IMG/VR virus record: IMGVR_UViG_3300044461_000032
Source: a virus
Direction: 5' to 3' (one strand)
Length of the DNA stretch: 54,260 bases
The notes under the pieces are model-generated. The model was not told the DNA's origin, did no database searches, and worked only from the letters and a program-made list of their open reading frames with translations. How positions within the stretch are numbered: position 1 is the first letter of the stretch; each line of letters opens with the position of its first letter. The position numbers and the translations under genes were made by a program. Of this stretch, positions 1 to 54,260 are shown piece after piece.

Positions 1-127
1 GTTCCCGGTATTTGGACTAACCCGGAAATAGTAGGTCGTGCCTGGGACCGTCACGATCTCAAGCGGCTTGTTGCGCCGATAGTTGTCAGTCTCCGCAACC
101 CCGAGCACATGCACCACGCCGGCCGCG
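1..127. repeat. 127-bp terminal direct repeat, identical to 54134..54260 (circular-assembly overlap or terminal redundancy)
   Basis: Base-by-base reading: gttcccggtatttggactaacccgg...gcaccacgccggccgcg occurs at both ends of the window. Confidence 0.95.
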
Positions 128-990
128 CGATAGACCTGCAAAAGCGGCTTGTAAGTCGTCAGATCCCCGAAGGCCCAGACCGAGATGAACACTTGCCCGG
201 TTAGTGCGGTGTATTGATACCAAGCCTCGTAGGTCGTCCCGCCGTCATATAAACCTGTTTGCGTGATCGGCGCGCCCGCTGTGGGGATGGCGACGGCCGT
301 CTCGATGGTGACGTTCGGGACGACATCATCGGCCAGTTCGATGTCAAACGAGAACTCCAGGAATCCCGCCAGGGCACTCGTGCTCGCGCCGACCGTCAGA
401 TCGTTCAGCGGCGCGTAATTCGACGTCCGCGCCCCATATCGCACCCCCGCGAGCCGCGCCGTGGTATGGACGTTCTCTGCGCGCACCCCTATCTCAGCCA
501 CGAGTCGATAGTCCCCGCTGTCGTTCGGCACCGACACGGAGGACAACGCTTGCGGCGACTGGAGCGCCACACCCACGGCGGGAAACGGCCATTCTGTTCC
601 ACCCCCGCCGCTGCTTTCCTCGTAGCCGTTCAGGAGTGTGCCGACAATTGAATCGTCGGACGTGTCGATGACGTAAATATGGAGTCGGGTGAAATAGTCG
701 GCATCAGCACTGGACTGGAGCAGTCCGACTACCATGTCCACGGTGCCGCTGATCGTTTGGTTTGGTTTCAGCCGCCGACTAATGGCCCGCAAGACGCCCA
801 TGCGATACGGGGACGTCGAGACCGTCTCCGACATCACGGCCTGAAAGCTGCCGGGAATCTCGGCGCCGAACTTATGCGGATCGAACGCCTTCGTCCCGGC
901 CGCGAGCGCGCTCACCGCGTCCCACCCCCCGTCCCACGTTGGCGGCGTATAGGGCGCGGGCTGATTCAGGAGATAGAACCGAACGGCCAT
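1..990 (-). CDS. Tail-associated protein, N-terminal 330 codons. The ORF runs off the window start and continues in frame at 54133 (684 aa once the ends are joined)
   Basis: All 330 minus-frame triplets of 1..990 were checked and contain no stop. ATG at 990-988 lies 3 nt after the TAG of the upstream gene. The last codon (3..1, AAC) joins in frame to CCC at 54133-54131. It is missing from the ORF track because it has no stop inside the window. Confidence 0.75.
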   Translation of the reverse strand, partial: MAVRFYLLNQPAPYTPPTWDGGWDAVSALAAGTKAFDPHKFGAEIPGSFQAVMSETVSTSPYRMGVLRAISRRLKPNQTISGTVDMVVGLLQSSADADYFTRLHIYVIDTSDDSIVGTLLNGYEESSGGGGTEWPFPAVGVALQSPQALSSVSVPNDSGDYRLVAEIGVRAENVHTTARLAGVRYGARTSNYAPLNDLTVGASTSALAGFLEFSFDIELADDVVPNVTIETAVAIPTAGAPITQTGLYDGGTTYEAWYQYTALTGQVFISVWAFGDLTTYKPLLQVYRAAGVVHVLGVAETDNYRRNKPLEIVTVPGTTYYFRVSPNTGN

Positions 991-993
991 CGG

Positions 994-1827
994 CTACGGC
1001 CAGGGCAAGCCGCGGGAGAGTTCCTGCACGCGGAACGGGAAGATGTTGTGCTCGATCATCTCGCGCGTGCGGCTCCACTTCGCCTCCCGGAAGCGCACGA
1101 ACCACGCATCATTGATGCCCTCATCGGGGATGAGCAGCCATGGGAGAATGCGATTGCGCGCGGAGCGGTGCAGCGTAATCAGTTGATTCGCGCGACTGTT
1201 CATCAGGGCCAACTCGCCGATGAACTCGCGGCGCGGTCCCCAGAGTTCATAGACCGTTTCAACCTTGCCCTCGGTAGGATGCTCGACTTGCCCCTGTTCC
1301 TCTTCCTCCACCACGCCCCACCGCACGTCGTTGTCGAGATCGCGGAGGGCTGTCAGGAGCAGCAGCCGCCCGACCATCGGCGCGAGATAGTTGTCCTCGT
1401 TGACCGACAGCCGCCAGGTATCGAACGTCTGCGGGCTGTCGAATAGCACCCACGGACTAATCGTCCAGTCGTTTTCAAAGGAGGCCGGGATGTCGATGGC
1501 TTGCGAGAAGGAGAGCGGCGACCCCGTGCCCGCCTCAATCGTCACGTCCAGGCCTTCTTCGAAGTTGTGATAGATGATCGCGGCCCCGACAATCTCCACG
1601 GGCGCCGGGAACACGAGTTCCCAGTAGCCGCTCAGCGTCGTGAGCTTCGCCGGCCGTGACGGCAGGTTGAGGTGCCCCGTGTTCGTCGGCGCCACGATGT
1701 TCTCGGCGGGATACTCGCTATCCTCCGCACTCCCGATCACCGTGTCGGCCGTGCCTGCGACGTCATCCTCGGGCAAGGCATAGCGCCCGAAGGCCGCACC
1801 GGGGGAAAGCGTCGGGCCGGTCGCCAT
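994..1827 (-). CDS. Distal-tail-like protein (Dit position), 277 aa
   Basis: ATG at 1827 overlaps the TGA of the tape-measure gene (TGATG). The gene immediately follows the tape measure. The family call rests on position only. Confidence 0.5.
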   Translation of the reverse strand: MATGPTLSPGAAFGRYALPEDDVAGTADTVIGSAEDSEYPAENIVAPTNTGHLNLPSRPAKLTTLSGYWELVFPAPVEIVGAAIIYHNFEEGLDVTIEAGTGSPLSFSQAIDIPASFENDWTISPWVLFDSPQTFDTWRLSVNEDNYLAPMVGRLLLLTALRDLDNDVRWGVVEEEEQGQVEHPTEGKVETVYELWGPRREFIGELALMNSRANQLITLHRSARNRILPWLLIPDEGINDAWFVRFREAKWSRTREMIEHNIFPFRVQELSRGLPWP

Positions 1828-4274
1828 CAGCGGGCCATCGCCTTCTCGAGCACCGTCACCGTCCCCCGCTGGTTCAGCCGGAACTCCCACTGCAACCGGG
1901 GCACAATGTCACGCGCGAAGACCGCGTCCATCCCTTCCGCGTTGAGGGCGTTGGCGTGGATGTTGACCGTGTAGTGCTGGTTGAGCGTAGGCGAGCTACC
2001 CGTGGTGGCGCTCGTGCGCGGGACGATGTCTTCCCCGAAGCGCCCCCCGTGCAGAATGGCGGGCTGCACGACGCCAGGCGGGACGAAACCGCCTGTGTTG
2101 AAGCCCTTCACGTTCTTGAGGCCCCCGGCCTGCAGGGCACTCACGAACGCCGCCTGTGCCGGGTCGTATTCGCCCTTGCTGTCGGCCCGGTAGACTTCCC
2201 CGATGAGGCGCTCCGCGACGGGGCCTGAAATCTTCGCCTTCTGCGAGGCCTTGACGGCCGCCTCAAACTGCGTGCCCCCGAACATGTCCTGGAGTTGCCC
2301 GAAGAACCGATCCCGCCGCGGGCTGATGTCGGTCGCCTCTTCCCCGCCGCGGAAGAGTCCGCCCTTCCAGATCGCCACCCCGAGGGCCGCCCCGCCGAGC
2401 GCCGCCAGCGTGAACGGATTCGTCGCGAAGGCTGCCAGGCCCGCGCTCCCGGCGCCACCCGCCGACGCTGCGCCGCCCAGCGCCGTCCCGGAGACGCCCC
2501 CGGCAATCGCGTTGCCGATACTCTGCGCCAGCTTCGCGCTCGACAGGCTCTTGATGAGTCCGCCGAGGAATTGCTTGGTGAAGAACGACAGGATTTCGCC
2601 AAGGATATTGGCGACCCCGGCCTGAATGGACTTCCAGATGTCGAGGTAGCCTTCCTTGAAACTCTTGGCCCCGAGCATCATCTGGGCGAAGGATCCCGCG
2701 ATGGCCGTGTCCATCATCTGAATCGAGCGGGTCATGCCTTCGGTCAGCGCCGTCCAGACGTGGCTGAGTTCCTCCGCGCGTTTCTTCCCGATGCCAGGGA
2801 CGGTCGCCTCCATCGCGCCCGCGACCCGCTGTGAGGGCAGGAAGATTTGATCGCCGACCGGCGACAGGCCCGCGAGCGGGTCGCCCGTGACCCGGCTCTG
2901 CCGCATCAGTTCCGCGTCGTGCTCGAAGAACGCCTGCCCTGTCAGGTTCGCCATCTCGCTATTCAGGCGCGCGTAGGATTCGGCGAGCTTCTCCGTTTCC
3001 GTCTTAGCACTCTTCGTGGTGCCCGTGCTCTTACTTAAGAGCGACTCGTAGTCGACGAGCGATCCAGAGTTCTTCCGGATTTCCACGTCGGTGCGGTTCA
3101 GCGCGGCCGCGCTGGCGTCCGCGGCATCCCGGAACCATTGGGCCTGATTGCGGACGGCTTCGATGCTGATGCCCAAAGCCTTCCACAGCATGGCCTCACC
3201 GGGAATCTTGGACAGCAGCCCCATGACCCCCGCGAGGCCGTCCAGGAGCCCCGCCGTGCCGCGCCGGATGAAGTTCACGAACTGGTCGAACAGGCGCCCG
3301 AGGAAGTTGTAGGACTCGGCAGCCCACACCTTGAGCTGCATCTGGAACTTCCCGATGGCGTCCCCGGCCTGGTCGAGCGCCCGCACCGTCTTGTCCGACA
3401 TCACCGGGGCCGCGTTGCCTAACTGCTCGAAGTTCGCGATCAACGTCGGGAGGATGGCCGCACCCGTGCGCCCGAACAGGTCGATGGCGATGGCGGCGCG
3501 GGCGGCCGGGTCCGGGATCTTGGCGATCTCGGTCGCGATCATGGACAGTTGCTCAAACGGCGACGCCGCCTTCAGGGCCGCGAGGTTGATGCCGAGCACC
3601 TTGACGGCATTGACCGCGCTCTTGTCGCCGCTGATGAGATTGTTCTGGAGCCGCGAGATGGCGCCCGTGAGTTCGTCAAGGCTATTGCCGGACTGGCCCG
3701 CAATAAACTGCAATTTCTGGACTTCCGTCGTGGTGAGGCCGGTGCGATCCGCGACCTTGACCAACTGATCGGCCGTGTTCAGGAGCGCGCGCCCGAACGC
3801 CACGACGCTGCTCACGCCGAGCGAGATCCCAAACGCGCCCAGGACGGTGCTGACTTGCGTCAGCGACATCCCAAAGCGCTGCGTCTCGGTGGTCGCCCCG
3901 GCCGTCGCCTTCTGCAAGGCCACCATCGCCGGCGGGGCCTTCTGGCCGAGCGCGGTATATTTCGCGATGGCGTCCGTGAGCGTGCGATTGGCCTTCGCCT
4001 GTTCGGCTTCGGTGAGCTTGGTGGCCCCGCCGATCTTCGTGATGGCCGTGACGAGGTTGTTGGCGGAATAGAGCAGTTTGTCGCCGCTGAACGCCTTGAC
4101 CATCCGCTCGGCTTGTGGCGTGAGCTTCTGGACTTCGACCCCGACTTGCTTGGTGTTCTTCTCGACGAGCTTGAGGGTGGAGTTGGCCTTCGCCATCCCC
4201 GTGTCAAATTGTGCTGTGTCAGCGGTCAGCATCGCCCGCAGGACGCCGACGACGGCGTTATTGGCCGACGCCAT
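1827..4274 (-). CDS. Tail tape measure protein, 815 aa
   Basis: Long Ala/Leu/Gln-rich helical protein directly downstream of the G/T chaperones. Contains a Gly-rich hydrophobic segment (..GGAASAGGAGSAGLAAFATNPFTLAALGGAALGVAIW..). Confidence 0.9.
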   Translation of the reverse strand: MASANNAVVGVLRAMLTADTAQFDTGMAKANSTLKLVEKNTKQVGVEVQKLTPQAERMVKAFSGDKLLYSANNLVTAITKIGGATKLTEAEQAKANRTLTDAIAKYTALGQKAPPAMVALQKATAGATTETQRFGMSLTQVSTVLGAFGISLGVSSVVAFGRALLNTADQLVKVADRTGLTTTEVQKLQFIAGQSGNSLDELTGAISRLQNNLISGDKSAVNAVKVLGINLAALKAASPFEQLSMIATEIAKIPDPAARAAIAIDLFGRTGAAILPTLIANFEQLGNAAPVMSDKTVRALDQAGDAIGKFQMQLKVWAAESYNFLGRLFDQFVNFIRRGTAGLLDGLAGVMGLLSKIPGEAMLWKALGISIEAVRNQAQWFRDAADASAAALNRTDVEIRKNSGSLVDYESLLSKSTGTTKSAKTETEKLAESYARLNSEMANLTGQAFFEHDAELMRQSRVTGDPLAGLSPVGDQIFLPSQRVAGAMEATVPGIGKKRAEELSHVWTALTEGMTRSIQMMDTAIAGSFAQMMLGAKSFKEGYLDIWKSIQAGVANILGEILSFFTKQFLGGLIKSLSSAKLAQSIGNAIAGGVSGTALGGAASAGGAGSAGLAAFATNPFTLAALGGAALGVAIWKGGLFRGGEEATDISPRRDRFFGQLQDMFGGTQFEAAVKASQKAKISGPVAERLIGEVYRADSKGEYDPAQAAFVSALQAGGLKNVKGFNTGGFVPPGVVQPAILHGGRFGEDIVPRTSATTGSSPTLNQHYTVNIHANALNAEGMDAVFARDIVPRLQWEFRLNQRGTVTVLEKAMAR

Positions 4275-4774
4275 CAGTGCACGACCTTCAGCGGGATCTG
4301 GTAACGCTCACTCAGGAAATGCAACATCTGTCGTTGTGCCTCACGCGACGTCCGCCGTGGTCCGTCACGCTGCTCAAACATCGTCTTGAGGTCCGTCAGT
4401 TTACCGACCTGTGCTTGTGCGCTCAGTGCCGCCACGGTCCACGCGAGCGCGAGATCGCGGTTCTGTTCGTCCTTCCACCTCTGCTCCGCCGCTTCGCTTT
4501 CCCGGTAGTATTCCCGCGGCGTCATGCGCCAAAACTGTTCCTGGCTCAGACCGATCCGACGAGCTCCGACGATGAGGGCTCGCCAGTTCCAACCTGAGCC
4601 TCCTGAGGGCGCGTCTCGCTCTGTGCCCCCTCCGGCTGTGGTGGTTGATTGAGTTCGATGGAACGATTCACCCAATCCGACACGACACCGATCCCACCAG
4701 CACGCTCGATCCATCGGCTCGCGTCCTTGAGCGTCTTGATCTCGGCCGCGTGTTCGTCTTGCAATAAACACCAC
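4274..4774 (-). CDS. -1 frame extension ORF (gpT-like part of a predicted G-T frameshift product). Only about 4274..4630 is likely to be translated
   Basis: It overlaps the 3' end of the G ORF in the -1 frame. The conserved-looking part (..GLSQEQFWRMTPREYY..) has no ATG/GTG/TTG of its own. Its stop overlaps the tape-measure ATG. Confidence 0.55.
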   Translation of the reverse strand: MVFIARRTRGRDQDAQGREPMDRACWWDRCRVGLGESFHRTQSTTTAGGGTERDAPSGGSGWNWRALIVGARRIGLSQEQFWRMTPREYYRESEAAEQRWKDEQNRDLALAWTVAALSAQAQVGKLTDLKTMFEQRDGPRRTSREAQRQMLHFLSERYQIPLKVVH

Positions 4775-4953
4775 ACGACGGCACGCATCCCAGAGAACAT
4801 GCCCTGTCGCATAACAGTCTCGATGTCCGTGCCCGGGTGTCCGAGGCCGGCCATCAACGCTTCAAATTCCGCGACGGCATCGAAGGCCGGGCGCAAGGTG
4901 TAAGGCTTGCCCCCGACCACGACGCCGACGTCGCCCTTTTCCTGATTCGCCAT
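4546..4953 (-). CDS. Tail assembly chaperone (gpG-like, GTA g10-like), 135 aa
   Basis: N-terminus ..VVVGGKPYTLRPAFDAVAEFEAL.. Sits between the major tail and tape-measure genes. Confidence 0.75.
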   Translation of the reverse strand: MANQEKGDVGVVVGGKPYTLRPAFDAVAEFEALMAGLGHPGTDIETVMRQGMFSGMRAVVWCLLQDEHAAEIKTLKDASRWIERAGGIGVVSDWVNRSIELNQPPQPEGAQSETRPQEAQVGTGEPSSSELVGSV

Positions 4954-4960
4954 GGTTCAC

Positions 4961-5473
4961 CTAGGGCAAGGTATACGCCGACAGCGGGGTCACTTCGGCC
5001 GTGAAGTCGCACTTCACGTCCACGCCGAGCGCCCCGATCTGATACTTCGTCACCACGCCCCGAAACGCCAGAATGATGCCGGGAGGCGAACCAGCCCCGT
5101 CGCCCGCGGCGCCAGCCGGGAACTCGATCTCGAAATCGACTTCGGTGACATCGCGCCACAACGACACGAGCGACCGATCCGGATCGAACCCGTCCCCGCC
5201 CGCGACCGTGTGCGAGCCGTGCCCCGGCCGGTAGTTGCCGCGCAACGCAAACGCCCCGGAGTCGCGCAAGGTCGCCAGCTTTTCCCGATGCCGATCCGGG
5301 CTCCGGAGGTGGGTCTTTTCGAGCACGCCGGTCGTCATGTCTCCGGGCGTGATGAGATCGATGTCGGCGACGGCCACAAAGGTCTGTGGGGAGTCGCCCT
5401 GCCCGATCCGCAGTTCCGAGCCATATCCGATGAACGCATCACCGGGGTAAAAAGTGCCAGTCACATCAGCCAT
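4961..5473 (-). CDS. Major tail protein (TP901-1 / GTA g9-like), 170 aa
   Basis: ..GYGSELRIGQG..FVAVADI..TTGVLEKTHLRSPDRHREKLATLRDSG.. pattern. Located upstream of the chaperones. Confidence 0.8.
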   Translation of the reverse strand: MADVTGTFYPGDAFIGYGSELRIGQGDSPQTFVAVADIDLITPGDMTTGVLEKTHLRSPDRHREKLATLRDSGAFALRGNYRPGHGSHTVAGGDGFDPDRSLVSLWRDVTEVDFEIEFPAGAAGDGAGSPPGIILAFRGVVTKYQIGALGVDVKCDFTAEVTPLSAYTLP

Positions 5474-5502
5474 TGCTCTCTCCTGTTAGTTGTCGCACGT
5501 CG

Positions 5503-5955
5503 TTACCCCAGTGGGCTCCAATGGAACAGAAAGTCCGTCCGCACCCGGTCGAGTCGCATCTCCTCCGGGAAGTGCTCAAGATCTCCTGCGTGGAAGAGTT
5601 CGACATTGTGGACGGTAATCATCAGGGGGCCGTCCTCAAGTAATCCGCTCCAGCCGAACAGTCCGGACGCCGTCGGCCCCAGTCCGTCCCCGATCACCGC
5701 CATTGCCAACTCCTGCGCCGTGCCGAGCGGATCGTCACCGGAGGTTTCCGCGGAGCAACAATCCACCTGGAACCGATACCGCGCCGGATAGTCAGGCCCC
5801 CGCAAGTGCTGATCGTGCGGGGTCGAGATGCGCTGCACGCGGATATACGGCGTGGTCGGCTGCTGTGGCGCCTTCAACGCATACAACCGATCGCCGACCA
5901 GCATCGTGACCGCGCTCACGGCTTCGAGCCGATCGATGACATAGGCTTCGGTCAC
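5503..5955 (-). CDS. Tail completion/terminator-like protein (DUF3168-like), 150 aa
   Basis: GTG at 5955 overlaps the upstream TGA (GTGA). ..YIRVQRIS..RYRFQVDC.. pattern. Located between the gp10-like and major tail genes. Confidence 0.6.
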   Translation of the reverse strand: MTEAYVIDRLEAVSAVTMLVGDRLYALKAPQQPTTPYIRVQRISTPHDQHLRGPDYPARYRFQVDCCSAETSGDDPLGTAQELAMAVIGDGLGPTASGLFGWSGLLEDGPLMITVHNVELFHAGDLEHFPEEMRLDRVRTDFLFHWSPLG

Positions 5956-6443
5956 GCGGCCCTGCCGGTCACACTGCGACCTCCGAACGACTGCGGGAGG
6001 GCCTTGCGGATCGCCGCCCACAGGGACGCGAGCACGACGTTGAGGCTCGTCTGCTTCTGCGCATCGAAGGCCGGCCGCATGAACGGCTGCGCCGCGTGGT
6101 GGATGGTCCCGTATTCCTGAAAGTAACCGTAGAAGTGATCGGACGGCTGCAAGGCGGGTCCAACTTCCACGACTGGCCCCGCCCCGAAGACGTCCTCTTC
6201 CGCCGCACTGAACCCGGCCGTCTTCAACTTCCGCTTCGACTGCACCCCGATCACGATGTTGTCGGCCAGGTGCGGCCCGCTCGACTGCGAGTCTCTCGGC
6301 GCCAGCGCCGCCGCGTGGGCGCGCATCGGTTCCGCCCCGGCGATCAGCGCGTTCCGTTGCACAGTCACCCCGACCGCCTCCGGGAGTTCGCGCAACCGCT
6401 TCATCAAGTCCGCCGAACCCTGCAGCGTGACGGACACTCTCAT
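5952..6443 (-). CDS. HK97 gp10-family head-tail joining protein, 163 aa
   Basis: ATG at 6443 (ATGA overlap). ..YGYFQEYGTIHHAAQPFMRPAFD.. is the hallmark C-terminal motif. Confidence 0.75.
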   Translation of the reverse strand: MRVSVTLQGSADLMKRLRELPEAVGVTVQRNALIAGAEPMRAHAAALAPRDSQSSGPHLADNIVIGVQSKRKLKTAGFSAAEEDVFGAGPVVEVGPALQPSDHFYGYFQEYGTIHHAAQPFMRPAFDAQKQTSLNVVLASLWAAIRKALPQSFGGRSVTGRAA

Positions 6444-6787
6444 GTGAGCAACCCGCCCGCGAGGGTCATCACTTCCACGCCCCGCTTGCGCCCGAGTTCC
6501 TGCGCCGCGACGATGTCGTGGATCCGGCCGCCCACGACGAGTCGTCGCGTCTTCCGCACATCGACCAGGTCCGGATCCCATTCGGCCGAATACGGCAACG
6601 CCCACTTCGTGTCGTAGGGCGCCGACACCTGATCGGCGACGAACCGCTCGCGCCCGCCCATGTCCATCTTCGACGCCCAGACGGATTGCAATGCGTCCCA
6701 CGTCTCCACCGGTCGCCGCGACGCGCCGACGCTCTCTGTCAAGGCCTGCACCGTAATCCACCGATCGCGCGCGCCGTTGGCCGTCAT
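6440..6787 (-). CDS. Head-tail adaptor (head closure, SPP1 gp16/HK97 gp9-like), 115 aa
   Basis: ..RDRWITVQ..WDALQSVWASK.. pattern, plus its position. Confidence 0.7.
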   Translation of the reverse strand: MTANGARDRWITVQALTESVGASRRPVETWDALQSVWASKMDMGGRERFVADQVSAPYDTKWALPYSAEWDPDLVDVRKTRRLVVGGRIHDIVAAQELGRKRGVEVMTLAGGLLT

Positions 6788-7122
6788 GCGATCACGCGAT
6801 CCTTCAACATCCCGAGCGTCCCGTCGAGGCCGAGAATCGTCTCGAGACCCGGCGTCTTCTCATCGTCGCCACGGTAGCGGTAGAGCCACGCTAACACCTG
6901 GAGCACAAGACTTTGCGCCCGTGCGAAGTCCGGATCGGATTCGGGGTCCGTGTCGACGTCCCACTCCCCCGGCCGCTCCATGCGCCAGACCACAATCGCG
7001 GAGGCCTGCTCCATCTTGAGCAACAGATCGGCGTCTTCTTCAGGCGGCGATCCAGCCCCCACGTCCAGCACGCCGTTTTGCTTCAGGTGCGCCACGGCTT
7101 GCGCGTAGGTAATCAGGGCCAT
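6784..7122 (-). CDS. gp6-like head-tail connector protein, 112 aa
   Basis: MALITYAQAVAHLK...EDADLLLKMEQASAIV.. is typical of this family. ATGA overlap with the adaptor gene. Confidence 0.65.
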   Translation of the reverse strand: MALITYAQAVAHLKQNGVLDVGAGSPPEEDADLLLKMEQASAIVVWRMERPGEWDVDTDPESDPDFARAQSLVLQVLAWLYRYRGDDEKTPGLETILGLDGTLGMLKDRVIA

Positions 7123-7829
7123 GCTTGCGCTCCAATGAACTCGGCATCCTTCCGAATCCCGACACGGTGCAGACTGCTCTGCACGCCCAAGTGCTTCACG
7201 AAGAATGGCCGCGACACGAGCCCGGTCGTCATCGACGGCCGATCCTGCAGCGCCCAGTAGCCGAGCAGTTTGTCGAACCCGTCATGGGGCCGATCCTGAA
7301 ACGGGGCGCCTTTCGGTCGCCAGTTCAGCGGGTGGGCCTTGGCCCAGGCCGCGAACCGTCGCGCGTCCGCCGCCCGCATGGCGACGGCTTGCGAGCCTCG
7401 CATTTCACGCAGGGGTGCCGTCGCGAGGTGCGCGCTGACCGGCTTGAGCGTGTCAAACGCGAAGAACCGATAGATCGAGACGTCCGGATGGTGATACGTG
7501 CCGAGCCATCGCGCCATGCTCTCAATCGGATCCGGACACCATTCGAGGTCGTCTTCGCTCATCACGATCCAGTCGGCGTGAATCTCATCCAGGATCGAAA
7601 CCTGCCGGATGGCGTTCTCGTTCGGACGCTGACGCACCGGAGGCGGATAGACGAGCCCGGTCTGATACGGCCCCCCGTCACGCGCCATCCACCCGATGTC
7701 CGGGTCCGTCGGAAAGACGTGGATGTCCGTCCCTGACACGCCGCCGCCGCGCAGACTGTCGACGGTCGACCGGAGGTAGTTCTTCTTCGGGGAGCGGTCG
7801 GCCGTGCGGATGGTCAGGACGAGACTCAC
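7113..7829 (-). CDS. Putative GT-A-fold glycosyltransferase, 238 aa
   Basis: GTG at 7829 (GTGA overlap). N-terminus LVLTIRTADRSPKKNYLRSTVDSL and an acidic SEDDLEW (DxD-like) box. Assigned by eye only. Confidence 0.45.
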   Translation of the reverse strand: MSLVLTIRTADRSPKKNYLRSTVDSLRGGGVSGTDIHVFPTDPDIGWMARDGGPYQTGLVYPPPVRQRPNENAIRQVSILDEIHADWIVMSEDDLEWCPDPIESMARWLGTYHHPDVSIYRFFAFDTLKPVSAHLATAPLREMRGSQAVAMRAADARRFAAWAKAHPLNWRPKGAPFQDRPHDGFDKLLGYWALQDRPSMTTGLVSRPFFVKHLGVQSSLHRVGIRKDAEFIGAQAWP

Positions 7830-8404
7830 GCGGCCCTCCAGAACACCATGGCATTCGACCCATACCACGGCGTGCGCGGCGAACAGCGCAGCCACCGACG
7901 GCGCAGCTCCGACGACACCGCCTCCGCATACGTCAACCCATGCACCCGGAACAAGCCGCGCCAGAACGACGGCTCCGCGCAATGCACATGCCCCGGCCCG
8001 CGCTGCCCCGGTCCCGCCGCGGTAAATAGAATCCGGCCGAGCGGATCCATGTGCCGCACGAGCGTGTCGACGAGCGTCTCGGCATACTCCGCATCCAGAT
8101 GTTCCGCGACTTCCCAACAGATGACCCAATCGAAGCGCCGCTTCAGGTCCACCGGCTCGCGGAGGTCCGCCCGCACGAGCACGTCGATGCCGTCCGGCAC
8201 CGCCAAGTCGATGCCCATCGCTGCGATTTCATGCGCCAGCGCCCACCCGACATGCACGCCTTCGGCGCAGCCGACGTCCAGGAGGCTCGCGGGCGTCCCG
8301 AGCACCTCACAGGCCGTTTCCAGGCACCGGAGCGAATGCGGATGCGTCCACCGTCGCGCGACGTGGTAGGACGACCCAGGCGTGTAAAGGTCAGGCCGCG
8401 ACAT
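7826..8404 (-). CDS. Class I SAM-dependent methyltransferase, 192 aa
   Basis: LLDVGCAEG matches SAM motif I. It is followed by an acidic loop (ADLREPVD) and ..WVICWEVAEHL.. Confidence 0.7.
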   Translation of the reverse strand: MSRPDLYTPGSSYHVARRWTHPHSLRCLETACEVLGTPASLLDVGCAEGVHVGWALAHEIAAMGIDLAVPDGIDVLVRADLREPVDLKRRFDWVICWEVAEHLDAEYAETLVDTLVRHMDPLGRILFTAAGPGQRGPGHVHCAEPSFWRGLFRVHGLTYAEAVSSELRRRWLRCSPRTPWYGSNAMVFWRAA

Positions 8405-9371
8405 GCCGACTCCCACCCCCGATGAGTGCCACAGAGAACGGCGCCCGCAACGTCGTGGCGATCTGGTCGATGACTTGCCGGTGGTCCTTCCGGAAGTTCG
8501 GCCGCGCATAGAACGTCTGCGCCCGCACCCCGACGAACGGCGCCAGATAGGCGAAGCCGCCATACGTCCCGACGTAGCCCTTGGCCCGGGCAATGACGGC
8601 CGTCTGCGTCTCCAGGTTTGTTACGGGGTCCATCGCCACACGATGCACGCGCGGATGTGGCGCGACGTCAAACTCCCCGTGGTCGTCATACTGCGTCCCG
8701 CTGTGCAGGAGCACCACATCGGATGACGCGGTCATCGCCCGCACGATGTCATTCACCATCTGCGTGTGCACGGAGTTCTTCGAGCACGCCATCGAGTTGT
8801 AGAACTTCGCCGCGACATACGACGTCGGCAAGTCGAGCCCATGCGGAGGCACCGCGAACCGCTTCGGCACGGTCATGTGCCTGTAGAGGTGCGGGAGTTT
8901 GCGCCGCCAGAACGGCCGGAAGAGCGCATACATCAGCGACGGGTGCAGGAGTCGAGTGTCAGACAGTCCCGCCGCTTTCTCGACATGCCGCACAATGTCG
9001 CGATCGAAGGTCGAGACGATGTGCTGCTTGGTGGACGGTCGCCCGTGCCGCACACCGCTACACGCCGCCTGCTCGGCCATGCGCTTGTCGTTCTTCTGCC
9101 GATAGCGATCGGGCGGATAGAACTGGAACACGTCGACATAGTTGGGACTGATGTCGGCATACCAGGAGCGGCACCCCCCGCGCGAGACAATCCACAGATC
9201 CTCGCGGTGGAGATGCCCGTGCGCGACCGCCCACCGAAGGAACGGAATCCAGTAGAGCAGCTCGAAGCCCACTTCGCTCAGCCACGGACCCACAATGATC
9301 GGGCCGCGCGTGCGTCCGAGCGCTGCTACCGCGTCGCGGGTGTCCTGCACGAGCTGGAGTTCTGGCGTCAT
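8391..9371 (-). CDS. Putative GT-B-like glycosyltransferase, 326 aa
   Basis: ATG at 9371 (ATGA overlap). C-terminal ..AVIARAKGYVGTYGGFAYLAPFVGVRAQTFY resembles the donor-binding half of GT9-type enzymes. The similarity is weak. Confidence 0.35.
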   Translation of the reverse strand: MTPELQLVQDTRDAVAALGRTRGPIIVGPWLSEVGFELLYWIPFLRWAVAHGHLHREDLWIVSRGGCRSWYADISPNYVDVFQFYPPDRYRQKNDKRMAEQAACSGVRHGRPSTKQHIVSTFDRDIVRHVEKAAGLSDTRLLHPSLMYALFRPFWRRKLPHLYRHMTVPKRFAVPPHGLDLPTSYVAAKFYNSMACSKNSVHTQMVNDIVRAMTASSDVVLLHSGTQYDDHGEFDVAPHPRVHRVAMDPVTNLETQTAVIARAKGYVGTYGGFAYLAPFVGVRAQTFYARPNFRKDHRQVIDQIATTLRAPFSVALIGGGSRHVAA

Positions 9372-9982
9372 GGATACGCCGCCCACTTCCGGTGCTCCGG
9401 GTCCGGCCGCTTGCGCTTGATCGGGCGATTCACAGCAGATGGCTTGATCGATGGCTGGAGGCCCTTACGCACAAAGATGAGATTCGAGCGCGTCCAGCTG
9501 ACGAGTTCGTAGCCCTTTTCAAGTCCCACGCGGGTCAGGGCCAGCGCACTCGCGCCATAGAAGTTCGTGCCGTCCCACCGCCGGTCAGGGTCGTAGGGCA
9601 CCGTCCGTGACTTCGAGGCGGACCACTTCGGGTTGTATTCAATGATGACGACACGCGGCCAATACGCCAGCGCCTTCCACACCCACAGGTCGTTGCCGTC
9701 GATGTCAATCGAGAGCAAGTCAAACTCTTTCGGGATGCCCGCGCTGCGAAACACCTGATTGACGTTCTCCGCGGTGATGTCCGCTTGCCGCACGATGGCA
9801 TCCAAGGGTTCCACGTCGAAGAGATGCACCCGCCAGCCGCGCGCGCGGAAGTAGGCGGTGTTCGACTTGCGGAACCCATCGGCCGCGCCAAACTCCACCG
9901 CGATCTTGTTCGTGGTGCCAATGGCGCGGAAGATGCGCGCCGCCGCCCGGTCCTCTTTCGATTGCGCGTGCCACTTGCTCAT
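9368..9982 (-). CDS. FkbM-family methyltransferase, 204 aa
   Basis: HAQSKEDR..IAVEFGAADGFRKSNTAYF..GWRVHLFD..IDIDGND..YGASALAL..GYELV pattern. Confidence 0.7.
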   Translation of the reverse strand: MSKWHAQSKEDRAAARIFRAIGTTNKIAVEFGAADGFRKSNTAYFRARGWRVHLFDVEPLDAIVRQADITAENVNQVFRSAGIPKEFDLLSIDIDGNDLWVWKALAYWPRVVIIEYNPKWSASKSRTVPYDPDRRWDGTNFYGASALALTRVGLEKGYELVSWTRSNLIFVRKGLQPSIKPSAVNRPIKRKRPDPEHRKWAAYP

Positions 9983-10575
9983 GGGCGGAATCCCCAGTTA
10001 CCGGCAGAGATTCCGTAGGGCTGCTTGGGTCCGATATACCAACTTGGAGGCAGAATCGTCACCTTGATTCCGCGCTCGCGCGCAATCGTCATCCATACGA
10101 GCACGCCGCAATGATCGATCATGTGCTTGTGCTCAAACTTGGTCCCGTGACCGTGCAGCACAATGTGCTCGTAGCCCTCCAGGATCGAGTGCGCGAGCAT
10201 CACATCGACTTGACATGTGTAGAACTTGGGATGCACGTCAAACGCAGCAAGGATCCGCTCTTTGTTAAAGAGCACACCAGCGGGAATCGTTGGATCCAAT
10301 TCGGTCAGATACAGCGGCCTGTAGCCTGGCTTACCAGGCCCTGGCAGGCCCTGATACCACCGATAGGTCTTCGGCCGGTTCCGCTTGATCCCGGCATACC
10401 CAGGCACAGGATCGAATGGGTGTAAATCCCACCAGGCATGCCACGAATCGATGGTGCCGTATTTCGGAGCCCACCTCTGGTTTGAATGAGTTGTTCCCCA
10501 CAACTCAGCGCCCGGATAGCGAGTGAGCGGATCCTCGCGCGACGTGCGTTTCCCTAAAAAAATGACCGTCTTCAC
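9979..10575 (-). CDS. Rossmann-like protein of unknown function, possibly related to the two MptE/Maf-like proteins downstream, 198 aa
   Basis: GTGA-coupled to its neighbour. VIFLGKRTS at the N-terminus and ..VDVMLAHSILEGYEHIVLHGHG.. in the core. Confidence 0.3.
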   Translation of the reverse strand: MKTVIFLGKRTSREDPLTRYPGAELWGTTHSNQRWAPKYGTIDSWHAWWDLHPFDPVPGYAGIKRNRPKTYRWYQGLPGPGKPGYRPLYLTELDPTIPAGVLFNKERILAAFDVHPKFYTCQVDVMLAHSILEGYEHIVLHGHGTKFEHKHMIDHCGVLVWMTIARERGIKVTILPPSWYIGPKQPYGISAGNWGFRP

Positions 10576-11270
10576 GCCGCCACCGCCTCCAGGATCGACC
10601 CCGACAACGTCGCCCCGTAGTGCGCACGGAGCGCCTTGAGCGCCCGCCGATCAGCGGCGACGTGATTGCGCCACCAGTTCGCCGGCCGCTCTTTCGGGAG
10701 GTAGTGGTATCCAGGGGTGAAGGAGAAGCCGACCATCCGCACCGGCACGGCCCCGCAGTAGAGCGCAATCGCCGTCGCGAGAATCCCCGACGAGCACGGC
10801 TCTGTCTCCTTGCGTCCAACCAGCGACTTCGCCGGACGATCACACGTCTCCGTCTCCAGCCAGTGTTTCGTGGGCTTGTCGAGGACCGACCACGTCTGAT
10901 ACGTGACGCCGAGCTGCGCCAAGGCCGCGAGGGTATCCTGCTCGCTGGCCTCTTTCGGGCCGCGCAATAACAGCACATGCCCGACCGTCTTACCCTTGGC
11001 CTGCTGGAGCATGGTCCGGTGCAACGGCTTGATCCGTGCGGTGCCGGGTTTGTCGACGGCCCGACTCGCCACGACCCAAAGATCGACCGGGCTCGCTACG
11101 CTGGAGATACCGCCATTGACCGCAATGACCGTCTCGCGCTCCCGCACATCAGCCGCGGCCGAACCCTTGAGCGGCGCCGAGCCCACCACGACACACGCGC
11201 GGCCTTCGAGCAGCGGGCGCACGCGCTCCACCTGGGACCGATCCACGACCGTCGCCAAGGGGAGGCTCAT
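10572..11270 (-). CDS. MptE/Maf (DUF115)-like or sialyltransferase-like transferase, 232 aa
   Basis: CVVVGSAPL..VIAVNGG..SSGILATAIALYCGAVPVRMVGFSF layout. ATGA-coupled on both sides. Confidence 0.45.
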   Translation of the reverse strand: MSLPLATVVDRSQVERVRPLLEGRACVVVGSAPLKGSAAADVRERETVIAVNGGISSVASPVDLWVVASRAVDKPGTARIKPLHRTMLQQAKGKTVGHVLLLRGPKEASEQDTLAALAQLGVTYQTWSVLDKPTKHWLETETCDRPAKSLVGRKETEPCSSGILATAIALYCGAVPVRMVGFSFTPGYHYLPKERPANWWRNHVAADRRALKALRAHYGATLSGSILEAVAA

Positions 11271-12043
11271 GCCGCCCCCTCTGCTATACTAGGCTCGCTC
11301 AGGCCGGGGTGATGTTGTCCCGGTCGGTTCCCCTCCCGTGGGAGAGGTAACATCACCTCGCTAGGACCAGCTACATGCTGGACAAGCCGAACCACGGGGG
11401 GGTCCAAACCTATCGCCTGTTCCAACTCCACGCGCGGGAAGGCCTTGAGCGCCGTCTTCCGGCTGCAGTTCAGCACCTCGACGCCAGCCGTCTTGAGCGG
11501 CTCCACCAGCGTCTCGAAGCGCTGCAGGCACATGGAGAACGGTGGCCCGCTATTGTTCGGATGCCGCCCGAAGAAGTGCCCGCCTTGCATGTCCACGCCG
11601 AGCAAGAGCACCCGCGAGGCCCCGAGGTGGACTGCCACGTTAATCGACTGATAGGCCCCGTTGAGGCCGAGCGCCACGCGCCCAGGGTCCAGGGTCAAGC
11701 CGGTCTGCGGCCCACGGCGAAGCACCTGCACGTCTGGGTAGCCGGGGACGGCGGCGAGGGCATATTTATACCGTCCGGTGAACGCGGGATACTTCACCCC
11801 GCCGCCCGTGACGTGTGCCGTGGCCCCTTTGTGCCAGCCCCACCAACGGGCGTCCGCCGCATACAGCACGTCCGCATCCGGGGCCAACTTATAGCTATCG
11901 TTCACCGCGATCACTGCCGAGACATGCGCCCGCGCGAGGTCCACGTCGGACTGATGGAGCGACGGACCAGAGCCCATCACGAGCACCGTCCCGCCCTCCA
12001 AGAGCCGGGGCACCGAGGCGAACACCATCGGGCGCTTTACCAT
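11267..12043 (-). CDS. MptE/Maf (DUF115)-like transferase, 258 aa
   Basis: ATG at 12043. VLVMGSGPSLHQSD..AVIAVNDSY..DVLYAADARWW..INVAVHLGASRVLLLGVDM. Confidence 0.5.
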   Translation of the reverse strand: MVKRPMVFASVPRLLEGGTVLVMGSGPSLHQSDVDLARAHVSAVIAVNDSYKLAPDADVLYAADARWWGWHKGATAHVTGGGVKYPAFTGRYKYALAAVPGYPDVQVLRRGPQTGLTLDPGRVALGLNGAYQSINVAVHLGASRVLLLGVDMQGGHFFGRHPNNSGPPFSMCLQRFETLVEPLKTAGVEVLNCSRKTALKAFPRVELEQAIGLDPPVVRLVQHVAGPSEVMLPLPREGNRPGQHHPGLSEPSIAEGAA

Positions 12044-13281
12044 TTGCGCCCCGTCTGCGGGTCCATCTGCGTCAGGTCGCGGCCGTTCGTGCCCGGGTCG
12101 CCCTTCTTGCCTTCCTTGCCTTGCTTGCCGCGCCGGCTCGAAATCCACCAGAGCGGCGATCCCTGTTCGGGCTTTGCGCTGTTCTTCTGTTTGACCACCC
12201 AGGTATGGCCGTCAAACGCGAAGGACGCACCGGGGGGATACTCCTTGCCTGGCTCCCAGTCCCCCGTATAGAACGTAGAAGGCAACACGAACTCCTTCAC
12301 GCGCTCCCCTTGACACAGGCGAAGCACCAGGCCGCGCGTCTCATCCAGATACACGTCGTAGTCATCGAACCCGAGGCCGTCATGGCCGTCCTGCCCGTCT
12401 TTCGGTTTCGGCCACGTCGCAAGCTGCGCGTGTATGGCCCGTTCCACATCAGCCGGATCGACATCCTTTCCGACCACAGCCCCGACGTTCTGCGTCGTGC
12501 CGTCTGAGAGCGTCAGCACGAGATGGCCCGCGCGATCGATAAGCGCACTCGTGAACCCGGTCCCATCCTTCGGGAGAGGAACAGCCGCCACGCGCCGCTC
12601 AATCTCGCGCACGATCAACGGCATCACATCGTCAACGGTGACACTGACGCCGTCCTCCCCGTCTTTCGGCACAGGAATTAACCCGACGTCCTTGGACACC
12701 ATGGAGTAGACACGAGAGACAACCGCCTCCACGTCGATGCTCTTGCCGTCCTGGCCATCCTTCGGTTTCGGAATCGCGGCGACGACACGCGCCACAATCG
12801 CGTCTACGTCTGGGGCGTCCGCGTCATGACCGTCGAGGCCAGGATCGCCCTTCTCGGGCTTCGGCACGAGCGCGAGCACGCGCGATACAATCGTGTCGAG
12901 GTCAGGCGCAGACGCATTCGTGCCTGGATCGCCTTTGTCGCCCTTATCGCCGTCCTTCGGCTTTGGCACGAGTGCCAAGACATGCTCCACGACCTCATCG
13001 AAATCGAGTGGCTGCGCATCCTTCCCCGGATCGCCGTCTTTCGGCTTGGGCAACGCTGCGACAGCCTTATGCACTTCGGCGGCGAGCAACGGCGCCATCT
13101 CGGCCATCGTCACGCCGTCTCGGCCATCACGCGGCACGAGCGCCTTCTGGCTTTCCAAGGCCGTCACGCGTGCCACAAGCGCCGCATTCTCCGCACGCAG
13201 GGCGGCATTCTCTTTGGCGGCAAACTCGCGGATGACCGGGCCGAGCGCCTTCGTGAGCGTCGCGATCTCTGTCGGCGTCAC
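12037..13281 (-). CDS. Collagen-like / P-x-P-K-D-G-x-D-G repeat fibre or decoration protein with a CBM5/12-like C-terminal module, 414 aa
   Basis: N-terminal coiled coil, then seven ~30-40 aa repeats (..LPKPKDGDPG.., ..VPKPKDGDKG.., ..IPKPKDGQDG..). This is followed by ..YTGDWEPGKEYPPGASFAFDGHTWVVKQ.. and six G-X-Y triplets (GKQGKEGKKGDPGTNGRD). Confidence 0.6.
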   Translation of the reverse strand: MTPTEIATLTKALGPVIREFAAKENAALRAENAALVARVTALESQKALVPRDGRDGVTMAEMAPLLAAEVHKAVAALPKPKDGDPGKDAQPLDFDEVVEHVLALVPKPKDGDKGDKGDPGTNASAPDLDTIVSRVLALVPKPEKGDPGLDGHDADAPDVDAIVARVVAAIPKPKDGQDGKSIDVEAVVSRVYSMVSKDVGLIPVPKDGEDGVSVTVDDVMPLIVREIERRVAAVPLPKDGTGFTSALIDRAGHLVLTLSDGTTQNVGAVVGKDVDPADVERAIHAQLATWPKPKDGQDGHDGLGFDDYDVYLDETRGLVLRLCQGERVKEFVLPSTFYTGDWEPGKEYPPGASFAFDGHTWVVKQKNSAKPEQGSPLWWISSRRGKQGKEGKKGDPGTNGRDLTQMDPQTGRKW

Positions 13282-14681
13282 TGGGATAACTCCAACTCTT
13301 TGCGCAGCATCACCGCGAAGGCCGCTTCGACGTCGTCCTCGTCCGCTTCTTCAGGCTCAGTGGTGACAGGCGTCTGGGTCGGCGGTGTCAGGATGGGATT
13401 CTTCGACCGCTCATCGAGGTCCGCAAGACTCCAGTTCTGCTGTTGCAGATACGGTGTCCCGCCACCCTTCATCGGCCCGAGGTTCAGCCGGGCGCGGCCT
13501 TCGTTCGGCGTCAATACCCCAGAGCCGACGCCCTTGGAGATGACGTCCATCATCGTCGACGAGTCCATCAGGAGCAGATCGGTGACGTTGAACTGCGTCC
13601 CGAGCCGCACGCCGCCGACTTTATCCGGTGCCAGTCCGAGGCCGTGGTCCATGACGGACTCAAACGACGTCATCAACGGCTGCAAGCACTGGGTGTAATA
13701 CTGGACATTCAACGCCTGAATGTTGTTATACGGCGGCTGTGGCCCGCCGACGAGATACCACGGCACCCCGAAGGCGTTCGCAATCGCCTCACAGGCGGAC
13801 GACCACTGCTCATTCAGTTGGGACTTGTCCGCCGACTCGGCCAGGCCCTCATATGTCAGGCCGTCTCCGACCACCGCAATACGCCCGCGGTTCTGCCCGC
13901 CGTAGTTCCGCTCCCAGTTTTCTTTGAGACGAAGCGCCGTGGTTTCCGAGATGGCGCCAGGCGCCGTCAGGATGCCACCCGGTTGCGACCCGTTGCCGAA
14001 GAAGTGCGCGCTATTCGCCTGAATCTTCAGGCCGAGCATGGCCGCGATCCCACAGGCATAGAGCGGCGAAATCCCGACGAGCGGATGGTAAAACGAGTTC
14101 CAGAGGTCGTGCATGATCTCGCGCGCTGGGACTACGACCGCCTCTGGGAGTTGCGAGAGGTTGTCGGTGTTCAGTTCGTAGAAGACGGAGCCATCCGGCG
14201 CCACCAGCGGCTTCACGCGCGCCGGGTCGAGCACATACAGGTCCGTGACCACTCCGCGCGCGTCCCGCTGCTTCAGCGCATACGTATTGCCGTGGATGAG
14301 CTTCGACAGCATCCACACCATGCGGAAGTGAAACGGCGTCTGATAGTGGTTCGGGCGGCGCAGGACGGGCGAAAAGGCCGGATTTTCGGTCGGCGCCCAG
14401 ACGTCGTTCTCCTCTTCCCGCACCAACTCAAAGCGCGTCTTCGCGACGTCGCCCGAAATGAGCCGCAGGCAGGCAAAGACGGTCGGATGCTGCAGGAGGT
14501 CGCAGAGGGGCGTCTCAATGTTGCACTGCCAGGCCCCGGTGAACCCTTCGCGGATAATCGAGTGCCAGCCGCCGCGTGACCCCACCATGAGGCCGGCGCT
14601 ATTCGCGGGGCTCATCGCCGCGACGGGCGCCTTGACCGTCAAGGCCGTCGTCATGGCCCGCACAAGCGAGACGTTAGCCAT
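13278..14681 (-). CDS. Portal protein (HK97 family), 467 aa
   Basis: ..HFFGNGSQPGGILT.., ..GRIAVVGDGLTYEGL.., ..QYYTQCLQP.. and an acidic C-terminal tail. Confidence 0.85.
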   Translation of the reverse strand: MANVSLVRAMTTALTVKAPVAAMSPANSAGLMVGSRGGWHSIIREGFTGAWQCNIETPLCDLLQHPTVFACLRLISGDVAKTRFELVREEENDVWAPTENPAFSPVLRRPNHYQTPFHFRMVWMLSKLIHGNTYALKQRDARGVVTDLYVLDPARVKPLVAPDGSVFYELNTDNLSQLPEAVVVPAREIMHDLWNSFYHPLVGISPLYACGIAAMLGLKIQANSAHFFGNGSQPGGILTAPGAISETTALRLKENWERNYGGQNRGRIAVVGDGLTYEGLAESADKSQLNEQWSSACEAIANAFGVPWYLVGGPQPPYNNIQALNVQYYTQCLQPLMTSFESVMDHGLGLAPDKVGGVRLGTQFNVTDLLLMDSSTMMDVISKGVGSGVLTPNEGRARLNLGPMKGGGTPYLQQQNWSLADLDERSKNPILTPPTQTPVTTEPEEADEDDVEAAFAVMLRKELELSQ

Positions 14682-14928
14682 TCACGATACCTGTTCGGAT
14701 CAATCCCGCGACTGCGAAGAGGAACACGCTGACTGCAATCAGCGCCCATCCCAGACCGGCGAGGATGAACACGCCAGTCGTCATCACGGCCGCACCGGAA
14801 ACGGCACAGAGACACAGCCAGAGCAAGGCCGAGCCAAGCACTCCGAAGTCTCGCACCTGTGCGTTGGGATTCTGCCGATCAGGCGGGGCAATCGGCTGAA
14901 GCACGTAATCGCTGGCCACGTCGGTCAC
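14674..14928 (-). CDS. Small membrane protein (2-3 TM segments), 84 aa
   Basis: ..VLGSALLWLCLCAVSGAAVMTTGVFILAGLGWALIAVSVFLFAVAGLI.. Coupled to neighbours on both sides. Confidence 0.6.
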   Translation of the reverse strand: MTDVASDYVLQPIAPPDRQNPNAQVRDFGVLGSALLWLCLCAVSGAAVMTTGVFILAGLGWALIAVSVFLFAVAGLIRTGIVNG

Positions 14929-15212
14929 GGTTCCGGCTCCAGATCGCGGCGCTGATAGGTGCGCGACGGCTCAGGGGCCTCGGGCGTCTCAGGCGTGATG
15001 GTGGAGGTCGTTAACTTGCGCGGACGCCGCCGTCGTGGAGTGGGAGGGTCCGGAAGGGGCTCAGGTGGACGCTTCGGCGCGACCGTGGCGCGGCCCTGGG
15101 CGAGCAGCGCGCCCGAGTGAATGCGGGAGATCTGGAACCGCTCGCCGGTCTGTATCTCGCGCCCCTGCAACTCCAAGGGCTCCGAGGCGACCAGCCATAT
15201 CCCGTTGAACAT
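14925..15212 (-). CDS. Hypothetical protein with a Pro/Arg-rich C-terminus, 95 aa
   Basis: ATG at 15212 preceded by GAGGG. ATGA overlap downstream. Confidence 0.5.
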   Translation of the reverse strand: MFNGIWLVASEPLELQGREIQTGERFQISRIHSGALLAQGRATVAPKRPPEPLPDPPTPRRRRPRKLTTSTITPETPEAPEPSRTYQRRDLEPEP

Positions 15213-15436
15213 CAACCCTCGCACCCGAGGTATAGTGGCGGTATCGGCTGCGCCCTAGGTAAGCGGCCGACGACGCCACTAGACGGCACTCGAAAAGGTC
15301 TAGATGTGGCTCCAGCCGGCCACGAGATAAACAGAGAACGACCTAGGCTCTCGACACGGGACTGCGCGACGGTGCACTCACCGATCACAGGGCCAACGAA
15401 TCGTGCCGGTTGGAACATCCACCCTCACATAGAGAA

Positions 15437-15472
15437 ACGCGCACCCGTCAGTTATCCCCAACGGATGCGCGT
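15437..15472 (-). terminator. Rho-independent terminator after the capsid gene
   Basis: Minus strand: a 12-bp stem ACGCGCATCCGT/ACGGGTGCGCGT (one G-U pair), a 12-nt loop, then TTCTCT. It starts 22 nt downstream of the capsid stop. Confidence 0.65.
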
Positions 15473-15493
15473 CCGAGTTACGCCGTCAGGCTC

Positions 15494-17458
15494 CTATGCG
15501 GTGCCGGCGGACCACTGCACGTCGTCCATCCAGGCCACGCCGGCATTCCGCCGCCGCGTCCAGTAGATGTAGCGCTCGCAGCGCAGCGCGACGCTGTTCG
15601 TCTGGAACATCGACACGACCACCGACCCAGTCGCCCCGGCGGGCGATCCGAGCGATCCGGCATCCATGACCGGCGCGTCGTCCATCTCGAGCGACGCCTC
15701 GCGGCTCAGGTCCATCGAGAACCCGCCATCGTCCGCCAGGAAGATTTCCGGCGCGGCGAGCAGGACGATCAGGTTGTTCGCAGGCGTGCCGAGAATCGCA
15801 TACTGCGACGTGACCACCGGCAACCCGTAGAACGTCCCGCCGTTCATGTTGATCGTCGGGAAGGCATAGGCCCCGAGCGACGTCCGCATGAGCGACAGCG
15901 CCAGCGCGACACTGTTCGGCATGATCCAGTGCGTCGGCATGATGTGCGCCGAGATGAAGGAGTTCATCAGGGCTTGCACGTCCACGTCGACCGCATCGAG
16001 CGTCACGCCCGAGGCGTTCAGATTCGCGATACCGTTCGTGATCGAGGCCGGGGAGACGCCCGCCGACGCCGTCTTCGCGGGATCGATGAAGTCGATGTCG
16101 AGCCGTTCCTGCAACGCCCGCACGAGCAAACTGCGGACGCGCGCTTCAGCCGAGGGACTGGAGAACCGCACCAGCTCGTCCGTCAGAACCGCGATGTTCG
16201 CGACCTTCGTGAACGGGATGGTCGTCTCGTTGTAGTCGCCCTTGGTGAGCGGCTTCGCCTTGCCCTGCCCGACCCAGTAGCCCGCCCCGCCCGACGTTTC
16301 GCCGCCGATGCGGGAATTGAAGGAGACGCGGGTCATGCCGTCGATACGGCCGATGATGGTCTGCGGTCGGAGATACTCGATGAACTCGCTCACGAGGTTC
16401 GTCGGGTAGACCAACGGCCCCGCCCACGTCGAGTCCAGCGTGGACCCGGCCGGCACAACTTCCTTGAGTAGCGCCTGAATGCGTGTCAGGCCGGGGAAGT
16501 GATGCTTCGCCAACTCCAGCGCCGAGATGCCCGTCCGGAGTGCCGCCGCGCGGCAAATCACATACTTGGACAGTTCGATGCCGGGCGGCAACTTCTGCTC
16601 CGGCGCCTCGCCCATGACCACATGCGATTGCGGCTGATGGGCCTCGCGCACGTCGCCCGTGGGGGCCTTCGCCACGACCGTGCGGGCCATCGCGGCCTGT
16701 GCGGCTTCCTGCGCCTTGAGGCTGTTCACCTTGCCCGCCAAGGACACGACCGTGCCGGACAGCGCGTTGCGCTCGCCGACTTCGTGCTCTTCGAGACTGC
16801 CATCGGCCGTCTCCCGCGTGTTCAGTTCTTCGAGTCGGGCGTGCTTCGTCTGCAGCTCGGCAATCGCCGAGGTAATCTGATCGCCAATGGGTGTCGCCAT
16901 GCGCGACTCCTTCTGTTGGGAGCCGCCCACATAGGAAGGCGAGGGTGTGTTGACGGTGCCCCCATAGGAGGGCTGAGTGGCGCGTTGCGCCAGGTCCAGT
17001 GTTTTAATCGTGTGAATCGAGGCCGTGGCATTCGCGGCAATCGTCACCGCGGAGAGTTCCATCCATTCCCATGTCAGGAACTTCTGGCCGCCCCACGGAT
17101 CCTTCGCGTTGAGCGGCTCCATCGTGAGGGCTTTGAACCCAATCGAGAGGCCGCGCACGAGGCCCGCCTTGATGAGCGTCCAGGCGCGGTCAATATCGGG
17201 GAGGCCGGTGTCCTTCGCAATCTGCGCGCGGATTTTGATGCCCGCCTTCGTAACCGTCGCCGCGAGCACATGCCCAATGGGAGAATCGGCGCGATGCTGC
17301 CACAAGAGCGGCATGGGCAATCGAAAGACGGCGCCGTCAGGCACGACTACGTCACCGGCCCTATCGACTTCGGGCGTGCTCGCGACGCCTTCGATGATGC
17401 GCTCGTGTTCGTCGATGGTCTTGACGTGATCGAGAAGGCTATACGCCCGCGTGAGCAT
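15494..17458 (-). CDS. Prohead protease (S78/U35) fused to an HK97-fold major capsid protein, 654 aa
   Basis: N-terminal ~150 aa: ..IEGVASTPEVDRAGDVV..LLWQHR..GLSIGF.. This is followed by a coiled-coil delta-like linker, then ..YLRPQTIIGR..VANIAVLTDELVRFS.. capsid motifs. Confidence 0.85.
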   Translation of the reverse strand: MLTRAYSLLDHVKTIDEHERIIEGVASTPEVDRAGDVVVPDGAVFRLPMPLLWQHRADSPIGHVLAATVTKAGIKIRAQIAKDTGLPDIDRAWTLIKAGLVRGLSIGFKALTMEPLNAKDPWGGQKFLTWEWMELSAVTIAANATASIHTIKTLDLAQRATQPSYGGTVNTPSPSYVGGSQQKESRMATPIGDQITSAIAELQTKHARLEELNTRETADGSLEEHEVGERNALSGTVVSLAGKVNSLKAQEAAQAAMARTVVAKAPTGDVREAHQPQSHVVMGEAPEQKLPPGIELSKYVICRAAALRTGISALELAKHHFPGLTRIQALLKEVVPAGSTLDSTWAGPLVYPTNLVSEFIEYLRPQTIIGRIDGMTRVSFNSRIGGETSGGAGYWVGQGKAKPLTKGDYNETTIPFTKVANIAVLTDELVRFSSPSAEARVRSLLVRALQERLDIDFIDPAKTASAGVSPASITNGIANLNASGVTLDAVDVDVQALMNSFISAHIMPTHWIMPNSVALALSLMRTSLGAYAFPTINMNGGTFYGLPVVTSQYAILGTPANNLIVLLAAPEIFLADDGGFSMDLSREASLEMDDAPVMDAGSLGSPAGATGSVVVSMFQTNSVALRCERYIYWTRRRNAGVAWMDDVQWSAGTA

Positions 17459-17496
17459 GGAGTGGCCCCAATGCTACGGAGGCGACACAGGGCCGT

Positions 17497-17682
17497 CTAT
17501 TTTGGGTTTCTTAAATCCTTGTCGAGCGCCTTCCGGATGATGTCTTGCACCGACACCCGCTGATACATGGCACGTTGAAACGCCCGGTCATAGAGGCTCT
17601 CCGACATGGTCAAATGCACGTCGGTGGAGGCCTCTTTCGGCGAGACGGACGGCCGGCCGCGGCGATTCACCTGTGGACTCAT
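17497..17682 (-). CDS. Small ribbon-helix-helix-like protein, 61 aa
   Basis: ATG at 17682 (ATGA overlap with the terminase stop). ..TDVHLTMSESLYDRAFQRA..VSVQDIIRKAL.. The remainder of track ORF 17497..18021 overlaps the terminase gene. Confidence 0.5.
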   Translation of the reverse strand: MSPQVNRRGRPSVSPKEASTDVHLTMSESLYDRAFQRAMYQRVSVQDIIRKALDKDLRNPK

Positions 17683-18338
17683 GCGCCCCCACCAAGCACG
17701 AACATCTGGTAAGCCGGCTCCACGGCGTGCCGGTTCCGCTCCATAAGATCGACCGCCATGACCAGCGCCGCCACCCCGTCGATGCGTTCCGTCGAGACCT
17801 TCTTCGAGATCTTTAGGTTGCCGGTCGGGTCGCTTTCGACTGAGACGTTCGAGATGTTCCACCGCAGAATCGGGTGGCCGTCGTGGCGCAGCGTGCGGGA
17901 CAGAATGGCCTTTTCTAAGGACTTCGTCGGGGCGGACAGGCTCGCGAAACCCTGCCGCATCGGGATACAGTCGAAGCCGTCCTGCTCCTGGAGCCGCGTC
18001 ACCAGATCCGTGGCGTTCCACGGGTCGAAGGCGATATGCCGCACGTCAAACTCCGCCGCCCAATCCTTCAACCGCTGGCGCACCACCTCGTAATCGACCG
18101 TCGGACCAGGCGTCACGACCAACTCACCCTCGCGCGCCCACTGGTCGTAGGGCACCCGATCCCGTCGCGACCGCTCGAGGATGGCGTCCTTCGGCACAAA
18201 GAACTGGGCCAGCACGTCAAAGCCGTCATCGTCAGGAAAGACCGCCACGGTCGCCGTCAAGTCCTTCGTGGAGCTCAGGTCCATCCCGACGTAACATCGC
18301 CGGCCGAGCAACCGCTGTCGATACTCCGCTCGGGTCAT
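17679..18338 (-). CDS. Large terminase, nuclease (C-terminal) domain encoded as a separate ORF, 219 aa
   Basis: ..GRRCYVGMDLSSTKDLTATVAVFP..IAFDPWN..ERIDGVAALVMA.. (RNase-H-like acidic residues). Its ATG at 18338 overlaps the TGA of the ATPase ORF. Confidence 0.8.
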   Translation of the reverse strand: MTRAEYRQRLLGRRCYVGMDLSSTKDLTATVAVFPDDDGFDVLAQFFVPKDAILERSRRDRVPYDQWAREGELVVTPGPTVDYEVVRQRLKDWAAEFDVRHIAFDPWNATDLVTRLQEQDGFDCIPMRQGFASLSAPTKSLEKAILSRTLRHDGHPILRWNISNVSVESDPTGNLKISKKVSTERIDGVAALVMAVDLMERNRHAVEPAYQMFVLGGGA

Positions 18339-19240
18339 GCCGCCTCCGTCACGCAACACGCATCCCAGGCCGGCATCGAAATCCACCGCGCCGCCTGCTC
18401 CGTCCACTGATTGAGATACAGCCGCCGGAACGTGTTTTCCTGCGCCGGGATTTCCTTGGCCCGCGCCGCGGCGATCCGCATGTCCTCCAGGCTCCGGAAG
18501 TCCCCGAGGGCCGGGTTCGCCTTCTTCCACACCTTTTCGTCCGTCCAATCGGCATCGATCGGCGCCTCATACAGAATCGGCAGGAAGGTCGGATCGAGGC
18601 TCGGGTTCTCTTCCACCTTCTTCGCGTGCGCGTAGAGTTCCCAGAGAATCGAATGCCGGTCATAGCCGGCCGTGGTGATGGCAATCATGTAAGGTTGCGC
18701 CCGCGCCCCTTGGCTGGTGGAGAGCACGTCCCACAGTTCCCGGTTCTGGGCTGCGTGGAGCTCGTCATAGATGACGACCGAGGCGTTAAAGCCGTGCTTG
18801 CTGTAGGCTTCGGCCGAAATGGCGCGGTAGAAGCTGCCGGACTTGCGATGCACGATCCGCTTCTGGGAATCGATGATCTCGCATTGGGCCAGGAGTTCAG
18901 GATCGTTCCGAATCATCTGCGCCGCGACGTTGAACACGAGCGCCGCCTGGTCCTTGTCCGAGGCCGCGCTGTAGACTTCCGCGCCAATCTCCCCGTCAAA
19001 GAGCAGGAAGTAGATTGCCAGCGCCGCGCACAGTTCAGACTTGCCGTTCTTCCGCGGCAACATCAGGAGGCAAGTCCGGTATTGTCGCAGGCCGTCGCGG
19101 CGGGTGGTAAACATCCGCTTGACGATACCCACCTGCCACGGGCGCCGCAGGTTGAACGGTTGCCCCGCAAACGGCCCCTTCGTGTGCGTGAGTTGGTTGA
19201 TGAGCCGCACCGCTCTAGCCGCCTGGGTTTCCGCCCTCAC
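18335..19240 (-). CDS. Large terminase, ATPase (N-terminal) domain ORF, 301 aa
   Basis: ..LLMLPRKNGKSEL.. (Walker A), ..VVIYDELH.. (Walker B), ..NQWTEQAARWISMPAWDAC.. GTG at 19240 overlaps the small-terminase TGA. Confidence 0.8.
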   Translation of the reverse strand: MRAETQAARAVRLINQLTHTKGPFAGQPFNLRRPWQVGIVKRMFTTRRDGLRQYRTCLLMLPRKNGKSELCAALAIYFLLFDGEIGAEVYSAASDKDQAALVFNVAAQMIRNDPELLAQCEIIDSQKRIVHRKSGSFYRAISAEAYSKHGFNASVVIYDELHAAQNRELWDVLSTSQGARAQPYMIAITTAGYDRHSILWELYAHAKKVEENPSLDPTFLPILYEAPIDADWTDEKVWKKANPALGDFRSLEDMRIAAARAKEIPAQENTFRRLYLNQWTEQAARWISMPAWDACCVTEAA

Positions 19241-19668
19241 TTCAGCGCCCCCGCCCACTTCGACACCGGCTCGTCCGGCTTCTTCGGGACCGAGATCCGT
19301 GCTCGGCTCACCGGCTCCAGCCCGAACAGGGCCACCCACGGCCTGAGCGCGTTGGCCGTGTCCCGTTCCAATCGGGCATCGAACGCCGGCCCGCCCTTCG
19401 CCACCATCGCCGCCGTAAACGTCGCCTGAAGTTCGCACATCGTGGCAAATGCCCGCACGTCGGCGGTGGTCAAGGTGCCCATGGCGAGGCAAATCGGGGC
19501 CAATTCGTCCCAGACCACGCCAGCGGAGTCGGAGAGGGCCGTCGGCTTGACCACCTCTCCAGACGGTGGACGTGGCTCATTTTCATTGAGCTTTTTACGA
19601 CTCGGGTTCCCGCGGAGCACCGTCAACGCGGACGGTTGCGGGCGCCTCCCGCTATTTTCAAACCCCAT
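19237..19668 (-). CDS. Small terminase subunit (P27 family), 143 aa
   Basis: ATG at 19668. MGFENSGRRPQPSALTVLRGNPSRKKLNENEPRP is a typical P27-family N-terminus. Confidence 0.8.
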   Translation of the reverse strand: MGFENSGRRPQPSALTVLRGNPSRKKLNENEPRPPSGEVVKPTALSDSAGVVWDELAPICLAMGTLTTADVRAFATMCELQATFTAAMVAKGGPAFDARLERDTANALRPWVALFGLEPVSRARISVPKKPDEPVSKWAGALK

Positions 19669-19727
19669 AAATCCCCTGAGACCGCCAATCTTTGCCCGAA
19701 AGTTGGCGCGAGCGTGCTCCAGCGGTC

Positions 19728-20141
19728 CTATTGGCCGCGCCGGAAAACATTGGACCATCCCCCCGCGTCGATCGTCGTCGTCTTCACGTTGTGACACCGC
19801 TCGCAGAGCGTCTGCAGGTTGCTCGCGTCGTCCGTGCCGCCTTGCGTCTTGGGCACAATGTGATCCGTGACCATGCGACCGCCGGGATAACGCAGGCCTG
19901 CTCTCACGCAGGCACTATGCTCACTCGACAATCGTCCGTCTGTGCGTTCCCCGCAGTAGGGATGCATCGCTTTCCATCGCTTGCTGAGCTTGTCCCATGC
20001 GTTGCCATACCCTCGCTCGTGGCGGCTGCCTCGCCTCAGGTCGGTCACCTGCCTCCGTTGCTTGGTGTGGGCAGGGCAGGGGCCCTTACTGCGTGCCGCA
20101 CAGCCAGGTTCAGGACAGAAGCCGACAGGGGCGCTTGGCAT
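19728..20141 (-). CDS. HNH endonuclease (terminase-associated), 137 aa
   Basis: ..DHIVPKTQGGTDDASNLQTLCERCHNVKT.. Lies directly upstream of the small terminase, as in HK97-like cos phages. Confidence 0.8.
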   Translation of the reverse strand: MPSAPVGFCPEPGCAARSKGPCPAHTKQRRQVTDLRRGSRHERGYGNAWDKLSKRWKAMHPYCGERTDGRLSSEHSACVRAGLRYPGGRMVTDHIVPKTQGGTDDASNLQTLCERCHNVKTTTIDAGGWSNVFRRGQ

Positions 20142-20200
20142 CTCCTATATCTCCACCCCCGCAGGCACGCACAGGATGGTGACTATTGCTTCTCGTCTGT

Positions 20201-20338
20201 TCACCTGGGCCATCCTGCCGACGTCAGCGTCCCTAAGATGTGTAGCAGCACACCTACCCACAGGGGCGCTTTATTCACGCTCGCCATCAGCACCACCACC
20301 AACGCCGCAAGGAACAGAATGAGGCTTAGGCTCAACAT
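20201..20338 (-). CDS. Small two-TM membrane peptide, 45 aa (below the ORF-track cutoff)
   Basis: ATG at 20338 preceded by AGGAG. MLSLSLILFLAALVVVLMASVNKAPLWVGVLLHILGTLTSAGWPR. Confidence 0.4.
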   Translation of the reverse strand: MLSLSLILFLAALVVVLMASVNKAPLWVGVLLHILGTLTSAGWPR

Positions 20339-20349
20339 GGTATGTGCTC

Positions 20350-20649
20350 CTAGTTCACCACGCGCCAGACGTCAGGCGCTTTACTGTTCGGGAAGTACCC
20401 GACCAGGTTATCCCCGTCCGTGAGCGAGAACCGCACCTGATACACCCCGACGCTCAAGGCCTCGACCCCCAGGACGGCCACGGTGCCGGCGTCCTCATTG
20501 AGCCAATCGACGGTGACCGTGTCGATTTCGTCGCTCCCAAACAAGATACGTATCCCGACCGTAAACCCAGTCCCGTCAATCGGAACCCCGTCGTTTTCGA
20601 GCCGAAATTCCTGCGGTTCACTCGTGCCAACCGGAATCACATGGGTCAT
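20350..20649 (-). CDS. Small beta-rich (Ig-like?) protein, 99 aa
   Basis: ATG at 20649 (ATGA overlap). Confidence 0.55.
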   Translation of the reverse strand: MTHVIPVGTSEPQEFRLENDGVPIDGTGFTVGIRILFGSDEIDTVTVDWLNEDAGTVAVLGVEALSVGVYQVRFSLTDGDNLVGYFPNSKAPDVWRVVN

Positions 20650-21923
20650 GACGAACACTCCCGACGCACACGACGGACCGGCACGAGCGACACCACCCCA
20701 CGAACCGGCGTCAGGGCAATCACCGAATAAGTCGGGGTGAGGCTGACCACCGTGGTATCGCAGAGGTCCACTTCTGGCTGCAGACCGGCGAAGAAGGAGG
20801 TAGGGGCGCCCGTGATGAGATACGTGCCCGGGCTGAGCACGAACACGCGCGCCCCTTGTAAGGTCGCTGCCGCACCCGTAATGGCGTAGGCCCCAGGCGA
20901 CGCCACGAGCGCCCGATTGAGATGGAACGTGGCGTCTGCGCCGGTGAGGGCATAGGCCCCTGGATTCGCCGAGAGGAAGTGTTCGACTGCGAGGGTCGCC
21001 GAGGAACCTGTGATGACGTAGGTGCCCGAATCAGCCTGCAGAATGTGTGCGCTCAGGAGCGTGGCCGCGCTGCCCGTCAGGGCATAGGCGCCTGCCTCAG
21101 CATTCAGGGCAAAGGCGGCAAACGTCGTGAGCTCTGCATCGGCACCGGAGAGGACATACGCGCCTGGACTGGCCGAGAAGAGCAGCGCGCGCTGGAACGT
21201 GACATCCGCGCCCGTCAGCGCATAACTGCCAGGGTCGGCAATGAGCGCAAAGATGCCCGCGAGGTTGAGTTCCGCCGCGACGCCTGAGATGAGATAACTT
21301 CCAGGGCTGGCGTTCAGCGACCGAGCCGTCAGGAGGGTCGCGCTCGAGCCCGTCAGGCTGTAACTGCCAGGACTCGCGAGCAGGGACCGGACCAGGGAGA
21401 GCGTGGCCACGCTACCCGTGAGGTCGTAGGCGCCTGGACTCGCCGTGAGGGTTCGGGCGGCGAGCAGTGTAGCCGCTGAGCCTGTCAGCGCATAACTGCC
21501 TGGATCGGCCGAGACCGATCGCCCCGAGAGCAGGGACGCACTTGAGCCGGTGAGGGCATAACTCCCAGGACTCGCCGAAATGGTCCTGACGAGTTGAAGC
21601 GTCCCATTCGCCCCGGTGAGGGCGTAACTCCCTGAGGCGGCGTTGATGGTCCGAGCCGAGAGGAGCGTGGCGCTCGACCCGGTGACCGCGTAACTACCAG
21701 GGGAGGCCGTAATCGTATGGGCCGAGGTCAGAGTGGCACTGGCCCCAGTCAGGGCATACGCACCACTCGCCGCCAGGAGCGCATGGGCCGCGACCGTGAT
21801 GGCGGCAGCGCCCGTCACGGCATAACTCCCCGCATCGCAGCTCAAGCTATACGCGTTCGCGACCGTGGGCGGAAAGCTGGTCAGCCACGGTTTGAACGGT
21901 TGCGCGCGTCCGAGTCGTGCCAT
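20646..21923 (-). CDS. Tandem-repeat protein (16 x ~22 aa P-G-S-Y-A-L-T-G-S-x-A-T-L units), 425 aa
   Basis: Repeats are read directly from the translation. The N- and C-termini are unique. Confidence 0.75.
   Translation of the reverse strand: MARLGRAQPFKPWLTSFPPTVANAYSLSCDAGSYAVTGAAAITVAAHALLAASGAYALTGASATLTSAHTITASPGSYAVTGSSATLLSARTINAASGSYALTGANGTLQLVRTISASPGSYALTGSSASLLSGRSVSADPGSYALTGSAATLLAARTLTASPGAYDLTGSVATLSLVRSLLASPGSYSLTGSSATLLTARSLNASPGSYLISGVAAELNLAGIFALIADPGSYALTGADVTFQRALLFSASPGAYVLSGADAELTTFAAFALNAEAGAYALTGSAATLLSAHILQADSGTYVITGSSATLAVEHFLSANPGAYALTGADATFHLNRALVASPGAYAITGAAATLQGARVFVLSPGTYLITGAPTSFFAGLQPEVDLCDTTVVSLTPTYSVIALTPVRGVVSLVPVRRVRRECSS
20770..21840 (-). repeat. Diverged ~66-bp in-frame tandem repeat array (about 16 units) inside CDS 20646..21923
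   Basis: Periodic GSYALTG / GAYALTG units. The DNA copies are diverged, not identical. Confidence 0.7.
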
Positions 21924-21926
21924 CGA

Positions 21927-22130
21927 CTAGAGTCCTGCCCCCATCACCCCGAACCGACCCGGATCGGCCACGAGTTCATAGTGCCGGCGTCCGCAGACCC
22001 GACATTGCTTGACAATCATCCCGTGCCGATGCTCGGCCGAGTGGGTCGCCAAGGTCTCAAGGTTCCTGGGCTTGGCACAACACGGGCGCAAAATCCCCTT
22101 CACGACCGACCGCGGATCGATGAGGACCAT
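21927..22130 (-). CDS. Small Cys/His-rich protein, 67 aa
   Basis: ATG at 22130 overlaps the upstream TAA (TAATG). ..CCAKP..HSAEHRH..CRVCGRRH.. Confidence 0.45.
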   Translation of the reverse strand: MVLIDPRSVVKGILRPCCAKPRNLETLATHSAEHRHGMIVKQCRVCGRRHYELVADPGRFGVMGAGL

Positions 22131-22576
22131 TACGCCAGGGTGAAGATGGTCCCCGCGACGCCCACCGCCGCATTGTTGAACTTGACCGAGAACGACTCGC
22201 CATCTGCCAACGTCAACGGAGAGGCATAGTCCCACCACGCGATGAGCGGGTCCGCGTTCGGCGTCGTCGGCGTGTCGTCGTAGATGGCGACATACTGAAA
22301 CGGTCCCACGGGGCCGGCGCTCGCCGTGATCGTGAACGAGATGCCCGTCAGGGTGACCGTGCCACCCGTCCGCGTGGAGTCGTTCTGCGTATCCACGGGA
22401 GCGGTGTAGCCGTTCTGATTCGTGATCTCAGCCAGGTCCGCCTTGACCGTATCCCCGGAGGCCGAGGGCGTGGCGTTGCTGAGATAGGCGTTGATGACTT
22501 CGGCCGTCCCGAACAAGTCCATTTCCTTGTTCATGAGGCACTGCACGAAGGGCTCGAATTTGTTATACGTCGCCAC
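22130..22576 (-). CDS. Conserved phage protein of unknown function (virion-type), 148 aa
   Basis: MATYNKFEPFVQCLMNKEMDL..ADLAEITNQNGY..PLIAWWDY.. resembles a recurrent phage family whose function I cannot name. Confidence 0.5.
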   Translation of the reverse strand: MATYNKFEPFVQCLMNKEMDLFGTAEVINAYLSNATPSASGDTVKADLAEITNQNGYTAPVDTQNDSTRTGGTVTLTGISFTITASAGPVGPFQYVAIYDDTPTTPNADPLIAWWDYASPLTLADGESFSVKFNNAAVGVAGTIFTLA

Positions 22577-22577
22577 G

Positions 22578-23099
22578 TTAAACCTCCACCGTCATGTAAC
22601 AGACCGCGTTGACCGCCACGGATGTGTGGGTACGAATGCGCCCGAAGAGCCCCAGGTTGATGACCGGCTCCCGCCCGAGGGGGAATTGCTTCACGAACTC
22701 ATATCCGTTGGAACTGGGCACCGTCACGGTGATCTGGTCAAAGAGCCGCACGGCCGTGATACTACCCTCACCGGCACTGGTGTAGCCGGTCGAGGTTGTG
22801 CCAACTTGGATGAGGTTCGTCGACGGGTCGCCGCCCGCGACCGCATTCGCGTCCAGTTTGTTCAGGCCTGCCGCCACATGCGCCGTCACCGTGGCCGCCA
22901 CGTCCGTCTCGAGCAGCTCGGCCACGAACAGGCAGGCCGAGGCGGGCGCGTCGCACTTGATGCCCCACTCGACAATCTTCGCGAGCACGGTCGCGGAGGC
23001 TTTCACTTGCAGGAGCGTCTTGATGGACGTGCCCGTCGTCACCGCGACAAACTTCGCCGTGGTCGGGGTGGCACCGTTGAAAATCTGATACAACGCCAT
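22578..23099 (-). CDS. Hypothetical beta-rich structural-type protein, 173 aa
   Basis: Clean ORF whose stop lies 1 nt before the next start. Confidence 0.5.
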   Translation of the reverse strand: MALYQIFNGATPTTAKFVAVTTGTSIKTLLQVKASATVLAKIVEWGIKCDAPASACLFVAELLETDVAATVTAHVAAGLNKLDANAVAGGDPSTNLIQVGTTSTGYTSAGEGSITAVRLFDQITVTVPSSNGYEFVKQFPLGREPVINLGLFGRIRTHTSVAVNAVCYMTVEV

Positions 23100-23108
23100 A
23101 GGACTCCT

Positions 23109-24431
23109 TTAATACAGTGAGGCGCGCTTGACGGATTGATTTAGGAAGAGCGGCTTCGCTCGCCGAGTCTCGTAGCCTACCGCGACATACCACATAAACG
23201 CCCCCGCAGGGTCCGCGTCGTCCATGATGAGCGTGATCGGATCGCCCCAGGTATTGATGTCACCAAGCCCTTCAATGGCATCGGTGTCAGGGTCCGCGTT
23301 GAGATACACCGCGTCCGTGCGCAGGCCGGTCTGCACGAACATATTGGTGTTGCCGCTCCGACTGGAGGCTTGCTGACAGGTGCGATTCGAGGCGCTGGTC
23401 GCCGCGCCAACACTCCATTCATCGTGTGCGGACGGCGTGGAACCTGAGACGATGTGCGCCTTGCACGCCGACACGAACAGAGCCGCCAACGGATAGAATC
23501 CGAGCGCATCAGTACCAAACGCCGTGCTCGTATCGGTCTGCGTCGTCAGGCTCCCGATCGCCCATTGCCCACCGCCAATCGCGAGCCAGTGCATCCGCAT
23601 GGCGTTGTTACGAGCCGTCCAGTCGATATTGAGGTTGGTCGCATCGGCAAAGCCCGGGGGATCATTCGAGATGAGACACAAGTTTGCGGGCGCTGTCGTC
23701 GGGTTCGACAGGTGCAGGGCGAAGATTTCATCTCGCCGACAATACGTCCCCGTCGCCCCGCTCGCCGCCGCGTTGTTGCTGCCGCCGCTCCAGACCGCTT
23801 GCCGTGGGACGGCCCCGCCACCACCGGGCGGCACCGCGGCCATCGCCGCGCCGAAGGAGACCGAGGAATCCACCTTGGTGCTCGGTGCATCGGCCGCGCA
23901 CGCGCCCATGAAAAAGGCGACCGTGGGGGTCACGCCGAGCCCGTGCGCGACGGTCGTCGTCCCCGTGGCGGCCGACGTGTGGGTGCCGGTCGCCGCAGAA
24001 ATCTCGCTCCCGCCCACCGCGAGATAGCTCACCCGCAGATCCGTCGGGAAGGCGTCGAGAATCTCCAGCGTGAAACTGCCGTTGCCGACCGATTGCACGT
24101 CCGCCCATCCCGCACCCGTGCCGAACCCATTCGTGGTATCCAACATCGCGATGCAGGCATCGTCCCGATGGCCGCTGTCCGTATCCGCCGACCCACCGCC
24201 GTCGATGTCGAGCGCGCAGACCACGCGGAACGCCGACGCCCCCACCGCCCACCCATGTCCGCGTAGATGGCTCGCGCTCCCAAACGCGTTCGTGCTTTCC
24301 GTGCGACCCGACCACCAGAACAGGATCACCTTCGGCACTTCGGACTCGGGCCACAGACTGGACACGGTCACCGTCGTGGCGGCTGCCCCTGTCCCGATAT
24401 TGAACGCACCCACCGCGGCCAGGACGGACAT
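23109..24431 (-). CDS. Hypothetical Gly/Ala/Thr-rich surface-type protein, 440 aa
   Basis: ATG at 24431 preceded by GGGGAG. The N-terminal extension in the track overlaps the upstream gene. Confidence 0.5.
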   Translation of the reverse strand: MSVLAAVGAFNIGTGAAATTVTVSSLWPESEVPKVILFWWSGRTESTNAFGSASHLRGHGWAVGASAFRVVCALDIDGGGSADTDSGHRDDACIAMLDTTNGFGTGAGWADVQSVGNGSFTLEILDAFPTDLRVSYLAVGGSEISAATGTHTSAATGTTTVAHGLGVTPTVAFFMGACAADAPSTKVDSSVSFGAAMAAVPPGGGGAVPRQAVWSGGSNNAAASGATGTYCRRDEIFALHLSNPTTAPANLCLISNDPPGFADATNLNIDWTARNNAMRMHWLAIGGGQWAIGSLTTQTDTSTAFGTDALGFYPLAALFVSACKAHIVSGSTPSAHDEWSVGAATSASNRTCQQASSRSGNTNMFVQTGLRTDAVYLNADPDTDAIEGLGDINTWGDPITLIMDDADPAGAFMWYVAVGYETRRAKPLFLNQSVKRASLY

Positions 24432-24450
24432 CAGCAGGACTCCCCACACA

Positions 24451-25107
24451 TCAGACCCCCAACCGGGCGATGAGCGCGGCCTCAGTGTGGAGTGGGTTGA
24501 TGCGGTCTTCCGCCAGCAGGAGAATCTGGTGGAGCACATCCGCCGTCATCATGCCGATGCGCCTGAGCGCCAGCGACGCGCCATAGAACACCGGGTCATC
24601 CGCCGCGGTGGTGGACTTCACCCGGACGCGCAGCGTGCGCAGACCAGCAGGTAGGGGACTCACCGACTGGGACACCGAGAGCGTCTTGTCGCCAGCGGCC
24701 CCGGCATCGTCAATCACCGCAAGCTGCGCCGCGTTCGTCTGGTCCCACAACTGCCAACTCTGCGTCCCCGTCCCGACCTTGTTCACGAAGACGCCGAACT
24801 CGAACCCGCTGATGCCGAAGGTCTCGATCCGACAGACGCCCAAGCCTTTGCTCGCCGGGGTCGTGTCATAGGCCGCGCCCACATTCGTCAGCGTCAGAAA
24901 CCCGCCGAGGCTGATCGAGTCCAGCGGGGAGACGACCCTGGCGATGAGCGCCGCGGCCTCGGTCTGCTCACCGGCCGAGAGGGTAAAAGCATCGATGACT
25001 TGCTGCGTCGTCATCTGGCCGCGTTCCAGTTCCCCGAGCGCCGCCATGAAGGCGTGGACGTGGATCTTGGGTTCCGTCGTGCCGATGAGACGGGAGTAGA
25101 GGCTCAC
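24451..25107 (-). CDS. Hypothetical protein, 218 aa
   Basis: ATGA overlap with the upstream gene. Confidence 0.5.
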   Translation of the reverse strand: MSLYSRLIGTTEPKIHVHAFMAALGELERGQMTTQQVIDAFTLSAGEQTEAAALIARVVSPLDSISLGGFLTLTNVGAAYDTTPASKGLGVCRIETFGISGFEFGVFVNKVGTGTQSWQLWDQTNAAQLAVIDDAGAAGDKTLSVSQSVSPLPAGLRTLRVRVKSTTAADDPVFYGASLALRRIGMMTADVLHQILLLAEDRINPLHTEAALIARLGV

Positions 25108-26435
25108 GACAGACCCGGCTGCACGAGTAGGGGCGCAATCGCCTCAGGCGTCAGGCTCCCGTTCGGCCCAGCGAGCACCACCACGTTTCGGTTCCACGAT
25201 TGCATAAGGCCATTCGTGGCCGTGTCCTGCGAACTGTCGTATTCCAGTCGAAAGACGGTGGTCGCAGGGGGCGTGAACAGCGGCACACGGTTGTAGAGTT
25301 GGACCGGCGCACGGGCGGCATCGGCGATCCACATACTCAGCAGACAGGGCGTCTCGCCTTGGCCGAACCCTTCCACCAGGAGCCAGGTGCGCGTGATCGT
25401 ATTCACGGCCACATAGAATTGGGCCGCACGCGGTGACAAAATCTGCTGCCCGAATTGATCGTTGAACGACTGCCCGGGCACGAGATACATGCCGTTGTAG
25501 ACCGATAAGAAAAACTCCGCGATCCCCTGGCCCGCATCGAACGCCTGTTTGTAGTCCGTCTTCCACTGTAACCAGAACGGCCACCCCACCACGGAATCCA
25601 CGCGCCACGTCTTATGGCGGAACAAGTCCCCGTCCTTGGTGTAGGCAAACCCCGCATCGAAACTGAAGTCCCAGGTCAAGAGACTGTCCCCGGTGGTCAA
25701 CTCGAACGTCAGGTGCTTCTGTCCGCTGTCTGTGCTGCCGGTCTGGGGATTGATCTGTGCCACGGCCGCATCCACGCCAGCGTCGTAGAAGATGGGCACC
25801 TTTGTTGCGCTCACGCCTCCGGACTGGTAACTGTCGATCTCGGCCTGACTCCGTAACGGGTAGGCGTCCCGGCAATCAGCGCGGGCAGTCAGCGCCTCGT
25901 AGTAGGGGTACGCCCCAGGCTGCGGCGGCACATACACACACGACCGTGTCTCAATACGCGTCCCACTCGTCGGCCCGCACGCCTGCCCACCGTTCGCCGG
26001 TGGCGTGAGAATCTCTCGTGTCCAGGTCACCACGCAGGTCTGCGTGCCGTCCGGCTGACAGGGCCCCCACTCACCAACCGTGTCCACGGGATCGCCGAGC
26101 ACGCAATCAACGGGCACGGGTGAGGTCTCAGCCGGTTGCACGTCGACCGTCACTGTGGCCGTGGCCTTCCCTCCTTTGTGGTCGATGACTTCATAAACGA
26201 TGTCATAGACCCCAACCGCATCGTAGCCGCGGGTGTAGGACGCCTTCCCCGGCTTGCCGGGCGCCGTGCTCTTGTCGATGCCCTGGCCCCAGTAGAAGAT
26301 GTTCTTAATTTTGTTCGTGGGACCGTCCACATCCGTCGTGCCCGAGGCATCGACGATGACTTCTTGACCGACGAGAATCGGCAATGGCGTCACGAGTTGG
26401 AGATCGGCGATCGGCACGCGGTTCGGTGGGGACAT
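25104..26435 (-). CDS. PKD-like domain, then a Cys-rich TSP1-like module, then an unknown ~270-aa C-terminal domain, 443 aa
   Basis: ..VIVDASGTTDVDG..YDIVYEVIDHKGGKATATVTVDV.., ..WGPCQPDGTQTCVVTWTREILTPPANGGQACGPTSGTRIETRSC.. The C-terminal domain is paralogous to that of 26836..28764. Confidence 0.6.
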   Translation of the reverse strand: MSPPNRVPIADLQLVTPLPILVGQEVIVDASGTTDVDGPTNKIKNIFYWGQGIDKSTAPGKPGKASYTRGYDAVGVYDIVYEVIDHKGGKATATVTVDVQPAETSPVPVDCVLGDPVDTVGEWGPCQPDGTQTCVVTWTREILTPPANGGQACGPTSGTRIETRSCVYVPPQPGAYPYYEALTARADCRDAYPLRSQAEIDSYQSGGVSATKVPIFYDAGVDAAVAQINPQTGSTDSGQKHLTFELTTGDSLLTWDFSFDAGFAYTKDGDLFRHKTWRVDSVVGWPFWLQWKTDYKQAFDAGQGIAEFFLSVYNGMYLVPGQSFNDQFGQQILSPRAAQFYVAVNTITRTWLLVEGFGQGETPCLLSMWIADAARAPVQLYNRVPLFTPPATTVFRLEYDSSQDTATNGLMQSWNRNVVVLAGPNGSLTPEAIAPLLVQPGLS

Positions 26436-26461
26436 GGTTTACGGCTTTCGCAAGGAGGGGC

Positions 26462-26839
26462 TCAGGTCGCCGCCCCCTCGTAATCCGGCGCGATGGTGAG
26501 CGTGACCAGGAACTTCCCGGTGTTCACGAGACTGTCCCAGGTGTAGGTGAACAGGACGTGGCGCCGATACTGCGAGGGCGGACGGCGCGTGGTGAGCGGC
26601 ACCACCGTGGTATCGTCCGCGTTCAACGTGACGGCCACGACCCCCTCGTCTGAGCAGTACACCAAGACATCCACGTCGTCGCGGTCGTTCACGATCGTCG
26701 TCGTGGCCGGATACACCGACGCATTACGGTCATAGACCGACATCGTCAACGTTTCCGGCTTGAATCCCAGGTCCACCGTCACATCTAAGGACGTGCCACT
26801 GAGAAAGGCCTTCCGAACTAAGACGGTATTCTTCGTCAC
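26462..26839 (-). CDS. Hypothetical beta-rich protein, 125 aa
   Basis: GTG at 26839 (GTGA overlap). Confidence 0.45.
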   Translation of the reverse strand: MTKNTVLVRKAFLSGTSLDVTVDLGFKPETLTMSVYDRNASVYPATTTIVNDRDDVDVLVYCSDEGVVAVTLNADDTTVVPLTTRRPPSQYRRHVLFTYTWDSLVNTGKFLVTLTIAPDYEGAAT

Positions 26840-28764
26840 GCGGATGGCTTCTGGAAGATGTCCGCGTCCGCTTCCGGGTCCACCGTGGGGAGCGCGTAGT
26901 TGTGCAATACGACCACATTCCGCCCATACCCGATGAGCGGCCCTGTCTGGCACGGCGGCGGGTTACACGACGTGTTGAACTCGAAATCGAACGAGCCGAC
27001 CGTGCTATTGCTTTGCGTGCCGCCCATCTGCCAGGGCACCCGGAAGAGGGTCCGAGCGGCCTCCCGGCCTTCGTCGGCCACCCACAGCGAGAGCATGTGC
27101 CACGTCCCGGTCAGGTCCGCGGAGTTCCCGGTCGGCCCCTCCACCGCCAGCGCCTTCCACTCGGTAAACTCCGCCGCCGGGCGATTGAGGCGAATCTCGA
27201 TCCACCGCCGCGTCCACCGACTGTGCAGGATCGGATACGACTCTCGCGGCGCGGCGCCCTCGCCGGTCGGCTCAAGCGGGTCATTGGAACTACAGCCCGG
27301 CGGCAGCGGTAACCCGTTGCGGTCGAGGGTCGAAGTGATTTTCGAAATCTCCGGGTCGGCGTCCGCACGGAAGAAGTGATCCTTCACCGTCCACCAACGC
27401 CCGCTCACCCCTTGCCGAACCTGGAATGTCTTGTAATTCGCGAGCTTCGCCAGGGGGTCGCCGGCGCGAGTATAGAGACGAAATTCCTCCCCGTACCAGA
27501 AATCCCAACAGATCAGGATGGTGCCGGTGTTGATCCCGATAGGCATCTTAAGTTGTTGGTTCCCGGGAATCGAATCACTCCCGAACCCGAGGCGGTCATC
27601 GACGGGCTTATAGAACTTCGCGCCATCTTGTGCTTGGGGATAACTGTCCGTGCTTGGACTGAACGTAAAATACGACGACGGCGGGGCGTTCACGAGGTCG
27701 TCTAGTTCTGACTGGCTCCGAAGGCCCCAACTCGCATGGTGCTCTGGAAGGGCCTGCAACGACTCAAAATAGGCGTGGGCCCCGCCGACTGGGGCTGGCC
27801 GCGCCAGCACCGCAAATGTCACACTCCTACTCGTGGCGACGCTGCCATCCGACACGGTGAGGGTCAACGTCCGCGAGGCATGCGCCGTGCCGTAGGTGTG
27901 GGTGTAGGTGGCGGGCGGTGATCCCGCAATCGTCCCGGACGACGTCCCGTCCCCGTGTGTAATGCTGTAACTCCCAATCACCCCATCCGCGTCGGACGCC
28001 GTCAACGCGAACGTAAAATCTCCCACGTAGAAGCCGGACACCCGCGTGACCGAACAGATCGGGGCTTGGTTCGCGACGACCGACGACTGAATCGTGACCG
28101 TTCTCGAGGCTGACCCGCTGAGGGCTGGCGAGCCGACATCCGTGACCGTCAGCGTGGCTGTATACGTGCCTGCGGTGGCATAGGTGTGCGTCAGGGTGTC
28201 GGGGAGTAGAACGTCGGTGTCCGGCTCCGTGTCGTCGCCCCAGTCCATGGTGTAGCCCGCGATGTTTGCGTCCGTATCGGCGGTGGAGAATATATAGGGC
28301 TGACCCGCGAACTGCCCGGACGCATACGTCAGGACGACCACGGGGGACACGTTCTCGGGCTCAGGGTCACCCGGTGGATCGTCCGGGTCGGGCAGGGGCG
28401 ACGGATCGGGCTCGACGACTAGCGTCACGGTGGCCGTGGCTTCATCTTCCGCCCCGACGCTGTCTCGGACAGTCAGGGTCAGCGTGTAGGTGCCCGTCGC
28501 CGCGTAGAGATGCCCATAAGTGTCCTGGGTGGGGACGTACGTGGTCGTGTCGCCGTCGCCCCAGTCGATCGTGCCTGAGACGGTGCCGCCTTCAGGATCC
28601 CGCGTCCCGTCCGTCGAGACGATGACGTCCTCGGATTCATACCGAGCGGACACCACCTCGAGCACGGCGATCGGCGGCTGGTTGGGCCTGGCGGCGTTCG
28701 GGTTGCGCGGCTTCGCGATGCGCACTTTCGCGCCCCCCGCGGCACGAATGCTAGCTTGCGCCAT
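26836..28764 (-). CDS. Three PKD-like domains plus the shared unknown C-terminal domain, 642 aa
   Basis: ..DWGDGDTTTY..TYTLTLTVRD.., ..DWGDDTEPD..TYTATLTVTD.., ..THGDGTSSG..RTLTLTVSD.. C-terminal ..LRSQSELD..ICWDF..LSLWVADE..RNVVVL.. Confidence 0.65.
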   Translation of the reverse strand: MAQASIRAAGGAKVRIAKPRNPNAARPNQPPIAVLEVVSARYESEDVIVSTDGTRDPEGGTVSGTIDWGDGDTTTYVPTQDTYGHLYAATGTYTLTLTVRDSVGAEDEATATVTLVVEPDPSPLPDPDDPPGDPEPENVSPVVVLTYASGQFAGQPYIFSTADTDANIAGYTMDWGDDTEPDTDVLLPDTLTHTYATAGTYTATLTVTDVGSPALSGSASRTVTIQSSVVANQAPICSVTRVSGFYVGDFTFALTASDADGVIGSYSITHGDGTSSGTIAGSPPATYTHTYGTAHASRTLTLTVSDGSVATSRSVTFAVLARPAPVGGAHAYFESLQALPEHHASWGLRSQSELDDLVNAPPSSYFTFSPSTDSYPQAQDGAKFYKPVDDRLGFGSDSIPGNQQLKMPIGINTGTILICWDFWYGEEFRLYTRAGDPLAKLANYKTFQVRQGVSGRWWTVKDHFFRADADPEISKITSTLDRNGLPLPPGCSSNDPLEPTGEGAAPRESYPILHSRWTRRWIEIRLNRPAAEFTEWKALAVEGPTGNSADLTGTWHMLSLWVADEGREAARTLFRVPWQMGGTQSNSTVGSFDFEFNTSCNPPPCQTGPLIGYGRNVVVLHNYALPTVDPEADADIFQKPSA

Positions 28765-30697
28765 GGTCGTATCTCGCCCGCGCGGGCAAAGTGTGGAGTA
28801 GTGTGGAGCCGAGTGGATCGACCCACGGCCACGCGAGGTCGCCGAAGAAGGCGGGCTTCGCCGTGAGATAGAGCGAATCAGGAATGGGCTGTGCTGGTCG
28901 ATCCCACGCGACCGCGTTCGTCAGGTAGTCGAAGTTCCCATCGCGGAGGACGGTCGACAACACCTTCGGGTCCGCGGCCTGCCCCCACTGCTGAGGCGCA
29001 TACCCGAGTTTCCAGACAGACTCAGGGGCACTCCAGTCATAGGACCACCCGACCATATGGCCCTCTTGACCTAGCACGTTGCCAATAAACGAGTGCCACC
29101 ATGACCCGAACATCAGCCCCGCGCAGCGCCCATTGTGTTGCCCGGGATAGTCCAGCCGAATGCCCACGAGATGATTGCGAAAGATGGTCATCGCAAACGA
29201 GCTGCCGTGTGTGTCGTCCGAGTCGTAATTGTGGGACTGGTTCCCCTCGAACAAGATGTGATGCGGGCCGACCATGTGCGAGCCGTTGATCCCGACTTCC
29301 ACCCATTCCAAATAGTTCCCGATAAGTGTGTTGTCCATGTAGTTGTAGCCGACGACAGACCCCGCGCCGGCCGACTTGGCCACCATCGCCTTGTTCATGC
29401 CCAGGACGATGTTGTTCTCGAGCAGCACCTCGGACGAGCCCCCTGACAGACCCAGGCCATAGCCCCCGCCGCCGGGGTAGGGCCAGACGCAATCGTGGAT
29501 GTAGGAGTCGCGGACTTCACAGCGGAAGGCCCCGTTGAGGCTCACCGCTTCGCCGAGCCAGGCGGCGCTTTCGACGTGCTTCACCCAACACGACGCCGCC
29601 GCATTGAACCGGATATTGCCGTCGGAGCCCCCGGAGACGGTGAGATCCTCCAGTCCCGCACCTTGGACATGCGGCTCCATCCAGCGCGTGAGCTGCGCGG
29701 ACTTCGTGACGGGATAGTCGGTGTGGAGTGGCGTCGTGAACCGGACGAGATGCCCGTCGACGGACGCAATTTCTTTAATCTCGTTCACTGGCCGACCTGA
29801 CCGGCTGAACCACGTCAGGGAATCCGGGAAGGGATCGTCCCCAGGTTCAGGCGGGTTGTGCTTCGCGAAGACGACCTGATTGCTCGCCCAGATGGTAACG
29901 TCAGTGGCCGCGCCATCCCGCGGCGGGAGCGCACACCACTCGGACGCAGCATAGTCGTCCCGGTCCAGCAACACGAACTGTCCCGCGGCAAGGCCGGTCG
30001 CATCCTCGACATCGACAAACATCGCCCCTTTCACGCCGTCTGCGTAGATGGACGCCGTGGACAACTGCGGCCACCGACTCGGCCCGAGAATGACGATGGG
30101 CTCGGCCTCTTCCGGCTGATACGAGCCGGGTTTCGCCCCGTTCGTCTTGACGAGGAACGTCTTCCCTGGACCCTGCCCGCGCAGCGTCACGGCCTTGTGC
30201 AGCAGGATGTGGTCATTGCACAGGAATGTCCCCGCCGAGAGCTTGACGGTCTGCTCGAGCGGGCAGGCCGCAATCGCCGCCGCAATCGCCGCCGAGGCCT
30301 CTTCGGTGCCGTCCGCATATTCGGAGGCGTTGATCGTGACGAAGATGGTTTCGCGTGCCGGGATGCCGGTTCTCACTCCCGGCGCCCAGATCGTACGGCA
30401 CTCGACCGGCACGAGGCCGGTGTCAGGGGGCTCAATAGGGGGTTCAATGGGCGGCTCAATCGGCGGCGCTGGCGCCACCGTCACCATCGCCGTCACCGGC
30501 TGGCAGGTATTGGACTTGCCCTTTTTGTTGGTGACCGTGACCGTGCAATCATACGTGCCCGCCGCGTGGTAGGCGTGTGTCGCGGTGGGCTGATTCGACG
30601 ACTCGGACGTCCAGTCCCCGAAGTCGTAGACATAGCGCCGAATCCCGCCGCCACCCGCCGCATCCGTCGACCCAGAGGCATCGACGACGAACGGCAC
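28751..30697 (-). CDS. PKD-like domain plus a right-handed beta-helix (pectate-lyase-fold-like) protein, 648 aa. The start is uncertain
   Basis: GTG at 30697. ..FVVDASGSTD..YDFGDW..TYDCTVTVTNKKG.., a (PIEP)3 linker, then ..NGAFRCEVRDSYIHD..LLENNIVLGMN.. Confidence 0.6.
   Translation of the reverse strand: MPFVVDASGSTDAAGGGGIRRYVYDFGDWTSESSNQPTATHAYHAAGTYDCTVTVTNKKGKSNTCQPVTAMVTVAPAPPIEPPIEPPIEPPDTGLVPVECRTIWAPGVRTGIPARETIFVTINASEYADGTEEASAAIAAAIAACPLEQTVKLSAGTFLCNDHILLHKAVTLRGQGPGKTFLVKTNGAKPGSYQPEEAEPIVILGPSRWPQLSTASIYADGVKGAMFVDVEDATGLAAGQFVLLDRDDYAASEWCALPPRDGAATDVTIWASNQVVFAKHNPPEPGDDPFPDSLTWFSRSGRPVNEIKEIASVDGHLVRFTTPLHTDYPVTKSAQLTRWMEPHVQGAGLEDLTVSGGSDGNIRFNAAASCWVKHVESAAWLGEAVSLNGAFRCEVRDSYIHDCVWPYPGGGGYGLGLSGGSSEVLLENNIVLGMNKAMVAKSAGAGSVVGYNYMDNTLIGNYLEWVEVGINGSHMVGPHHILFEGNQSHNYDSDDTHGSSFAMTIFRNHLVGIRLDYPGQHNGRCAGLMFGSWWHSFIGNVLGQEGHMVGWSYDWSAPESVWKLGYAPQQWGQAADPKVLSTVLRDGNFDYLTNAVAWDRPAQPIPDSLYLTAKPAFFGDLAWPWVDPLGSTLLHTLPARARYDHGAS
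30427..30464 (-). repeat. 3 x 12-bp tandem repeat encoding the PIEPPIEPPIEP linker
   Basis: ctcaat/ttcaat/ctcaat cores recur with a 12-bp period. Confidence 0.8.
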
Positions 30698-30804
30698 ACC
30701 GGCAACAATCGGCGTAGGAAGGACCAGACGAGCGGTGAGGACGGGTTTGGCCAGGGGACTTGGCCGCTAGAATGCCCGTGCCACTCGGCGATGTCAATGC
30801 CTAA

Positions 30805-31791
30805 CTACGTCTCCCCTGTCTGTTTGGATGGGAGGATCGCCCGGAGGGTATCAGCCCACTGCAACACGATGTACTTCGACACAGGATACGGCGTCCCAGG
30901 ATAGTCTCCTGTCGTGATGCCTGCTGTCCATCGCATCGCATCTTCCACCTGTCGGATCGTGGCCTCCTGGGAGGCGAGACGCTCGCCTAAATCAACCTCA
31001 ATTTGCTCCCCGATCTCTAACTTCTGCTTCAGCCCCTCGATCTCCTGCTGGAGGGCCTGGACGGTAGACTCGGCGGCTTCGGCGCGTCTCCGCATGTAGT
31101 CTCGTTCTATGGCTGGAGCCGTCCATGCGCCTCCCTGCAAGGCCGAGATGATCGAATGGAATCGGCACATCACCAGACCGCCGCAGTCCTCACAGCGGTC
31201 GCAGGCGTCCTTATCGAGTTCGTCACTGCGTTCTTCGAGAAGGTCTGCAATCAGTTGCCGCGCCTTGTCGCCCTTGGCCTTCTCCTGTTCGGCCTGCACC
31301 AACTTGGCCTCGGCTGCTTCAGCACGGATAAAGGCTTCCTCGTGCGCATCACAGAGTTCACCTATTCGCCGCTCAGCTGCTTCAAGTTCCTGGGCGCATG
31401 GTTGGCACCACCCGATCCCCGCCAGCGAATGACGCGGGCAGATCGCAAGCGCCTCTCGCTGTTCGGCCTGCACGAGCGCCGCCGACAGATCGGTCAACTG
31501 CGTATGTAATTCGTGGACGCCAACTGAACCCTCGCGCCTACAGGACTCACAGGGAAAGGCTTTTGAGCCGTGGACTTCAAGTTGGCTAAGCGCGAAGGCT
31601 GCTCGCTGCGTCAGGTCGTGCGTCGTCTCGCTCATCGGCCCGCCCGGCCCGCCTTGGCTTTCCTTCGTGGAGACTCTAAGCTGTAATGCCTCCGCTTCTC
31701 GCTGGCGCTGTGCCTCCTGGGCGCGACAGGCAGCCGAATGCAATCGTTCAGTCTCAGCAAGTCCTCCGTCTCCCTTCGTCTGCTCGCTCAT
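30805..31791 (-). CDS. Coiled-coil protein, 328 aa, paralogous in segments to 32319..32852
   Basis: ATG at 31791 preceded by AGGGGGG. Shares exact 25-34 bp DNA blocks with 32319..32852. Confidence 0.6.
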   Translation of the reverse strand: MSEQTKGDGGLAETERLHSAACRAQEAQRQREAEALQLRVSTKESQGGPGGPMSETTHDLTQRAAFALSQLEVHGSKAFPCESCRREGSVGVHELHTQLTDLSAALVQAEQREALAICPRHSLAGIGWCQPCAQELEAAERRIGELCDAHEEAFIRAEAAEAKLVQAEQEKAKGDKARQLIADLLEERSDELDKDACDRCEDCGGLVMCRFHSIISALQGGAWTAPAIERDYMRRRAEAAESTVQALQQEIEGLKQKLEIGEQIEVDLGERLASQEATIRQVEDAMRWTAGITTGDYPGTPYPVSKYIVLQWADTLRAILPSKQTGET

Positions 31792-31802
31792 GAGCGGCCC
31801 CC

Positions 31803-32051
31803 CTACCACGACTGTTCCGCGTGCTTGCGGATGATGTAAATAATCGTCCCGCGCAGTTTGGCCTTCGCGTAGAACTTCAATTCCCCATCGTCGAACCAGC
31901 GCAGAATGTCCGCGTCCGCGTCGCCGCTGTAGTTCACCGAGCGATCACGGCTACAGATGGACACCTGCTGTCGTGGCGCGGTCGTCATGATGCTGCGCTG
32001 CACCTTCACCATGCCTTGCCATTTCACAGGCGGCAGTTTTGTCTCGCTCAT
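31803..32051 (-). CDS. Hypothetical protein, 82 aa
   Basis: ATG at 32051 (ATGA overlap). Confidence 0.5.
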   Translation of the reverse strand: MSETKLPPVKWQGMVKVQRSIMTTAPRQQVSICSRDRSVNYSGDADADILRWFDDGELKFYAKAKLRGTIIYIIRKHAEQSW

Positions 32052-32338
32052 GGCTGCTCCTGACGAGGCGGAGAGGGTAAGGGTTGCCAGTGCGTAGCCT
32101 TGAATACTGATGACCAACCGCCAAACGTGGTCAACTCCACGCGCTCTACATCGACTGGTAGCGGTTCATTGAGCGGTCGCACATCATCGGCCCACTCCAA
32201 ATAGAACAAGGCTCGGCCAGTCTTGGGAGCCGTGGCAATCGGTTGCCAGCCTGTCTCCGGCCTCCCCCCGATGACCGGAATCGGCTGGGGGGTGACGATG
32301 ACGAGGGAGGCGCGGGGGTTATTGTTGGGTGGGGGCAT
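32048..32338 (-). CDS. DUF551-like phage protein, 96 aa
   Basis: ..GWQPIATAPKTGRALFYLEW.. motif. Confidence 0.5.
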   Translation of the reverse strand: MPPPNNNPRASLVIVTPQPIPVIGGRPETGWQPIATAPKTGRALFYLEWADDVRPLNEPLPVDVERVELTTFGGWSSVFKATHWQPLPSPPRQEQP

Positions 32339-32852
32339 TCTCAGTCTCTTTCTTGGGTTCGGCGGCCAGGAGGGCGGCTAATCGTTCGGTACAAAATCTC
32401 ACGCCTGTATCCATTCCAGCGTTATACGTTTCGTCCAGTGAGGGAGCGACAAACGCCTTCATGCCCTTAGTGGTCCATTCCTCGACCACCTGTCGGATCG
32501 TGGCCTCCTGCCCTTCAGCGCGTTGGATCGCCGCCTTGGAAATCTTGTCGCAGTCCATTCGATACGCGAGATGGAAGTCGGCTTTCTCTTTCTCAAGTTG
32601 GGCTATCGTGGCCTCCTGGGAGGCGAGACGGGCCAAATGTTCGTCGCGCTGCTCACGAACTTGGTAGTAGAACGCTTCCCACTGCTTTAATTTCTCGATC
32701 TCGTGCTGGAGGGCCTGGACGGTAGACTCGGCGGCTTGCCACGCTGCGAGTAAGTCCTGAATAAGTTCCACAAGGTCAAGATCCACGTTACTTTCCCAGG
32801 TATCTAGCCATGCCTCTGCCTGCTGCTCCAGTAACTTCAGGTCATCGGTCAT
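32319..32852 (-). CDS. Coiled-coil protein, 177 aa
   Basis: ATG at 32852 (ATGA overlap). ..AAESTVQALQHEIEKLKQ..ASQEATIAQLEKEK.. Confidence 0.6.
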   Translation of the reverse strand: MTDDLKLLEQQAEAWLDTWESNVDLDLVELIQDLLAAWQAAESTVQALQHEIEKLKQWEAFYYQVREQRDEHLARLASQEATIAQLEKEKADFHLAYRMDCDKISKAAIQRAEGQEATIRQVVEEWTTKGMKAFVAPSLDETYNAGMDTGVRFCTERLAALLAAEPKKETENAPTQQ

Positions 32853-33028
32853 CGGCCACACTCACAGTCGTAGGCGTTGATCTCAGGCTCGTTTTCGCTG
32901 TCGCAGGTGACGAGGCCAACACACCCGCAGATCAGGGCTTGTCCGTCCGTGAACAATCCGTCCTTGTCGCACTCTGCGCCTTCCTCCCCGCAGCAGGGGC
33001 ACTCAAGGTATCTGGCCGTCTCACTCAT
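32849..33028 (-). CDS. Small Cys-rich protein, 59 aa (below the ORF-track cutoff)
   Basis: MSETARYLECPCCGEEGAECDKDG..ICGCVGLVTCDSENEPEINAYDCECGR. Coupled to neighbours at both ends. Confidence 0.5.
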   Translation of the reverse strand: MSETARYLECPCCGEEGAECDKDGLFTDGQALICGCVGLVTCDSENEPEINAYDCECGR

Positions 33029-33224
33029 TCCGGCTCCTGTCGTGTTGCTCCTTCGTCTCGCTCCCCCCGAGCGCAGAGAGGGTGTCGGCGAGTAGTAGTT
33101 CCAATTCGATGGCTTCTTGACGCCTCAGTGCCCCGGTTCGTTTGCCTTGCTGAAGATCAATGAGCCGATTTCGCCATCGCTCCAGCTTCTCCACGAGCGC
33201 CGTGATCGCCGCGTCCCTCGTCAT
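33021..33224 (-). CDS. Hypothetical helical protein, 67 aa
   Basis: ATGA overlap upstream. Confidence 0.5.
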   Translation of the reverse strand: MTRDAAITALVEKLERWRNRLIDLQQGKRTGALRRQEAIELELLLADTLSALGGSETKEQHDRSRNE

Positions 33225-33538
33225 CGGCCCGACTCCTTCTTCGCCCGCGCCTCAGCCAGCGCCTTCCGCGTGCAGTCTTGCATGTTTGCGCAGGGGGGGA
33301 AGTGCCCGTAGCGATCGGCCGCGTCCACGACAGTTGGCGCGGCCCCGTTCAGCCATCCAACCAGAAAACGTTTCATCCCGCGCGACGTCTTACGCCTCGC
33401 CGGACTAGCGTCTATCCAGGCCCATGCCTTTCGGCACTCGCGCGCCACTTCTATGTCTGGGTAGAGCTCTTGCCAGAGTGTCACCTGTGAATCCGACAAG
33501 TCCCAACAATACGTGTCCTTACACGGAAAACGTAGCAT
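33221..33538 (-). CDS. Conserved phage protein of unknown function, 105 aa. First gene after the non-coding gap
   Basis: ATG at 33538 preceded by GGAGGTG. ..ARRKTSRGMKRFLVGWLN.. motif. Confidence 0.6.
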   Translation of the reverse strand: MLRFPCKDTYCWDLSDSQVTLWQELYPDIEVARECRKAWAWIDASPARRKTSRGMKRFLVGWLNGAAPTVVDAADRYGHFPPCANMQDCTRKALAEARAKKESGR

Positions 33539-33550
33539 CTAGTTACACCT

Positions 33551-33650
33551 CCGACACCTTTTTCCCCTCATACGCTCTTTGCGAGCCTGAAAGAGAAAGC
33601 CTCACCGCATATCTACCCAGGATATGAGGGACCAGGCGGGAAGGTGTCGG
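33551..33650. promoter_or_regulatory. Nested inverted repeats (structured element or operator cluster) upstream of gene 33221..33538
   Basis: CCGACACCTT (33551-60) pairs with AAGGTGTCGG (33641-50), and CCCTCATA (33565-72) pairs with TATGAGGG (33623-30). Two inner 6-bp hairpins lie at 33575-95 and 33608-26. Confidence 0.45.
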
Positions 33651-33848
33651 CGGCCCTGCCCTGGATTTGTGTGCTCAGGTTCGTGGCCCATGAGCGGCCA
33701 ATCAGCGCGGCGCAACGTGCGTGTCGCCTGTCTCGGGCTGTCTACTTCGTGATTCGCCACAGCCTCAGCGAGAACACTTGTTTTTTCGGTTGGGGAAATG
33801 CAGAATGGCGGGAGTATGCCGCGCTGCTGTCCACAGCCGGTAGAACAA

Positions 33849-33893
33849 GGGGACGCGTCAGGTGCTTATCACATCTGACGCGCCCCGATTTTT
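33849..33893. terminator. Long hairpin terminator between the methyltransferase operon and the non-coding gap
   Basis: GGGGACGCGTCAGGTG / CATCTGACGCGCCCC: a ~15-bp stem with one bulge and a 7-nt loop. TTTTT follows on the plus strand, and TTGTTCT follows on the minus strand. Confidence 0.6.
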
Positions 33894-34013
33894 CATCCGC
33901 TCCCCTCAGAAGTCAACACAAAACGACTCGCCCGTGCGCGATCCTCTCTCGCCAGGATTGACGCAGCGCATCCGCCCATCACGACGCCGCACACTTCGCA
34001 CACGAGCGAATAC

Positions 34014-36221
34014 CTAGACCGCCTGAGATTCATCGCGGAACAATTCCCCGTGGTCCTGCTTCGCCGTCGCGAGATTCCGGCAGGCCTGCTCCCAATACGA
34101 CCGTTTCAGTTCAGCCCCGACAAACCGCCGCCCCGTCTGCAGCGAGACGTAGCCTTCGCTCCCGATGCCCATGAACGGCGACAGCACGAGGTCGTCAGGA
34201 TTGCTCCAGAGCCGCAGGGCGCGGCGAATCACGTCGAGCTGGAGCGGGCAGATGTGGCGTTCGTCGTTGTGCTCCCGCGCTGACCGAAACTGCAGCGTGT
34301 CGTTCGGCTGAATATCCATCCAGATCGGAGAAGCGATCTTCTGCCATTCCGACACGGGGAATGTCTCGTTCGTGTGCGTTACCCGCGACGGATTATCGCC
34401 AGGCTTCCGCATCGTGACGAGGTAATCCGGGACGCCTTGCCGTGACATACAGGAGTCCTTCTTGAGTTGCTTGTGGAGCAGCCCGAGCGCCTTCGTGCGC
34501 TGCATGGCCGTGACTGGATCTTTCCAGATGCAGACTTCGGAGTGATAGATCCAGCCTTCCGCGGTATGCGCCCGGATCAAATCGCCGCGGAAGTCCCGCA
34601 ACCCGATCATCCCGTGGTGCGTCTTGCTCGTCGGCAGGTTCATGCAATGAAACGACACCAGCCGCCCGGGTTTCGTCACCCGGAAGATCTCCCGCACGAT
34701 CATCTGGTAGTGCTCCAGGAACATCGCGTCATCGTGGCTGTTCCCCATGTCCCGGTCGGAGGCCGAGTAGGTGTAGAGACTCGAGAACGGCGGCGAATAC
34801 ACCGTGAAGTCCACGGAGTCATCCGCGAGATCACCGACGACATCGATACAATCGCCGAGATGCGCCGACCACTGCTCGCCCGTGACACACTCCCGCACGT
34901 ATTCGGTTTTGAATCGCTGCGTCGCCCCTCGAAGAGCCGAGGCATTCAAATCCTGCATGTGGGTCACCATCGCGTCCGACATCCGCATGGCGTCCGCTTC
35001 CTTTCGTTGAATGTTGGCGACCACGGCACCCTCGGTGTCAGCCGTGATCAAATGGACCTGCACGGACCGCGTTTGCCCAAAGCGCCAACAGCGGCGCACC
35101 GATTGATAAAAGGCTTCGTAGGAGTCGCTCAAGCCCACAAAGGCCATCTGCGCGCATTGCTGAAAGTTCAGGCCGAACCCCCAGATCGACGGCTTACTGA
35201 TGACGACGCGCACCGTGCCAGCCTGGAAGTCAATGGCCGTCTGCTCTTTATGTTCGGCGCTGTCGGACCCAGTCACTTCCACGGCCCCAGGAATGGCGCG
35301 CGTCAACGCCTGACTCTCCGTGTTGAGGTTGCACCAGATGAGCCATTGCCCAGTCGAGGCCGTGACCACCTCGGCGCATCGCTCCACCCGTGCGTCAATG
35401 GACGACCGCCGGGCCCCGAGCCGCTCCTGGAGCGTGTTCGCCACGACGGGGAAGAGATACCCTTCGGGCGGGAGTCCGCACTCCACCACGGACTCGTGGA
35501 ACACCAACTCTGGCAACGTAAAGCCACCATCGTCATACCCGAGGTCCGATGGCTTGCGGAGCATCATCGCCCATGAGCACAGCCATCGCCAGAAGTCGCG
35601 CTCCGCGTGGCCCTTGAGCCGCCATTGGCTGGTGTCGCCCCCGTCATGGACGAAAAACATCGAGAGCATTTCCGCGCGAGACATCACGGAGAGGAACTCG
35701 GCATGGTTGCCAATCTCCATGTAGTCATTCGGAGCGGGAGTGGCTGTGCAGCACAGTCGAAACGGCGTCCGTGAGAACATCTCGATCAGCGCCGTCCGCG
35801 TCTTGCCGTCGAACGCCTTCAGGATGCTTGACTCGTCCAGCACGACGCCGGCGAAGCGCGATGGATCGAAGGCCTCCAGCCGCTCGTAGTTCGTGATCGT
35901 CACGCGCGAGGTAATGTCGCCATGCCGAGCCGCATACCGCACCGGCACGTCGAACTTCTGCCCCTCGCGAACGGTCTGCGACGACACCGCCAGCGGCGCC
36001 ACAATCAACACGTCGCCGTCTATGGCATTCGCCCATGCGAGTTGCATCGGCGTCTTGCCGAGTCCGCAATCCGCCCACAACGCCGCGCGGCCTCGCCGCA
36101 AGGCCCACGCCGTGAGGTCGCGCTGAAACGGATACAGTTGGCTGTTCAGTTCCGGTACCGCGTCCATGCCGGTCATTGGATCGGTCGCCGACTTGCGCAC
36201 CAGGAACTCGGCGTAACTCAC
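34014..36221 (-). CDS. SNF2/SF2 helicase fused to a DNA methyltransferase (N4/N6 beta-class), 735 aa
   Basis: GTG at 36221 (GTGA overlap). ..LYPFQRDL..ADCGLGKTPMQL.. (Walker A), ..VVLDESS.. (DExx), ..FTVYSPPFSSLYTYS.. (motif IV), ..VLSPFMGIGSEGYV.. (motif I). Confidence 0.8.
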   Translation of the reverse strand: MSYAEFLVRKSATDPMTGMDAVPELNSQLYPFQRDLTAWALRRGRAALWADCGLGKTPMQLAWANAIDGDVLIVAPLAVSSQTVREGQKFDVPVRYAARHGDITSRVTITNYERLEAFDPSRFAGVVLDESSILKAFDGKTRTALIEMFSRTPFRLCCTATPAPNDYMEIGNHAEFLSVMSRAEMLSMFFVHDGGDTSQWRLKGHAERDFWRWLCSWAMMLRKPSDLGYDDGGFTLPELVFHESVVECGLPPEGYLFPVVANTLQERLGARRSSIDARVERCAEVVTASTGQWLIWCNLNTESQALTRAIPGAVEVTGSDSAEHKEQTAIDFQAGTVRVVISKPSIWGFGLNFQQCAQMAFVGLSDSYEAFYQSVRRCWRFGQTRSVQVHLITADTEGAVVANIQRKEADAMRMSDAMVTHMQDLNASALRGATQRFKTEYVRECVTGEQWSAHLGDCIDVVGDLADDSVDFTVYSPPFSSLYTYSASDRDMGNSHDDAMFLEHYQMIVREIFRVTKPGRLVSFHCMNLPTSKTHHGMIGLRDFRGDLIRAHTAEGWIYHSEVCIWKDPVTAMQRTKALGLLHKQLKKDSCMSRQGVPDYLVTMRKPGDNPSRVTHTNETFPVSEWQKIASPIWMDIQPNDTLQFRSAREHNDERHICPLQLDVIRRALRLWSNPDDLVLSPFMGIGSEGYVSLQTGRRFVGAELKRSYWEQACRNLATAKQDHGELFRDESQAV

Positions 36222-36343
36222 TTGGCCCCCTTGGACCGGCACGTCGCACAGGGCAGGACCACGGTCGTCATGTAATACGCCTTCCGGCACGCGAGGCACG
36301 TCACGAGCACGGCTTCGATTTGGTGGTCATCATAGGAGCGCAT
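36218..36343 (-). CDS. Small zinc-ribbon-like peptide, 41 aa (below the ORF-track cutoff)
   Basis: MRSYDDHQIEAVLVTCLACRKAYYMTTVVLPCATCRSKGAK. Coupled to neighbours at both ends. Confidence 0.4.
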   Translation of the reverse strand: MRSYDDHQIEAVLVTCLACRKAYYMTTVVLPCATCRSKGAK

Positions 36344-36549
36344 CAGTTCACCATCGCCTTCGCCTTGTCCTCTTCCGCCCACAAGCACCCCTGACAAACG
36401 AAGTCATATCTGAGTAGCCCGTTGGGCAAGTGATACTCCGGGCAGATCACGGCCGGTTCCCCGTCATAGTTCTCTTCCCAGGCGCCCGAGCATTCCGTCT
36501 TCGCGCCGCAGACTGAGCAGGGGTGGTGGTGCGGCTTCACGCGCGGCAT
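36343..36549 (-). CDS. Small Cys-rich protein, 68 aa
   Basis: ATG at 36549. ..HHHPCSVCGAKTEC..VICPEYH..CQGC.. Confidence 0.5.
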   Translation of the reverse strand: MPRVKPHHHPCSVCGAKTECSGAWEENYDGEPAVICPEYHLPNGLLRYDFVCQGCLWAEEDKAKAMVN

Positions 36550-36857
36550 TACGTCACCGCCTCCGTCGCGCCAGCATGATCCAGTATCCATTTCGCCACG
36601 CGATCCGGTGAGCCCCAACAGGAAGACGGCGCGGCGTTATAAAGGAATTGCACATGCTCGACGAACGCCCGCCGGTTAGGTTCGTCCGCGCGGGCGCACG
36701 CCTCACTGAGATCGTTTTCAAGGACTGCCGTCAGGAAATGTCCTGGTCGGATCCCGTGCCGGATGTAACGCACATATCCATCATGTGTGTGCTCAGGCAC
36801 GCCAAAGGCGATCAGTTGCTCCCGTAGAAACGGCTCGTCCAACTTTAACCGTGGCAT
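36549..36857 (-). CDS. Hypothetical protein, 102 aa
   Basis: ATG at 36857 overlaps the upstream TAA. Confidence 0.5.
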   Translation of the reverse strand: MPRLKLDEPFLREQLIAFGVPEHTHDGYVRYIRHGIRPGHFLTAVLENDLSEACARADEPNRRAFVEHVQFLYNAAPSSCWGSPDRVAKWILDHAGATEAVT

Positions 36858-37216
36858 TACGTCACCCGCTCGAAGCGCACGCCGCCGAGCGAGCGCAGGA
36901 TATGGTTGTGAATCAGCCGGTGGCACACCGCGCAGACGTGGACCTTGTTGCTCGCCAGCGCCGACTCCCCGACGCCGCGCACCCCGATCCCGCCGAGCAG
37001 GTGGTGGACGTGCATCGCGTGGCGGCCACAGCGCAGCCACCCTTCGAGCCGTGCCTTGATCCGCTCTTCCTGGACTTCACAGAGCCCCCCGCTGCGCGCC
37101 TTGACCTTGGCGCTTTCGCGCGTGTCGAAGGCTTCGAGGGCCTTGCGGCGCACGGCCTTATCTAAGGCGCGCGGTCGGCCCTTCGGGAAGGCGAGACGGC
37201 TGGTGTCCATCGCCAT
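36857..37216 (-). CDS. HNH endonuclease, 119 aa
   Basis: ..GGLCEVQEE..RCGRHAMHVHHLLGGIG..NKVHVCAVCHRLIHN.. Confidence 0.7.
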   Translation of the reverse strand: MAMDTSRLAFPKGRPRALDKAVRRKALEAFDTRESAKVKARSGGLCEVQEERIKARLEGWLRCGRHAMHVHHLLGGIGVRGVGESALASNKVHVCAVCHRLIHNHILRSLGGVRFERVT

Positions 37217-37722
37217 CACTCGTCCACGTTCACGTCAGAGAATGCACGCGCAGCCAGATCGACCGACATTCCAAGTTCACGACCGATACGCCTCCACGAA
37301 ACCCCGGAAGATCGCATTGACACTATCCGGTGAGACACCTCCGCAGGCACTTCACGGAACATATGATTCCGTTCACGGAGTGCAGAGCGTTTCTTCTCGG
37401 CCATGTCACGCATGTTTTCTGCATGAGTGGCCAGGAACAGGTGAGAAGGGTTGACGCACAGCCTGACGTCGCATCTATGAGCGACTTCTATTCCTGCCGG
37501 GATCTTTCCGTTGGTCAATTCCCACGCGACGCGATGAGCCTTTGTCATCCGTTTCTTGATGCCGAAGTCGCCGTAACCGTTTCGGGTGGCAGCAGTCCAT
37601 ATCCAGCAGTCGCCAGATTTATCAACCTTCGCCCAGAAGCGCGGCTCAATAGGACCAGCGCGGAGGAACCTCCCAAGCGTAGAGCGTTCCATCATCGACG
37701 ACTTGCCGCTACTCATCGACAT
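37216..37722 (-). CDS. HNH_3-type (homing-type) endonuclease, ~168 aa
   Basis: ..NGYGDFGIKKRMTKAHRVAWELTNGKIPAGIEVAHRCDVRLCVNPSHLFLATHAENMRD.. Lies in a patch of visibly lower GC. Confidence 0.75.
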   Translation of the reverse strand: MSMSSGKSSMMERSTLGRFLRAGPIEPRFWAKVDKSGDCWIWTAATRNGYGDFGIKKRMTKAHRVAWELTNGKIPAGIEVAHRCDVRLCVNPSHLFLATHAENMRDMAEKKRSALRERNHMFREVPAEVSHRIVSMRSSGVSWRRIGRELGMSVDLAARAFSDVNVDE

Positions 37723-37927
37723 CTCCTGAAACGCCAAGTCTCTCCCGCATGGCCGCACGGCTCCACGACGGTGGCTCATACTCCACATCGGCCTTGTCCC
37801 GCTCCTGCCCATACATCGCGTCTTCGTCGGTCTGGCAGGGGGGGCATAGATCGACGTAGGCCTCGGTCGCGGTGAACAGCCGGTGACAGCCCAGGCAGCG
37901 CGATTGCCAGGTGAGTTTGTCCGTCAT
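37709..37927 (-). CDS. Small Cys-containing protein, 72 aa
   Basis: ..CLGCHRLF..CPPCQ.. Confidence 0.45.
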   Translation of the reverse strand: MTDKLTWQSRCLGCHRLFTATEAYVDLCPPCQTDEDAMYGQERDKADVEYEPPSWSRAAMRERLGVSGDVDE

Positions 37928-38055
37928 CACAAACCACCTTTGGCTTTCCGTTCCACCTTGGGCCGGCCGCCCTTTTTGCCGTTCTCTCGGCTACTGGCGG
38001 CTTTTCGAGCGGACTTGATCCGCCCGAGCGCCACGGCTGCTGGATTCTTGGCCAT
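37927..38055 (-). CDS. Small basic peptide, 42 aa (below the ORF-track cutoff)
   Basis: MAKNPAAVALGRIKSARKAASSRENGKKGGRPKVERKAKGGL. Its start overlaps the upstream TAA. Confidence 0.4.
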   Translation of the reverse strand: MAKNPAAVALGRIKSARKAASSRENGKKGGRPKVERKAKGGL

Positions 38056-38255
38056 TAGTCGGTAACCCCCATCTGTCGCCGCTCCGACCTGTGGCCGTCA
38101 TTCACGCTAGGGCCGACATCGGTAGGCTCTCCGCATTCTTCGCACGCCTCCGGGAGTTCGGCGTATTCGCCGCCTTGTTCGTCCCAGAAGATCTCTAATT
38201 CGGTGGCATGGTCGCATTCGAGGCAGATGTAGAATGTTGTGTTTTTCATAACCAT
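38055..38255 (-). CDS. Small zinc-ribbon protein, 66 aa. It may really start at the second ATG (38249)
   Basis: ..FYICLECDH..CEECGEP.. The -10 box abuts the first ATG. Confidence 0.55.
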   Translation of the reverse strand: MVMKNTTFYICLECDHATELEIFWDEQGGEYAELPEACEECGEPTDVGPSVNDGHRSERRQMGVTD

Positions 38256-38284
38256 ATAATACCTATCGCTAGGTTATGAGTCAA
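38256..38284 (-). promoter_or_regulatory. Sigma70-type promoter TTGACT-N17-TATTAT, with leaderless geometry
   Basis: Minus strand: TTGACTcataacctagcgataggTATTATatggttATG. The -35 box is at 38284-38279 and the -10 box at 38261-38256. Confidence 0.6.
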
Positions 38285-38363
38285 CGGCTATTTTAATCAA
38301 AATCACGCCTGTTTCTGTGGCCATCCCAGAAAACCTACCATCCTAGGGGCCACGCCAGCGGCA

Positions 38364-39032
38364 TCACGCCAGCACCGCCGCGAGGGTGCCCCGCAAGTTT
38401 GTCATCGTCAGCAGGGCCGCGACTTCCTGATTCACTTCCGTGAGGAAGGCTCTCGCCTCGCGGGCATACTCCGCGACGTCCGTCTCGTCACGGGGGACGC
38501 GCACGTAGAACACTTGCAACGCCTCCGGGAACCGATCATCGAAGGAGAGAAAGTCGTAGGCCTGCGCCCCGGTGATCCACAGCTCGTGCAGCATTTGCGC
38601 GCGGTGCTCGGCCGGAAACTTACCGCCGCGTAGGTAGCGAATGTGCGTGCTCGACTTCGGGCACTTGAAGCTCACGAGCGTCTCGAAGTCCCCGAGGTGG
38701 CCGTCCAGTGAGCACCCGGCGCGTAAGGACGTGTGCGCCAGGAACCCCGTAGACGTCACCAGATGGCCCGTGAGGGCTTCGTAGGCCGCTCTGGCGTCGG
38801 GCTCCTTGTCGATGCCGCGCTGCATCGCTGCGTTGATGTAGCCGTCTTCCTGGGGCATCCCCGTCAGGATTTCGGCCACGAGCTGCATCCGGTAGTCACG
38901 ACGGGCCGCGGCCTCCCCCGTCTTGATCTTGGCTAGGATGTCCGCCGCCCGCGATCCCGTGGCTCGTCCGGCGCGAGCGGCGTGCCACTCGGGGGTCCGC
39001 TGCTCGAATTCCAGGACAGTAAAGGGCCTCAT
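38364..39032 (-). CDS. YqaJ-like (lambda-Exo-type) recombination exonuclease, 222 aa
   Basis: ATG at 39032 (ATGA overlap). ..RTPEWHAARAGRATGSRAADI.., ..CSLDGH.., ..VSFKCP.. Confidence 0.7.
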   Translation of the reverse strand: MRPFTVLEFEQRTPEWHAARAGRATGSRAADILAKIKTGEAAARRDYRMQLVAEILTGMPQEDGYINAAMQRGIDKEPDARAAYEALTGHLVTSTGFLAHTSLRAGCSLDGHLGDFETLVSFKCPKSSTHIRYLRGGKFPAEHRAQMLHELWITGAQAYDFLSFDDRFPEALQVFYVRVPRDETDVAEYAREARAFLTEVNQEVAALLTMTNLRGTLAAVLA

Positions 39033-39820
39033 TTGGCTTTCACCCGAATCGCGCACGTCTTGATCGCCGCCAGCCGCTTCGGATCAGTGCTCGCCAGATG
39101 CTTTCGGTAGGACGGCTGAGACTCATTCCACGCGTCAGAGAACGCCGGCATTCCACTATCGGCTACGCCTTCCAGGATGGCCAGCCAGGCGTCATAGCCC
39201 TCTGGGGCCTCCGGTGCCTTCTTCGGCACGGCCTTCTCCGCGTCGTCATCTTCCCCGCGCGTGACGATACAGAGTAGATCCTTACAGGTGTATCTTTTTC
39301 CGTAGGACACCGCCGACGCGAGCGCCTGGATCGGATTCTTGCTCCCGCTCTGGTCCGCCGCCGACAGAAACTCGCTTTGCCGCGCGTGGCCCTCCCGGTG
39401 CGTCAGGATGCCGATCACCTTGACCGACTTGTCGGTCGGCCACTCGGTGCGGAAACTCAGGGAGAAGCCATGCCGGGAGAGCACCGGCCGCACGGGTTCG
39501 ATGATGTCTTCGAGCGGGGCATAGGTCGCCTTGTCCGTGGAGGCCTTCTCGATGATGGTCGGGATGTCGGACTGCAACGCAGAGAACGCCACGTTGAACG
39601 CCTGCTCGGCCTGATGCCGCAAGATGCGCTCTTGCAGCTCGATGATCTTTTCCAGCTTCGCGACGTCCACCTGCGGATTGGCCGCGAGGCGCTCGATCAC
39701 GGAGGCGAGCCCGCCGTCCGGGGCAGTCGGCACCAGGGCCACGTCCTTGACGCCGGTCTGTGGCGGCTCGCGACGATAAATGTTGTCGAACTCGAGTGGT
39801 GGGTCTGTTACACTTGCCAT
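39029..39820 (-). CDS. ERF-family single-strand annealing protein, 263 aa
   Basis: ATG at 39820 preceded by AAAGGA. ..AFNVAFSALQSDIPTIIEKASTDKATYAPLEDIIEPVRPVLSRHGFSL.. Confidence 0.7.
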   Translation of the reverse strand: MASVTDPPLEFDNIYRREPPQTGVKDVALVPTAPDGGLASVIERLAANPQVDVAKLEKIIELQERILRHQAEQAFNVAFSALQSDIPTIIEKASTDKATYAPLEDIIEPVRPVLSRHGFSLSFRTEWPTDKSVKVIGILTHREGHARQSEFLSAADQSGSKNPIQALASAVSYGKRYTCKDLLCIVTRGEDDDAEKAVPKKAPEAPEGYDAWLAILEGVADSGMPAFSDAWNESQPSYRKHLASTDPKRLAAIKTCAIRVKAK

Positions 39821-39841
39821 GTTCTGGGGTGTCCTTTCTGT

Positions 39842-39869
39842 GGCCCGCGCTTGTCCCGCGGGCCTTTTT
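39842..39869. terminator. Perfect 8-bp GC hairpin with a T-run on the plus strand (possible bidirectional terminator)
   Basis: GGCCCGCG-cttgtcc-CGCGGGCC-TTTTT. Lies 9 nt after the reconstructed native stop of gene 40644..41036. Confidence 0.45.
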
Positions 39870-39887
39870 CTTGTCATACCCGTCCCG

Positions 39888-39895
39888 TTTCGTCG
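39888..39895. repeat. Target-site duplication TTTCGTCG (left copy, IS element 1)
   Basis: Identical 8-mer at 40685..40692, immediately outside the inverted repeats. Confidence 0.85.
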
Positions 39896-40684
39896 GGCAA
39901 TAATATACTTGACTGACCGTGATGTTTCTGCGATGATTCACTCATGGTCAGCCGCTCCGAACCGCAAACCCTTCAGCAAGCGATTCTGTTCTTCTCGGAC
40001 TACGCCAATTGCCATCGCGCCGTGATGGAGATCCGCTGGCCGGATGGTGTCGTCAAGTGCCCGCGTTGCAACTCCGAGCGCGTCTCCTACTTGGCAAATG
40101 CCCGCGTGTGGAAGTGCTACGAAGGCCATCCGCTGGCGAAGTTCTCGCTCAAGGTCGGCACCGTGTTTGAGGATTCCCCACTGCCGTTGCAGAAGTGGCT
40201 CCCGGCCGTCTGGTTGCTCACCAATTGCAAGAACGGGATCAGCAGCTACGAACTGGGCCGCGCCCTTGGTGTCACCCAGAAGACCGCATGGTTCATGCTG
40301 TCGCGTCTCCGTCTCGCGCTCCAGGCCAAGCACACTAACAGGATGAGCGGGCATGTTGAGGCCGATGAAACCTTCATCGGTGGCAAGGCCCGCAACATGC
40401 ACGCAGCGAAGCGGAAGCGCCTCGGGATCTCGCAGTCGCGTTCGATGGTCGGCAAGGTGGCCGTGATGGGCCTGCTGGAACGGCACGGTGAAGGGAGCCG
40501 CGTCCGTACCGAGGTCATCCGCAACCGCCGAAAGCATCAACTTGAGGACGTGGTCACTGACCATGTCGAGGCTGGCTCGATCCTCTACACCGATGCACTC
40601 CGCTCCTATGACCGCATGGCCTCGCGTGGTTACGTGCATCAGGTCATCGACCACGCCGAGGCGTACGTTTAGTATATTGCTGCC
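39896..40684 (+). mobile_element. IS1595-family element, truncated/non-autonomous (789 bp)
   Basis: Inverted repeats GGCAATAATATACTTGAC (left) and GGCAGCAATATACTAAAC (right, reverse complement). Flanked by an 8-bp duplication. Carries a single truncated transposase ORF. Confidence 0.8.
39944..40672 (+). pseudogene. IS1595-family transposase lacking the C-terminal third of the DDE domain (242 aa, versus 321 aa in the neighbouring copy)
   Basis: Zn-ribbon ..CPRCNSERVSY..WKC.., ..EADETFIGG.., ..YTDALRSY.. The ORF ends at ..HAEAYV with its stop inside the right inverted repeat. The neighbouring copy continues ..DGEVHTNGLENFW.. Confidence 0.7.
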
Positions 40685-41036
40685 TTTCGTCGTAGAGGAT
40701 AAACGCCTCCGGGCACCACTCGCGCGCCCGCTGCTCGGCCGCTTCGGTGTAGGCCCGCAGTTCCTCGCGGCTCAGTTCCGTGATCGATGACTTCCCCTCC
40801 GGCAGACATTCGGCCTTGAGCATCGTGTGAGCCTCGTGCTTGTGGTAACCCGTCTCCTGCGAGAACGGATCCACGACGTGCCCCCAGTAGTGCTTGATGT
40901 CCCCGTAGGTATAGGCCTCGTCCTCGGGCTCGATCCGGATCTTGAGCGCGACCCCGTCGCCCCACTTCTTCGCGAACTTCTTTCGCTGCGTGACGTAGCG
41001 CGGCCGGTCCACGACGTGAATGTCGGCGTCCCGCAC
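40644..41036 (-). CDS. Hypothetical phage protein bracketed by the two IS elements. Its 3' end was rewritten by the insertion of IS element 1
   Basis: The candidate native start is GTG at 41036. The reading frame now runs into the IS1 inverted repeat (..ILYDERQQYTKRTPRRGR*). Removing IS1 and one duplication copy restores ..ILYDETGRV*. Confidence 0.4.
   Translation of the reverse strand: MRDADIHVVDRPRYVTQRKKFAKKWGDGVALKIRIEPEDEAYTYGDIKHYWGHVVDPFSQETGYHKHEAHTMLKAECLPEGKSSITELSREELRAYTEAAEQRAREWCPEAFILYDERQQYTKRTPRRGR
40685..40692. repeat. Target-site duplication TTTCGTCG (right copy, IS element 1)
   Basis: See 39888..39895. Confidence 0.85.
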
Positions 41037-41053
41037 GACGGCTGAGACGACTA

Positions 41054-41061
41054 GGGCGTTC
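41054..41061. repeat. Target-site duplication GGGCGTTC (left copy, IS element 2)
   Basis: Identical 8-mer at 43677..43684. Confidence 0.85.
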
Positions 41062-41109
41062 GGTAACAATATACTTGACACATCACGCCGTTCTCGGTAG
41101 ACTCTCTTT

Positions 41110-42075
41110 ATGGCTACTGAGAACGGCACCCCAGACACCCTCGTCGGCGCAATTACCTACTTCTCGGACATCGACGTAGCGACTCAGTTTGTCGCGGGTC
41201 TTCGCTGGCCGGATGGCGTGACCTGCCCGCACTGTGAATCGCAGGACTGCGCGTTCGTCTCGTCCCGTCGTATCTGGCAGTGCAAGGGGTGCCGTAAGCA
41301 GTTCTCCGTCAAGGTGGGCAGCATTTTCGAGGACAGCCCGATTCCGCTCTCGAAGTGGTTGCCCGCAATGTGGTTGCTCGTGAACTGCAAGAACGGCGTC
41401 AGCAGCTACGAGATCGCCCGTGACCTTGGCGTTACCCAGAAAACCGCGTGGTTCATGATGCACCGCCTGCGCATGGCGATCATGGCGAAGTCCTTCAACA
41501 AGTTCGGCGGCAACGTCGAAGTGGACGAAACCTACATTGGCGGCAAGGCTCGCAACATGCACGTCGGCAAGCGGAAACGTCTGGGCATGTCGCAGCATCG
41601 TTCGATGCTCGGAAAGACTGCCGTGCTCGGATTGCTGGAACGCCACGGGAAGGACGGAGCCAGCCAGATCCGCACCGCCGTTGTCGAAGGTCGCAAGAAG
41701 GGCCATCTTCAGCCCCACGTCAAAGCGAACATCGAAGCTGGTGCGACTCTCCACACCGATGCCCACTTCTCGTATCAGGGCCTCAGCAGCCAGTACGTCC
41801 ACAACGTCATCGATCACGCCGAGTCGTACGTCGATGGCGAAGTCCACACCAACGGACTGGAAAACTTCTGGAGCCTTCTCAAGCGTTCCATCAAGGGCAC
41901 CTACGTGTCGGTCGAACCGTTTCATCTGTTCCGTTACCTAGACGAACAGGTGTATCGCTTCAACAACCGTAAGCAGACCGACGCTATGAGGTTTGTAGAA
42001 GCGTGCGCGTCAGTGTTCGGCAAGCGCCTCACCTATACCGTCCTCACCGGCAAGGACGTCCCGCAAACGTGCTGA
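41110..42075 (+). CDS. IS1595-family (ISXO2-like) DDE transposase, 321 aa
   Basis: ..CPHCESQDCAFV..WQCKGC.., ..EVDETYIGG.., ..HTDAHFSY.., ..NGLENFWSLLKR.. Confidence 0.8.
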   Translation: MATENGTPDTLVGAITYFSDIDVATQFVAGLRWPDGVTCPHCESQDCAFVSSRRIWQCKGCRKQFSVKVGSIFEDSPIPLSKWLPAMWLLVNCKNGVSSYEIARDLGVTQKTAWFMMHRLRMAIMAKSFNKFGGNVEVDETYIGGKARNMHVGKRKRLGMSQHRSMLGKTAVLGLLERHGKDGASQIRTAVVEGRKKGHLQPHVKANIEAGATLHTDAHFSYQGLSSQYVHNVIDHAESYVDGEVHTNGLENFWSLLKRSIKGTYVSVEPFHLFRYLDEQVYRFNNRKQTDAMRFVEACASVFGKRLTYTVLTGKDVPQTC

Positions 42076-42117
42076 GAAAGCAGCGCCGCAACTCCCGCGC
42101 GGCAGAAAGAAGCGCCG

Positions 42118-42267
42118 ATGAAAGTCCACGTACCAGGCGACACGCCAATGGACCGCCTCAGAAATTTCACAAAGCGGGTGGTCGCAGTATCACGAGAGGA
42201 AATAGAGAAGGAATCCAAGCGGTACAGCGCACGGAAACAGCGGAGAAAACCAAAGGCGCGAAAGTAG
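42118..42267 (+). CDS. Small basic ORF inside IS element 2, 49 aa (below the ORF-track cutoff)
   Basis: MKVHVPGDTPMDRLRNFTKRVVAVSREEIEKESKRYSARKQRRKPKARK, with a purine-rich stretch upstream. Confidence 0.3.
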   Translation: MKVHVPGDTPMDRLRNFTKRVVAVSREEIEKESKRYSARKQRRKPKARK

Positions 42268-42305
42268 AACGCAATTTCCGCGACAAGCAGCCAGAGCCAC
42301 GTGGC

Positions 42306-42704
42306 ATCAAGGTCGAACTGTTCTGTATTTGCAATCACGCGTTCGCTGACTCCAGAAAACAACCTTGCCTTGTTGGTATCATCGACGTCCTTCAGGTCCG
42401 CGGGTTTCCTGCTTCCCATGCGATCTTGTCCGTCGCGGCCATTCTCCGGACTACACCACACGCTGTCCTCACGTTGAATATTCAGTTCGGGGCGTCTATC
42501 GCCGACCTTATGCGTGAGTCTGGCGCGTTCAAGATTGAAGCGAACGTGAACGGATTGGTGTTTGTTCCGTTTCACATGCCTCAACTTCGATTCGACGAAG
42601 CCGGAGAGTATGTCGCGCGACTGATTGACCTCAACGACGACCACTACATCATGGCCACGAAATACATGCGCGTCATAGGCCCTCCGTCGAAGCCAGCGGC
42701 TTAG
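42306..42704 (+). CDS. Passenger ORF, ~132 aa beta-rich protein. No canonical start codon lies next to its protein-like N-terminus
   Basis: The C-terminal 130 aa of track ORF 42003..42704 look protein-like (IKVELFCICNHAF..GIIDVLQVRGFPASH..). The upstream part of that ORF is low-complexity and overlaps the transposase. Confidence 0.35.
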   Translation: MKVELFCICNHAFADSRKQPCLVGIIDVLQVRGFPASHAILSVAAILRTTPHAVLTLNIQFGASIADLMRESGAFKIEANVNGLVFVPFHMPQLRFDEAGEYVARLIDLNDDHYIMATKYMRVIGPPSKPAA

Positions 42705-43636
42705 TTGTAGAACTTGTCGGCGGTGTTCCACAACGGATAGTCCAGGCCTAAATAGCAGAGCGGGCCTTTCGGCATCACGTAGACCTCACGATTGTGCGCA
42801 CGTCGCGGGATGTGTTGGCTCGTTACGAACTTCCAGAGCACGTGCCGGTTCACGCCAGCCCATCTGCCGTCGTCATCTGGGCGAACGATAGCGCGGGCAG
42901 AATGTCGCATGTCGATCTTGCCGTCACGAATACAGTCGAGTGTGGTCTTCGCATGTTCGTAGGCGATGAAGTCGCTAGCCTGGAATGGAAGGCAGTAGTG
43001 AATGTCGCCCTGATCGTCGGTCCATCGTTTCTTACAGAACACGGGATCAACGGGTAGCTTCAGGGCTGCTAACTGTTTGCGAAAGTCGGCCTGCTCGTTA
43101 TCTCCCTTCTCGAAGAAGAACAAGAGCGGCTCACGAAGTTTGCTACTCTCTCGCCACTCCATCGTTAGCATGATCGCCGACAGCGCGGCCATGCCGTACG
43201 GCGTCCCAAGGGTTTCTTCAATACGAAATCGTTCGTTGAACCAATCGTACGTGTGAAGGTCCACGGTGATCCCGACGGAACGATGGGTGTGATCGTTGAT
43301 GGCAGTGGAGATGGCCTTAATAAAGGCCTGTCTGGTAGGTTCCCATTTCTTGTCTTTCCACTTAGCGAACTCACCTTCGCACTGGGCGAAATGGCTCATA
43401 TGGAATTCGGCGATACCGAACTCCTTTAGCACCGTCGGCCAGACTTTCTCGAAATCGGCCCATTGATCCTCATGGGCGATATAGCCGCTGACTGAAAGCA
43501 CACTAATGCCCGGATCCCTCGCGGACCCGCTAGCGTCGAAGTAGGCTTTAAGCACAGCTATCCAACATCGTTGCGACCCGAGACAACCCCTTGCAATACT
43601 CTTGAATAGCGAACCGCGAGGTGATCGTTTAGTCAC
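42701..43636 (-). CDS. Passenger protein, tentatively DUF3800-like, 311 aa
   Basis: GTG at 43636. ..LKAYFDASGSARDPGISVLSVSGYIAHEDQWADFEKVWPTVLKEFGIAEFHMSHF.. Visibly lower GC than the phage backbone. Confidence 0.45.
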   Translation of the reverse strand: MTKRSPRGSLFKSIARGCLGSQRCWIAVLKAYFDASGSARDPGISVLSVSGYIAHEDQWADFEKVWPTVLKEFGIAEFHMSHFAQCEGEFAKWKDKKWEPTRQAFIKAISTAINDHTHRSVGITVDLHTYDWFNERFRIEETLGTPYGMAALSAIMLTMEWRESSKLREPLLFFFEKGDNEQADFRKQLAALKLPVDPVFCKKRWTDDQGDIHYCLPFQASDFIAYEHAKTTLDCIRDGKIDMRHSARAIVRPDDDGRWAGVNRHVLWKFVTSQHIPRRAHNREVYVMPKGPLCYLGLDYPLWNTADKFYN

Positions 43637-43676
43637 GATACACCCCCGGTCGTGATGTGTCTAGTATATTGTTGCC

Positions 43677-43684
43677 GGGCGTTC
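43677..43684. repeat. Target-site duplication GGGCGTTC (right copy, IS element 2)
   Basis: See 41054..41061. It overlaps the stop codon of gene 43683..44024. Confidence 0.85.
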
Positions 43685-44024
43685 ACCGCTCCCCCTTCAC
43701 GAGTGATGTGCTCTGTCCGTAGTCCGACTGCCGATCGGTGGCCCCCAGGCGCGGCGGCGCCGTTCGGGATCGGTATGGGCCTCGCGCCCGAGCCGGCGGT
43801 CCTGCCGTCTCAACTGGATATTGCGTAGGAGGCACCCAATGCGAGAGTCGTTCGATCTCGCTGTCCACTTCGCGATGTAGTCGGCCAGCATCTGCATAGA
43901 GAAAGTCCTCCGGATAGGGGTCACGCTCGCCGCGCGCGAAGGCCCATCCCACGATCCGATCGACGATTGCGAACACCATCCAGGTCACGAGCAACACGAG
44001 CACGAACGCGGCGAGAAACGTCAT
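43683..44024 (-). CDS. Membrane-anchored protein (N-terminal TM helix), 113 aa
   Basis: MTFLAAFVLVLLVTWMVFAIV.. Confidence 0.5.
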   Translation of the reverse strand: MTFLAAFVLVLLVTWMVFAIVDRIVGWAFARGERDPYPEDFLYADAGRLHREVDSEIERLSHWVPPTQYPVETAGPPARARGPYRSRTAPPRLGATDRQSDYGQSTSLVKGER

Positions 44025-44125
44025 CACGCCGCGGCCTTTCCTTTACACTTCGGAAAGTGTCCGCTCGGGCCATACATCTTACTGAGAGAAACTTTCTTGC
44101 CGCATTTAGAACAAACGATCGTCAT
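44024..44125 (-). CDS. Small peptide, 33 aa (below the ORF-track cutoff)
   Basis: MTIVCSKCGKKVSLSKMYGPSGHFPKCKGKAAA. Coupled to neighbours at both ends. Confidence 0.35.
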   Translation of the reverse strand: MTIVCSKCGKKVSLSKMYGPSGHFPKCKGKAAA

Positions 44126-44346
44126 TGGATGTCCAAGTCGTTAGAGACAACATCATCAGGGATTCGCTTGAGGGAATCACACAAACAGAGGCCCCCGTTA
44201 TCCATCACAACCAGTAGACCGAGCCGCTCACCGAGATCTTCCAGCGTGAAGCCGTCGATGTCCCCGACTTCTCCGTCGACATATCCGTTCAGGACTGCTC
44301 TGGCGAAGCGCCTCAGCATCTCTAGCTCTCCGGCCTTACGAGTCAT
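44122..44346 (-). CDS. Hypothetical acidic protein, 74 aa
   Basis: ATGA overlap upstream. Confidence 0.5.
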   Translation of the reverse strand: MTRKAGELEMLRRFARAVLNGYVDGEVGDIDGFTLEDLGERLGLLVVMDNGGLCLCDSLKRIPDDVVSNDLDIQ

Positions 44347-44459
44347 TCGCTAAACCACTGATCCATCGCCTTGAAGGCGAGGGCAAACACCGTGACGACG
44401 ATGAGCGCCCCGCCAATCACCACCACGAGCATCGACACGGCGCCCCAGAACGTGCCCAT
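44343..44459 (-). CDS. Single-TM peptide, 38 aa (below the ORF-track cutoff)
   Basis: MGTFWGAVSMLVVVIGGALIVVTVFALAFKAMDQWFSE. Confidence 0.4.
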   Translation of the reverse strand: MGTFWGAVSMLVVVIGGALIVVTVFALAFKAMDQWFSE

Positions 44460-44764
44460 TAGACATGCCCCCGTAACAGCGCTTCCGTGATGACGCCCTC
44501 GGTCACGCTGGCATAGCGCCCGGGTTCCACGCGGAGACGCGCATCGCTAATTTCACCAAACGGATAGTACGTCTGACCGTTATCGAGAGAATACACGCGA
44601 TAACACGCCTCCACCCACGTCGCAAAGGCTTCTCGGTCGAAGGCATACAGCTTCAATGGCCGCATGAAACCAAACTTCTTCGCGGCTTCATCAATCGTCC
44701 CATCGCGAGGCACGCAGAAGTCCGCCCCGTCCCAGTCGTGGTCGAGCGCCACGCGCCAACTCAT
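44459..44764 (-). CDS. Hypothetical protein, 101 aa
   Basis: Clean ORF. Confidence 0.5.
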   Translation of the reverse strand: MSWRVALDHDWDGADFCVPRDGTIDEAAKKFGFMRPLKLYAFDREAFATWVEACYRVYSLDNGQTYYPFGEISDARLRVEPGRYASVTEGVITEALLRGHV

Positions 44765-44786
44765 CGGGCGCCCCAGAAGGTGTTCA

Positions 44787-45014
44787 TCACGCAGTTTTCG
44801 ATCGAGAGAAATACTTGGCAGCTCTAGGAGCCTTGCTCCACTCTGGCTCGACGCCGCCGCTTTGTAGCCATCCGTTCAACGCATCTCGGAGTTCACGCAG
44901 GCGGCGCACGGCTCGATTACTTCTGGTCTTTGCTCGCGTCAACGTAAGAATCCAGTCCTGTTCCTGTAGGTTTACATCTGGGTTCATTTGCTTGGTCATA
45001 GTGCCCTCGGGCAA
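44787..45014 (-). CDS. Hypothetical protein, 70-75 aa (alternative ATG at 44999)
   Basis: The TTG at 45014 or the ATG at 44999 could serve as start. Confidence 0.45.
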   Translation of the reverse strand: MPEGTMTKQMNPDVNLQEQDWILTLTRAKTRSNRAVRRLRELRDALNGWLQSGGVEPEWSKAPRAAKYFSRSKTA

Positions 45015-45027
45015 GTGACGTGCTCTT

Positions 45028-45039
45028 AAGTGATCACTT
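45028..45039. promoter_or_regulatory. Perfect 12-bp palindrome AAGTGATCACTT in a 20-bp intergenic spacer
   Basis: Read directly from the sequence. Confidence 0.35.
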
Positions 45040-45159
45040 GTCCATCCTATCGAGACGTAAGTTGGCGAACGCGCCCAGGAAGCAACCGAACGCTGCGATG
45101 AATCCAGGAGTGTTTCCGCTGTAGAAGTACAGCCCGCAGACGATCAGCCATATCGCCAT
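45034..45159 (-). CDS. Small membrane peptide, 41 aa
   Basis: MAIWLIVCGLYFYSGNTPGFIAAFGCFLGAFANLRLDRMDK. The remainder of track ORF 45034..45378 overlaps the upstream gene. Confidence 0.35.
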   Translation of the reverse strand: MAIWLIVCGLYFYSGNTPGFIAAFGCFLGAFANLRLDRMDK

Positions 45160-45179
45160 ACCTGAGGCGCTGAAGAACC

Positions 45180-45518
45180 TCACGACTGACGCTCCGGACA
45201 CGTCAAGTGCTCTTGGAGCAGGATGTTCCCCGTGCGCTCGTTCCGATGCTGGCGGTAGTAGGAGCCCGCCGCGATGGGATGCTCGCACTTGAAGCACAGC
45301 CGCTTCACTTCCTCGCGCCAACGGTTGCACCCGATGTGATGACACTTCGGATCCGCGCAGACGATGGGCCACTTGCACACCGGCATCAGCATCGGGGGCG
45401 ACATGAAGACACCGGGACGGGTGACCATGTCACGCCGCCGCAAGCCAGCCGAGCCGATGTCGTAGGCACAGAATGACCAAGTCTGCCTCTGTGCGCACCC
45501 AATACCGCTGTGTGCCAA
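45180..45518 (-). CDS. Cys/His-rich protein, up to 112 aa (start uncertain)
   Basis: ..CKWPIVCADPKCHHIGCNRW..CFKCEH.. Confidence 0.45.
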   Translation of the reverse strand: MAHSGIGCAQRQTWSFCAYDIGSAGLRRRDMVTRPGVFMSPPMLMPVCKWPIVCADPKCHHIGCNRWREEVKRLCFKCEHPIAAGSYYRQHRNERTGNILLQEHLTCPERQS

Positions 45519-45552
45519 TCGTGATGTGCATGTGACTTATCCTCAGTAAGTC

Positions 45553-45804
45553 TTATCGGTCGCTGTCGGCTGACGCTGTAGGGTTGACAATCGCCCAGAG
45601 CACCCACCCGAAGAGTTCTGGGTTCGGCTCAATCTCTTCCGGTGCTATCTCGCAGCATGTAAACCAGCCGTCGCGCTCCCAGACGCCGCACGGGGCACCA
45701 TTGCGATCCGCGAAGGTCTGCGCCGCCGCGATGGCCGCGCCTTCGAGGACGGTCAGGTCATGGCCGAAGGGCGTCACGAGCGTCGTGGACAAGGCCGTGG
45801 TCAT
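45553..45804 (-). CDS. Hypothetical protein, 83 aa
   Basis: ATGA overlap upstream. Confidence 0.5.
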   Translation of the reverse strand: MTTALSTTLVTPFGHDLTVLEGAAIAAAQTFADRNGAPCGVWERDGWFTCCEIAPEEIEPNPELFGWVLWAIVNPTASADSDR

Positions 45805-46010
45805 GGCTGCGCCTCAATGATGGTCGTGGTGGTGATGCGCTGCAGGCCGAGACGCCGCAGCATCTTGTCCGACATGGCCCGCTTGCCGTGCAGGACATCG
45901 TGCAGGTAGCCGCGACTGACGCCAATCGCCCGAGCGGTCTGGGACTGCGACCCGTGCGCGTCAATCATGCGCTTCAGCCGCTCCATGGGGTCCGTCTGTT
46001 TCGCTGGCAT
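45801..46010 (-). CDS. Small helix-turn-helix DNA-binding protein, 69 aa
   Basis: ATG at 46010. ..GSQSQTARAIGVSRGYLHDVLHGKR.. Confidence 0.55.
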   Translation of the reverse strand: MPAKQTDPMERLKRMIDAHGSQSQTARAIGVSRGYLHDVLHGKRAMSDKMLRRLGLQRITTTTIIEAQP

Positions 46011-46011
46011 G

Positions 46012-46215
46012 TCAGACGTCCAGCCCGACGAACTGTGTCGCAAGCACTCGTGTCGGCGTGTCCGCGAGGAATAAACAGATCGAGGTGTAGGCATCGCCGA
46101 GCATGTCGGCCGCCACGCCGAGCTGGAGCTTCAGCCGGCCGACGTCCGTCAACGTGATCGTGCTCTCCAGTGGATTTAGTTTCCAGTCGACGAGGACGCC
46201 GGAGAAGTATTTCAT
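46012..46215 (-). CDS. Hypothetical protein, 67 aa
   Basis: ATG at 46215. Confidence 0.45.
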   Translation of the reverse strand: MKYFSGVLVDWKLNPLESTITLTDVGRLKLQLGVAADMLGDAYTSICLFLADTPTRVLATQFVGLDV

Positions 46216-46481
46216 CGGACGTCCTGCTCCTGCACTTCCTGCTGCCCGACGACGAACTCCTGCCGCACCGTCAGGAACGGCTTGTTGTCCTCGTCGTCGT
46301 GTTCGTCCGCCCACTCCTCGGCCCAATAGAACGGCGTGTTGATCGTGGTGGCGGACCCGGCCGGCACAGGAGCCCCGAAGCCCTTCGCGGAGATGTGCGC
46401 GCGCACGATGGACGCGACCTCGCCGCGGGTCAGCTCGAACGTGCGCAACTCCAGTCGCCCGTAGTGATTCCTGAATTTCAT
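46212..46481 (-). CDS. Hypothetical acidic protein, 89 aa
   Basis: ATG at 46481. Confidence 0.45.
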   Translation of the reverse strand: MKFRNHYGRLELRTFELTRGEVASIVRAHISAKGFGAPVPAGSATTINTPFYWAEEWADEHDDEDNKPFLTVRQEFVVGQQEVQEQDVR

Positions 46482-46891
46482 CAGTCCCTCAGTTTGATGG
46501 CGCGCGCCGCCGGTGGCTCGACGGTCTTCGTCGGCGCGTCGCGATGAGTGTAGGCCTCGCAGGCACACCACGTGCCGTTCGTGTCCCGATAGACGCAGGC
46601 GCCGCCGTTGGACTTGTGATTCGCATCGAGATGGCCACACGCGCAGACCTGGACGCCAGGCCGCGCCGTGCTGACGTTGAGGACGTGCTCAGCCGTCGGC
46701 ACCCGCCGCACCTGCACGGGATACGAGAACGTCCGACCCGTGCAGTCACACGCGCTGTGTATCTGCTCGCCCTCCCACTCTGGGAAGTCCTCAGCGATCA
46801 CGGCGTCAACCGTGCCAGCCGGATACACCCGCCACACGCGGCCAGATTCGCCGTTCGCCTTCGATGGATAAAACGTCGCGTTCATTGCCAT
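46481..46891 (-). CDS. Cys-rich protein, first gene of the early operon, 136 aa
   Basis: The ATG at 46891 lies 6 nt downstream of a -10 box, and there is no Shine-Dalgarno sequence. Confidence 0.55.
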   Translation of the reverse strand: MAMNATFYPSKANGESGRVWRVYPAGTVDAVIAEDFPEWEGEQIHSACDCTGRTFSYPVQVRRVPTAEHVLNVSTARPGVQVCACGHLDANHKSNGGACVYRDTNGTWCACEAYTHRDAPTKTVEPPAARAIKLRD

Positions 46892-46897
46892 GGCGAG

Positions 46898-46951
46898 ACT
46901 GTAAACCCGTCAGCGTGCAGGCGTCAAGCACTATTCACATACAAAGTGCTT
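46898..46951 (-). promoter_or_regulatory. Sigma70-type promoter TTGACG-N18-TACAGT with leaderless geometry, overlapped by a 7-bp inverted repeat
   Basis: Minus strand: AAGCACTttgtatgtgaatAGTGCTTGACGcctgcacgctgacgggttTACAGTctcgccATG. Confidence 0.55.
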
Positions 46952-47056
46952 ATGAATGCCTGAGAATGTATCTCGGCCGGGAATGCGCCACGAACCACGC
47001 AGCCGGGGCAACGGCGGCTCAGCGGTCAGCGCGCACTCGCCGGCCTTCTGGTGGGG

Positions 47057-47545
47057 CTACTTCTCGCCCGAGAACTGCGCGGCGGTCGCTTGCGCCTTCT
47101 CGATCTTCTCCAGGCGCGGAATGATTTGCAGTTGCATGACGCGGTTGAACTCGCCGCGGGTAATCGTGAGACTGACGCGGTCGTTCAGGCCCTTAGCGGT
47201 CGTCGCCAGCGCGGCGTTTTCGTTCATCAGGGCTTGGACCGTGCCCGCGAGTTCGGTTGTCAGGGCGTCCTGTTTTTGGGTGTTCTCTTCGAGCCCCTTG
47301 ACGATCGCCGCTGTCTGGTCGCTGGCTTCGAGCCGCACCTGCACGTCTCGGTATTGCACGCCCAGAAGCCAGATGAGTTGAATGGCATTCCCAATCGCCA
47401 GGAACGTCCACATGATGCGCCCTGGCGTGATGAGCTTGGTCAAGTAGTCGGCCCACGGCTCGCCATTCTTCGTGAGGCTTTGCTGGTGCTTGAGGGCCTT
47501 GAGCAGCTCGGCGACGAGGACGCGGTTATCGTCTGATGGGGCCAA
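47057..47545 (-). CDS. Membrane-anchored coiled-coil protein, 162 aa (last gene of the late operon)
   Basis: TTG at 47545 preceded by AAGGGAG. TM segment ..MWTFLAIGNAIQLIWLLGV.. followed by a coiled coil. Confidence 0.5.
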   Translation of the reverse strand: MAPSDDNRVLVAELLKALKHQQSLTKNGEPWADYLTKLITPGRIMWTFLAIGNAIQLIWLLGVQYRDVQVRLEASDQTAAIVKGLEENTQKQDALTTELAGTVQALMNENAALATTAKGLNDRVSLTITRGEFNRVMQLQIIPRLEKIEKAQATAAQFSGEK

Positions 47546-47723
47546 TGGGACTCCCTTGTTCGACCAAGTCTCGCGCCGGGATCCGTCGTGTCGTGAAACT
47601 GTGAATCGGGCCGATGAGATCGGACGTCGCGTGCGTCGGCGCGGAGACATCGCAGGATAGCAGCCCCACGATGGCCCAGTTGCACACAAACAGCAGCCAG
47701 AGCGTGCGAATCTCGGGCGTCAT
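47526..47723 (-). CDS. Small membrane protein, 65 aa
   Basis: ATGA overlap with the tailspike stop. MTPEIRTLWLLFVCNWAIVGLLSC.. Confidence 0.45.
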   Translation of the reverse strand: MTPEIRTLWLLFVCNWAIVGLLSCDVSAPTHATSDLIGPIHSFTTRRIPARDLVEQGSPIGPIRR

Positions 47724-49123
47724 CCGATATACCCGAAGGCCGTTTCCGTCGGCACCGACGTTGGCGAGCCGCCAGGCGACCCGCCGCTCCCGTCCTGATG
47801 CTGGAGCGCTCCCCGGTCGAGATAGCCCGCCCCGCCCAGGTCCAGCACGCCAGGGTAGCCGGTGCCGCGCGCCTCAGCCCCGCCGCCGAAGGTGTTATTC
47901 AGCGAGAAGTCTTGCCCCGCCGCGTCGGTGAAGAACGTCGACGTCCCCGTGACGTAGTCATAGTTCCGGTTGCCGGCGGGATTCGCGATCGAGGTTTCCC
48001 CGCTCCCGCCATTCGTGAACCCCGCACAATTCACCATGAGGTTGTGGATCGCCGTGCTCCCGGTCAGAATGTAACTCCACCCGGCGTTATCCTCAGCGAT
48101 GCAGTTCTGCAGGATGCACACGGCGTCATCGAGACGGAATCCGTCACGGCCGTTGTTGTAGGCGATACACCCCTCGAGGCGGCAATCCGACCCATCGACG
48201 AAGAATCCGTCAGTCGTCGCGCCGGTGTTGCTGTCCGCAATACACCTGGTGGCCCCGTTCGCAATGGCAATCAGGAAGCCAGGGACCGAGTTGTTGTAGG
48301 CGATGCAATCGGTCGCCCACCCCCCTTGCTGGCTCCCCAACTCAAACGCAGCGCCCGCCGTCGTGCAGCCCGTCGCAAAGCACTGCACGTAATTCGTGAC
48401 GTTGTCATCGAAGCCGGAGTTGGTGCAGTTCATCGCCCCGCACCTGTAGACCAACCCCCGACAGGCAAACCCGCGACTACTCGTCAGCGAGGCCCCGTCG
48501 ACGTTGATATTGCGATAGGTGCACCGGGCCGGCGATCCGCTGAAGAAGGTGAAGGTGCTAATCCCGCTGGCCTGCAAGAGCGGCCGCGTGCCGAGATCGC
48601 CCCGGGTCGTTTGGTAGCCTTCCCAGCCCACGCCAGACGCGGCACTCACGCAGCCCGCCGCGACGTTCGTGGATGCCGAGGTCACGGTGTAGGTGCCCGC
48701 TTTGATGTAGACGTATTGCCCCGCCACCAGCGCGATCGCCCCCACCCGCCCCGGCGAGGCGAGTGCCCCGCCGATGTTCATCGTCATCCCCGTCGAGGCC
48801 GCAATGCTCGCGTCAATCGTGATCGACGTCGTGCTCGCCCGCGCGGTGACTTGTCGCGCGACGGCGGCAATTCCGCCCGTCCCGCCCTGGAGATAAATGA
48901 TGTTCCCCACAATCGTCGTCTGAAAGTTGGCCGTCGCGCTCGTGAGGGTGGTCGTCCCGTTCGCCACGGCATCGGTCGTTGAGATGTCGGTCACGTCGCC
49001 GCCCGTGCGCTTACCCGCCACGAGGGAATAGTCGGTGCCGGCGGCGCCCGTCACGAAGCCGCCGCCGTTGGTGTCATCGCCCCCGGTTTGCACTTCGAAG
49101 ACGGTATTGAGCGAGAGGGCCAT
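47720..49123 (-). CDS. Right-handed beta-helix tailspike/depolymerase-like protein, 467 aa
   Basis: ATG at 49123. Repeated coils: ..CIAYNNSVPGF.., ..CIADSNTGATTDGF.., ..CIAYNNGRDGF.., ..NCIAEDNAGWSY.. Confidence 0.65.
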   Translation of the reverse strand: MALSLNTVFEVQTGGDDTNGGGFVTGAAGTDYSLVAGKRTGGDVTDISTTDAVANGTTTLTSATANFQTTIVGNIIYLQGGTGGIAAVARQVTARASTTSITIDASIAASTGMTMNIGGALASPGRVGAIALVAGQYVYIKAGTYTVTSASTNVAAGCVSAASGVGWEGYQTTRGDLGTRPLLQASGISTFTFFSGSPARCTYRNINVDGASLTSSRGFACRGLVYRCGAMNCTNSGFDDNVTNYVQCFATGCTTAGAAFELGSQQGGWATDCIAYNNSVPGFLIAIANGATRCIADSNTGATTDGFFVDGSDCRLEGCIAYNNGRDGFRLDDAVCILQNCIAEDNAGWSYILTGSTAIHNLMVNCAGFTNGGSGETSIANPAGNRNYDYVTGTSTFFTDAAGQDFSLNNTFGGGAEARGTGYPGVLDLGGAGYLDRGALQHQDGSGGSPGGSPTSVPTETAFGYIG

Positions 49124-50199
49124 TAGGGCTGCACCAACGTCAGCGTCAACGTGCAATCCGTGATGCCGCTACACGACACCACATCGACACTCAAGACATC
49201 CCCCGCCGCGACCGCCGTCCACCCCACCGTGGCCCCTTCGTCTTTGTTCGCGCTCGACAGTTCCGGCTCATCCCCGGCCGTCATGCTCGTCAGGGTGGGA
49301 AAGGCCGAGAATGTCCCCTTCAACACGTCGATGACGATATTGCCGGTATCCGGAGAGGTAATTCGCCAGTCGGTGACTGCGCCCGCCGGCAAGGGCGATA
49401 CGGCGACCGACGCCTTGACGCCGGTCGTGATGTCCGCCCCGGCGGCCCCGGCGAGATACACAGTGACGAGCCGCGTCCGGAACGCCTCGTCCAGCGTCGC
49501 GATCTGCGAGCCGCTGCCTGGCCCCGCGGTGACGTGCCCGGTCAGTTCGTCAATGCCGCTCCCACTCGGCGACCCGGCCCCCACCGACTCGATCGTGATG
49601 TCGACTTCTCCGTTCCCGACATCATCCGCGACCGTGAGCGTGACGTTGCTGCCTTCGATGAAGTTCAGCCGTTGACGGGTAAAGGTGGATCCGGTCGAAT
49701 TCTTCCGGACGCCGACGAGCTGCGCATCGGCCAGCATCCCCGAGAGGCCAGCCACGGAGATTTCATCACCGCCCCCGTTCTGGTGGTCCGAGGCATGAGC
49801 CGTCGGGTTCTGATCGTCCGCGAGCAGGCCGGACAACCCTGCGACGTTGATCTCGTCAGACCCGCCGTTCTGGTGGCTGGTCGCATGGGCGCCCGCCGTC
49901 GCCGCCGCAAACGTGCCGTCGTCCCGGAGGAACGTCGTCCCGCCCCCGGGGTAGCCGGCAAGGTTCAGGACGCTGACATCGTCCCCGCCGCCGTCTGAGT
50001 GGGTCGCCGCGTGCGCTGCGGGCGTCTGGGGGGTCGCGAGCAGCCCCGTGAGGCCGGTGACGTCAATCTCGTCACTCCCGCCGTTCTCATGGTTGCTGGC
50101 GTGCGGCCCGCCGCCGCTGACCGTCGAGGCCACGACGGACACCCGGCGCCGCAGCTCCGCCACTTCCGCCCGGAGCCGGTCGTAGAGGAACCGCGTCAC
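49123..50199 (-). CDS. Tail fibre protein with four H-x3-H-x2-G-G-x-D-E-I repeats, 358 aa
   Basis: HASNHENGGSDEIDVTGLTGLL / HAATHSDGGGDDVSVLNLAG / HATSHQNGGSDEINVAGLSGLL / HASDHQNGGGDEISVAGLSGML. Confidence 0.65.
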   Translation of the reverse strand: MTRFLYDRLRAEVAELRRRVSVVASTVSGGGPHASNHENGGSDEIDVTGLTGLLATPQTPAAHAATHSDGGGDDVSVLNLAGYPGGGTTFLRDDGTFAAATAGAHATSHQNGGSDEINVAGLSGLLADDQNPTAHASDHQNGGGDEISVAGLSGMLADAQLVGVRKNSTGSTFTRQRLNFIEGSNVTLTVADDVGNGEVDITIESVGAGSPSGSGIDELTGHVTAGPGSGSQIATLDEAFRTRLVTVYLAGAAGADITTGVKASVAVSPLPAGAVTDWRITSPDTGNIVIDVLKGTFSAFPTLTSMTAGDEPELSSANKDEGATVGWTAVAAGDVLSVDVVSCSGITDCTLTLTLVQP

Positions 50200-53069
50200 T
50201 CGGGCTCCGTGAAGTAGAGGCCGAAGGTCAGACTCCCCCCATCGTCAGGTCCGTAGCCGTAGACGAGGATGTGCAGCTCGACCCCGCCCGTCACGGCAAA
50301 CTCCAGGACCGACGTTGAGAGGAAGCCGTCGTTATCGTTGAACTGAATCAGTTCCCACGTCGGCGACCCGCCGCACACCCCGGTCAAGACGGCCATCTGC
50401 GTGTCATAGAGTGAGTGGACAGTCGTTAGGAACAGCGTCCCGTCGGCCCATGGCGTGAACTTAAACCACGCGGGATGGTGCGCCTCGGCCGGTGGAGGCA
50501 AGAGCGCCGGCGAGCCTTCGACGCTGGTATCCCGGACATGCTCGGTCGTGTCGATCACGATGGCAAACGGCGTCCACGGGGATTGGATAATCTCCATCGC
50601 CGTCGCGCAGGTATCGTTGAACTCGGCCGGACTGGCTTCTACGGCAGGCGGCTGCACCACGTCCGGCTCGTCGAACCCGATCAACTCTTCGCAGTCGAAC
50701 GCCTCAATCTGCACGACCCGCCGGCCCGCCTGCACCTGATGCCGGACAATCAGCGCGAGCCGTTCCTCAAACTCTTCGGCGATGGCCCCGTAGTGTCGAT
50801 ACCGGATGTAGTCCCCGAGGTCAAGATACCCGAGGGACTCATTGTTGTAGTCCGGCCCGATGGTGGCCTCGAGCACGACGTGGGTCGGGGGATGTTTCCG
50901 GATGCGCGACTCCAGCACGGCGAGATGATTCGCCATCGTGATCCCGGGCGCGAAGGGATACTCCCGGTCCTCACTGCTGATGGCTTTGTTGTAGTTCAGG
51001 ATGGCGTCCGGGGACTCGGCCACGCCCACCGTCCGCCAGACCCCGGTCTCATGGTGGTAGTCCGTCTTGAACGGGACGCGGTTCACCTTCTCCGACCAGC
51101 CAAACGTCGGACGAAAGGAGCCTTCCAAGATTTCATAGTTGTCGGTATAGAGCGGGGCATTCCCTTTGATGGCCTCCGTCGGGTGCAGCATGAACACCAC
51201 GATCTGCCCGTAGTGATTCACCCCGAACTGCACCTGACAACTACGGTTCCAGTCCGCGATCCACCGCTTCACTGAGGACCGATCGCCCGACCGCGCTCCG
51301 ATGATGGCCGCTCCGATATACCCCGCCGCGTAGTCCTGATCGATCGCCATGACCGGCAACCGCCCCGCGGCAATCGCAGCGCAGGCATCAAACGACGCTT
51401 CGTCAATGACCGTCTTCGCGACCCCGAACACATCCCACGTCGGATTGGTCAGCCAGGCCCCCGACATATAGGACGCCGCGCCGAAGTTGGCGACGTAGTT
51501 CACCAGCCAGTGTTTATATTGCTCGAAGCGATCCGTGATGACGGTGCCGGTCCCGTCTCCGGAGGGCTCCACGCCCTCGACGTGGACCACGAGCGTCACG
51601 TCGCCCGCGACGACCGCTTCAGGATCCGTTTCCCCGACCTTGCCGTAGAGCAACGTATAGCGCCGATCGATGCCGAAGGTATCGCTCCGGAGATCCTCAT
51701 ACAGCGCCCCGAACTCCGCGAGGAATCCGGCAAAGTGCGGAATCAGCCAGATCGCGCCCTCATCGCCGACGACACTGGTATGCACGGCGCTCGGCGAGCC
51801 GACGCCCCCGACGACCGTCAGCACATCGGCAATGTCGGCGCAGGCGTGACCGGCCACCAGCCAGACGTGATACTGCCCGGAGGACAACGTGCGCGTCCCC
51901 AGATACGTCGGCACATACTCGAAGCCCTGCGGGGAGGGCGCGTCTTCCACCGTACGCCGGTGAATGCCGTAGATTTGCGGCTCAGGCGCTTCCCGGTCCA
52001 GGGACTCATAGACTTCATCGAACAGCGACAGCGGCCCGTCACCAATCTTGCGAAACGGGATCGGATGGTCAGACAGAATGCCCTGCGAGACGATGTCCCC
52101 CAGCGTCAGTTCCATCAACGTCGGCTCCGGGAGCGTGATGTTGATGATCGGCCCCACGAAGACGGTCCATGGCACGCCGAGCGCGGCCCGATTCGCCCGC
52201 GTCGTCATCCGGATCGTCAGCGACTCCACCCAGTAGCGGTCGGTCGTGCTCCGGAGTTGTCGGCGGAATTGGCCAGTATCAATCAGCGTCAAGCTGAAGC
52301 TGGACCCCTGCCAATCACCCGTCCAGGGATGCGAGGCCGCGCGATCGCCTTCCCCGAACCGCTTCACGATGCCCGCCTTGAAGCCGTTCTCCCAGTCGGC
52401 CGGACATTGCATGTCGTGGTCGGAGTAGGTGTCGGTGATGATGGTCGACGTGCCCCCGCCATACTCGCTCGCGGGCGGCCGTTCCTCGGACTCGAAGGTC
52501 ACGTCTCCGTAGGGCGTCCAGACGCCGAAGACGTCGGTCAGGGCTTCATCGGAGACGAGACCCGTGAGCAGGACGGCCGTCGCGGACACCATCTCCGTAT
52601 ACCGCTCAAGGTCCGACAGGACGACCGACCACTCGCGGACTTGCTTCGCCTTGCCGGGATCCCACGGGATGGCGGCGGTGTCGGTGCCGATGTACACGTG
52701 CGTGTGTGTTTCGGCGCTGACGTCGAGTGTGTCCGTGATGTCGAGCACGTTGTCGAGATAGACGCGGTGGGTCGTGGCTTCTCGGGTGTAGGTGATGTGG
52801 TGCCAACCCACCGAGAGGGCGCTGCCCGATGTCCGGTCGGCTCCGGTTAACTCAAACGTCAGCAGGCCGTCATCGTCCTGCCCGACCCAGGCATACTCCG
52901 TGTAGAGCGTGAAGGGATCGTCCCCGACGTAGATAAACGTCTGGTAGGTGCTCGCGGGCGGCGTGCCCCCGACATACACCCACGCCATGATGGTATAGTC
53001 GCTCGACGCCGCGACGACGCCGGTCGTGCGCTCCAGGCCTTCGGCGACGACATCAAAGACCGCCGCCAT
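50196..53069 (-). CDS. Host-specificity (J-like) central tail protein with an N-terminal LamG/concanavalin-like domain, 957 aa
   Basis: ATG at 53069 overlaps the upstream TAA. ..SDYTIMAWVY..GWHHITYTREATTHRVYLDN.. Its size and position are typical of J-like proteins. Confidence 0.6.
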   Translation of the reverse strand: MAAVFDVVAEGLERTTGVVAASSDYTIMAWVYVGGTPPASTYQTFIYVGDDPFTLYTEYAWVGQDDDGLLTFELTGADRTSGSALSVGWHHITYTREATTHRVYLDNVLDITDTLDVSAETHTHVYIGTDTAAIPWDPGKAKQVREWSVVLSDLERYTEMVSATAVLLTGLVSDEALTDVFGVWTPYGDVTFESEERPPASEYGGGTSTIITDTYSDHDMQCPADWENGFKAGIVKRFGEGDRAASHPWTGDWQGSSFSLTLIDTGQFRRQLRSTTDRYWVESLTIRMTTRANRAALGVPWTVFVGPIINITLPEPTLMELTLGDIVSQGILSDHPIPFRKIGDGPLSLFDEVYESLDREAPEPQIYGIHRRTVEDAPSPQGFEYVPTYLGTRTLSSGQYHVWLVAGHACADIADVLTVVGGVGSPSAVHTSVVGDEGAIWLIPHFAGFLAEFGALYEDLRSDTFGIDRRYTLLYGKVGETDPEAVVAGDVTLVVHVEGVEPSGDGTGTVITDRFEQYKHWLVNYVANFGAASYMSGAWLTNPTWDVFGVAKTVIDEASFDACAAIAAGRLPVMAIDQDYAAGYIGAAIIGARSGDRSSVKRWIADWNRSCQVQFGVNHYGQIVVFMLHPTEAIKGNAPLYTDNYEILEGSFRPTFGWSEKVNRVPFKTDYHHETGVWRTVGVAESPDAILNYNKAISSEDREYPFAPGITMANHLAVLESRIRKHPPTHVVLEATIGPDYNNESLGYLDLGDYIRYRHYGAIAEEFEERLALIVRHQVQAGRRVVQIEAFDCEELIGFDEPDVVQPPAVEASPAEFNDTCATAMEIIQSPWTPFAIVIDTTEHVRDTSVEGSPALLPPPAEAHHPAWFKFTPWADGTLFLTTVHSLYDTQMAVLTGVCGGSPTWELIQFNDNDGFLSTSVLEFAVTGGVELHILVYGYGPDDGGSLTFGLYFTEPE

Positions 53070-54133
53070 TAGGTGCGCCTCGTCATGTGGACCCAGACGA
53101 GCGGGCCGATGATCGCGCCAGTTGTGCTCTCCGACCCCGTGACCGCCCCACGCATGACAATGAACGGACACGAGAAGCTATGCCCGAACATCTCGGGCGT
53201 CTCCGTCTCCGGAGGCCCGAAGAGGCCGGTATTGAAGAAGGGCACTTCGATCGGCGTGATGAGGTCCGAGCCGTCATCGATAAGGATGTGCCGGAACGTC
53301 GAGATCGACGTGGACGTGTCGGTCTTCGTCCAGACCCAGAAGGACACCCCGTCTGGGTCGTGGGCCAGTCGGATCTCGTCGCTGATATGCGTGGGCTCCA
53401 AGCCGGGGTAGGTGTGCAGCGTCGCGCCCGCCTCGGAGTAATGCCGCACGAATGAGCCCGGATCCTCAAAATGGTTGTAGCTCGCAAGGATAGTGCCGTC
53501 CGGAAGACAGAGAATCTCGCGACAGATGCGATGGTCCGAGACGACCCCGACGAGAGTAGACATCGCCGTGTCAGTTGTGAGGTTCCACCGATGAATCGCG
53601 TCGGCCTCGAATCCGTCATTCAGGTGATAGCGCGAGTAATACAGGATCGTCTCGTCTGGGGACACCGCCATCCCCATCACGCCACGCGGCGACACGACGC
53701 CCACGTCCGCGACTTTGCCCAAGTAGGCGCCGTCGCTGGTGACGACGTGAATTGATCCTTGATCCAAACCACTGCCGCCTGGCCCGATGTTCTCGATATA
53801 GAACCGATCGAGACCATTCGTCGTGACAGGGCCTTGCCCACGCACATTCAGATCCAGCGACGTGATCAAGTTCAGCGAGGGGTCGTAGAGCTTGACAGTA
53901 GCGATGCTCGTGGTGACTTCGTCATCGTCCACGAAGCAGGAGATCCCATTCGGCAGTATGGCCCCGGCTTCACTCGACGCAAACGGCGTGACGAAGCGCA
54001 AGACTTCGCCTGTCGTGGCGTCAAGGAGCACGGCCGGATACCCGAACGTATCGTCAGGAATCAGCAGCGATCCGGCGACCGCCGTCGTTGTCGGCGGGAG
54101 CGCCACTTCAATCGTGAGCGTCGACGGCGCGGG
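53069..54133 (-). CDS. Same junction-spanning tail protein, C-terminal 354 codons plus stop. Looks like a beta-propeller
   Basis: Track ORF 53069..54250 is in the same frame, and its apparent GTG start lies inside the duplicated 127 bp. The sequence has repeated ~40-50 aa segments (..DGAYLGKVADVG.., ..DGTILASYNHFED.., ..DPDGVSFWVW..). Confidence 0.7.
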   Translation of the reverse strand, partial: PAPSTLTIEVALPPTTTAVAGSLLIPDDTFGYPAVLLDATTGEVLRFVTPFASSEAGAILPNGISCFVDDDEVTTSIATVKLYDPSLNLITSLDLNVRGQGPVTTNGLDRFYIENIGPGGSGLDQGSIHVVTSDGAYLGKVADVGVVSPRGVMGMAVSPDETILYYSRYHLNDGFEADAIHRWNLTTDTAMSTLVGVVSDHRICREILCLPDGTILASYNHFEDPGSFVRHYSEAGATLHTYPGLEPTHISDEIRLAHDPDGVSFWVWTKTDTSTSISTFRHILIDDGSDLITPIEVPFFNTGLFGPPETETPEMFGHSFSCPFIVMRGAVTGSESTTGAIIGPLVWVHMTRRT

Positions 54134-54260
54134 GTTCCCGGTATTTGGACTAACCCGGAAATAGTAGGTCGTGCCTGGGACCGTCACGATCTCAAGCGGC
54201 TTGTTGCGCCGATAGTTGTCAGTCTCCGCAACCCCGAGCACATGCACCACGCCGGCCGCG
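54134..54260. repeat. Second copy of the 127-bp terminal direct repeat
   Basis: Identical to 1..127. Confidence 0.95.

Follow-up and report, generated by a model that had tools for sequence, protein, structure and literature searches.

In Corndog, a mycobacteriophage of Cluster O, an O-methyltransferase and three glycosyltransferases (gp35-gp38) adjoin the portal gene (PMC4351075), and the capsid and tail-tube subunits of the Cluster O/Che8-type systems have been reported to be glycosylated (Freeman et al. 2023), according to PMC11600133 and PMC12619734. A different assemblage, phrog_4603, includes PmgO and PmgP of phage P1, orf6.5 and orf7 of D3, and gp10 of PAJU2, the names of which derive from similarity or genomic position; a search for experimental tests of the function of phrog_4603-type proteins found none. 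The Maf (DUF115/MptE-like, PF01973) and GT42 enzymes are soluble proteins that transfer nine-carbon sugars, activated with CMP, to proteins or glycans, and CMP-Kdo may be all that is available in the hosts of the P1 and D3 relatives. The serotype-conversion modules, such as gtrABC and the O-antigen acetylase/Wzy-inhibitor type, are membrane-bound, located beside an integrase and an attachment site, and expressed from the prophage. The first-pass annotation of the locus described here had recognized no structural operon with its combination of genes, a view that must be revised, given the precedents found in the Cluster O mycobacteriophages and the homologues of one of its genes, gA, in the head-tail modules of D3, PAJU2, and P1.

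This locus is a cassette of seven minus-strand genes (gA to gG, positions 7113-12043; Table 1) between the genes of a post-portal repeat protein and a gp6-like head-tail connector, in a window of 54,260 nucleotides (the whole stretch of viral DNA analyzed, IMG/VR record IMGVR_UViG_3300044461_000032), which represents an uncultured phage, probably of soil Acidobacteria. The tight packing and overlapping junctions described previously are borne out by the coordinates, with an overlap at every junction, including both flanks: ATGA at 11270, 9982, and 9371, GTGA at 10575 and 7829, 14 nt between gE and gF, 7 nt (ATGGTAA) between the post-portal gene and gA, and 10 nt where the start of the connector gene lies over the end of gG. 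Translational coupling links all seven genes with those of the portal, the post-portal protein, and the head-tail connector. The start codons chosen match the N-termini of the homologues, and the independent JGI gene call is identical for the five upstream genes, with a shorter gF (159 aa) and a longer gG (260 aa). Purifying selection acts on all seven, which have dN/dS values of 0.06-0.28 in relation to their relatives, and they can therefore be considered real genes. A scan of the cassette found no promoter-like sites within it, and terminator-like sites at a frequency no higher than chance. To judge from the gene layout, the cassette is likely to be co-expressed with the structural genes late in infection.

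Table 1. Cassette genes (coordinates include the stop codon) and neighboring structural genes, in positions of the window.
Feature	Position	Strand	Length (aa)	Matches and remarks
Prohead protease-major capsid fusion	15494..17458	-		TIGR01554, NF045541, TIGR01543
Portal protein	13278..14681	-		PF04860, E = 5.7e-78
Post-portal repeat protein	12037..13281	-	414	PHROGs 1289 and 2271 ('portal protein' label), tail-fibre PHROGs
gA	11267-12043	-	258	
gB	10572-11270	-	232	
gC	9979-10575	-	198	
gD	9368-9982	-	204	
gE	8391-9371	-	326	
gF	7826-8404	-	192	
gG	7113-7829	-	238	
gp6-like head-tail connector	6784..7122	-		Downstream neighbor; assigned by sequence and position
Major tail (tube) protein	4961..5473	-		PF16461 Phage_TTP_12

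The cassette is predicted to encode five soluble glycosyltransferases (gA, gB, gC, gE, and gG) and two SAM methyltransferases (gD and gF), with no membrane segments in any of the seven proteins, although only the assignments of gF and gG are firm. The motif LLDVGCAEG of gF, which had been read initially as that of a class I SAM methyltransferase, is accompanied by a match to Methyltransf_23 (E = 2.3e-8; 34.4 bits, cutoff 27), which firmly indicates an enzyme of this type; the gene is missing from the related cassettes L005, L090, and L094-L097. While gG has no Pfam match, its predicted structure (pLDDT 92.6) recovers POMGnT1 (5ggf, 7e-8) in Foldseek, as well as GnT-I, Mimivirus R655, and SpsA, and residues E92, D93, and D94 show no variation among 32 sequences. 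The model thus points firmly to a GT-A-fold glycosyltransferase with an EDD (DxD) box, in agreement with the earlier reading of a GT-A-like protein with an acidic SEDD box. The FkbM-type methyltransferase proposed for gD is borderline in the protein itself, which scores 22.6 bits against PF05050 (Methyltransf_21; cutoff 22.7), while seven members of its family match the model at E <= 0.01. The GT-B-like (GT9-like) nature of gE is weakly indicated, and only through its family (1559 homologues), in which 7 of 25 members have weak matches to GT9 PF01075 (for example, P0108 with 24.9 bits, cutoff 22).

The three remaining genes had been described as consecutive Rossmann proteins, two of them MptE/Maf- or sialyltransferase-like. 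This description holds for gA and gB, while gC has a related fold with a weak match, and the assignment of all three, which is not firm, relies on sub-threshold or profile- and fold-level similarity. The match of gA to phrog_4603 'alpha-2,3-sialyltransferase' (E = 2.3e-35), together with a weak match to PF01973 MptE-like (18.5 bits, under the 34.6 cutoff), the conserved motifs GSGPSL, AVND, and LLGVDM, and homologues in PAJU2, D3, P1, and Caulobacter phages, predicts an MptE/Maf/GT42-like ("sialyltransferase-like") transferase, with a C-terminal extension of about 45 aa that is missing from its relatives. No Pfam or PHROG family matches gB, the family of which includes 92 representative clusters, but the hhalign comparison of the gB and gA families (probability 86%, E = 5e-6) identifies it as a distant homologue of gA. 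Only 67 homologues of gC were found, all at least 52% identical, and its predicted structure (pLDDT 88.8) recovers 3l8m, 3lm8, and 1ro7 in the PDB (Foldseek, E = 3e-3 to 2e-2), fitting CstII no better than thiamine pyrophosphokinase, with uncultured phage proteins (3e-11) and a DUF115 protein (8e-3) in BFVD. It is a Rossmann protein restricted to phages, the predicted fold of which weakly resembles those of thiamine pyrophosphokinase, CstII, and DUF115 proteins. The allele is a mosaic, with 65% identity to L001/L084 in comparison with 80-95% for the neighboring genes.

The scores of gA, gB, and gC, none of which reaches a Pfam threshold, would also be in keeping with an assembly or structural role, in which these proteins, together with PmgO/PmgP of P1 and ORF010 of PAJU2, maintain a Rossmann scaffold and transfer no sugar, leaving gD-gG as the only enzymes, or in which the whole set modifies protein by methylation alone. 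Such a role is suggested for the gA family by the annotation of ORF010 as a 'structural protein', beside the major tail protein, and that of the P1 homologues as 'putative morphogenetic' proteins, although these annotations are names only. The motifs of the nucleotide-binding type (GSGPSL or GSAPL, followed by VNG/VND) are strictly conserved even between members that have diverged greatly, as are the invariant Ser, Gly, His, and Asp residues downstream. In addition, gA-gC are found together with a genuine GT-A enzyme and with methyltransferases, and a GT2 domain is fused to one long member of the gB family, all of which makes a purely structural role improbable.

The survey of related genomes that had been recommended for this position recovered approximately 15 viral or MAG contigs with the order portal, repeat protein, cassette, and connector in the same slot. 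The lowest identities in these contigs are 35% for the capsid and 44% for the portal, and the cassette proteins still share 42-60%. In the backbone relatives RHph_X2_26 and SOVA965, by contrast, the post-portal protein is followed directly by the connector, and the cassette is therefore an accessory insert. Both gC and gG represent small phage-restricted families, with no tblastn match in the GenBank phages. The gA-family genes of D3 and PAJU2 lie between the capsid/head-closure and connector/tail genes, with a methyltransferase alongside, while gB-family genes are also found in the structural modules of other phages, adjoining BPP-1-type capsid genes.

The cellular relatives of gE (394, mostly Vicinamibacterales) sit in nonulosonic-acid gene clusters of this order, with NeuB within 10 kb of the gE homologue in 60 of the 78 cellular loci, and CTP_transf_3 and Epimerase_2 genes also alongside, so the host probably belongs to the Vicinamibacterales (Acidobacteriota). 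As a conserved glycan cluster of the host contains genes with 42% identity to gE and 28% identity to gD (gene u301), the resemblance would also fit a host-modifying role, and counts against a virion target. The enzymes would, in this case, act on lipid-linked or surface glycans of the host, such as the nonulosonic-acid glycan, rather than virion proteins, masking or altering the phage receptor, with superinfection exclusion, or progeny that are not trapped on debris, as the outcome. Cytoplasmic glycosyltransferases can use undecaprenyl-linked intermediates without membrane segments of their own, and phage glycosyltransferases that change the serotype are well known, as described in PMC12619734. 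The cassette is, however, embedded in the head-tail joining genes, to which it is coupled, away from an attachment site, and the phage genes checked include no integrase match. As had been claimed, these genes also include none for sugar synthesis or export, and neither a flippase, nor a polymerase, nor any other membrane protein is encoded in the cassette. The cellular loci surveyed lack four of the seven families, and unrelated phages carry genes of the gA and gB families in their own structural modules, which leaves the remodeling of the host surface an unlikely, if not negligible, alternative.

Given the conserved position of the cassette in the structural module, we favor the glycosylation of the virion, which is plausible, and to which we assign roughly even chances, by a late-expressed accessory module that draws on the sugar-nucleotide pools of the host. 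The cassette proteins would be produced late, together with the head and neck proteins, and, in the cytoplasm, would construct a short O-methylated oligosaccharide from host-made sugar nucleotides on at least one virion protein, before or during assembly. We infer both the sugars and the acceptor. To judge from the fold class of gA-gC and the setting of gE in the host, the donors may include ulosonic sugars activated with CMP (nonulosonic acid or Kdo), together with ordinary NDP-sugars. The glycan would coat the surface of the particle, shielding it or altering its adhesion, as reported for mycobacteriophages.

The candidate acceptors, of which there may be any one or more, are the prohead protease-major capsid fusion protein, the major tail (tube) protein, and the post-portal repeat protein, which may otherwise form a neck or head fibre. 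A search for the acceptor identified no particular protein. The post-portal gene, upstream of gA and coupled to it, encodes a homologue of PAJU2 ORF007 in which the motif 'hPxPKDGxxG' (where h is hydrophobic) occurs seven times, with a spacing of approximately 31 aa; the initial label of 'collagen-like' is thus apt for the repeats, but only loosely, as the G-X-Y runs are short. The cassette is also flanked by head-tail and tail genes, with the connector, which had no direct family match in the family and profile searches, directly preceding the Phage_HCP, HK97-gp10-like, and tail-completion genes. The Ser/Thr-rich virion proteins invoked initially as a cue proved unremarkable, with an S+T content of 9-15%, and no obvious Ser/Thr-rich tails at the C-termini of the capsid or tail-tube proteins. 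It is far less probable that the target is DNA, with glycosylated or methylated bases resisting restriction, or another non-protein substrate, such as a small molecule. Phage glycosyltransferases often glucosylate DNA, according to PMC12619734, and the cassette has two methyltransferases, but these are of the FkbM and Methyltransf_23 types, rather than DNA methyltransferases, and a separate helicase-N6_N4 DNA methyltransferase is found among the early genes of the phage. There are no base-hydroxymethylase or nucleotide-metabolism genes nearby, and the cassette lies within the morphogenesis operon.

The virion glycosylation proposed here is of a general kind that is already known in some mycobacteriophages, although the combination of genes differs from that of the known cassettes. 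As in Corndog, where they directly follow the portal gene (PMC4351075), a methyltransferase and several glycosyltransferases are located in the virion structural operon, with no accompanying genes for sugar-nucleotide synthesis. Corndog, however, infects Actinobacteria and has four genes rather than seven, whereas the present phage is predicted to encode three MptE/GT42-like enzymes, and another that has a relative in a nonulosonic-acid cluster of the host; no sequence relationship was detected by tblastn of gB, gC, gE, and gG against 50,697 phage records. The membership of gA in phrog_4603, at 26-34% identity, links the cassette to P1, D3, and PAJU2. In the last two, a gA-type gene also lies among the head-tail joining genes with a Methyltransf_23 gene, and PAJU2 shares the backbone (43% identity in the capsid fusion, 43% in the portal, and 25% in the post-portal protein). 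The D3/PAJU2-type cassette occupies a slightly different slot and has about three genes (a gA-like gene, an unrelated 275-aa protein, and a methyltransferase), and the D3/PAJU2/P1-type systems lack gB, gC, gE, and gG. As in Maf and the GT42 enzyme CstII, an N-terminal GxGPS, (V/C)N, S/T-G...helix...G-x-D, and a downstream His occur in the same order, a likeness reflected in the weak PF01973 match of gA and the gC model, although no score reaches the threshold of its family, Maf is a much longer protein, and there is no flagellin context. The serotype-conversion modules also provide sugar-modifying enzymes that depend on host precursors, but the proteins of the present cassette are soluble and encoded in a late structural operon, in a phage with no integrase among the genes checked.

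Every gene examined in the window is carried by the minus strand of a circularly permuted phage genome of approximately 54 kb, in which a tail-fibre gene spans the ends. Transcription proceeds through an HNH endonuclease, the small terminase, the large terminase (two ORFs), and a protease-major capsid fusion, followed by two small ORFs, the portal, a 414-aa repeat protein (the post-portal protein), and the seven genes of the cassette, of which gA is transcribed first and gG last. The cassette is succeeded, in turn, by the gp6-like connector, Phage_HCP, HK97-gp10-like, tail completion, tail tube, and tape measure genes.

Positions of the cassette genes and of the neighbouring structural genes in the window
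Feature	Coordinates	Strand
Protease-major capsid fusion	15494-17458	-
Portal	13278-14681	-
Post-portal repeat protein, 414 aa	12037-13281	-
gA	11267-12043	-
gB	10572-11270	-
gC	9979-10575	-
gD	9368-9982	-
gE	8391-9371	-
gF	7826-8404	-
gG	7113-7829	-
gp6-like connector	6784-7122	-
Tail tube	4961-5473	-

The seven ORFs proposed in the first-pass annotation, together with all eight of their overlapping junctions, were borne out by a reading of the sequence. The cassette is translationally coupled, with an ATGGTAA overlap between the repeat protein and gA, ATGA overlaps at 11270, 9982, and 9371, GTGA overlaps at 10575 and 7829, an overlap of 14 nt between gE and gF, and one of 10 nt between gG and the gp6-like gene. 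The chosen starts agree with the alignments of the homologues, and the automatic JGI gene call departs from the chosen ORFs for gF and gG only. In a scan of the cassette, promoter-like sites were absent and terminator-like sites occurred at a chance-level frequency. Purifying selection acts on each of the seven genes (dN/dS of 0.06-0.28 in comparisons with relatives).

A number of other features were observed in the same genome. The large terminase is annotated as a pair of consecutive ORFs (17679-19240, minus strand), one of approximately 301 aa and the other of approximately 201-219 aa; the former contains the ATPase together with a portion of the nuclease domain, the rest of which is in the latter. 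The same split recurs in two independent contigs and may therefore be genuine, or reflect a programmed frameshift, as opposed to an error of sequencing. The minus strand of 20646-30697, upstream of the terminase genes, carries large genes of unknown function (648, 642, 443, 218, approximately 440-476, and 425 aa), only one of which has recognisable domains (PKD repeats). A protein of 735-761 aa, encoded at 34014-36299 (minus strand), has both a helicase C-terminal domain and an N6/N4 DNA methyltransferase domain. The G+C content falls to 0.56-0.58 at 41000-45000, compared with 0.61-0.67 elsewhere; the ERF and YqaJ recombination genes (38.4-39.9 kb) lie immediately before this region.

The enzyme classes assigned from motifs in the first-pass annotation were largely right, being firm for gF and gG and good at the family level for gA, with those of gB, gC, gD, and gE supported only at the profile, fold, or borderline level. 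The product of gF is firmly predicted to be a class I SAM-dependent methyltransferase, given its match to PF13489 (Methyltransf_23; E = 2.3e-8, with 34.4 bits for a cutoff of 27) and the sequence LLDVGCAEG at the glycine-rich motif I. The putative FkbM-type methyltransferase encoded by gD is a borderline case, which falls 0.1 bit below the gathering cutoff of PF05050 (22.6 bits against 22.7, E = 1.3e-4), although seven members of the gD family match this profile at E <= 0.01, and an additional FkbM paralogue in a related contig (L004) reaches 41.9 bits.

The AlphaFold model of gG (pLDDT 92.6) has a GT-A fold, and Foldseek returned 300 matches in the PDB at E <= 1e-3, headed by POMGnT1 (7e-8), GnT-I, Mimivirus R655, and SpsA. 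The residues E92-D93-D94, which form a DxD-type motif after the fourth strand, are invariant across 32 homologues. Searches of Pfam, NCBIfam, and PHROG placed gG in no curated sequence family (GT2, GT13, etc.), and its family profile found nothing above chance among the PDB sequences. The model nevertheless predicts firmly that gG is a DxD-type glycosyltransferase of the GT-A fold. The gE family (1559 proteins) has a weak similarity to GT9 (heptosyltransferase, GT-B) in its C-terminal domain. PF01075 (GT9) does not match gE itself, but matches seven of 25 family members, including the homologue P0108 (43% identical to gE; 24.9 bits against a cutoff of 22, in the C-terminal domain only), and the matches of the family profile to PDB sequences are at chance level. 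In a distant viral contig (L107, 13563-16163), an SU10-type portal gene is directly preceded by a DUF268 gene and, approximately 3 kb upstream of the portal, by a gE-like gene, an arrangement that may represent another sugar or methyl cassette of a structural module.

The first three genes appear to encode proteins related to MptE, Maf, and the GT42 sialyltransferases. A match of gA to phrog_4603, labelled 'alpha-2,3-sialyltransferase' (2e-35), was found, and its score against PF01973 (MptE-like/DUF115, Maf), at 18.5 bits, is below the gathering cutoff of 34.6; gB and gC do not match PF01973, and the Pfam CST-I (GT42) profile gave no match. No sequence family was matched by gB, which has 92 related clusters among 1.84 billion representative proteins, and its homology to gA is supported by hhalign of the family profiles (probability 86%, E = 5e-6). 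A GT2 domain is fused to one long member of the gB family (P0398, P0399, P0393, P0339, or P0356); P0316 has no GT2 match. The gC family has only 67 members and gives no hhalign signal against the gA and gB profiles. The gC model (pLDDT 88.8) shows a weak resemblance to thiamine pyrophosphokinase and to CstII, a GT42 sialyltransferase (Foldseek matches in the PDB to 3l8m, 3lm8, and 1ro7, with E = 3e-3 to 2e-2 and TM-scores of 0.40-0.53), and in comparisons with viral models it matched uncultured phage proteins (3e-11) and a DUF115 protein (8e-3). Against PDB sequences, the family profiles of gA, gB, and gC gave matches at chance level only.

The motifs of gA and gB follow the order seen in GT42 and Maf, that is, GxGPS, VN, and S/T-G, then a helix and a strand leading to G-x-D/S, with a downstream His, while gC keeps the later part of this order and is missing the N-terminal motifs. 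In a weak hhalign alignment (E = 1e-3, probability 20%) with an approximate CstII sequence, S160-G162 and H203 of gB fall on the TSG motif and the GHS histidine, which we take to be the catalytic His188; this alignment is treated as a lead. Two further peculiarities of these genes were observed. At 258 aa, gA is longer than all its relatives (210-232 aa), and residues ~214-258 (11267-11404) have no counterpart; these 45 C-terminal residues could be either a tail specific to this lineage or the product of stop-codon loss. The identity of gC to its copies in two related contigs (L001 and L084) is 65%, compared with 80-95% for the neighbouring genes, which suggests allelic exchange; with its synonymous sites saturated, gC looks like an allelic replacement of one enzyme, possibly with a change of specificity.

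The survey of related phages called for in the first-pass annotation recovered the cassette, with its gene order and its position unchanged, from approximately 15 IMG/VR contigs and from one MAG contig of the NCBI. In the most distant of these relatives (L096 and L097), the capsid is 35-36% identical, the portal 44-45%, and the cassette proteins 42-62%, a pattern that points to a prolonged co-inheritance of the cassette and the structural module. The composition is nonetheless variable, with gF missing from several related contigs and additional genes inserted in others, such as a second FkbM methyltransferase in L004. In the cultured Rhizobium phage RHph_X2_26 and Stenotrophomonas phage SOVA965, which have the same backbone, the post-portal protein is followed by the connector with no cassette between them, and by this comparison of gene orders the cassette is an accessory insert. 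A different accessory insert is found in the same operon of RHph_X2_26, where an SGNH-hydrolase gene (L123, 5666-6880) lies between the capsid and the portal.

The whole cassette had no blastn match among the GenBank phages, and this combination of seven genes was found in no sequenced cultured phage. For gA, matches were found in 75 GenBank phage records. In PAJU2, whose backbone identity to the window is 43% for the capsid fusion, 43% for the portal, and 25% for the post-portal protein, the gA homologue gp10 is located between a head-closure gene and a pair comprising a 275-aa protein of unknown function and a Methyltransf_23 gene. As gp11 gave no hhalign signal against the gG and gB families, the middle gene of PAJU2 is not one of the cassette families. 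The gA-family genes of D3 (orf6.5/orf7) lie between the capsid and connector genes, and orf12 and orf13 of this phage are homologues of PAJU2 gp11 and gp12. Further gA matches include PmgO, PmgP, and HdmB of P1/P7 and proteins of Caulobacter and Brevundimonas jumbo phages, and genes of the gB family are found in other structural modules, adjoining BPP-1-type Bbp16, GP7, and Bbp19 genes.

The gA homologue of PAJU2 (ORF010; L120 1881-2450; AP009624 7780-8349) is labelled 'structural protein', as is the major tail protein of that phage; should this label derive from data on virion proteins, it would point to a possible association of the transferase-like protein with the particle. The label and the Pmg names would also fit a morphogenetic, non-enzymatic role for gA-gC, which is considered improbable. 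The literature search found nothing relevant on PmgO, and no papers on nonulosonic acid on phage capsids.

The cellular relatives of gE provide a link to the host. A scan of one genome per species recovered 394 such relatives, and the best 77 loci belong almost entirely to MAGs of the Vicinamibacterales or other Acidobacteriota, at 39-46% identity. In the reference cellular locus, the gE homologue is found among NeuB, two CTP_transf_3, two Epimerase_2, and a methyltransferase. Of 78 cellular loci, 60 have NeuB at a distance of up to 10 kb, 52 have Epimerase_2, and 50 have CTP_transf_3; all 78 contain a gE paralogue, and 19 an FkbM-like homologue of gD. Phage structural genes are missing from all of these loci, as are gA, gB, gC, and gG. 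A host among the Vicinamibacterales is considered probable, and the phage would have taken gE, and perhaps gD, from the surface-glycan locus of that host.

The cellular cluster itself (L006, 1-21161, and L007-L083, from Vicinamibacterales MAGs) is conserved and apparently undescribed. It comprises NeuB, two CMP-sugar synthetase-like genes, two Epimerase_2 genes, a methyltransferase, two gE-like paralogues, two 560-aa proteins with a weak similarity to GT4, a GT2 gene, and a conserved 252-aa protein of unknown function, and is probably a nonulosonic-acid surface glycan locus.

A tblastn search of the window found no nonulosonic-acid synthesis genes and, as the first-pass annotation had maintained, no sugar-nucleotide, flippase, or polymerase families were found in the genes checked, which in 43.6-47 kb were the ORFs of at least 150 aa; we infer that the cassette must use the sugar-nucleotide pools of the host. 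The same genes yielded no integrase family, and no membrane-type hydrophobic segment was found in any of the seven cassette proteins, which are predicted to be soluble. These two results, together with the position of the cassette in the late operon, agree with the earlier argument against O-antigen conversion, and conversion of the prophage type, by membrane proteins of the Gtr or Wzy kind beside an integrase and attachment site, was rejected. Remodelling of the host glycan by the cassette would be in keeping with the host-derived gE and gD, but appears unlikely in view of where the cassette lies, of its phage-restricted families, and of the lack of any membrane-protein or integrase gene among those checked. 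Modification of small molecules or of DNA is given very little credence, and the DNA variant was rejected as a reading.

The reading that is preferred here, which is given an even chance of being correct, is that of an accessory module whose predicted enzymes would be made late in infection, and would build a short methylated glycan in the cytoplasm on at least one virion protein. That the donors would include CMP-activated ulosonic sugars is suggested by the fold class of gA-gC, which is GT42/Maf-like, and by the gene neighbourhood of gE relatives in the probable host. Nonulosonic acid and Kdo are equally plausible here, because the phages that carry gA relatives may have hosts in which CMP-Kdo is the only such donor. 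The more specific proposal, in which a host-like methylated glycan with nonulosonic acid or Kdo, built by the three Maf/GT42-like enzymes from host CMP-sugars, would cover the particle, is doubtful, although it would, if true, represent the first ulosonic-acid-glycosylated phage virion. In that case, because relatives of gA are found in the head-tail modules of D3, PAJU2, and P1, virion glycosylation could be a common but unrecognised feature of the phages of Gram-negative bacteria.

Candidate acceptors are the protease-major capsid fusion, the tail tube, and the post-portal protein. The post-portal protein, which adjoins the cassette, was described in the first-pass annotation as collagen-like, a reading that fails in its strict sense, given that the protein has seven 'hPxPKDGxxG' motifs with a period of approximately 31 aa and only short G-X-Y runs, and the supposed Ser/Thr richness of the virion proteins was rejected as a cue. 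The post-portal protein may be a neck or head fibre, and it also matches PHROGs 1289 and 2271 ('portal protein') over apparent C-terminal extensions of the portal. A specific link between the cassette and this protein is weakened; the glycan acceptors of Corndog, a cluster O mycobacteriophage, are reported to be the capsid and the tail tube (PMC11600133, PMC12619734).

The first-pass annotation had recognised no described structural operon of this kind, which was too strong a claim, since a mycobacteriophage precedent exists. Experimental evidence of phage-encoded virion glycosylation is known from only a few actinobacteriophages, in which it alters the recognition of the particle by antibodies. 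If the preferred reading holds, virion glycosylation would extend to an uncultured lineage of soil phages, and the strategy would be tied to the widespread, uncharacterised phrog_4603 family of P1, D3, and PAJU2, making it testable in culturable systems. The analysis also provides the Vicinamibacterales as a host lead, and draws attention to a conserved and apparently undescribed locus in that order, probably for a nonulosonic-acid glycan.

The cassette shares with that of the Corndog type the presence of glycosyl- and methyl-transferase genes in the structural operon, next to the portal (layout in PMC4351075), but differs in its seven enzymes, three of them MptE/GT42-like, in the phylum of the host, and in being unrelated by sequence. 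With respect to the mycobacteriophage enzymes, gB, gC, gE, and gG had no tblastn match in 50,697 GenBank phage records, and the gA matches listed include no mycobacteriophage. The cassette would work like the mycobacteriophage system without being a member of it, and suggests that the same strategy arose independently, through unrelated enzymes, in a lineage of soil-Acidobacteria phages.

Follow-up and report, generated by a model that had tools for sequence, protein, structure and literature searches.

Phage depolymerases, such as the tailspikes of P22, K1F and CBA120 and the multi-depolymerase sets of Klebsiella phages, have beta-helix-type or carbohydrate-active-looking bodies, may be encoded as several enzymes in tandem, are exchanged as modules from phage to phage and are presumed to act on capsule or extracellular polysaccharide (EPS). 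Head decoration and head-fibre proteins, for which T4 Hoc, T5 pb10, phi29 gp8.5, epsilon15 gp10 and SU10 gp10 served as the comparison set, contain small Ig-like or jelly-roll domains, are dispensable and presumably adhere weakly to glycans; the gp8.5 gene comes after the phi29 capsid gene. In SU10, the gene for gp10, a predicted head-fibre or decoration protein that is unseen in the map, occupies the slot after the capsid gene and before the adaptor (PMC9509320). Collar-whisker systems, represented by T4 Wac, the collar and whiskers of Bas63, and gp77, the rope and Fiber-1 of podophage GP4, are connector-anchored accessory fibres that combine a small Ig-like collar with a linker and fibres, and are encoded with the head and neck genes. 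Transient surface anchoring has been proposed for collar-whisker and fibre-tail-adaptor fibres (PMC12609058).

The locus analyzed here shares features with each of these systems. It lies in a 54,260-nt window (IMG/VR record IMGVR_UViG_3300044461_000032; all coordinates refer to it) from a soil phage with a circular 54-kb genome. ORF mapping placed 12 closely spaced minus-strand genes at 20201-30697 (Table 1), and the same 12 were called independently on ENA, JGI and Logan contigs that match the window at 100% identity, confirming the coupled block between coiled-coil genes and HNH/terminase described in a preceding sequence-only reading. Gaps or overlaps between genes measure 0-26 nt, except for 107 nt 5' of gene A, and no terminator- or promoter-like sites beyond chance expectation were found in the block. 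A coiled-coil gene flanks it on one side, and the HNH gene, TerS and TerL, the last of them split, come immediately downstream. The block is indeed separate from the tail module, as had been stated: the presumed tail-tip genes, which span the junction of the circular assembly (127-nt terminal repeat), are ~17 kb away, and Erf, an exonuclease, an HNH protein and a helicase-methyltransferase are encoded in between. We tentatively propose, with somewhat less than even confidence, that the block encodes late EPS depolymerases together with head- or neck-borne glycan-binding fibres or decorations, which would aid reversible adsorption, the committed binding being left to the tail tip.

Table 1. Genes of the block and reference features in the 54,260-nt window
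Feature	Coordinates	Strand	Length	Remarks
A	30697-28751	-	648 aa	PKD + putative beta-helix
B	28764-26836	-	642 aa	three PKD + C-terminal X domain
C	26839-26462	-	125 aa	ORF and gene calls concur
D	26435-25104	-	443 aa	Ig/PKD-like, TSP1-like Cys motif, short X domain
E	25107-24451	-	218 aa	opens E-F-G cassette
F	24431-23109	-	440 aa	three internal ~130-aa repeats
G	23099-22578	-	173 aa	predicted jelly-roll
H	22576-22130	-	148 aa	partner of J-like and beta-helix proteins
I	22130-21927	-	67 aa	Cys-rich
J	21923-20646	-	425 aa	16 tandem repeats
K	20649-20350	-	99 aa	closes conserved part of H-I-J-K cassette
Small ORF	20338-20201	-	45 aa	two hydrophobic segments; called on independent contigs
HNH endonuclease	20141-19728	-		Pfam HNH/HNH_5 on identical contig; downstream edge of block
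TMP, major tail protein, neck genes	1827-6761			
Presumed tail-tip genes	47720-54250			span junction of circular assembly

Proteins A, B and D are headed by PKD- or Ig-type domains. Matches to PKD_4 above the Pfam cut-off were obtained for A (one copy without ~20 N-terminal positions, E=9.6e-12, 45 bits) and for B (three copies, E=1.1e-23, 83.5 bits), so the triple-PKD description of B and the PKD part of that of A were upheld. The beta-helix ascribed to A, which follows a PIEPP linker, reached only sub-threshold scores (Pect-lyase [Pect-lyase_RHGA_epim], 22.7 vs 27 bits; Beta_helix, 16.6 vs 25.9 bits), along with a weak match to the BT3328 hyaluronate endo-lyase family (E=4.5e-4). PDB sequence matches of A were confined to its PKD domain, and no relatives were found in the cultured phages, IMG/VR or GTDB genomes searched. 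These hints point to a probable right-handed beta-helix resembling polysaccharide lyases or hydrolases. Similarly, the TSP1-like motif reported for D is degenerate and below the cut-off in D itself (TSP1_spondin, 18.6 vs 41 bits), but the domain passes in the orthologous PKD proteins of two other phages, L085 and L110.

B and D share a domain of ~300 aa, here called X (~310 aa at the C-terminus of B, with a short form in D), whose two versions are paralogous (BLASTP of D vs B: C-terminal domain, E=5e-12; N-terminal domain, 37% identity). The X domain of B has no PDB or Pfam match. Its homologues form 23 clusters, those examined being ~350-aa signal-peptide proteins, and the short form in D has a secreted bacterial homologue (P0263). 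Both homologues whose neighbourhoods were looked up lie in bacterial sulfated-EPS loci among glycosyltransferases and sulfotransferases; UDP-glucose dehydrogenase, flippase, heparinase II/III and sulfatase also occur across the two loci, one of which carries three tandem X-domain copies. Because X otherwise occurs in signal-peptide proteins of EPS loci, it may represent a new family that acts on EPS, seemingly acquired by phages from secreted proteins of sulfated-EPS biosynthesis loci, and it is solely through this association that B and D become candidate adhesin- or depolymerase-like proteins. Gene C yielded no family matches in profile searches; a C-like gene (35% identity) in L110 fills the position of K, between J and HNH. 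In overall build, A, B and D resemble bacterial secreted enzymes minus the signal peptide.

Under our proposal, A, B and D would be enzymes in which N-terminal PKD/Ig-type domains precede a catalytic-looking body, that of A being a pectate-lyase-like beta-helix. Their tandem arrangement and modular exchange recall the depolymerase sets; unlike tailspike depolymerases, however, they are led by PKD domains, lie outside the tail module and, in B and D, carry a domain of no described family whose only relatives are secreted EPS-locus proteins. Family profile searches detected no N-terminal virion-anchor domain in A, B or D, which counts against our proposal, as do the sub-threshold beta-helix of A and the still putative activity of X. 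An anchorless PKD-plus-catalytic-body architecture, as in secreted bacterial enzymes, would suit soluble late depolymerases that are freed at lysis and strip away EPS or biofilm to the benefit of progeny phages, with H, I, K, C and E as chaperones or modifiers. The position of the block would suit this as well. In HK97-like phages, the lysis genes sit just before HNH and cos (lysis genes - HNH gp74 - cos - terminase), and in the window the HNH gene is likewise directly 5' of TerS/TerL, with the block just before it and the presumed cos. The 45-aa ORF that closes the block (MLSLSLILFLAALVVVLMASVNKAPLWVGVLLHILGTLTSAGWPR) encodes a small, possibly holin-like membrane protein with two transmembrane segments, and an endolysin, like a spanin, went unrecognised among the window ORFs tested. 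In contrast to the HK97 right end, the segment consists of ~10 kb of surface-type genes in which family profile searches found no lysis enzyme. Moreover, J and F show fibre-like repeat architectures and fusions to virion domains, and G, H and J-like genes lie within the structural operons of many phages, from capsid to adaptor. We therefore consider a purely soluble, non-virion role unlikely. The sequence-only reading had also regarded the location as unusual for such genes, which did not hold, since the site upstream of HNH/terminase recurs in several phage lineages (L085, L099, L100, L101, L110, L123 and L190).

The block is a mosaic of three horizontally exchangeable cassettes, A/B/D, E-F-G and H-I-J-K. 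The suggestion of a second adhesin- or depolymerase-like set stands in so far as these are separate, carbohydrate-directed surface-type genes, but they do not form one unit. Nucleotide homology with L085 begins precisely at the E start codon and ends at the stop codon of G, the encoded proteins being 88% (E), 70% (F, with a divergent middle) and 99% (G) identical, whereas TerL, capsid protein and portal share only 32%, 36% and 45% identity. The N-terminal ~60-110 aa of E recur beside F-like genes in other phages, with such fragments adjoining an F-like gene in L101/L112 and H in L143. The three repeats of F (GFxP...F..S...DGFTL) were seen by eye in the family consensus. This module (854 representative clusters) stands alone or makes up either end of a larger fusion protein (up to 3215 aa), its partners being Sipho_Gp37, the GP4 fiber-tail adaptor Gp77, Beta_helix, Big_5 and TIG. 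Judged by these relatives, F is a widespread fibre-type module, and its fusions in some relatives to Gp77 and Sipho_Gp37, which are tail or neck domains, favour our proposal. The Gp77 fusion is also a likeness to the GP4 system, but it is present in only 1 of 37 long F-family proteins, and profile searches with K, C, E and I gave no match to Gp77 or any other family.

G, whose gene is preceded by a strong ribosome-binding site, belongs to a family of >4,800 clusters with a fixed length of 169-173 aa, in which 35-65% identity is retained between phages from many phyla; members also occur in genomes of many phyla, either in prophage-like regions or on phage contigs binned with them. Such wide conservation fits contact with a conserved virion part rather than with a host receptor. 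The H family comprises about 2,000 clusters, and neither family has a Pfam, PHROGs, NCBIfam or PDB match, so both represent large phage families lacking annotation. The fold search suggested in the sequence-only reading gave generic jelly-roll matches only for G (AF2 model, pLDDT 78) and no PDB counterpart for H (pLDDT 90.7; best PDB Foldseek E=0.45); this lack of a specific virion-protein match counts against our proposal.

Gene I overlaps the stop codon of H with its start (TAATG) and encodes a Cys motif (PCC...CRVCG) that may represent a zinc ribbon; similar small genes follow H in L099, L100, L101, L110 and others (36-78% identity). J-like genes lie within ~3.5 kb of H in ~60 of 80 loci, their repeats occurring in proteins of 196-1431 aa. 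Repeat parsing of J recovered the 16 tandem units reported earlier, with a period of 22 aa (24 aa in two units) and the consensus ASPGSYALTGSSATLLSARTLx, between a conserved N-terminus (MARLGR..PF) and a short C-terminal tail. With its weak match to the Cthe_2159 beta-helix family, J probably forms a regular beta-solenoid rod. The only deposited phage records with a match to J are those of uncultured Manatee Spring podoviruses, and the J-like protein of L179 includes a ConA-like lectin domain. K has no family match in profile searches, and its only relatives are positional analogues, x122 of L085 and a 101-aa gene of L179, both phrog_1084, the latter immediately preceding the head-tail adaptor Ad1. 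By eye only, K resembles a small beta-sandwich.

In both siphoviruses and podoviruses, relatives of G, H and J typically follow the major capsid gene and precede the head-tail adaptor, the alternative slot being just 5' of HNH/terminase. Two phages (L179 and L153) have the order capsid - 146 - 62 - H - ... - J-like - K-like - Ad1, followed by the tail terminator and then the major tail protein, and the complete podovirus MW202742 has capsid - 4 small genes - H - I - pectate lyase - ... - J-like - tail hub. Of the ~20 loci with a capsid gene detectable on the same strand, 16 have H downstream of it, and the distance is 0.9-4 kb in most loci with a detectable capsid gene. G lies between capsid and neck genes in two podoviruses (L103 and L106) and a Mu-like-head siphovirus (L191), and in L103 a distant H member adjoins it. 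Other phages carry pectate-lyase or Pel9A-type beta-helix genes inside the H...J cassette.

Since relatives of both cassettes occur between capsid and adaptor genes, as head decoration genes do, we infer that E-F-G and H-I-J-K may provide head or neck glycan-binding fibres or decorations, in which the solenoid rod of J, the three-repeat F and the jelly-roll G would be the building blocks and H, I and K adaptors or assembly factors. The X-domain EPS loci, the PKD domains, the beta-helix hints in A and J, the L179 lectin and the pectate lyases in H...J link the block to sugars. Its genes would open the late operon and be expressed together with the head genes, and their products would give the particle weak, reversible EPS binding and local EPS digestion. 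Unlike head decorations, however, the block proteins have no sequence or specific fold match to Hoc, pb10, gp8.5 or gp10, G is nearly identical between phages with divergent capsid proteins, and the window genes lie upstream of terminase rather than behind the capsid gene, which they do not adjoin; this last point counts against our proposal. So does Pam1 gp9/ORF9, a distant H homologue, since mass spectrometry of virions detected its neighbours but not this protein (PMC9382816 Table S2), which would instead favour non-virion proteins.

The sequence-only reading had offered capsid or tail decoration fibres, secreted polysaccharide-active proteins and an alternative receptor-binding set as roles; of these, decoration fibres (on capsid or neck) and polysaccharide-active enzymes lead, and the third is weakened because relatives of G, H, J and K neighbour the capsid gene, not tail-tip genes. 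If the block formed an extra or substitute receptor-binding set, mounted on the tail tip or baseplate and widening host range, F, J, A, B and D would serve as side fibres or tailspikes, with H and I as their chaperones or adaptors. Beta-helix enzymes are classic tailspikes, the F family is fused to Sipho_Gp37 and Beta_helix, and in podovirus MW202725 an F-like module ends an 886-aa protein (7295-9955) encoded by the last sizeable gene of a same-strand run. A small version of the block in L022 contains a tail-fibre-family protein (phrog_863/6202, E=1.7e-37), and the H homologue of EBPR siphovirus 2 comes after a feature annotated 'similar to tail protein'; this neighbour and the TMP-like gene after H in one locus (L187) also speak against a head or neck location. 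However, next to the tail-tip genes the genome already encodes a fibre, which carries an H..GG.DEI repeat, and a 478-aa protein that resembles a beta-helix by eye only, with no family match; the usual neighbours of the H, G, J-like and phrog_1084 genes are not TMP, Dit or Tal, G is conserved across phyla far beyond what a receptor-binding protein would be, and A, B and D show no anchor domain in profile searches, making a second tail set quite improbable.

Some neighbourhoods would suit a non-structural set with no adsorption role, for example one that glycosylates capsid or tail proteins, modifies them in some other way, or excludes superinfection. The H-I block of L190 contains a methyltransferase and two glycosyltransferases, the Pam1 H-like gene lies two genes 5' of an acetyltransferase gene, the head/neck module of the window carries a glycosyltransferase-like gene (phrog_4603), and one deposited record labels its H homologue 'general glycosylation pathway protein', although this label is unverified. 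Family profile searches found no transferase domain in the block itself, and the PKD, beta-helix, lectin and repeat architectures indicate binding or degradation; we regard such a modification role as very unlikely.

Returning to depolymerases and head- or neck-borne fibres, the block would constitute a dispensable, horizontally shuffled late-gene array against host EPS; if so, it would account for reversible EPS adsorption and digestion, while the separately encoded tail-tip set would make the committed receptor binding. The comparison of relatives called for earlier showed no block homologues from ~10 kb upstream to up to ~10 kb downstream of TerL in four phages with close TerL (L071, L077, L082 and L059). 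The block is dispensable, as several close relatives are without it. Its cassettes are shared elsewhere, and their order differs in L110 (PKD-X ... H-I-G-J-C-like-HNH).

The ORF map of the window (~63% G+C) places nearly all genes on the minus strand, and an exact direct repeat of 127 nt at both ends indicates a circularly closed assembly and a complete genome of ~54.1 kb, whose junction is crossed by one tail-tip ORF. The block comprises 12 genes (A to K and a 45-aa ORF) with intergenic gaps or overlaps of 0-26 nt, and gene calls made independently on 100%-identical contigs from many samples gave the same models. Its base composition is no different from that of the remaining genome, promoter and terminator scans of the block returned no sites above chance, and a megablast search with the block found nothing in cultured phages. 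The gene map bears out the sequence-only reading that the block lies upstream of the packaging genes and apart from the tail module: between it and the tail-tip genes lie ~17 kb devoted to recombination and replication. The 45-aa ORF, which contains two hydrophobic segments, may encode a holin or some other small membrane protein; the ORFs scanned in the window, including those nearby, yielded no recognisable endolysin.

Positions of the genes and sequence features discussed, in the window unless a relative is named
Feature	Position	Strand	Remarks
Exact direct repeat	1-127 and 54134-54260		127 nt
TerS, then split TerL		-	First in transcription direction; TerL as ATPase ORF and nuclease ORF
TerS to portal	13278-19797	-	TerS, TerL, protease::capsid fusion, two small genes, portal
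TerL, two ORFs	17679-19492	-	Junction 18335-18338; ATPase ORF stop TGA 18337-18335, nuclease ORF start ATG 18338-18336
Protease-capsid fusion	17458-15494	-	654 aa
Portal	14681-13278	-	
Glycosyltransferase-like gene	11267-12148	-	Head/neck module
Neck, major tail protein and tape-measure genes	6761-1827	-	
Presumed tail-tip proteins	54250-47720	-	Across junction; few family matches; include a 991-aa protein with ConA-like domain, a fibre with H..GG.DEI repeats and a 478-aa protein, beta-helix-like by eye, without family match
Tail-fibre-like protein	49123-50199	-	358 aa
Small genes, Erf, exonuclease, HNH, helicase-methyltransferase, coiled-coil gene	47700-30805		
Second HNH endonuclease	37216-37812	-	Early region
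Helicase fused to DNA methyltransferase	34014-36299	-	Early region; 761 aa
Codons upstream of A	30698-30770	-	In frame with A
Block	30697-20201	-	12 genes
D	25104-26435	-	PKD-X protein, degenerate TSP1 copy
I	21927-22130	-	Paired cysteines
45-aa ORF	20201-20338	-	Between K and HNH
HNH	20141-19728		Followed by TerS
TSP1_spondin-bearing PKD-X protein, L085	4232-5821		
TSP1_spondin-bearing PKD-X protein, L110	6285-7862		
Methyltransferase-like gene and two glycosyltransferases, L190	9461-11456		Within H-I block

Within the block, E, F and G form a cassette that is also present in L085, a 47-kb viral contig, at the same place upstream of HNH-TerS-TerL, with amino acid identities of 88%, 70% and 99%, respectively, compared with 32% for TerL, 36% for the capsid protein and 45% for the portal. 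Nucleotide homology between the two genomes runs from the start codon of E to the stop codon of G, and the flanks are unrelated on both sides, indicating that E-F-G is a discrete and recently exchanged unit. F is built on a ~420-aa module, and three internal repeats can be made out by eye in the family consensus. The family comprises 854 clusters at 50% identity; the module occurs as a stand-alone protein or fused at either end in proteins of up to 3215 aa, its partners including Sipho_Gp37, the GP4 fibre-tail adaptor domain Gp77, beta-helix domains and Ig-like domains. The G family comprises >4,800 clusters of fixed length (169-173 aa), in which ~65% identity persists at rank 120. Its members were found in prophage-like regions or binned phage contigs of Proteobacteria, Planctomycetes, Acidobacteria, Gemmatimonadetes, CPR and Actinomycetes, and a Streptomyces homologue had no match in cultured phages. 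Cultured strains with G-family genes in prophage-like regions are Streptomyces sp. PmtG, Streptomyces sp. man185, Nocardia australiensis DSM 111727, Catellatospora methionotrophica and Catelliglobosispora koreensis, and an H-like gene beside G was noted only in two uncultured genomes.

The second cassette, H-I-J-K, centres on H, a family of ~2,000 clusters. A J-like repeat protein lies within ~3.5 kb of H in ~60 of the 80 viral loci with an H homologue, an I-like small gene often follows H, and in several phages H-I and the J-like gene are separated by a beta-helix protein of the pectate-lyase or Pel9A type. I itself contains paired cysteines (PCC ... CRVCG), which suggest a putative zinc ribbon, and is kept after H in several unrelated phages at 36-78% identity. 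The tandem repeats seen in J were confirmed as exactly 16 units of 22 aa, two of them being 24 aa; J stays below the cut-off of the Cthe_2159 beta-helix family (20.3 bits, cut-off 25.8), and J-like repeats occur in proteins of 196-1431 aa, one of which bears a ConA-like lectin domain. Variation in repeat number, raised by a 254-aa call for J on some contigs, was ruled out because the DNA is 100% identical and only the gene calls differ. The gene in the K position of L085 and L179 belongs to the same PHROG (phrog_1084, function unannotated). G and H lie close together in the window, in L110 (H-I-G-J) and in L103, where G has a distant H homologue beside it (hhalign probability 94%). With hhalign, no relation was found between H and the 142-aa proteins (phrog_240, 'head protein') of L085 and L022, which had been considered as further homologues and are positional analogues at most.

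Fold searches, proposed in the sequence-only reading, were run on the predicted structures of G and H. AlphaFold predicts a jelly roll for G (pLDDT 78), for which Foldseek returned just generic jelly rolls (PDB TM-score <=0.4) and uncharacterised phage proteins, and the confident model of H (pLDDT 90.7) had no structural match in the PDB. A 147-aa 'Structural protein' (PDB 44nx_B) was dropped as a relative of H, its match having E=2 and being no stronger with a broader profile. Profile searches of the PDB with G and H recovered just a spurious PsbX match and antibody light chains, and single-sequence PDB searches with the X domain of B (a ~300-aa C-terminal domain common to B and D) and with F, H, J, E and K gave no meaningful match. 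The G, H and F families have no counterpart in Pfam, PHROG, NCBIfam or the PDB, and the only member of these families found in a cultured phage is a distant H homologue, gp9 of Pam1.

Relatives place these cassettes in two recurrent positions. In the HK97-like siphoviruses L179 and L153, the gene order is TerL - portal - protease - capsid gene - 146 - 62 - H, continuing to J-like - K-like - head-tail adaptor Ad1 - tail terminator - major tail protein, and in the complete podovirus MW202742 the capsid gene is followed by four small genes, then H, I and a pectate lyase and, further on, by the J-like gene and the tail hub. The SU10-like podoviruses L103 and L106 have G after the capsid gene, and the siphovirus L191, whose head is Mu-like, has it between the capsid and neck genes. 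Among the ~20 H loci with a recognisable capsid gene on the same strand, this gene is 0.9-8 kb upstream of H in 16 and downstream in four. The other position, directly upstream of HNH/terminase, was found in L085, L099, L100, L101/L112, L110, L123 and L190, and it is the one occupied in the window, where the cassette precedes HNH/TerS/TerL and the capsid gene starts ~3 kb further downstream. In the sampled loci, the cassette almost never adjoins TMP, Dit or Tal genes, the exceptions being EBPR siphovirus 2 and L187. The comparison across relatives called for by the sequence-only reading shows a recurring place for the block and an inconstant presence: in the fetched stretch around TerL, L071, L077, L082 and L059, which have closely related terminases, lack any homologue of the block genes, and L022 carries a 4-kb mini-version that includes a protein of a tail-fibre family, which marks the block as accessory.

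For the large proteins A, B and D, PKD domains were accepted when the profile score (Pfam PF18911/PF00801) exceeded the curated gathering cut-off. On this basis, the PKD domains proposed for A and B were confirmed, with one N-terminally truncated copy in A (45.2 bits against a cut-off of 27, profile positions 22-83 only) and three in B (83.5 bits across three stretches), and PDB sequence matches to collagenase PKD domains lend further support. The in-frame codons upstream of A (RPSPLAKPVLTARLVLPTPIVAG) resemble the missing first PKD strand and include no ATG, GTG or TTG, which suggests that A has a non-canonical start codon or that its PKD domain is truly truncated. The beta-helix attributed to A reached only sub-threshold scores with two beta-helix families (Pect-lyase_RHGA_epim, 22.7 bits, cut-off 27; Beta_helix, 16.6 bits, cut-off 25.9), accompanied by a weak match to a hyaluronate-lyase family (BT3328 lyase family); A had no match in a tblastn search of cultured phages, no close relative in IMG/VR and GTDB genomes, and one marginal PHROG match (E=0.004). 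The TSP1-like motif attributed to D was judged by the TSP1_spondin cut-off (PF19028, 41 bits) together with the WSxW/Cys pattern. The copy in D is degenerate and scores 18.6 bits, whereas PKD-X orthologues of the same architecture pass the cut-off in L085 (41.9) and L110 (43.1). Thrombospondin type-1 repeats are typical of eukaryotic adhesins.

B and D are paralogous in their N-terminal Ig/PKD part and in the X domain, which has no match in Pfam, NCBIfam or the PDB or among the described polysaccharide lyase and glycoside hydrolase families. A database search recovered just 23 homologue clusters, mostly of ~350-aa proteins, and the domain is rare both in reference genomes (two loci) and in IMG/VR. 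The homologues whose sequences were examined carry N-terminal signal peptides. For two homologues the genomic surroundings were looked up, and both belong to bacterial polysaccharide loci with glycosyltransferases and sulfotransferases; between them, these loci also contain a UDP-glucose dehydrogenase, a Wzx-type flippase, a heparinase II/III-like protein and a sulfatase, and one of the loci has three copies in tandem. A weak 'Baseplate_J' Pfam match on one homologue was taken as spurious because that homologue sits in a bacterial exopolysaccharide (EPS) locus. The putative link between the X domain and polysaccharides comes only from its genomic setting in EPS loci, and we infer that it may be a secreted EPS-acting domain captured by phages from host EPS loci and fused to PKD/TSP1 modules. 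It is a candidate for a new family of enzymes whose substrates would be the sulfated exopolysaccharides of bacteria.

That phages carry accessory depolymerases and fibres binding carbohydrates is already known as a general idea; PKD is the only specific described family to which block proteins were assigned. Unlike tailspike and tail-fibre receptor-binding proteins, the block lies neither within nor beside the tail-tip module and has no recognisable N-terminal virion anchor, and apart from the marginal match of A, no match to an anchor or tail-fibre family was found in Pfam, PHROGs or NCBIfam. As to head decoration and head-fibre proteins, the cassettes adjoin the capsid gene in relatives and lie apart from it in the window, and no sequence or fold likeness to gpD/beta-tulip, Hoc, Soc, Dec, epsilon15 gp10 or phi29 gp8.5 was found for G and H. 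The slot between capsid and adaptor genes that the cassettes occupy in relatives is the place of head decoration or head-fibre genes in some well-studied phages. The gene for phi29 gp8.5, for example, follows the capsid gene. SU10 gp10, predicted to be decoration-like and not seen in the map, is likewise encoded in the capsid-adaptor slot (PMC9509320). Collar-whisker systems of the neck are known as well: the connector of Bas63 and GP4 has an Ig-like collar bearing fibres with a proposed role in transient surface anchoring (PMC12609058). The block proteins have no match to the Gp77 domain (PF23148) of these collar whiskers, which is carried by just one distant fusion of the F family.

The likeliest reading is that the block encodes a set of head/neck-borne glycan-binding fibres or decorations together with EPS-degrading enzymes. 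Besides the slot itself, four observations agree with this: domains directed at carbohydrates, repeat architectures like those of fibres, the strong conservation of G from one host phylum to another, and the dispensability of the block. Its products would mediate reversible adsorption to host exopolysaccharide and its penetration, and the tail-tip set would provide committed binding. The strongest evidence to the contrary comes from Pam1, in which the ORF9 product (gp9, 30% identical to H) went undetected in virion mass spectrometry although its neighbours were found (PMC9382816 Table S2). This result, together with the lack of a recognisable anchor domain in A, B and D, keeps credible the alternative of soluble enzymes set free at lysis, with some of the small proteins acting as assembly factors, with which the two-TM 45-aa ORF at the block end is also compatible. 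A more far-reaching form of the head/neck reading, which we consider rather unlikely as it stands, is that G-H-I-J-K, with E and F optional, constitute an undescribed glycan-binding fibre apparatus of the head or neck in phages of many phyla, equipped with interchangeable EPS depolymerases and encoded after the capsid gene or upstream of the terminase, and that the X domain of B and D represents a new sulfated-EPS enzyme family shared with bacterial EPS loci.

Several features of the block are new. G, H, J and F are large unannotated families with a conserved gene slot, and the very large families G, H and F reveal an annotation gap, although their genes keep a fixed slot beside the capsid gene in siphoviruses and podoviruses of many phyla. 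In addition, the predicted fold of H lacks a PDB match, B and D have their domain in common with bacterial sulfated-EPS loci, and the recently exchanged E-F-G unit connects otherwise distant phages. If the products are indeed head/neck glycan-binding fibres, phage adsorption in the communities of soils and sediments would include a layer that is common but unstudied; if the enzymes are instead soluble, the block would still be a useful source of biofilm-matrix enzymes.

Outside the block, the head genes of the window show an unusual organisation, because the portal gene of phages normally precedes the protease and capsid genes, whereas here it follows their fusion; this order, from TerS to the portal, is kept across the family (L005, L007, L071, L085). 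The two TerL ORFs overlap by ATGA. L005, a contig of 97% identity, and independent assemblies (gene calls of 307 and 219 aa) have TerL split in the same way, whereas TerL of L022, L007 and L071 is a single continuous ORF across the same linker. The glycosyltransferase-like gene matches phrog_4603 ('alpha-2,3-sialyltransferase', E=3e-35) and is kept in relatives, and it may, like the glycosyltransferase genes of L190 (TOD1_MUCI70 and GT2), point to virion glycosylation. In the tail-tip region, the 358-aa tail-fibre-like protein contains repeated H..GG.DEI..GL.G.LA motifs and, over a stretch of 46 aa, shares 62-63% identity with hypothetical proteins of Hardycor1 and HFTV1, which are tailed viruses of haloarchaea.

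Follow-up and report, generated by a model that had tools for sequence, protein, structure and literature searches.

The locus studied here raises the question of how a block of lower-GC genes came to lie among the early genes of a phage, and what these genes do there. Phage genomes seldom contain transposable elements (PMC9600943). The window is the whole analysed stretch of 54,260 nucleotides (IMG/VR virus record IMGVR_UViG_3300044461_000032); it has a 127-bp terminal repeat and thus represents a complete genome, and its portal, capsid, tape-measure, Erf, and exonuclease genes identify it as a phage. We identified the block, IS-B, as an IS1595-family transporter insertion sequence (tIS), with a DDE transposase, 26-bp terminal inverted repeats, and an 8-bp duplication. 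Our preferred reading, to which we give a probability of about 60%, is that a tIS resides in this phage and that its passenger pair, a DUF3800-like nuclease gene and a DUF6941 gene, is a two-gene conflict module. The features are collected in Table 1.

Table 1. Mobile elements, their genes, and the disrupted phage gene (window coordinates)
Feature	Position	Strand	Remarks
IS-A target duplication TTTCGTCG, perfect 8 bp	39888-39895 and 40684-40691		Sequence read
IS-A, internally deleted non-autonomous IS of the IS-B clade, 788 bp	39896..40683	+	IRL GGCAATAATATACTTGAC, short IRR remnant
IS-A truncated transposase, 242 aa	39944..40672	+	DDE domain without its last third
Phage gene damaged at both ends, originally 130 codons	40684..41061	-	Empty-site reconstruction and sequence reads
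IS-B target-site duplication GGGCGTTC, left copy	41054..41061	.	Sequence read; identical to 43677-43684
IS-B, complete IS1595-family transporter IS	41062..43676	+	2,615 bp; inverted repeats and perfect 8-bp duplication
IS-B IRL GGTAACAATATACTTGACACATCACG	41062..41087	+	Repeat search; -35-like TTGACA inside, reading inward
IS1595-family transposase, full length, 321 aa	41110..42075	+	Pfam and NCBIfam profiles
Small basic protein, 49 aa	42118..42267	+	Conserved in L001 and L002; hallmark of the IS clade
DUF6941 protein, Ig-like beta-sandwich	42306..42704	+	Pfam PF22091; frame open from 42003
DUF3800-superfamily protein, RNase HII-like predicted fold, 284 aa	42701..43555	-	From GTG 43555; ORF reaches 43636
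IS-B IRR	43651..43676	-	24/26 match to IRL; -35-like TAGACA inside, inward to the DUF3800-like gene
IS-B target-site duplication GGGCGTTC, right copy	43677..43684	.	Sequence read and empty-site reconstruction

An IS1595 element that had carried passenger genes into a phage was the core of the original prediction, and the repeats, the transposase profiles, and the surrounding phage recombination genes support it. Reading the sequence and a repeat search confirmed the 2,615-bp unit within inverted repeats: the arms (41061-41087 and 43651-43677) are 27 nt long and 93% complementary, and the two repeats named in the prediction, GGTAACAATATACTTGACACATCACG and GGCAACAATATACTAGACACATCACG, match at 24 of 26 positions. 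The 18-nt end motif GGYAAYAATATACTTGAC, allowing up to three mismatches, occurs four times in the window and never in 100 shuffles. Both copies of GGGCGTTC directly abut the inverted repeats. As predicted for this perfect 8-bp duplication, the right copy overlaps the stop codon of the neighboring gene (TGA 43685-43683, minus strand, of phage ORF 43683..44027); according to the empty-site reconstruction, before the insertion it also overlapped the GTG start of the downstream gene. The passenger DNA has indeed a lower GC content, with 54.6% in the cargo and 55.8% in IS-B as a whole vs. 63.3% in the remaining genome. Consensus scans placed inward promoter-like sites in both inverted repeats.

The transposase is full length, as first proposed, covering positions 3-153 of the 153 of DDE_Tnp_IS1595 (PF12762, 7.9e-40), and it also matches Zn_ribbon_IS1595 (PF12760, 2.5e-12) and the NCBIfam IS1595 profile (NF033547, 1.1e-54; 185.6 bits vs. 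a cut-off of 75). IS-B therefore combines the DDE transposase with N-terminal zinc ribbon and the inverted repeats with 8-bp duplication that define the IS1595 family. It also has the layout of a tIS: the stretch from the transposase to IRR holds the DUF6941 and DUF3800-like genes, and no second IS bounds them. The closest relatives of the transposase (74-78% identity) belong to Terriglobia, Acidobacteria, and Gemmatimonadaceae MAGs; among annotated plasmid transposases, the nearest ones, named only "IS1595 family", are ~37% identical. The ends, GGnAAnAATAT, presumably recall the consensus of the ISNwi1 subgroup, which we take as a lead only. When IS-B and 25 kb of the phage were compared by megablast to 50,697 phage records, there were zero matches.

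IS-B had been described as the only clearly foreign DNA in this genome, and this was wrong: a second, deleted element of the same IS1595 clade, IS-A (39896..40683), inserted independently 370 bp away. Its transposase covers only positions 2-107 of the 153 of the Pfam DDE_Tnp_IS1595 profile, with the deletion junction directly after ...HAEAYV, and is 57% identical to that of IS-B. Like MITE-like or internally deleted ISs, IS-A kept its termini and duplication, lost the catalytic C-terminus and the cargo, and would move only with a transposase supplied in trans; in contrast to such derivatives, it has kept the coding sequence for an N-terminal transposase fragment of 242 aa. IS-B is a possible helper, but cross-mobilization is uncertain because the transposases are only 57% identical. 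A composite transposon spanning both elements was rejected because each one has its own duplication (TTTCGTCG and GGGCGTTC); the flanks on the outer sides are different, and so are the transposases.

IS-B landed exactly where two early genes overlap in a GTGA stop/start, a short way upstream of the Erf/exonuclease genes. It took away the GTG start and the ribosome-binding site of the phage gene at 40684..41061, and IS-A replaced the last four codons of the same gene, which had no family match in profile searches and no relatives in viral contigs. The reconstructed empty site of IS-B reads ...AAGGGGGAGCG GTGA ACGCCC..., and removing both insertions in silico brought back the GTGA overlap together with a strong ribosome-binding site, and gave the gene a normal end. 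The metagenome collection contained neither of the exact 32-nt empty-site junctions of the two insertions; that of IS-B was also absent from the viral collection, and no IS-free variant turned up. With Erf ~50% identical, the only related phages are too remote to reveal the ancestral site. A 100% identical contig came from independent JGI samples, the identical genome was assembled in at least seven samples, and one 8.5-kb contig covers the whole IS-B with both junctions.

Regarding the passengers, the HMM and fold searches suggested with the original prediction were informative for both. The beta-rich ORF of ~130 aa, described as lacking a nearby start, is a DUF6941 protein (PF22091, 41.4 bits, above the Pfam gathering cut-off of 27; profile positions 2-110 of 125). 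Its AlphaFold2 model is all-beta (pLDDT 92), and Foldseek matched it to RhoGDI, the Ig-like domain of AlkC, and FnIII-like domains. The domain begins at ATC 42306; the nearest in-frame upstream ATG/GTG/TTG is GTG 42069, with no canonical start codon in between, and a canonical slippery heptamer for a -1 frameshift linking the small ORF to DUF6941 was looked for and was absent. The protein is 54% identical to its homologue in L002, a related element with the same set of cargo genes as IS-B, and the N-terminal extension RNFRDKQP is kept at the protein level in L002. The comparison suggests that the N-terminal start region was deleted here relative to L002. Since this copy of DUF6941 lacks a canonical start codon, the pair may be half-disabled. 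A word-indexed protein search retrieved 10 relatives of DUF6941, a figure that does not give the breadth of the family.

The 311-aa ORF (42701..43636, minus strand) contains the AYFDASGS motif for which a DUF3800-like identity had been tentatively proposed. The proposal holds at the superfamily level, where 24 of the 55 profile-detected relatives match Pfam DUF3800 (best 1.4e-09), but not for the protein itself: the 311-aa ORF scores 15.6 bits against PF12686, below the cut-off of 21, and the 284-aa form gave no hit to this profile. A homologue among the cargo of L019 reaches 35.1 bits. Thus, we consider the nuclease a divergent branch of the superfamily, since its own score is below the cut-off and yet its relatives match, rather than a Pfam-defined DUF3800. 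Its AlphaFold2 model (pLDDT 84) matched RNase HII structures in Foldseek (2dff, 1io2, 1eke; E ~1e-4), with modest TM-scores of 0.36-0.52. Residues D7, D195, and E200 are invariant across the 55 relatives. The N-terminal motif keeps the D and replaces the E by A or C (AYFDASG, D-A vs. the family D-E), and the C-terminal QxxD is present (FQASDF, with the invariant D195).

Other searches with the cargo were negative. PADLOC-DB 2.0 defence models gave no significant hit to the nuclease, DUF6941, or the homologues P0005, P0006, and P0008, and PHROGs gave no match. Rfam had no hit in the whole window at gathering thresholds; at E up to 5, the region 39800-43800 gave just two hits, both at chance level, and none to DUF3800-associated RNA motifs. 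No excess structure (z = 0.04) was seen in the nuclease gene leader (43540-43640, minus strand), which is unconserved with L002.

The nuclease gene converges on DUF6941 with a 4-nt overlap. The same convergent pair with overlapping 3′ ends is found in L002, L006, L007, L015, L016, and L017, and the pair is also in L014, though the DUF6941 gene is uncalled there. In L006, L007, and L014-L017, there is no IS1595 transposase with it. The pair sits in prophages beside an integrase (L014 and L015; in L014 at the junction of tail fibre and integrase), alongside resolvase, ArdC, and Nmad3 genes (L007), beside type IV secretion (conjugation) genes (L017), and, in L016, adjacent to the gene of a Ppl defence ATPase (9.4e-36). 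Intact homologues elsewhere, including those in the related element L002, argue against the passengers being junk DNA, which the original prediction had named as the outcome that would overturn it. A full-text literature search for the pairing of DUF3800 with DUF6941 found no paper. Convergent gene order is unusual for toxin-antitoxin or defence operons.

A search for the transposase-plus-cargo unit, as had been proposed, delimited 51 complete elements of 1,968-5,911 bp, each flanked by a perfect 8-bp duplication: IS-B and 50 elements of like architecture from other genomes and one metagenome contig. The hosts are mainly Acidobacteriota and Nitrospira MAGs, and also Gemmatimonadota and Chloroflexota; the clade recurs in other viral contigs as well, some copies with DUF3800-like cargo. 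Carrying cargo is not peculiar to IS-B, as all 51 elements do so, with 0.9-4.8 kb of passenger DNA. The commonest passenger is a DUF3800-like gene (19/51). Sister elements carry AIPR/AbiU (1.3e-36), RelA_SpoT/PDC-S33 (a candidate defence protein, 2.8e-121), SocA_Panacea, two PIN proteins, PIN_10/DUF5615, DUF433, HicB, and a methylase-nuclease (N6_N4_Mtase+Mrr_cat). By their families, the identified passenger genes of the clade appear to be mostly of toxin-antitoxin or anti-phage/defence type.

The 49-aa basic ORF, listed at first as possible cargo, exists and is conserved, but it is hardly ordinary cargo. An iterated HMM found it in 49 of the 51 complete elements, with a TPFERF...VPK motif and a K/R-rich tail; it matched no Pfam family. 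A basic protein of 35-65 aa that is near-universal in the clade is a candidate transposition factor.

At the functional level, the context makes a conflict-module function of the pair (defence, exclusion, or toxin-like) most likely, and a defence or counter-defence role of the cargo plausible. The nuclease would be the effector that cuts nucleic acid, and the DUF6941 beta-sandwich protein would bind it as a regulator or sensor. With an inward -35 box in each inverted repeat, each end would drive its own genes, one the transposase, the small ORF, and DUF6941, the other the nuclease. The nuclease gene is co-oriented with the phage early genes, so that early read-through would lead to its expression and be antisense to the transposase gene. 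For the phage, the module would most likely be an accessory weapon, aimed at phages that co-infect the cell, at other mobile elements, or at systems of the host. The phage itself may be a dead-end or defective variant.

A bolder version, which we hold only tentatively, is that the clade is a dedicated shuttle of immune and toxin cassettes with fast cargo swapping, that the pair is a new anti-phage or exclusion system, and that the insertions were selected to silence the phage gene. The conserved backbone would then be the transposase, the small basic protein, and the promoter-bearing ends; phages would acquire the elements as ready-made weapons, and the silenced gene could be, e.g., one that triggers host defence.

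It is also conceivable, if unlikely, that the pair serves the IS itself as an addiction module without anti-phage role, with the nuclease as toxin and DUF6941 or the small basic protein as antidote, so that losing the element harms the carrier. Sister elements often carry toxin-antitoxin parts (PIN, HicB, SocA_Panacea, DUF5615/DUF433), and in L075, L047, L059, L062, and L066 the small ORF either forms a fusion with a DUF3800-like gene or follows it directly. However, the pair is found away from any IS1595 transposase, and among the sister cargo there are also proteins of abortive infection and defence, e.g., AbiU and PDC-S33. This explanation overlaps with the conflict module because the boundary between toxin-antitoxin and defence is blurred. 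Association with a mobile element does not separate defence from plain addiction.

Nor do we find it probable that the cargo is a neutral or decaying hitchhiker in a dead-end phage copy, with DUF6941 as a pseudogene and insertions that merely disabled a dispensable gene. The missing start of DUF6941 and its apparent deletion relative to L002 would fit, IS-A is itself a decayed copy, and, in the part of PMC9600943 that cites Leclercq and Cordaux 2011, few or no transposable elements are described as typical of phages. However, both cargo ORFs are uninterrupted and keep the family-invariant residues, the RNFRDKQP extension is conserved with L002, the identical genome comes from at least seven samples, and the clade recurs in other viral contigs.

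It is very improbable that the nuclease is an accessory transposition enzyme instead of cargo, e.g., a second-strand nuclease analogous to TnsA of Tn7. Being the commonest passenger of the clade and having an RNase H-like fold, as in transposases, would agree with it. However, it is absent from 32 of the 51 complete elements with perfect duplications, and the pair exists elsewhere without transposase. Moreover, transposases that are 80-86% identical carry DUF3800-like proteins that are only ~20% identical, which argues for cargo swapping and not for co-evolution; the rank correlation between nuclease and transposase is around zero (Spearman -0.05). Finally, an artefact, either a chimera in which the assembly joined phage and bacterial IS sequences or native phage DNA with a mere likeness to an IS, is hardly credible despite the metagenomic source and a contig (L009) that ends inside IS-A, as assemblers do at repeats, given perfect duplications at both elements, the gene signals restored by their removal, independent assemblies identical across both IS-B junctions, and distant related phages with Erf/exonuclease that lack these genes.

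Transporter ISs of the IS1595 family have been known since 2009 (Siguier, Gagnevin and Chandler, as cited in PMC3129680 and PMC7986276). IS-B shares with them a single DDE transposase with zinc ribbon, short inverted repeats, the 8-bp duplication, and unrelated passengers; it differs in that its host is a phage genome, and its clade differs in the near-universal small basic ORF and in identified cargo that seems mostly of toxin-antitoxin or defence type.

DUF3800 has been described as an RNase H-fold nuclease and the effector of retron type VII, with an N-terminal D-E motif, a C-terminal QxxD, and an RNase H2-like fold (PMC7736814), and also as an accessory protein in CRISPR systems of the Cas12a2/a3 and VI-F types (PMC10910872, PMC12669027). 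The IS-B nuclease resembles these proteins in its RNase HII-like predicted fold, the N-terminal aspartate in the first strand, the Q-x-x-D (FQASDF), and the mobile or defence contexts. It differs in having D-A instead of D-E, a score below the Pfam cut-off, DUF6941 as a partner, and no reverse transcriptase, ncRNA, or Cas gene nearby. Retron type VII itself was rejected, with no reverse transcriptase in IS-B, no Rfam match, and no hit to PADLOC retron models.

The IS-B cargo also recalls phage morons and prophage superinfection-exclusion genes, as an extra lower-GC block with its own promoter-like sites between phage genes; the pair homologues at the tail-fibre/integrase junction of the L014 prophage extend this parallel. 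In contrast to these, the block came in on a recognizable transposon flanked by duplications rather than through illegitimate recombination, and the insertion disrupted the expression signals of the neighboring gene.

Altogether, this complete soil phage harbors two IS elements, of which one carries a predicted nuclease module. An active module would represent a concrete route for conflict genes between bacterial chromosomes and viruses, in a vehicle of 2-3 kb. The clade comparison may be a more useful result than the single element. In soil phyla, an abundant and well-delimited IS clade appears to take up genes of toxin-antitoxin systems and of defence in a systematic manner, and its uncharacterized cargo (DUF3800-like variants, a HEPN-like family, DUF6941, and many orphans) would therefore be a cheap, pre-packaged list of defence candidates.

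At the genome level, the window represents a whole phage: its ends share an exact 127-bp direct terminal repeat (1-127 and 54134-54260), which indicates a complete, circularly assembled or terminally redundant genome of ~54.1 kb. It encodes a portal, a capsid-protease fusion, and a tape-measure protein, and almost all phage genes lie on the minus strand. The same sequence was recovered identically as a 54,123-bp JGI contig in six samples, and an 8.5-kb contig from another sample covers the complete IS1595-family element (IS-B) plus both junctions at 100% identity. JGI samples 3300009678 and 3300027362 are among the sources of this sequence. Since these independent assemblies are identical across the IS-B junctions, an assembly chimera is very unlikely. 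No similar phage was found by megablast in the GenBank phage collection. The phage also encodes a 761-aa helicase plus DNA methyltransferase protein at 34014-36299 (PHROG helicase 3e-64, methyltransferase 2e-37), annotated by JGI as Helicase_C plus N6_N4_Mtase.

The original prediction described an IS1595-family element with inverted repeats and an 8-bp duplication, a full-length transposase and lower-GC passenger DNA, and all three points held. The inverted arms were recovered by reading the sequence and by repeat search, and the 26-nt repeats inside them matched at 24/26 positions. The 18-nt end motif GGYAAYAATATACTTGAC, allowing up to three mismatches, occurs four times in the window vs. 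none in 100 shuffles. The transposase covers its whole Pfam profile, contains the IS1595 zinc ribbon and scores 185.6 bits against NCBIfam IS1595 (cut-off 75). GC content is 55.8% in IS-B and 54.6% in its cargo vs. 63.3% in the rest of the genome. IS-B arrived by cut-and-insert transposition by an IS1595 transposase, which made the 8-bp duplication.

IS-B had also been considered the only clearly foreign DNA in the genome, which was incorrect: a second, internally deleted element of the same clade (IS-A) was missed. IS-A has its own perfect 8-bp duplication. Its transposase ends after 242 aa, covering positions 2-107 of the 153 in the Pfam profile, and alignment to IS-B revealed an internal deletion that fuses mid-transposase straight to the terminal 16-18 bp. 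The two transposases share 57% identity, so IS-A and IS-B are two different members of one clade. An IS-A...IS-B composite transposon was ruled out by the separate duplications. The gap separating erf from the disrupted gene also holds, directly left of IS-A, a GC-rich plus-strand hairpin with a T-run behind it (39842-39874), antisense to the phage genes.

In silico excision of both elements, giving the empty sites GACGACTAGGGCGTTCACCGCTCC and CCGTTTCGTCGTAGAGG, restored a 130-codon phage gene, for which we found no recognisable family. In the restored sequence, the GTG with which it starts shares bases with the TGA that ends the gene upstream (GTGA), and AAGGGGGAG precedes this start. IS-B landed exactly in this stop/start overlap and thereby deprived the gene of its start and ribosome-binding site; gene callers now begin it at codons within the IS end, and its last four codons have been replaced by 12 IS-A-derived codons. 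It is striking that, in a genome of 54 kb, two independent insertions struck opposite ends of a single small gene. Chance, a target preference, dispensability of the gene, or selection for its silencing may explain this.

Coordinates of the elements, their genes and the related loci that carry the DUF3800-like/DUF6941 pair (window positions unless a locus is named)
Feature	Position	Size or overlap	Details
Exonuclease	38364..39056		
Erf-like annealing protein	39029..39877		
IS-A	39896..40683	788 bp	IRL GGCAATAATATACTTGAC, short right end ...TAGTATATTGCTGCC
IS-A duplication	39888-39895 and 40684-40691	8 bp	TTTCGTCG
Disrupted phage gene remnant	40684-41061 with 43684-43686		
IS-B	41062..43676	2,615 bp	Complete transporter element
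IS-B inverted arms	41061-41087 / 43651-43677	27 nt	93% complementary
IS-B duplication	41054-41061 and 43677-43684	8 bp	GGGCGTTC, directly bordering both ends
IS-B transposase	41110..42075	321 aa	DDE_Tnp_IS1595, 7.9e-40, whole profile
Small basic ORF	42118..42267	49 aa	
Promoter-like sites	41075-41103 (+), 43663-43635 (-), 39909-39937 (+)		In inverted repeats
Window pair		4-nt 3' overlap	IS1595 transporter element in phage
L002 pair		4-nt 3' overlap	Complete related IS1595 element, about 3.1 kb, duplication GCTTCAGC
L006 pair		68-nt 3' overlap	
L007 pair		35-nt 3' overlap	Resolvase, ArdC, Nmad3 genes
L014 pair	L014 8001-9260		Prophage(-like) contig, between tail-fibre-like genes and integrase
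L015 pair		71-nt 3' overlap	Element with integrase
L016 pair	L016 603-1908	68-nt 3' overlap	Adjoins Ppl-matching ATPase
L016 SMC/AAA ATPase	L016 2101-4905 (minus)	934 aa	Metagenome contig; matches PADLOC Ppl defence protein, 9.4e-36
L017 pair		71-nt 3' overlap	Type IV secretion genes

Regarding the cargo, the best reading of the 311-aa ORF is a 284-aa protein that starts at GTG 43555. It had been called tentatively DUF3800-like: the superfamily stood, as 24 of 55 sampled relatives match Pfam DUF3800, but the window protein itself falls under the Pfam cut-off and presents D-A in place of the family D-E. We place it on a divergent branch of the DUF3800 superfamily. Only eight close relatives were found among 5.8 billion clusters; a profile search retrieved 6,993 representative clusters, 202 of them below 1e-30. 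The structure model (pLDDT 84) best matched archaeal RNase HII (E ~1e-4, TM 0.36-0.52), and D7, D195, and E200 do not vary among the 55 relatives, while E149 and D152 hardly do. This RNase HII-like model and the invariant acidic residues fit the literature, which describes DUF3800 as an RNase H2-like nuclease that acts as the effector of retron type VII (PMC7736814) and accompanies Cas12a2/a3 and type VI-F systems as an accessory (PMC10910872, PMC12669027).

The beta-rich ORF is a DUF6941 protein (41.4 bits, cut-off 27), a family for which a full-text literature search found no mention. Its model is an all-beta sandwich (pLDDT 92) with likenesses to RhoGDI, the Ig-like domain of AlkC, and FnIII-like domains, and to uncharacterised phage proteins (TM-scores up to 0.75). 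The domain starts at ATC 42306, and the observation that no ATG, GTG or TTG lies nearby was right: the closest in-frame canonical start is GTG 42069. Homologues outside IS elements have a Met start exactly at the domain boundary, and the homologue in L002, a related element with the same cargo, has an ATG start and a basic N-terminal extension. Compared with L002, the window segment carrying the ATG start appears deleted. The RDFRDKQP segment of that extension is conserved in the window's open frame, so the DUF6941 protein is probably still made; its translation may begin at GTG 42069 or at a non-canonical codon, or may depend on frameshifting out of the small ORF. The DUF6941 frame is open for ~100 codons upstream of the domain (42003-42310), overlapping the small ORF in the -1 frame.

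Database searches for the transposase-plus-cargo unit, as originally proposed, retrieved the same cargo in the L002 element and intact homologues elsewhere. In every locus where both genes were called, the pair is convergent with overlapping 3' ends. In the prophage(-like) contig L014, the DUF6941 gene was uncalled and was detected by tblastn; it may be N-terminally truncated, next to a T5orf172/MUG113 gene. Among the homologous proteins listed, P0004 is a third IS1595-linked copy. The DUF3800-like/DUF6941 pair is an undescribed unit.

To characterize the clade, we searched the IS-B transposase against one genome per species and obtained 80 loci, mainly from Acidobacteriota and Nitrospira, and some from Gemmatimonadota and Chloroflexota; a Terriglobia MAG gave the best match, at 78% identity. 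Among genome loci L019-L097, and with IS-B and L002 included, scripts delimited 51 complete elements whose ends resemble GGyAAyAATATACTTGAC and whose 8-bp duplications are perfect. Their lengths are 1,968-5,911 bp, so all of them carry cargo. The exact 18-nt end motif was also found in 63 IMG/VR stretches (L098-L160), the window's own contig not being among the matches. Eleven of these are complete elements with perfect duplications, ten with the small ORF and three with DUF3800-like cargo. Thus, capture by viral contigs recurs, although some of these contigs may be prophages with host flanks.

The possible 49-aa basic ORF of the original prediction proved real, with homologues kept beside the transposase in L002 and in L001, a Gemmatimonadaceae MAG locus with an identical 26-nt left end and different cargo. 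A small basic protein (35-65 aa) is present in 49/51 complete elements, whatever the cargo (e.g., L019, L032, L062, L075) and on either strand. It presents the motif TPFERF..., VPK, and then a Lys/Arg-rich tail, and has no Pfam family. In L075 it forms a fusion with the DUF3800-like protein, and in four elements its ORF directly follows a DUF3800-like gene on the downstream side. It is a candidate transposition accessory or regulator.

The commonest cargo of the clade is DUF3800-like genes (19/51). Elements with transposases 80-86% identical carry DUF3800-like proteins only ~20% identical (L062/L066, L073/L078/L088, and other pairs), indicating that this cargo was swapped rather than inherited. 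Within one superfamily, cargo is either exchanged or evolves apart much more quickly than the backbone does. Sister elements carry AIPR/AbiU, a RelA/SpoT protein matching candidate defence system PDC-S33, SocA/Panacea antitoxins, PIN and PIN_10/DUF5615 toxins, DUF433, HicB, a methylase-Mrr nuclease fusion, and a family of seven members that has no Pfam match and shows, on visual inspection, an Rx4H (HEPN-like) motif. Cargo with identified families is mostly of toxin-antitoxin or defence types; ~100 cargo ORFs are orphans.

At the functional level, the fold, the conserved acidic residues, the conservation of the partner, the contexts, and the sister-element cargo suggest that the pair is most likely a nuclease-based conflict module, with DUF6941 as the binding partner of the nuclease. 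The module may serve in defence, counter-defence, or addiction. That the cargo is junk is disfavoured, since frames are intact and conserved residues kept, although this dismissal is weaker for DUF6941. The nuclease as an accessory transposition enzyme is also disfavoured, given its presence in only 19/51 complete elements and a divergence out of step with the transposase.

The inverted repeats each hold an inward-reading -35-like hexamer (TTGACA, TAGACA or TTGACT), followed 17 nt deeper into the element by a -10-like box, and the element ends may double as promoters. A left-end promoter would drive the transposase, the small ORF, and DUF6941, and a right-end one the nuclease. The nuclease gene points the same way as the phage early genes; transcription reading through from the phage would express the nuclease and counteract expression of the transposase.

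The IS1595 family has transporter ISs as an established category (Siguier et al. 2009, as cited in PMC3129680 and PMC7986276), and IS-B, carrying passenger genes, falls within it. Phages typically contain few or no transposable elements (PMC9600943), and two such elements in one complete phage are less ordinary. Also less ordinary are the undescribed DUF3800-like/DUF6941 pair and, at the clade level, the presence of cargo in every member, much of it conflict-type, and of a small basic ORF in nearly all.
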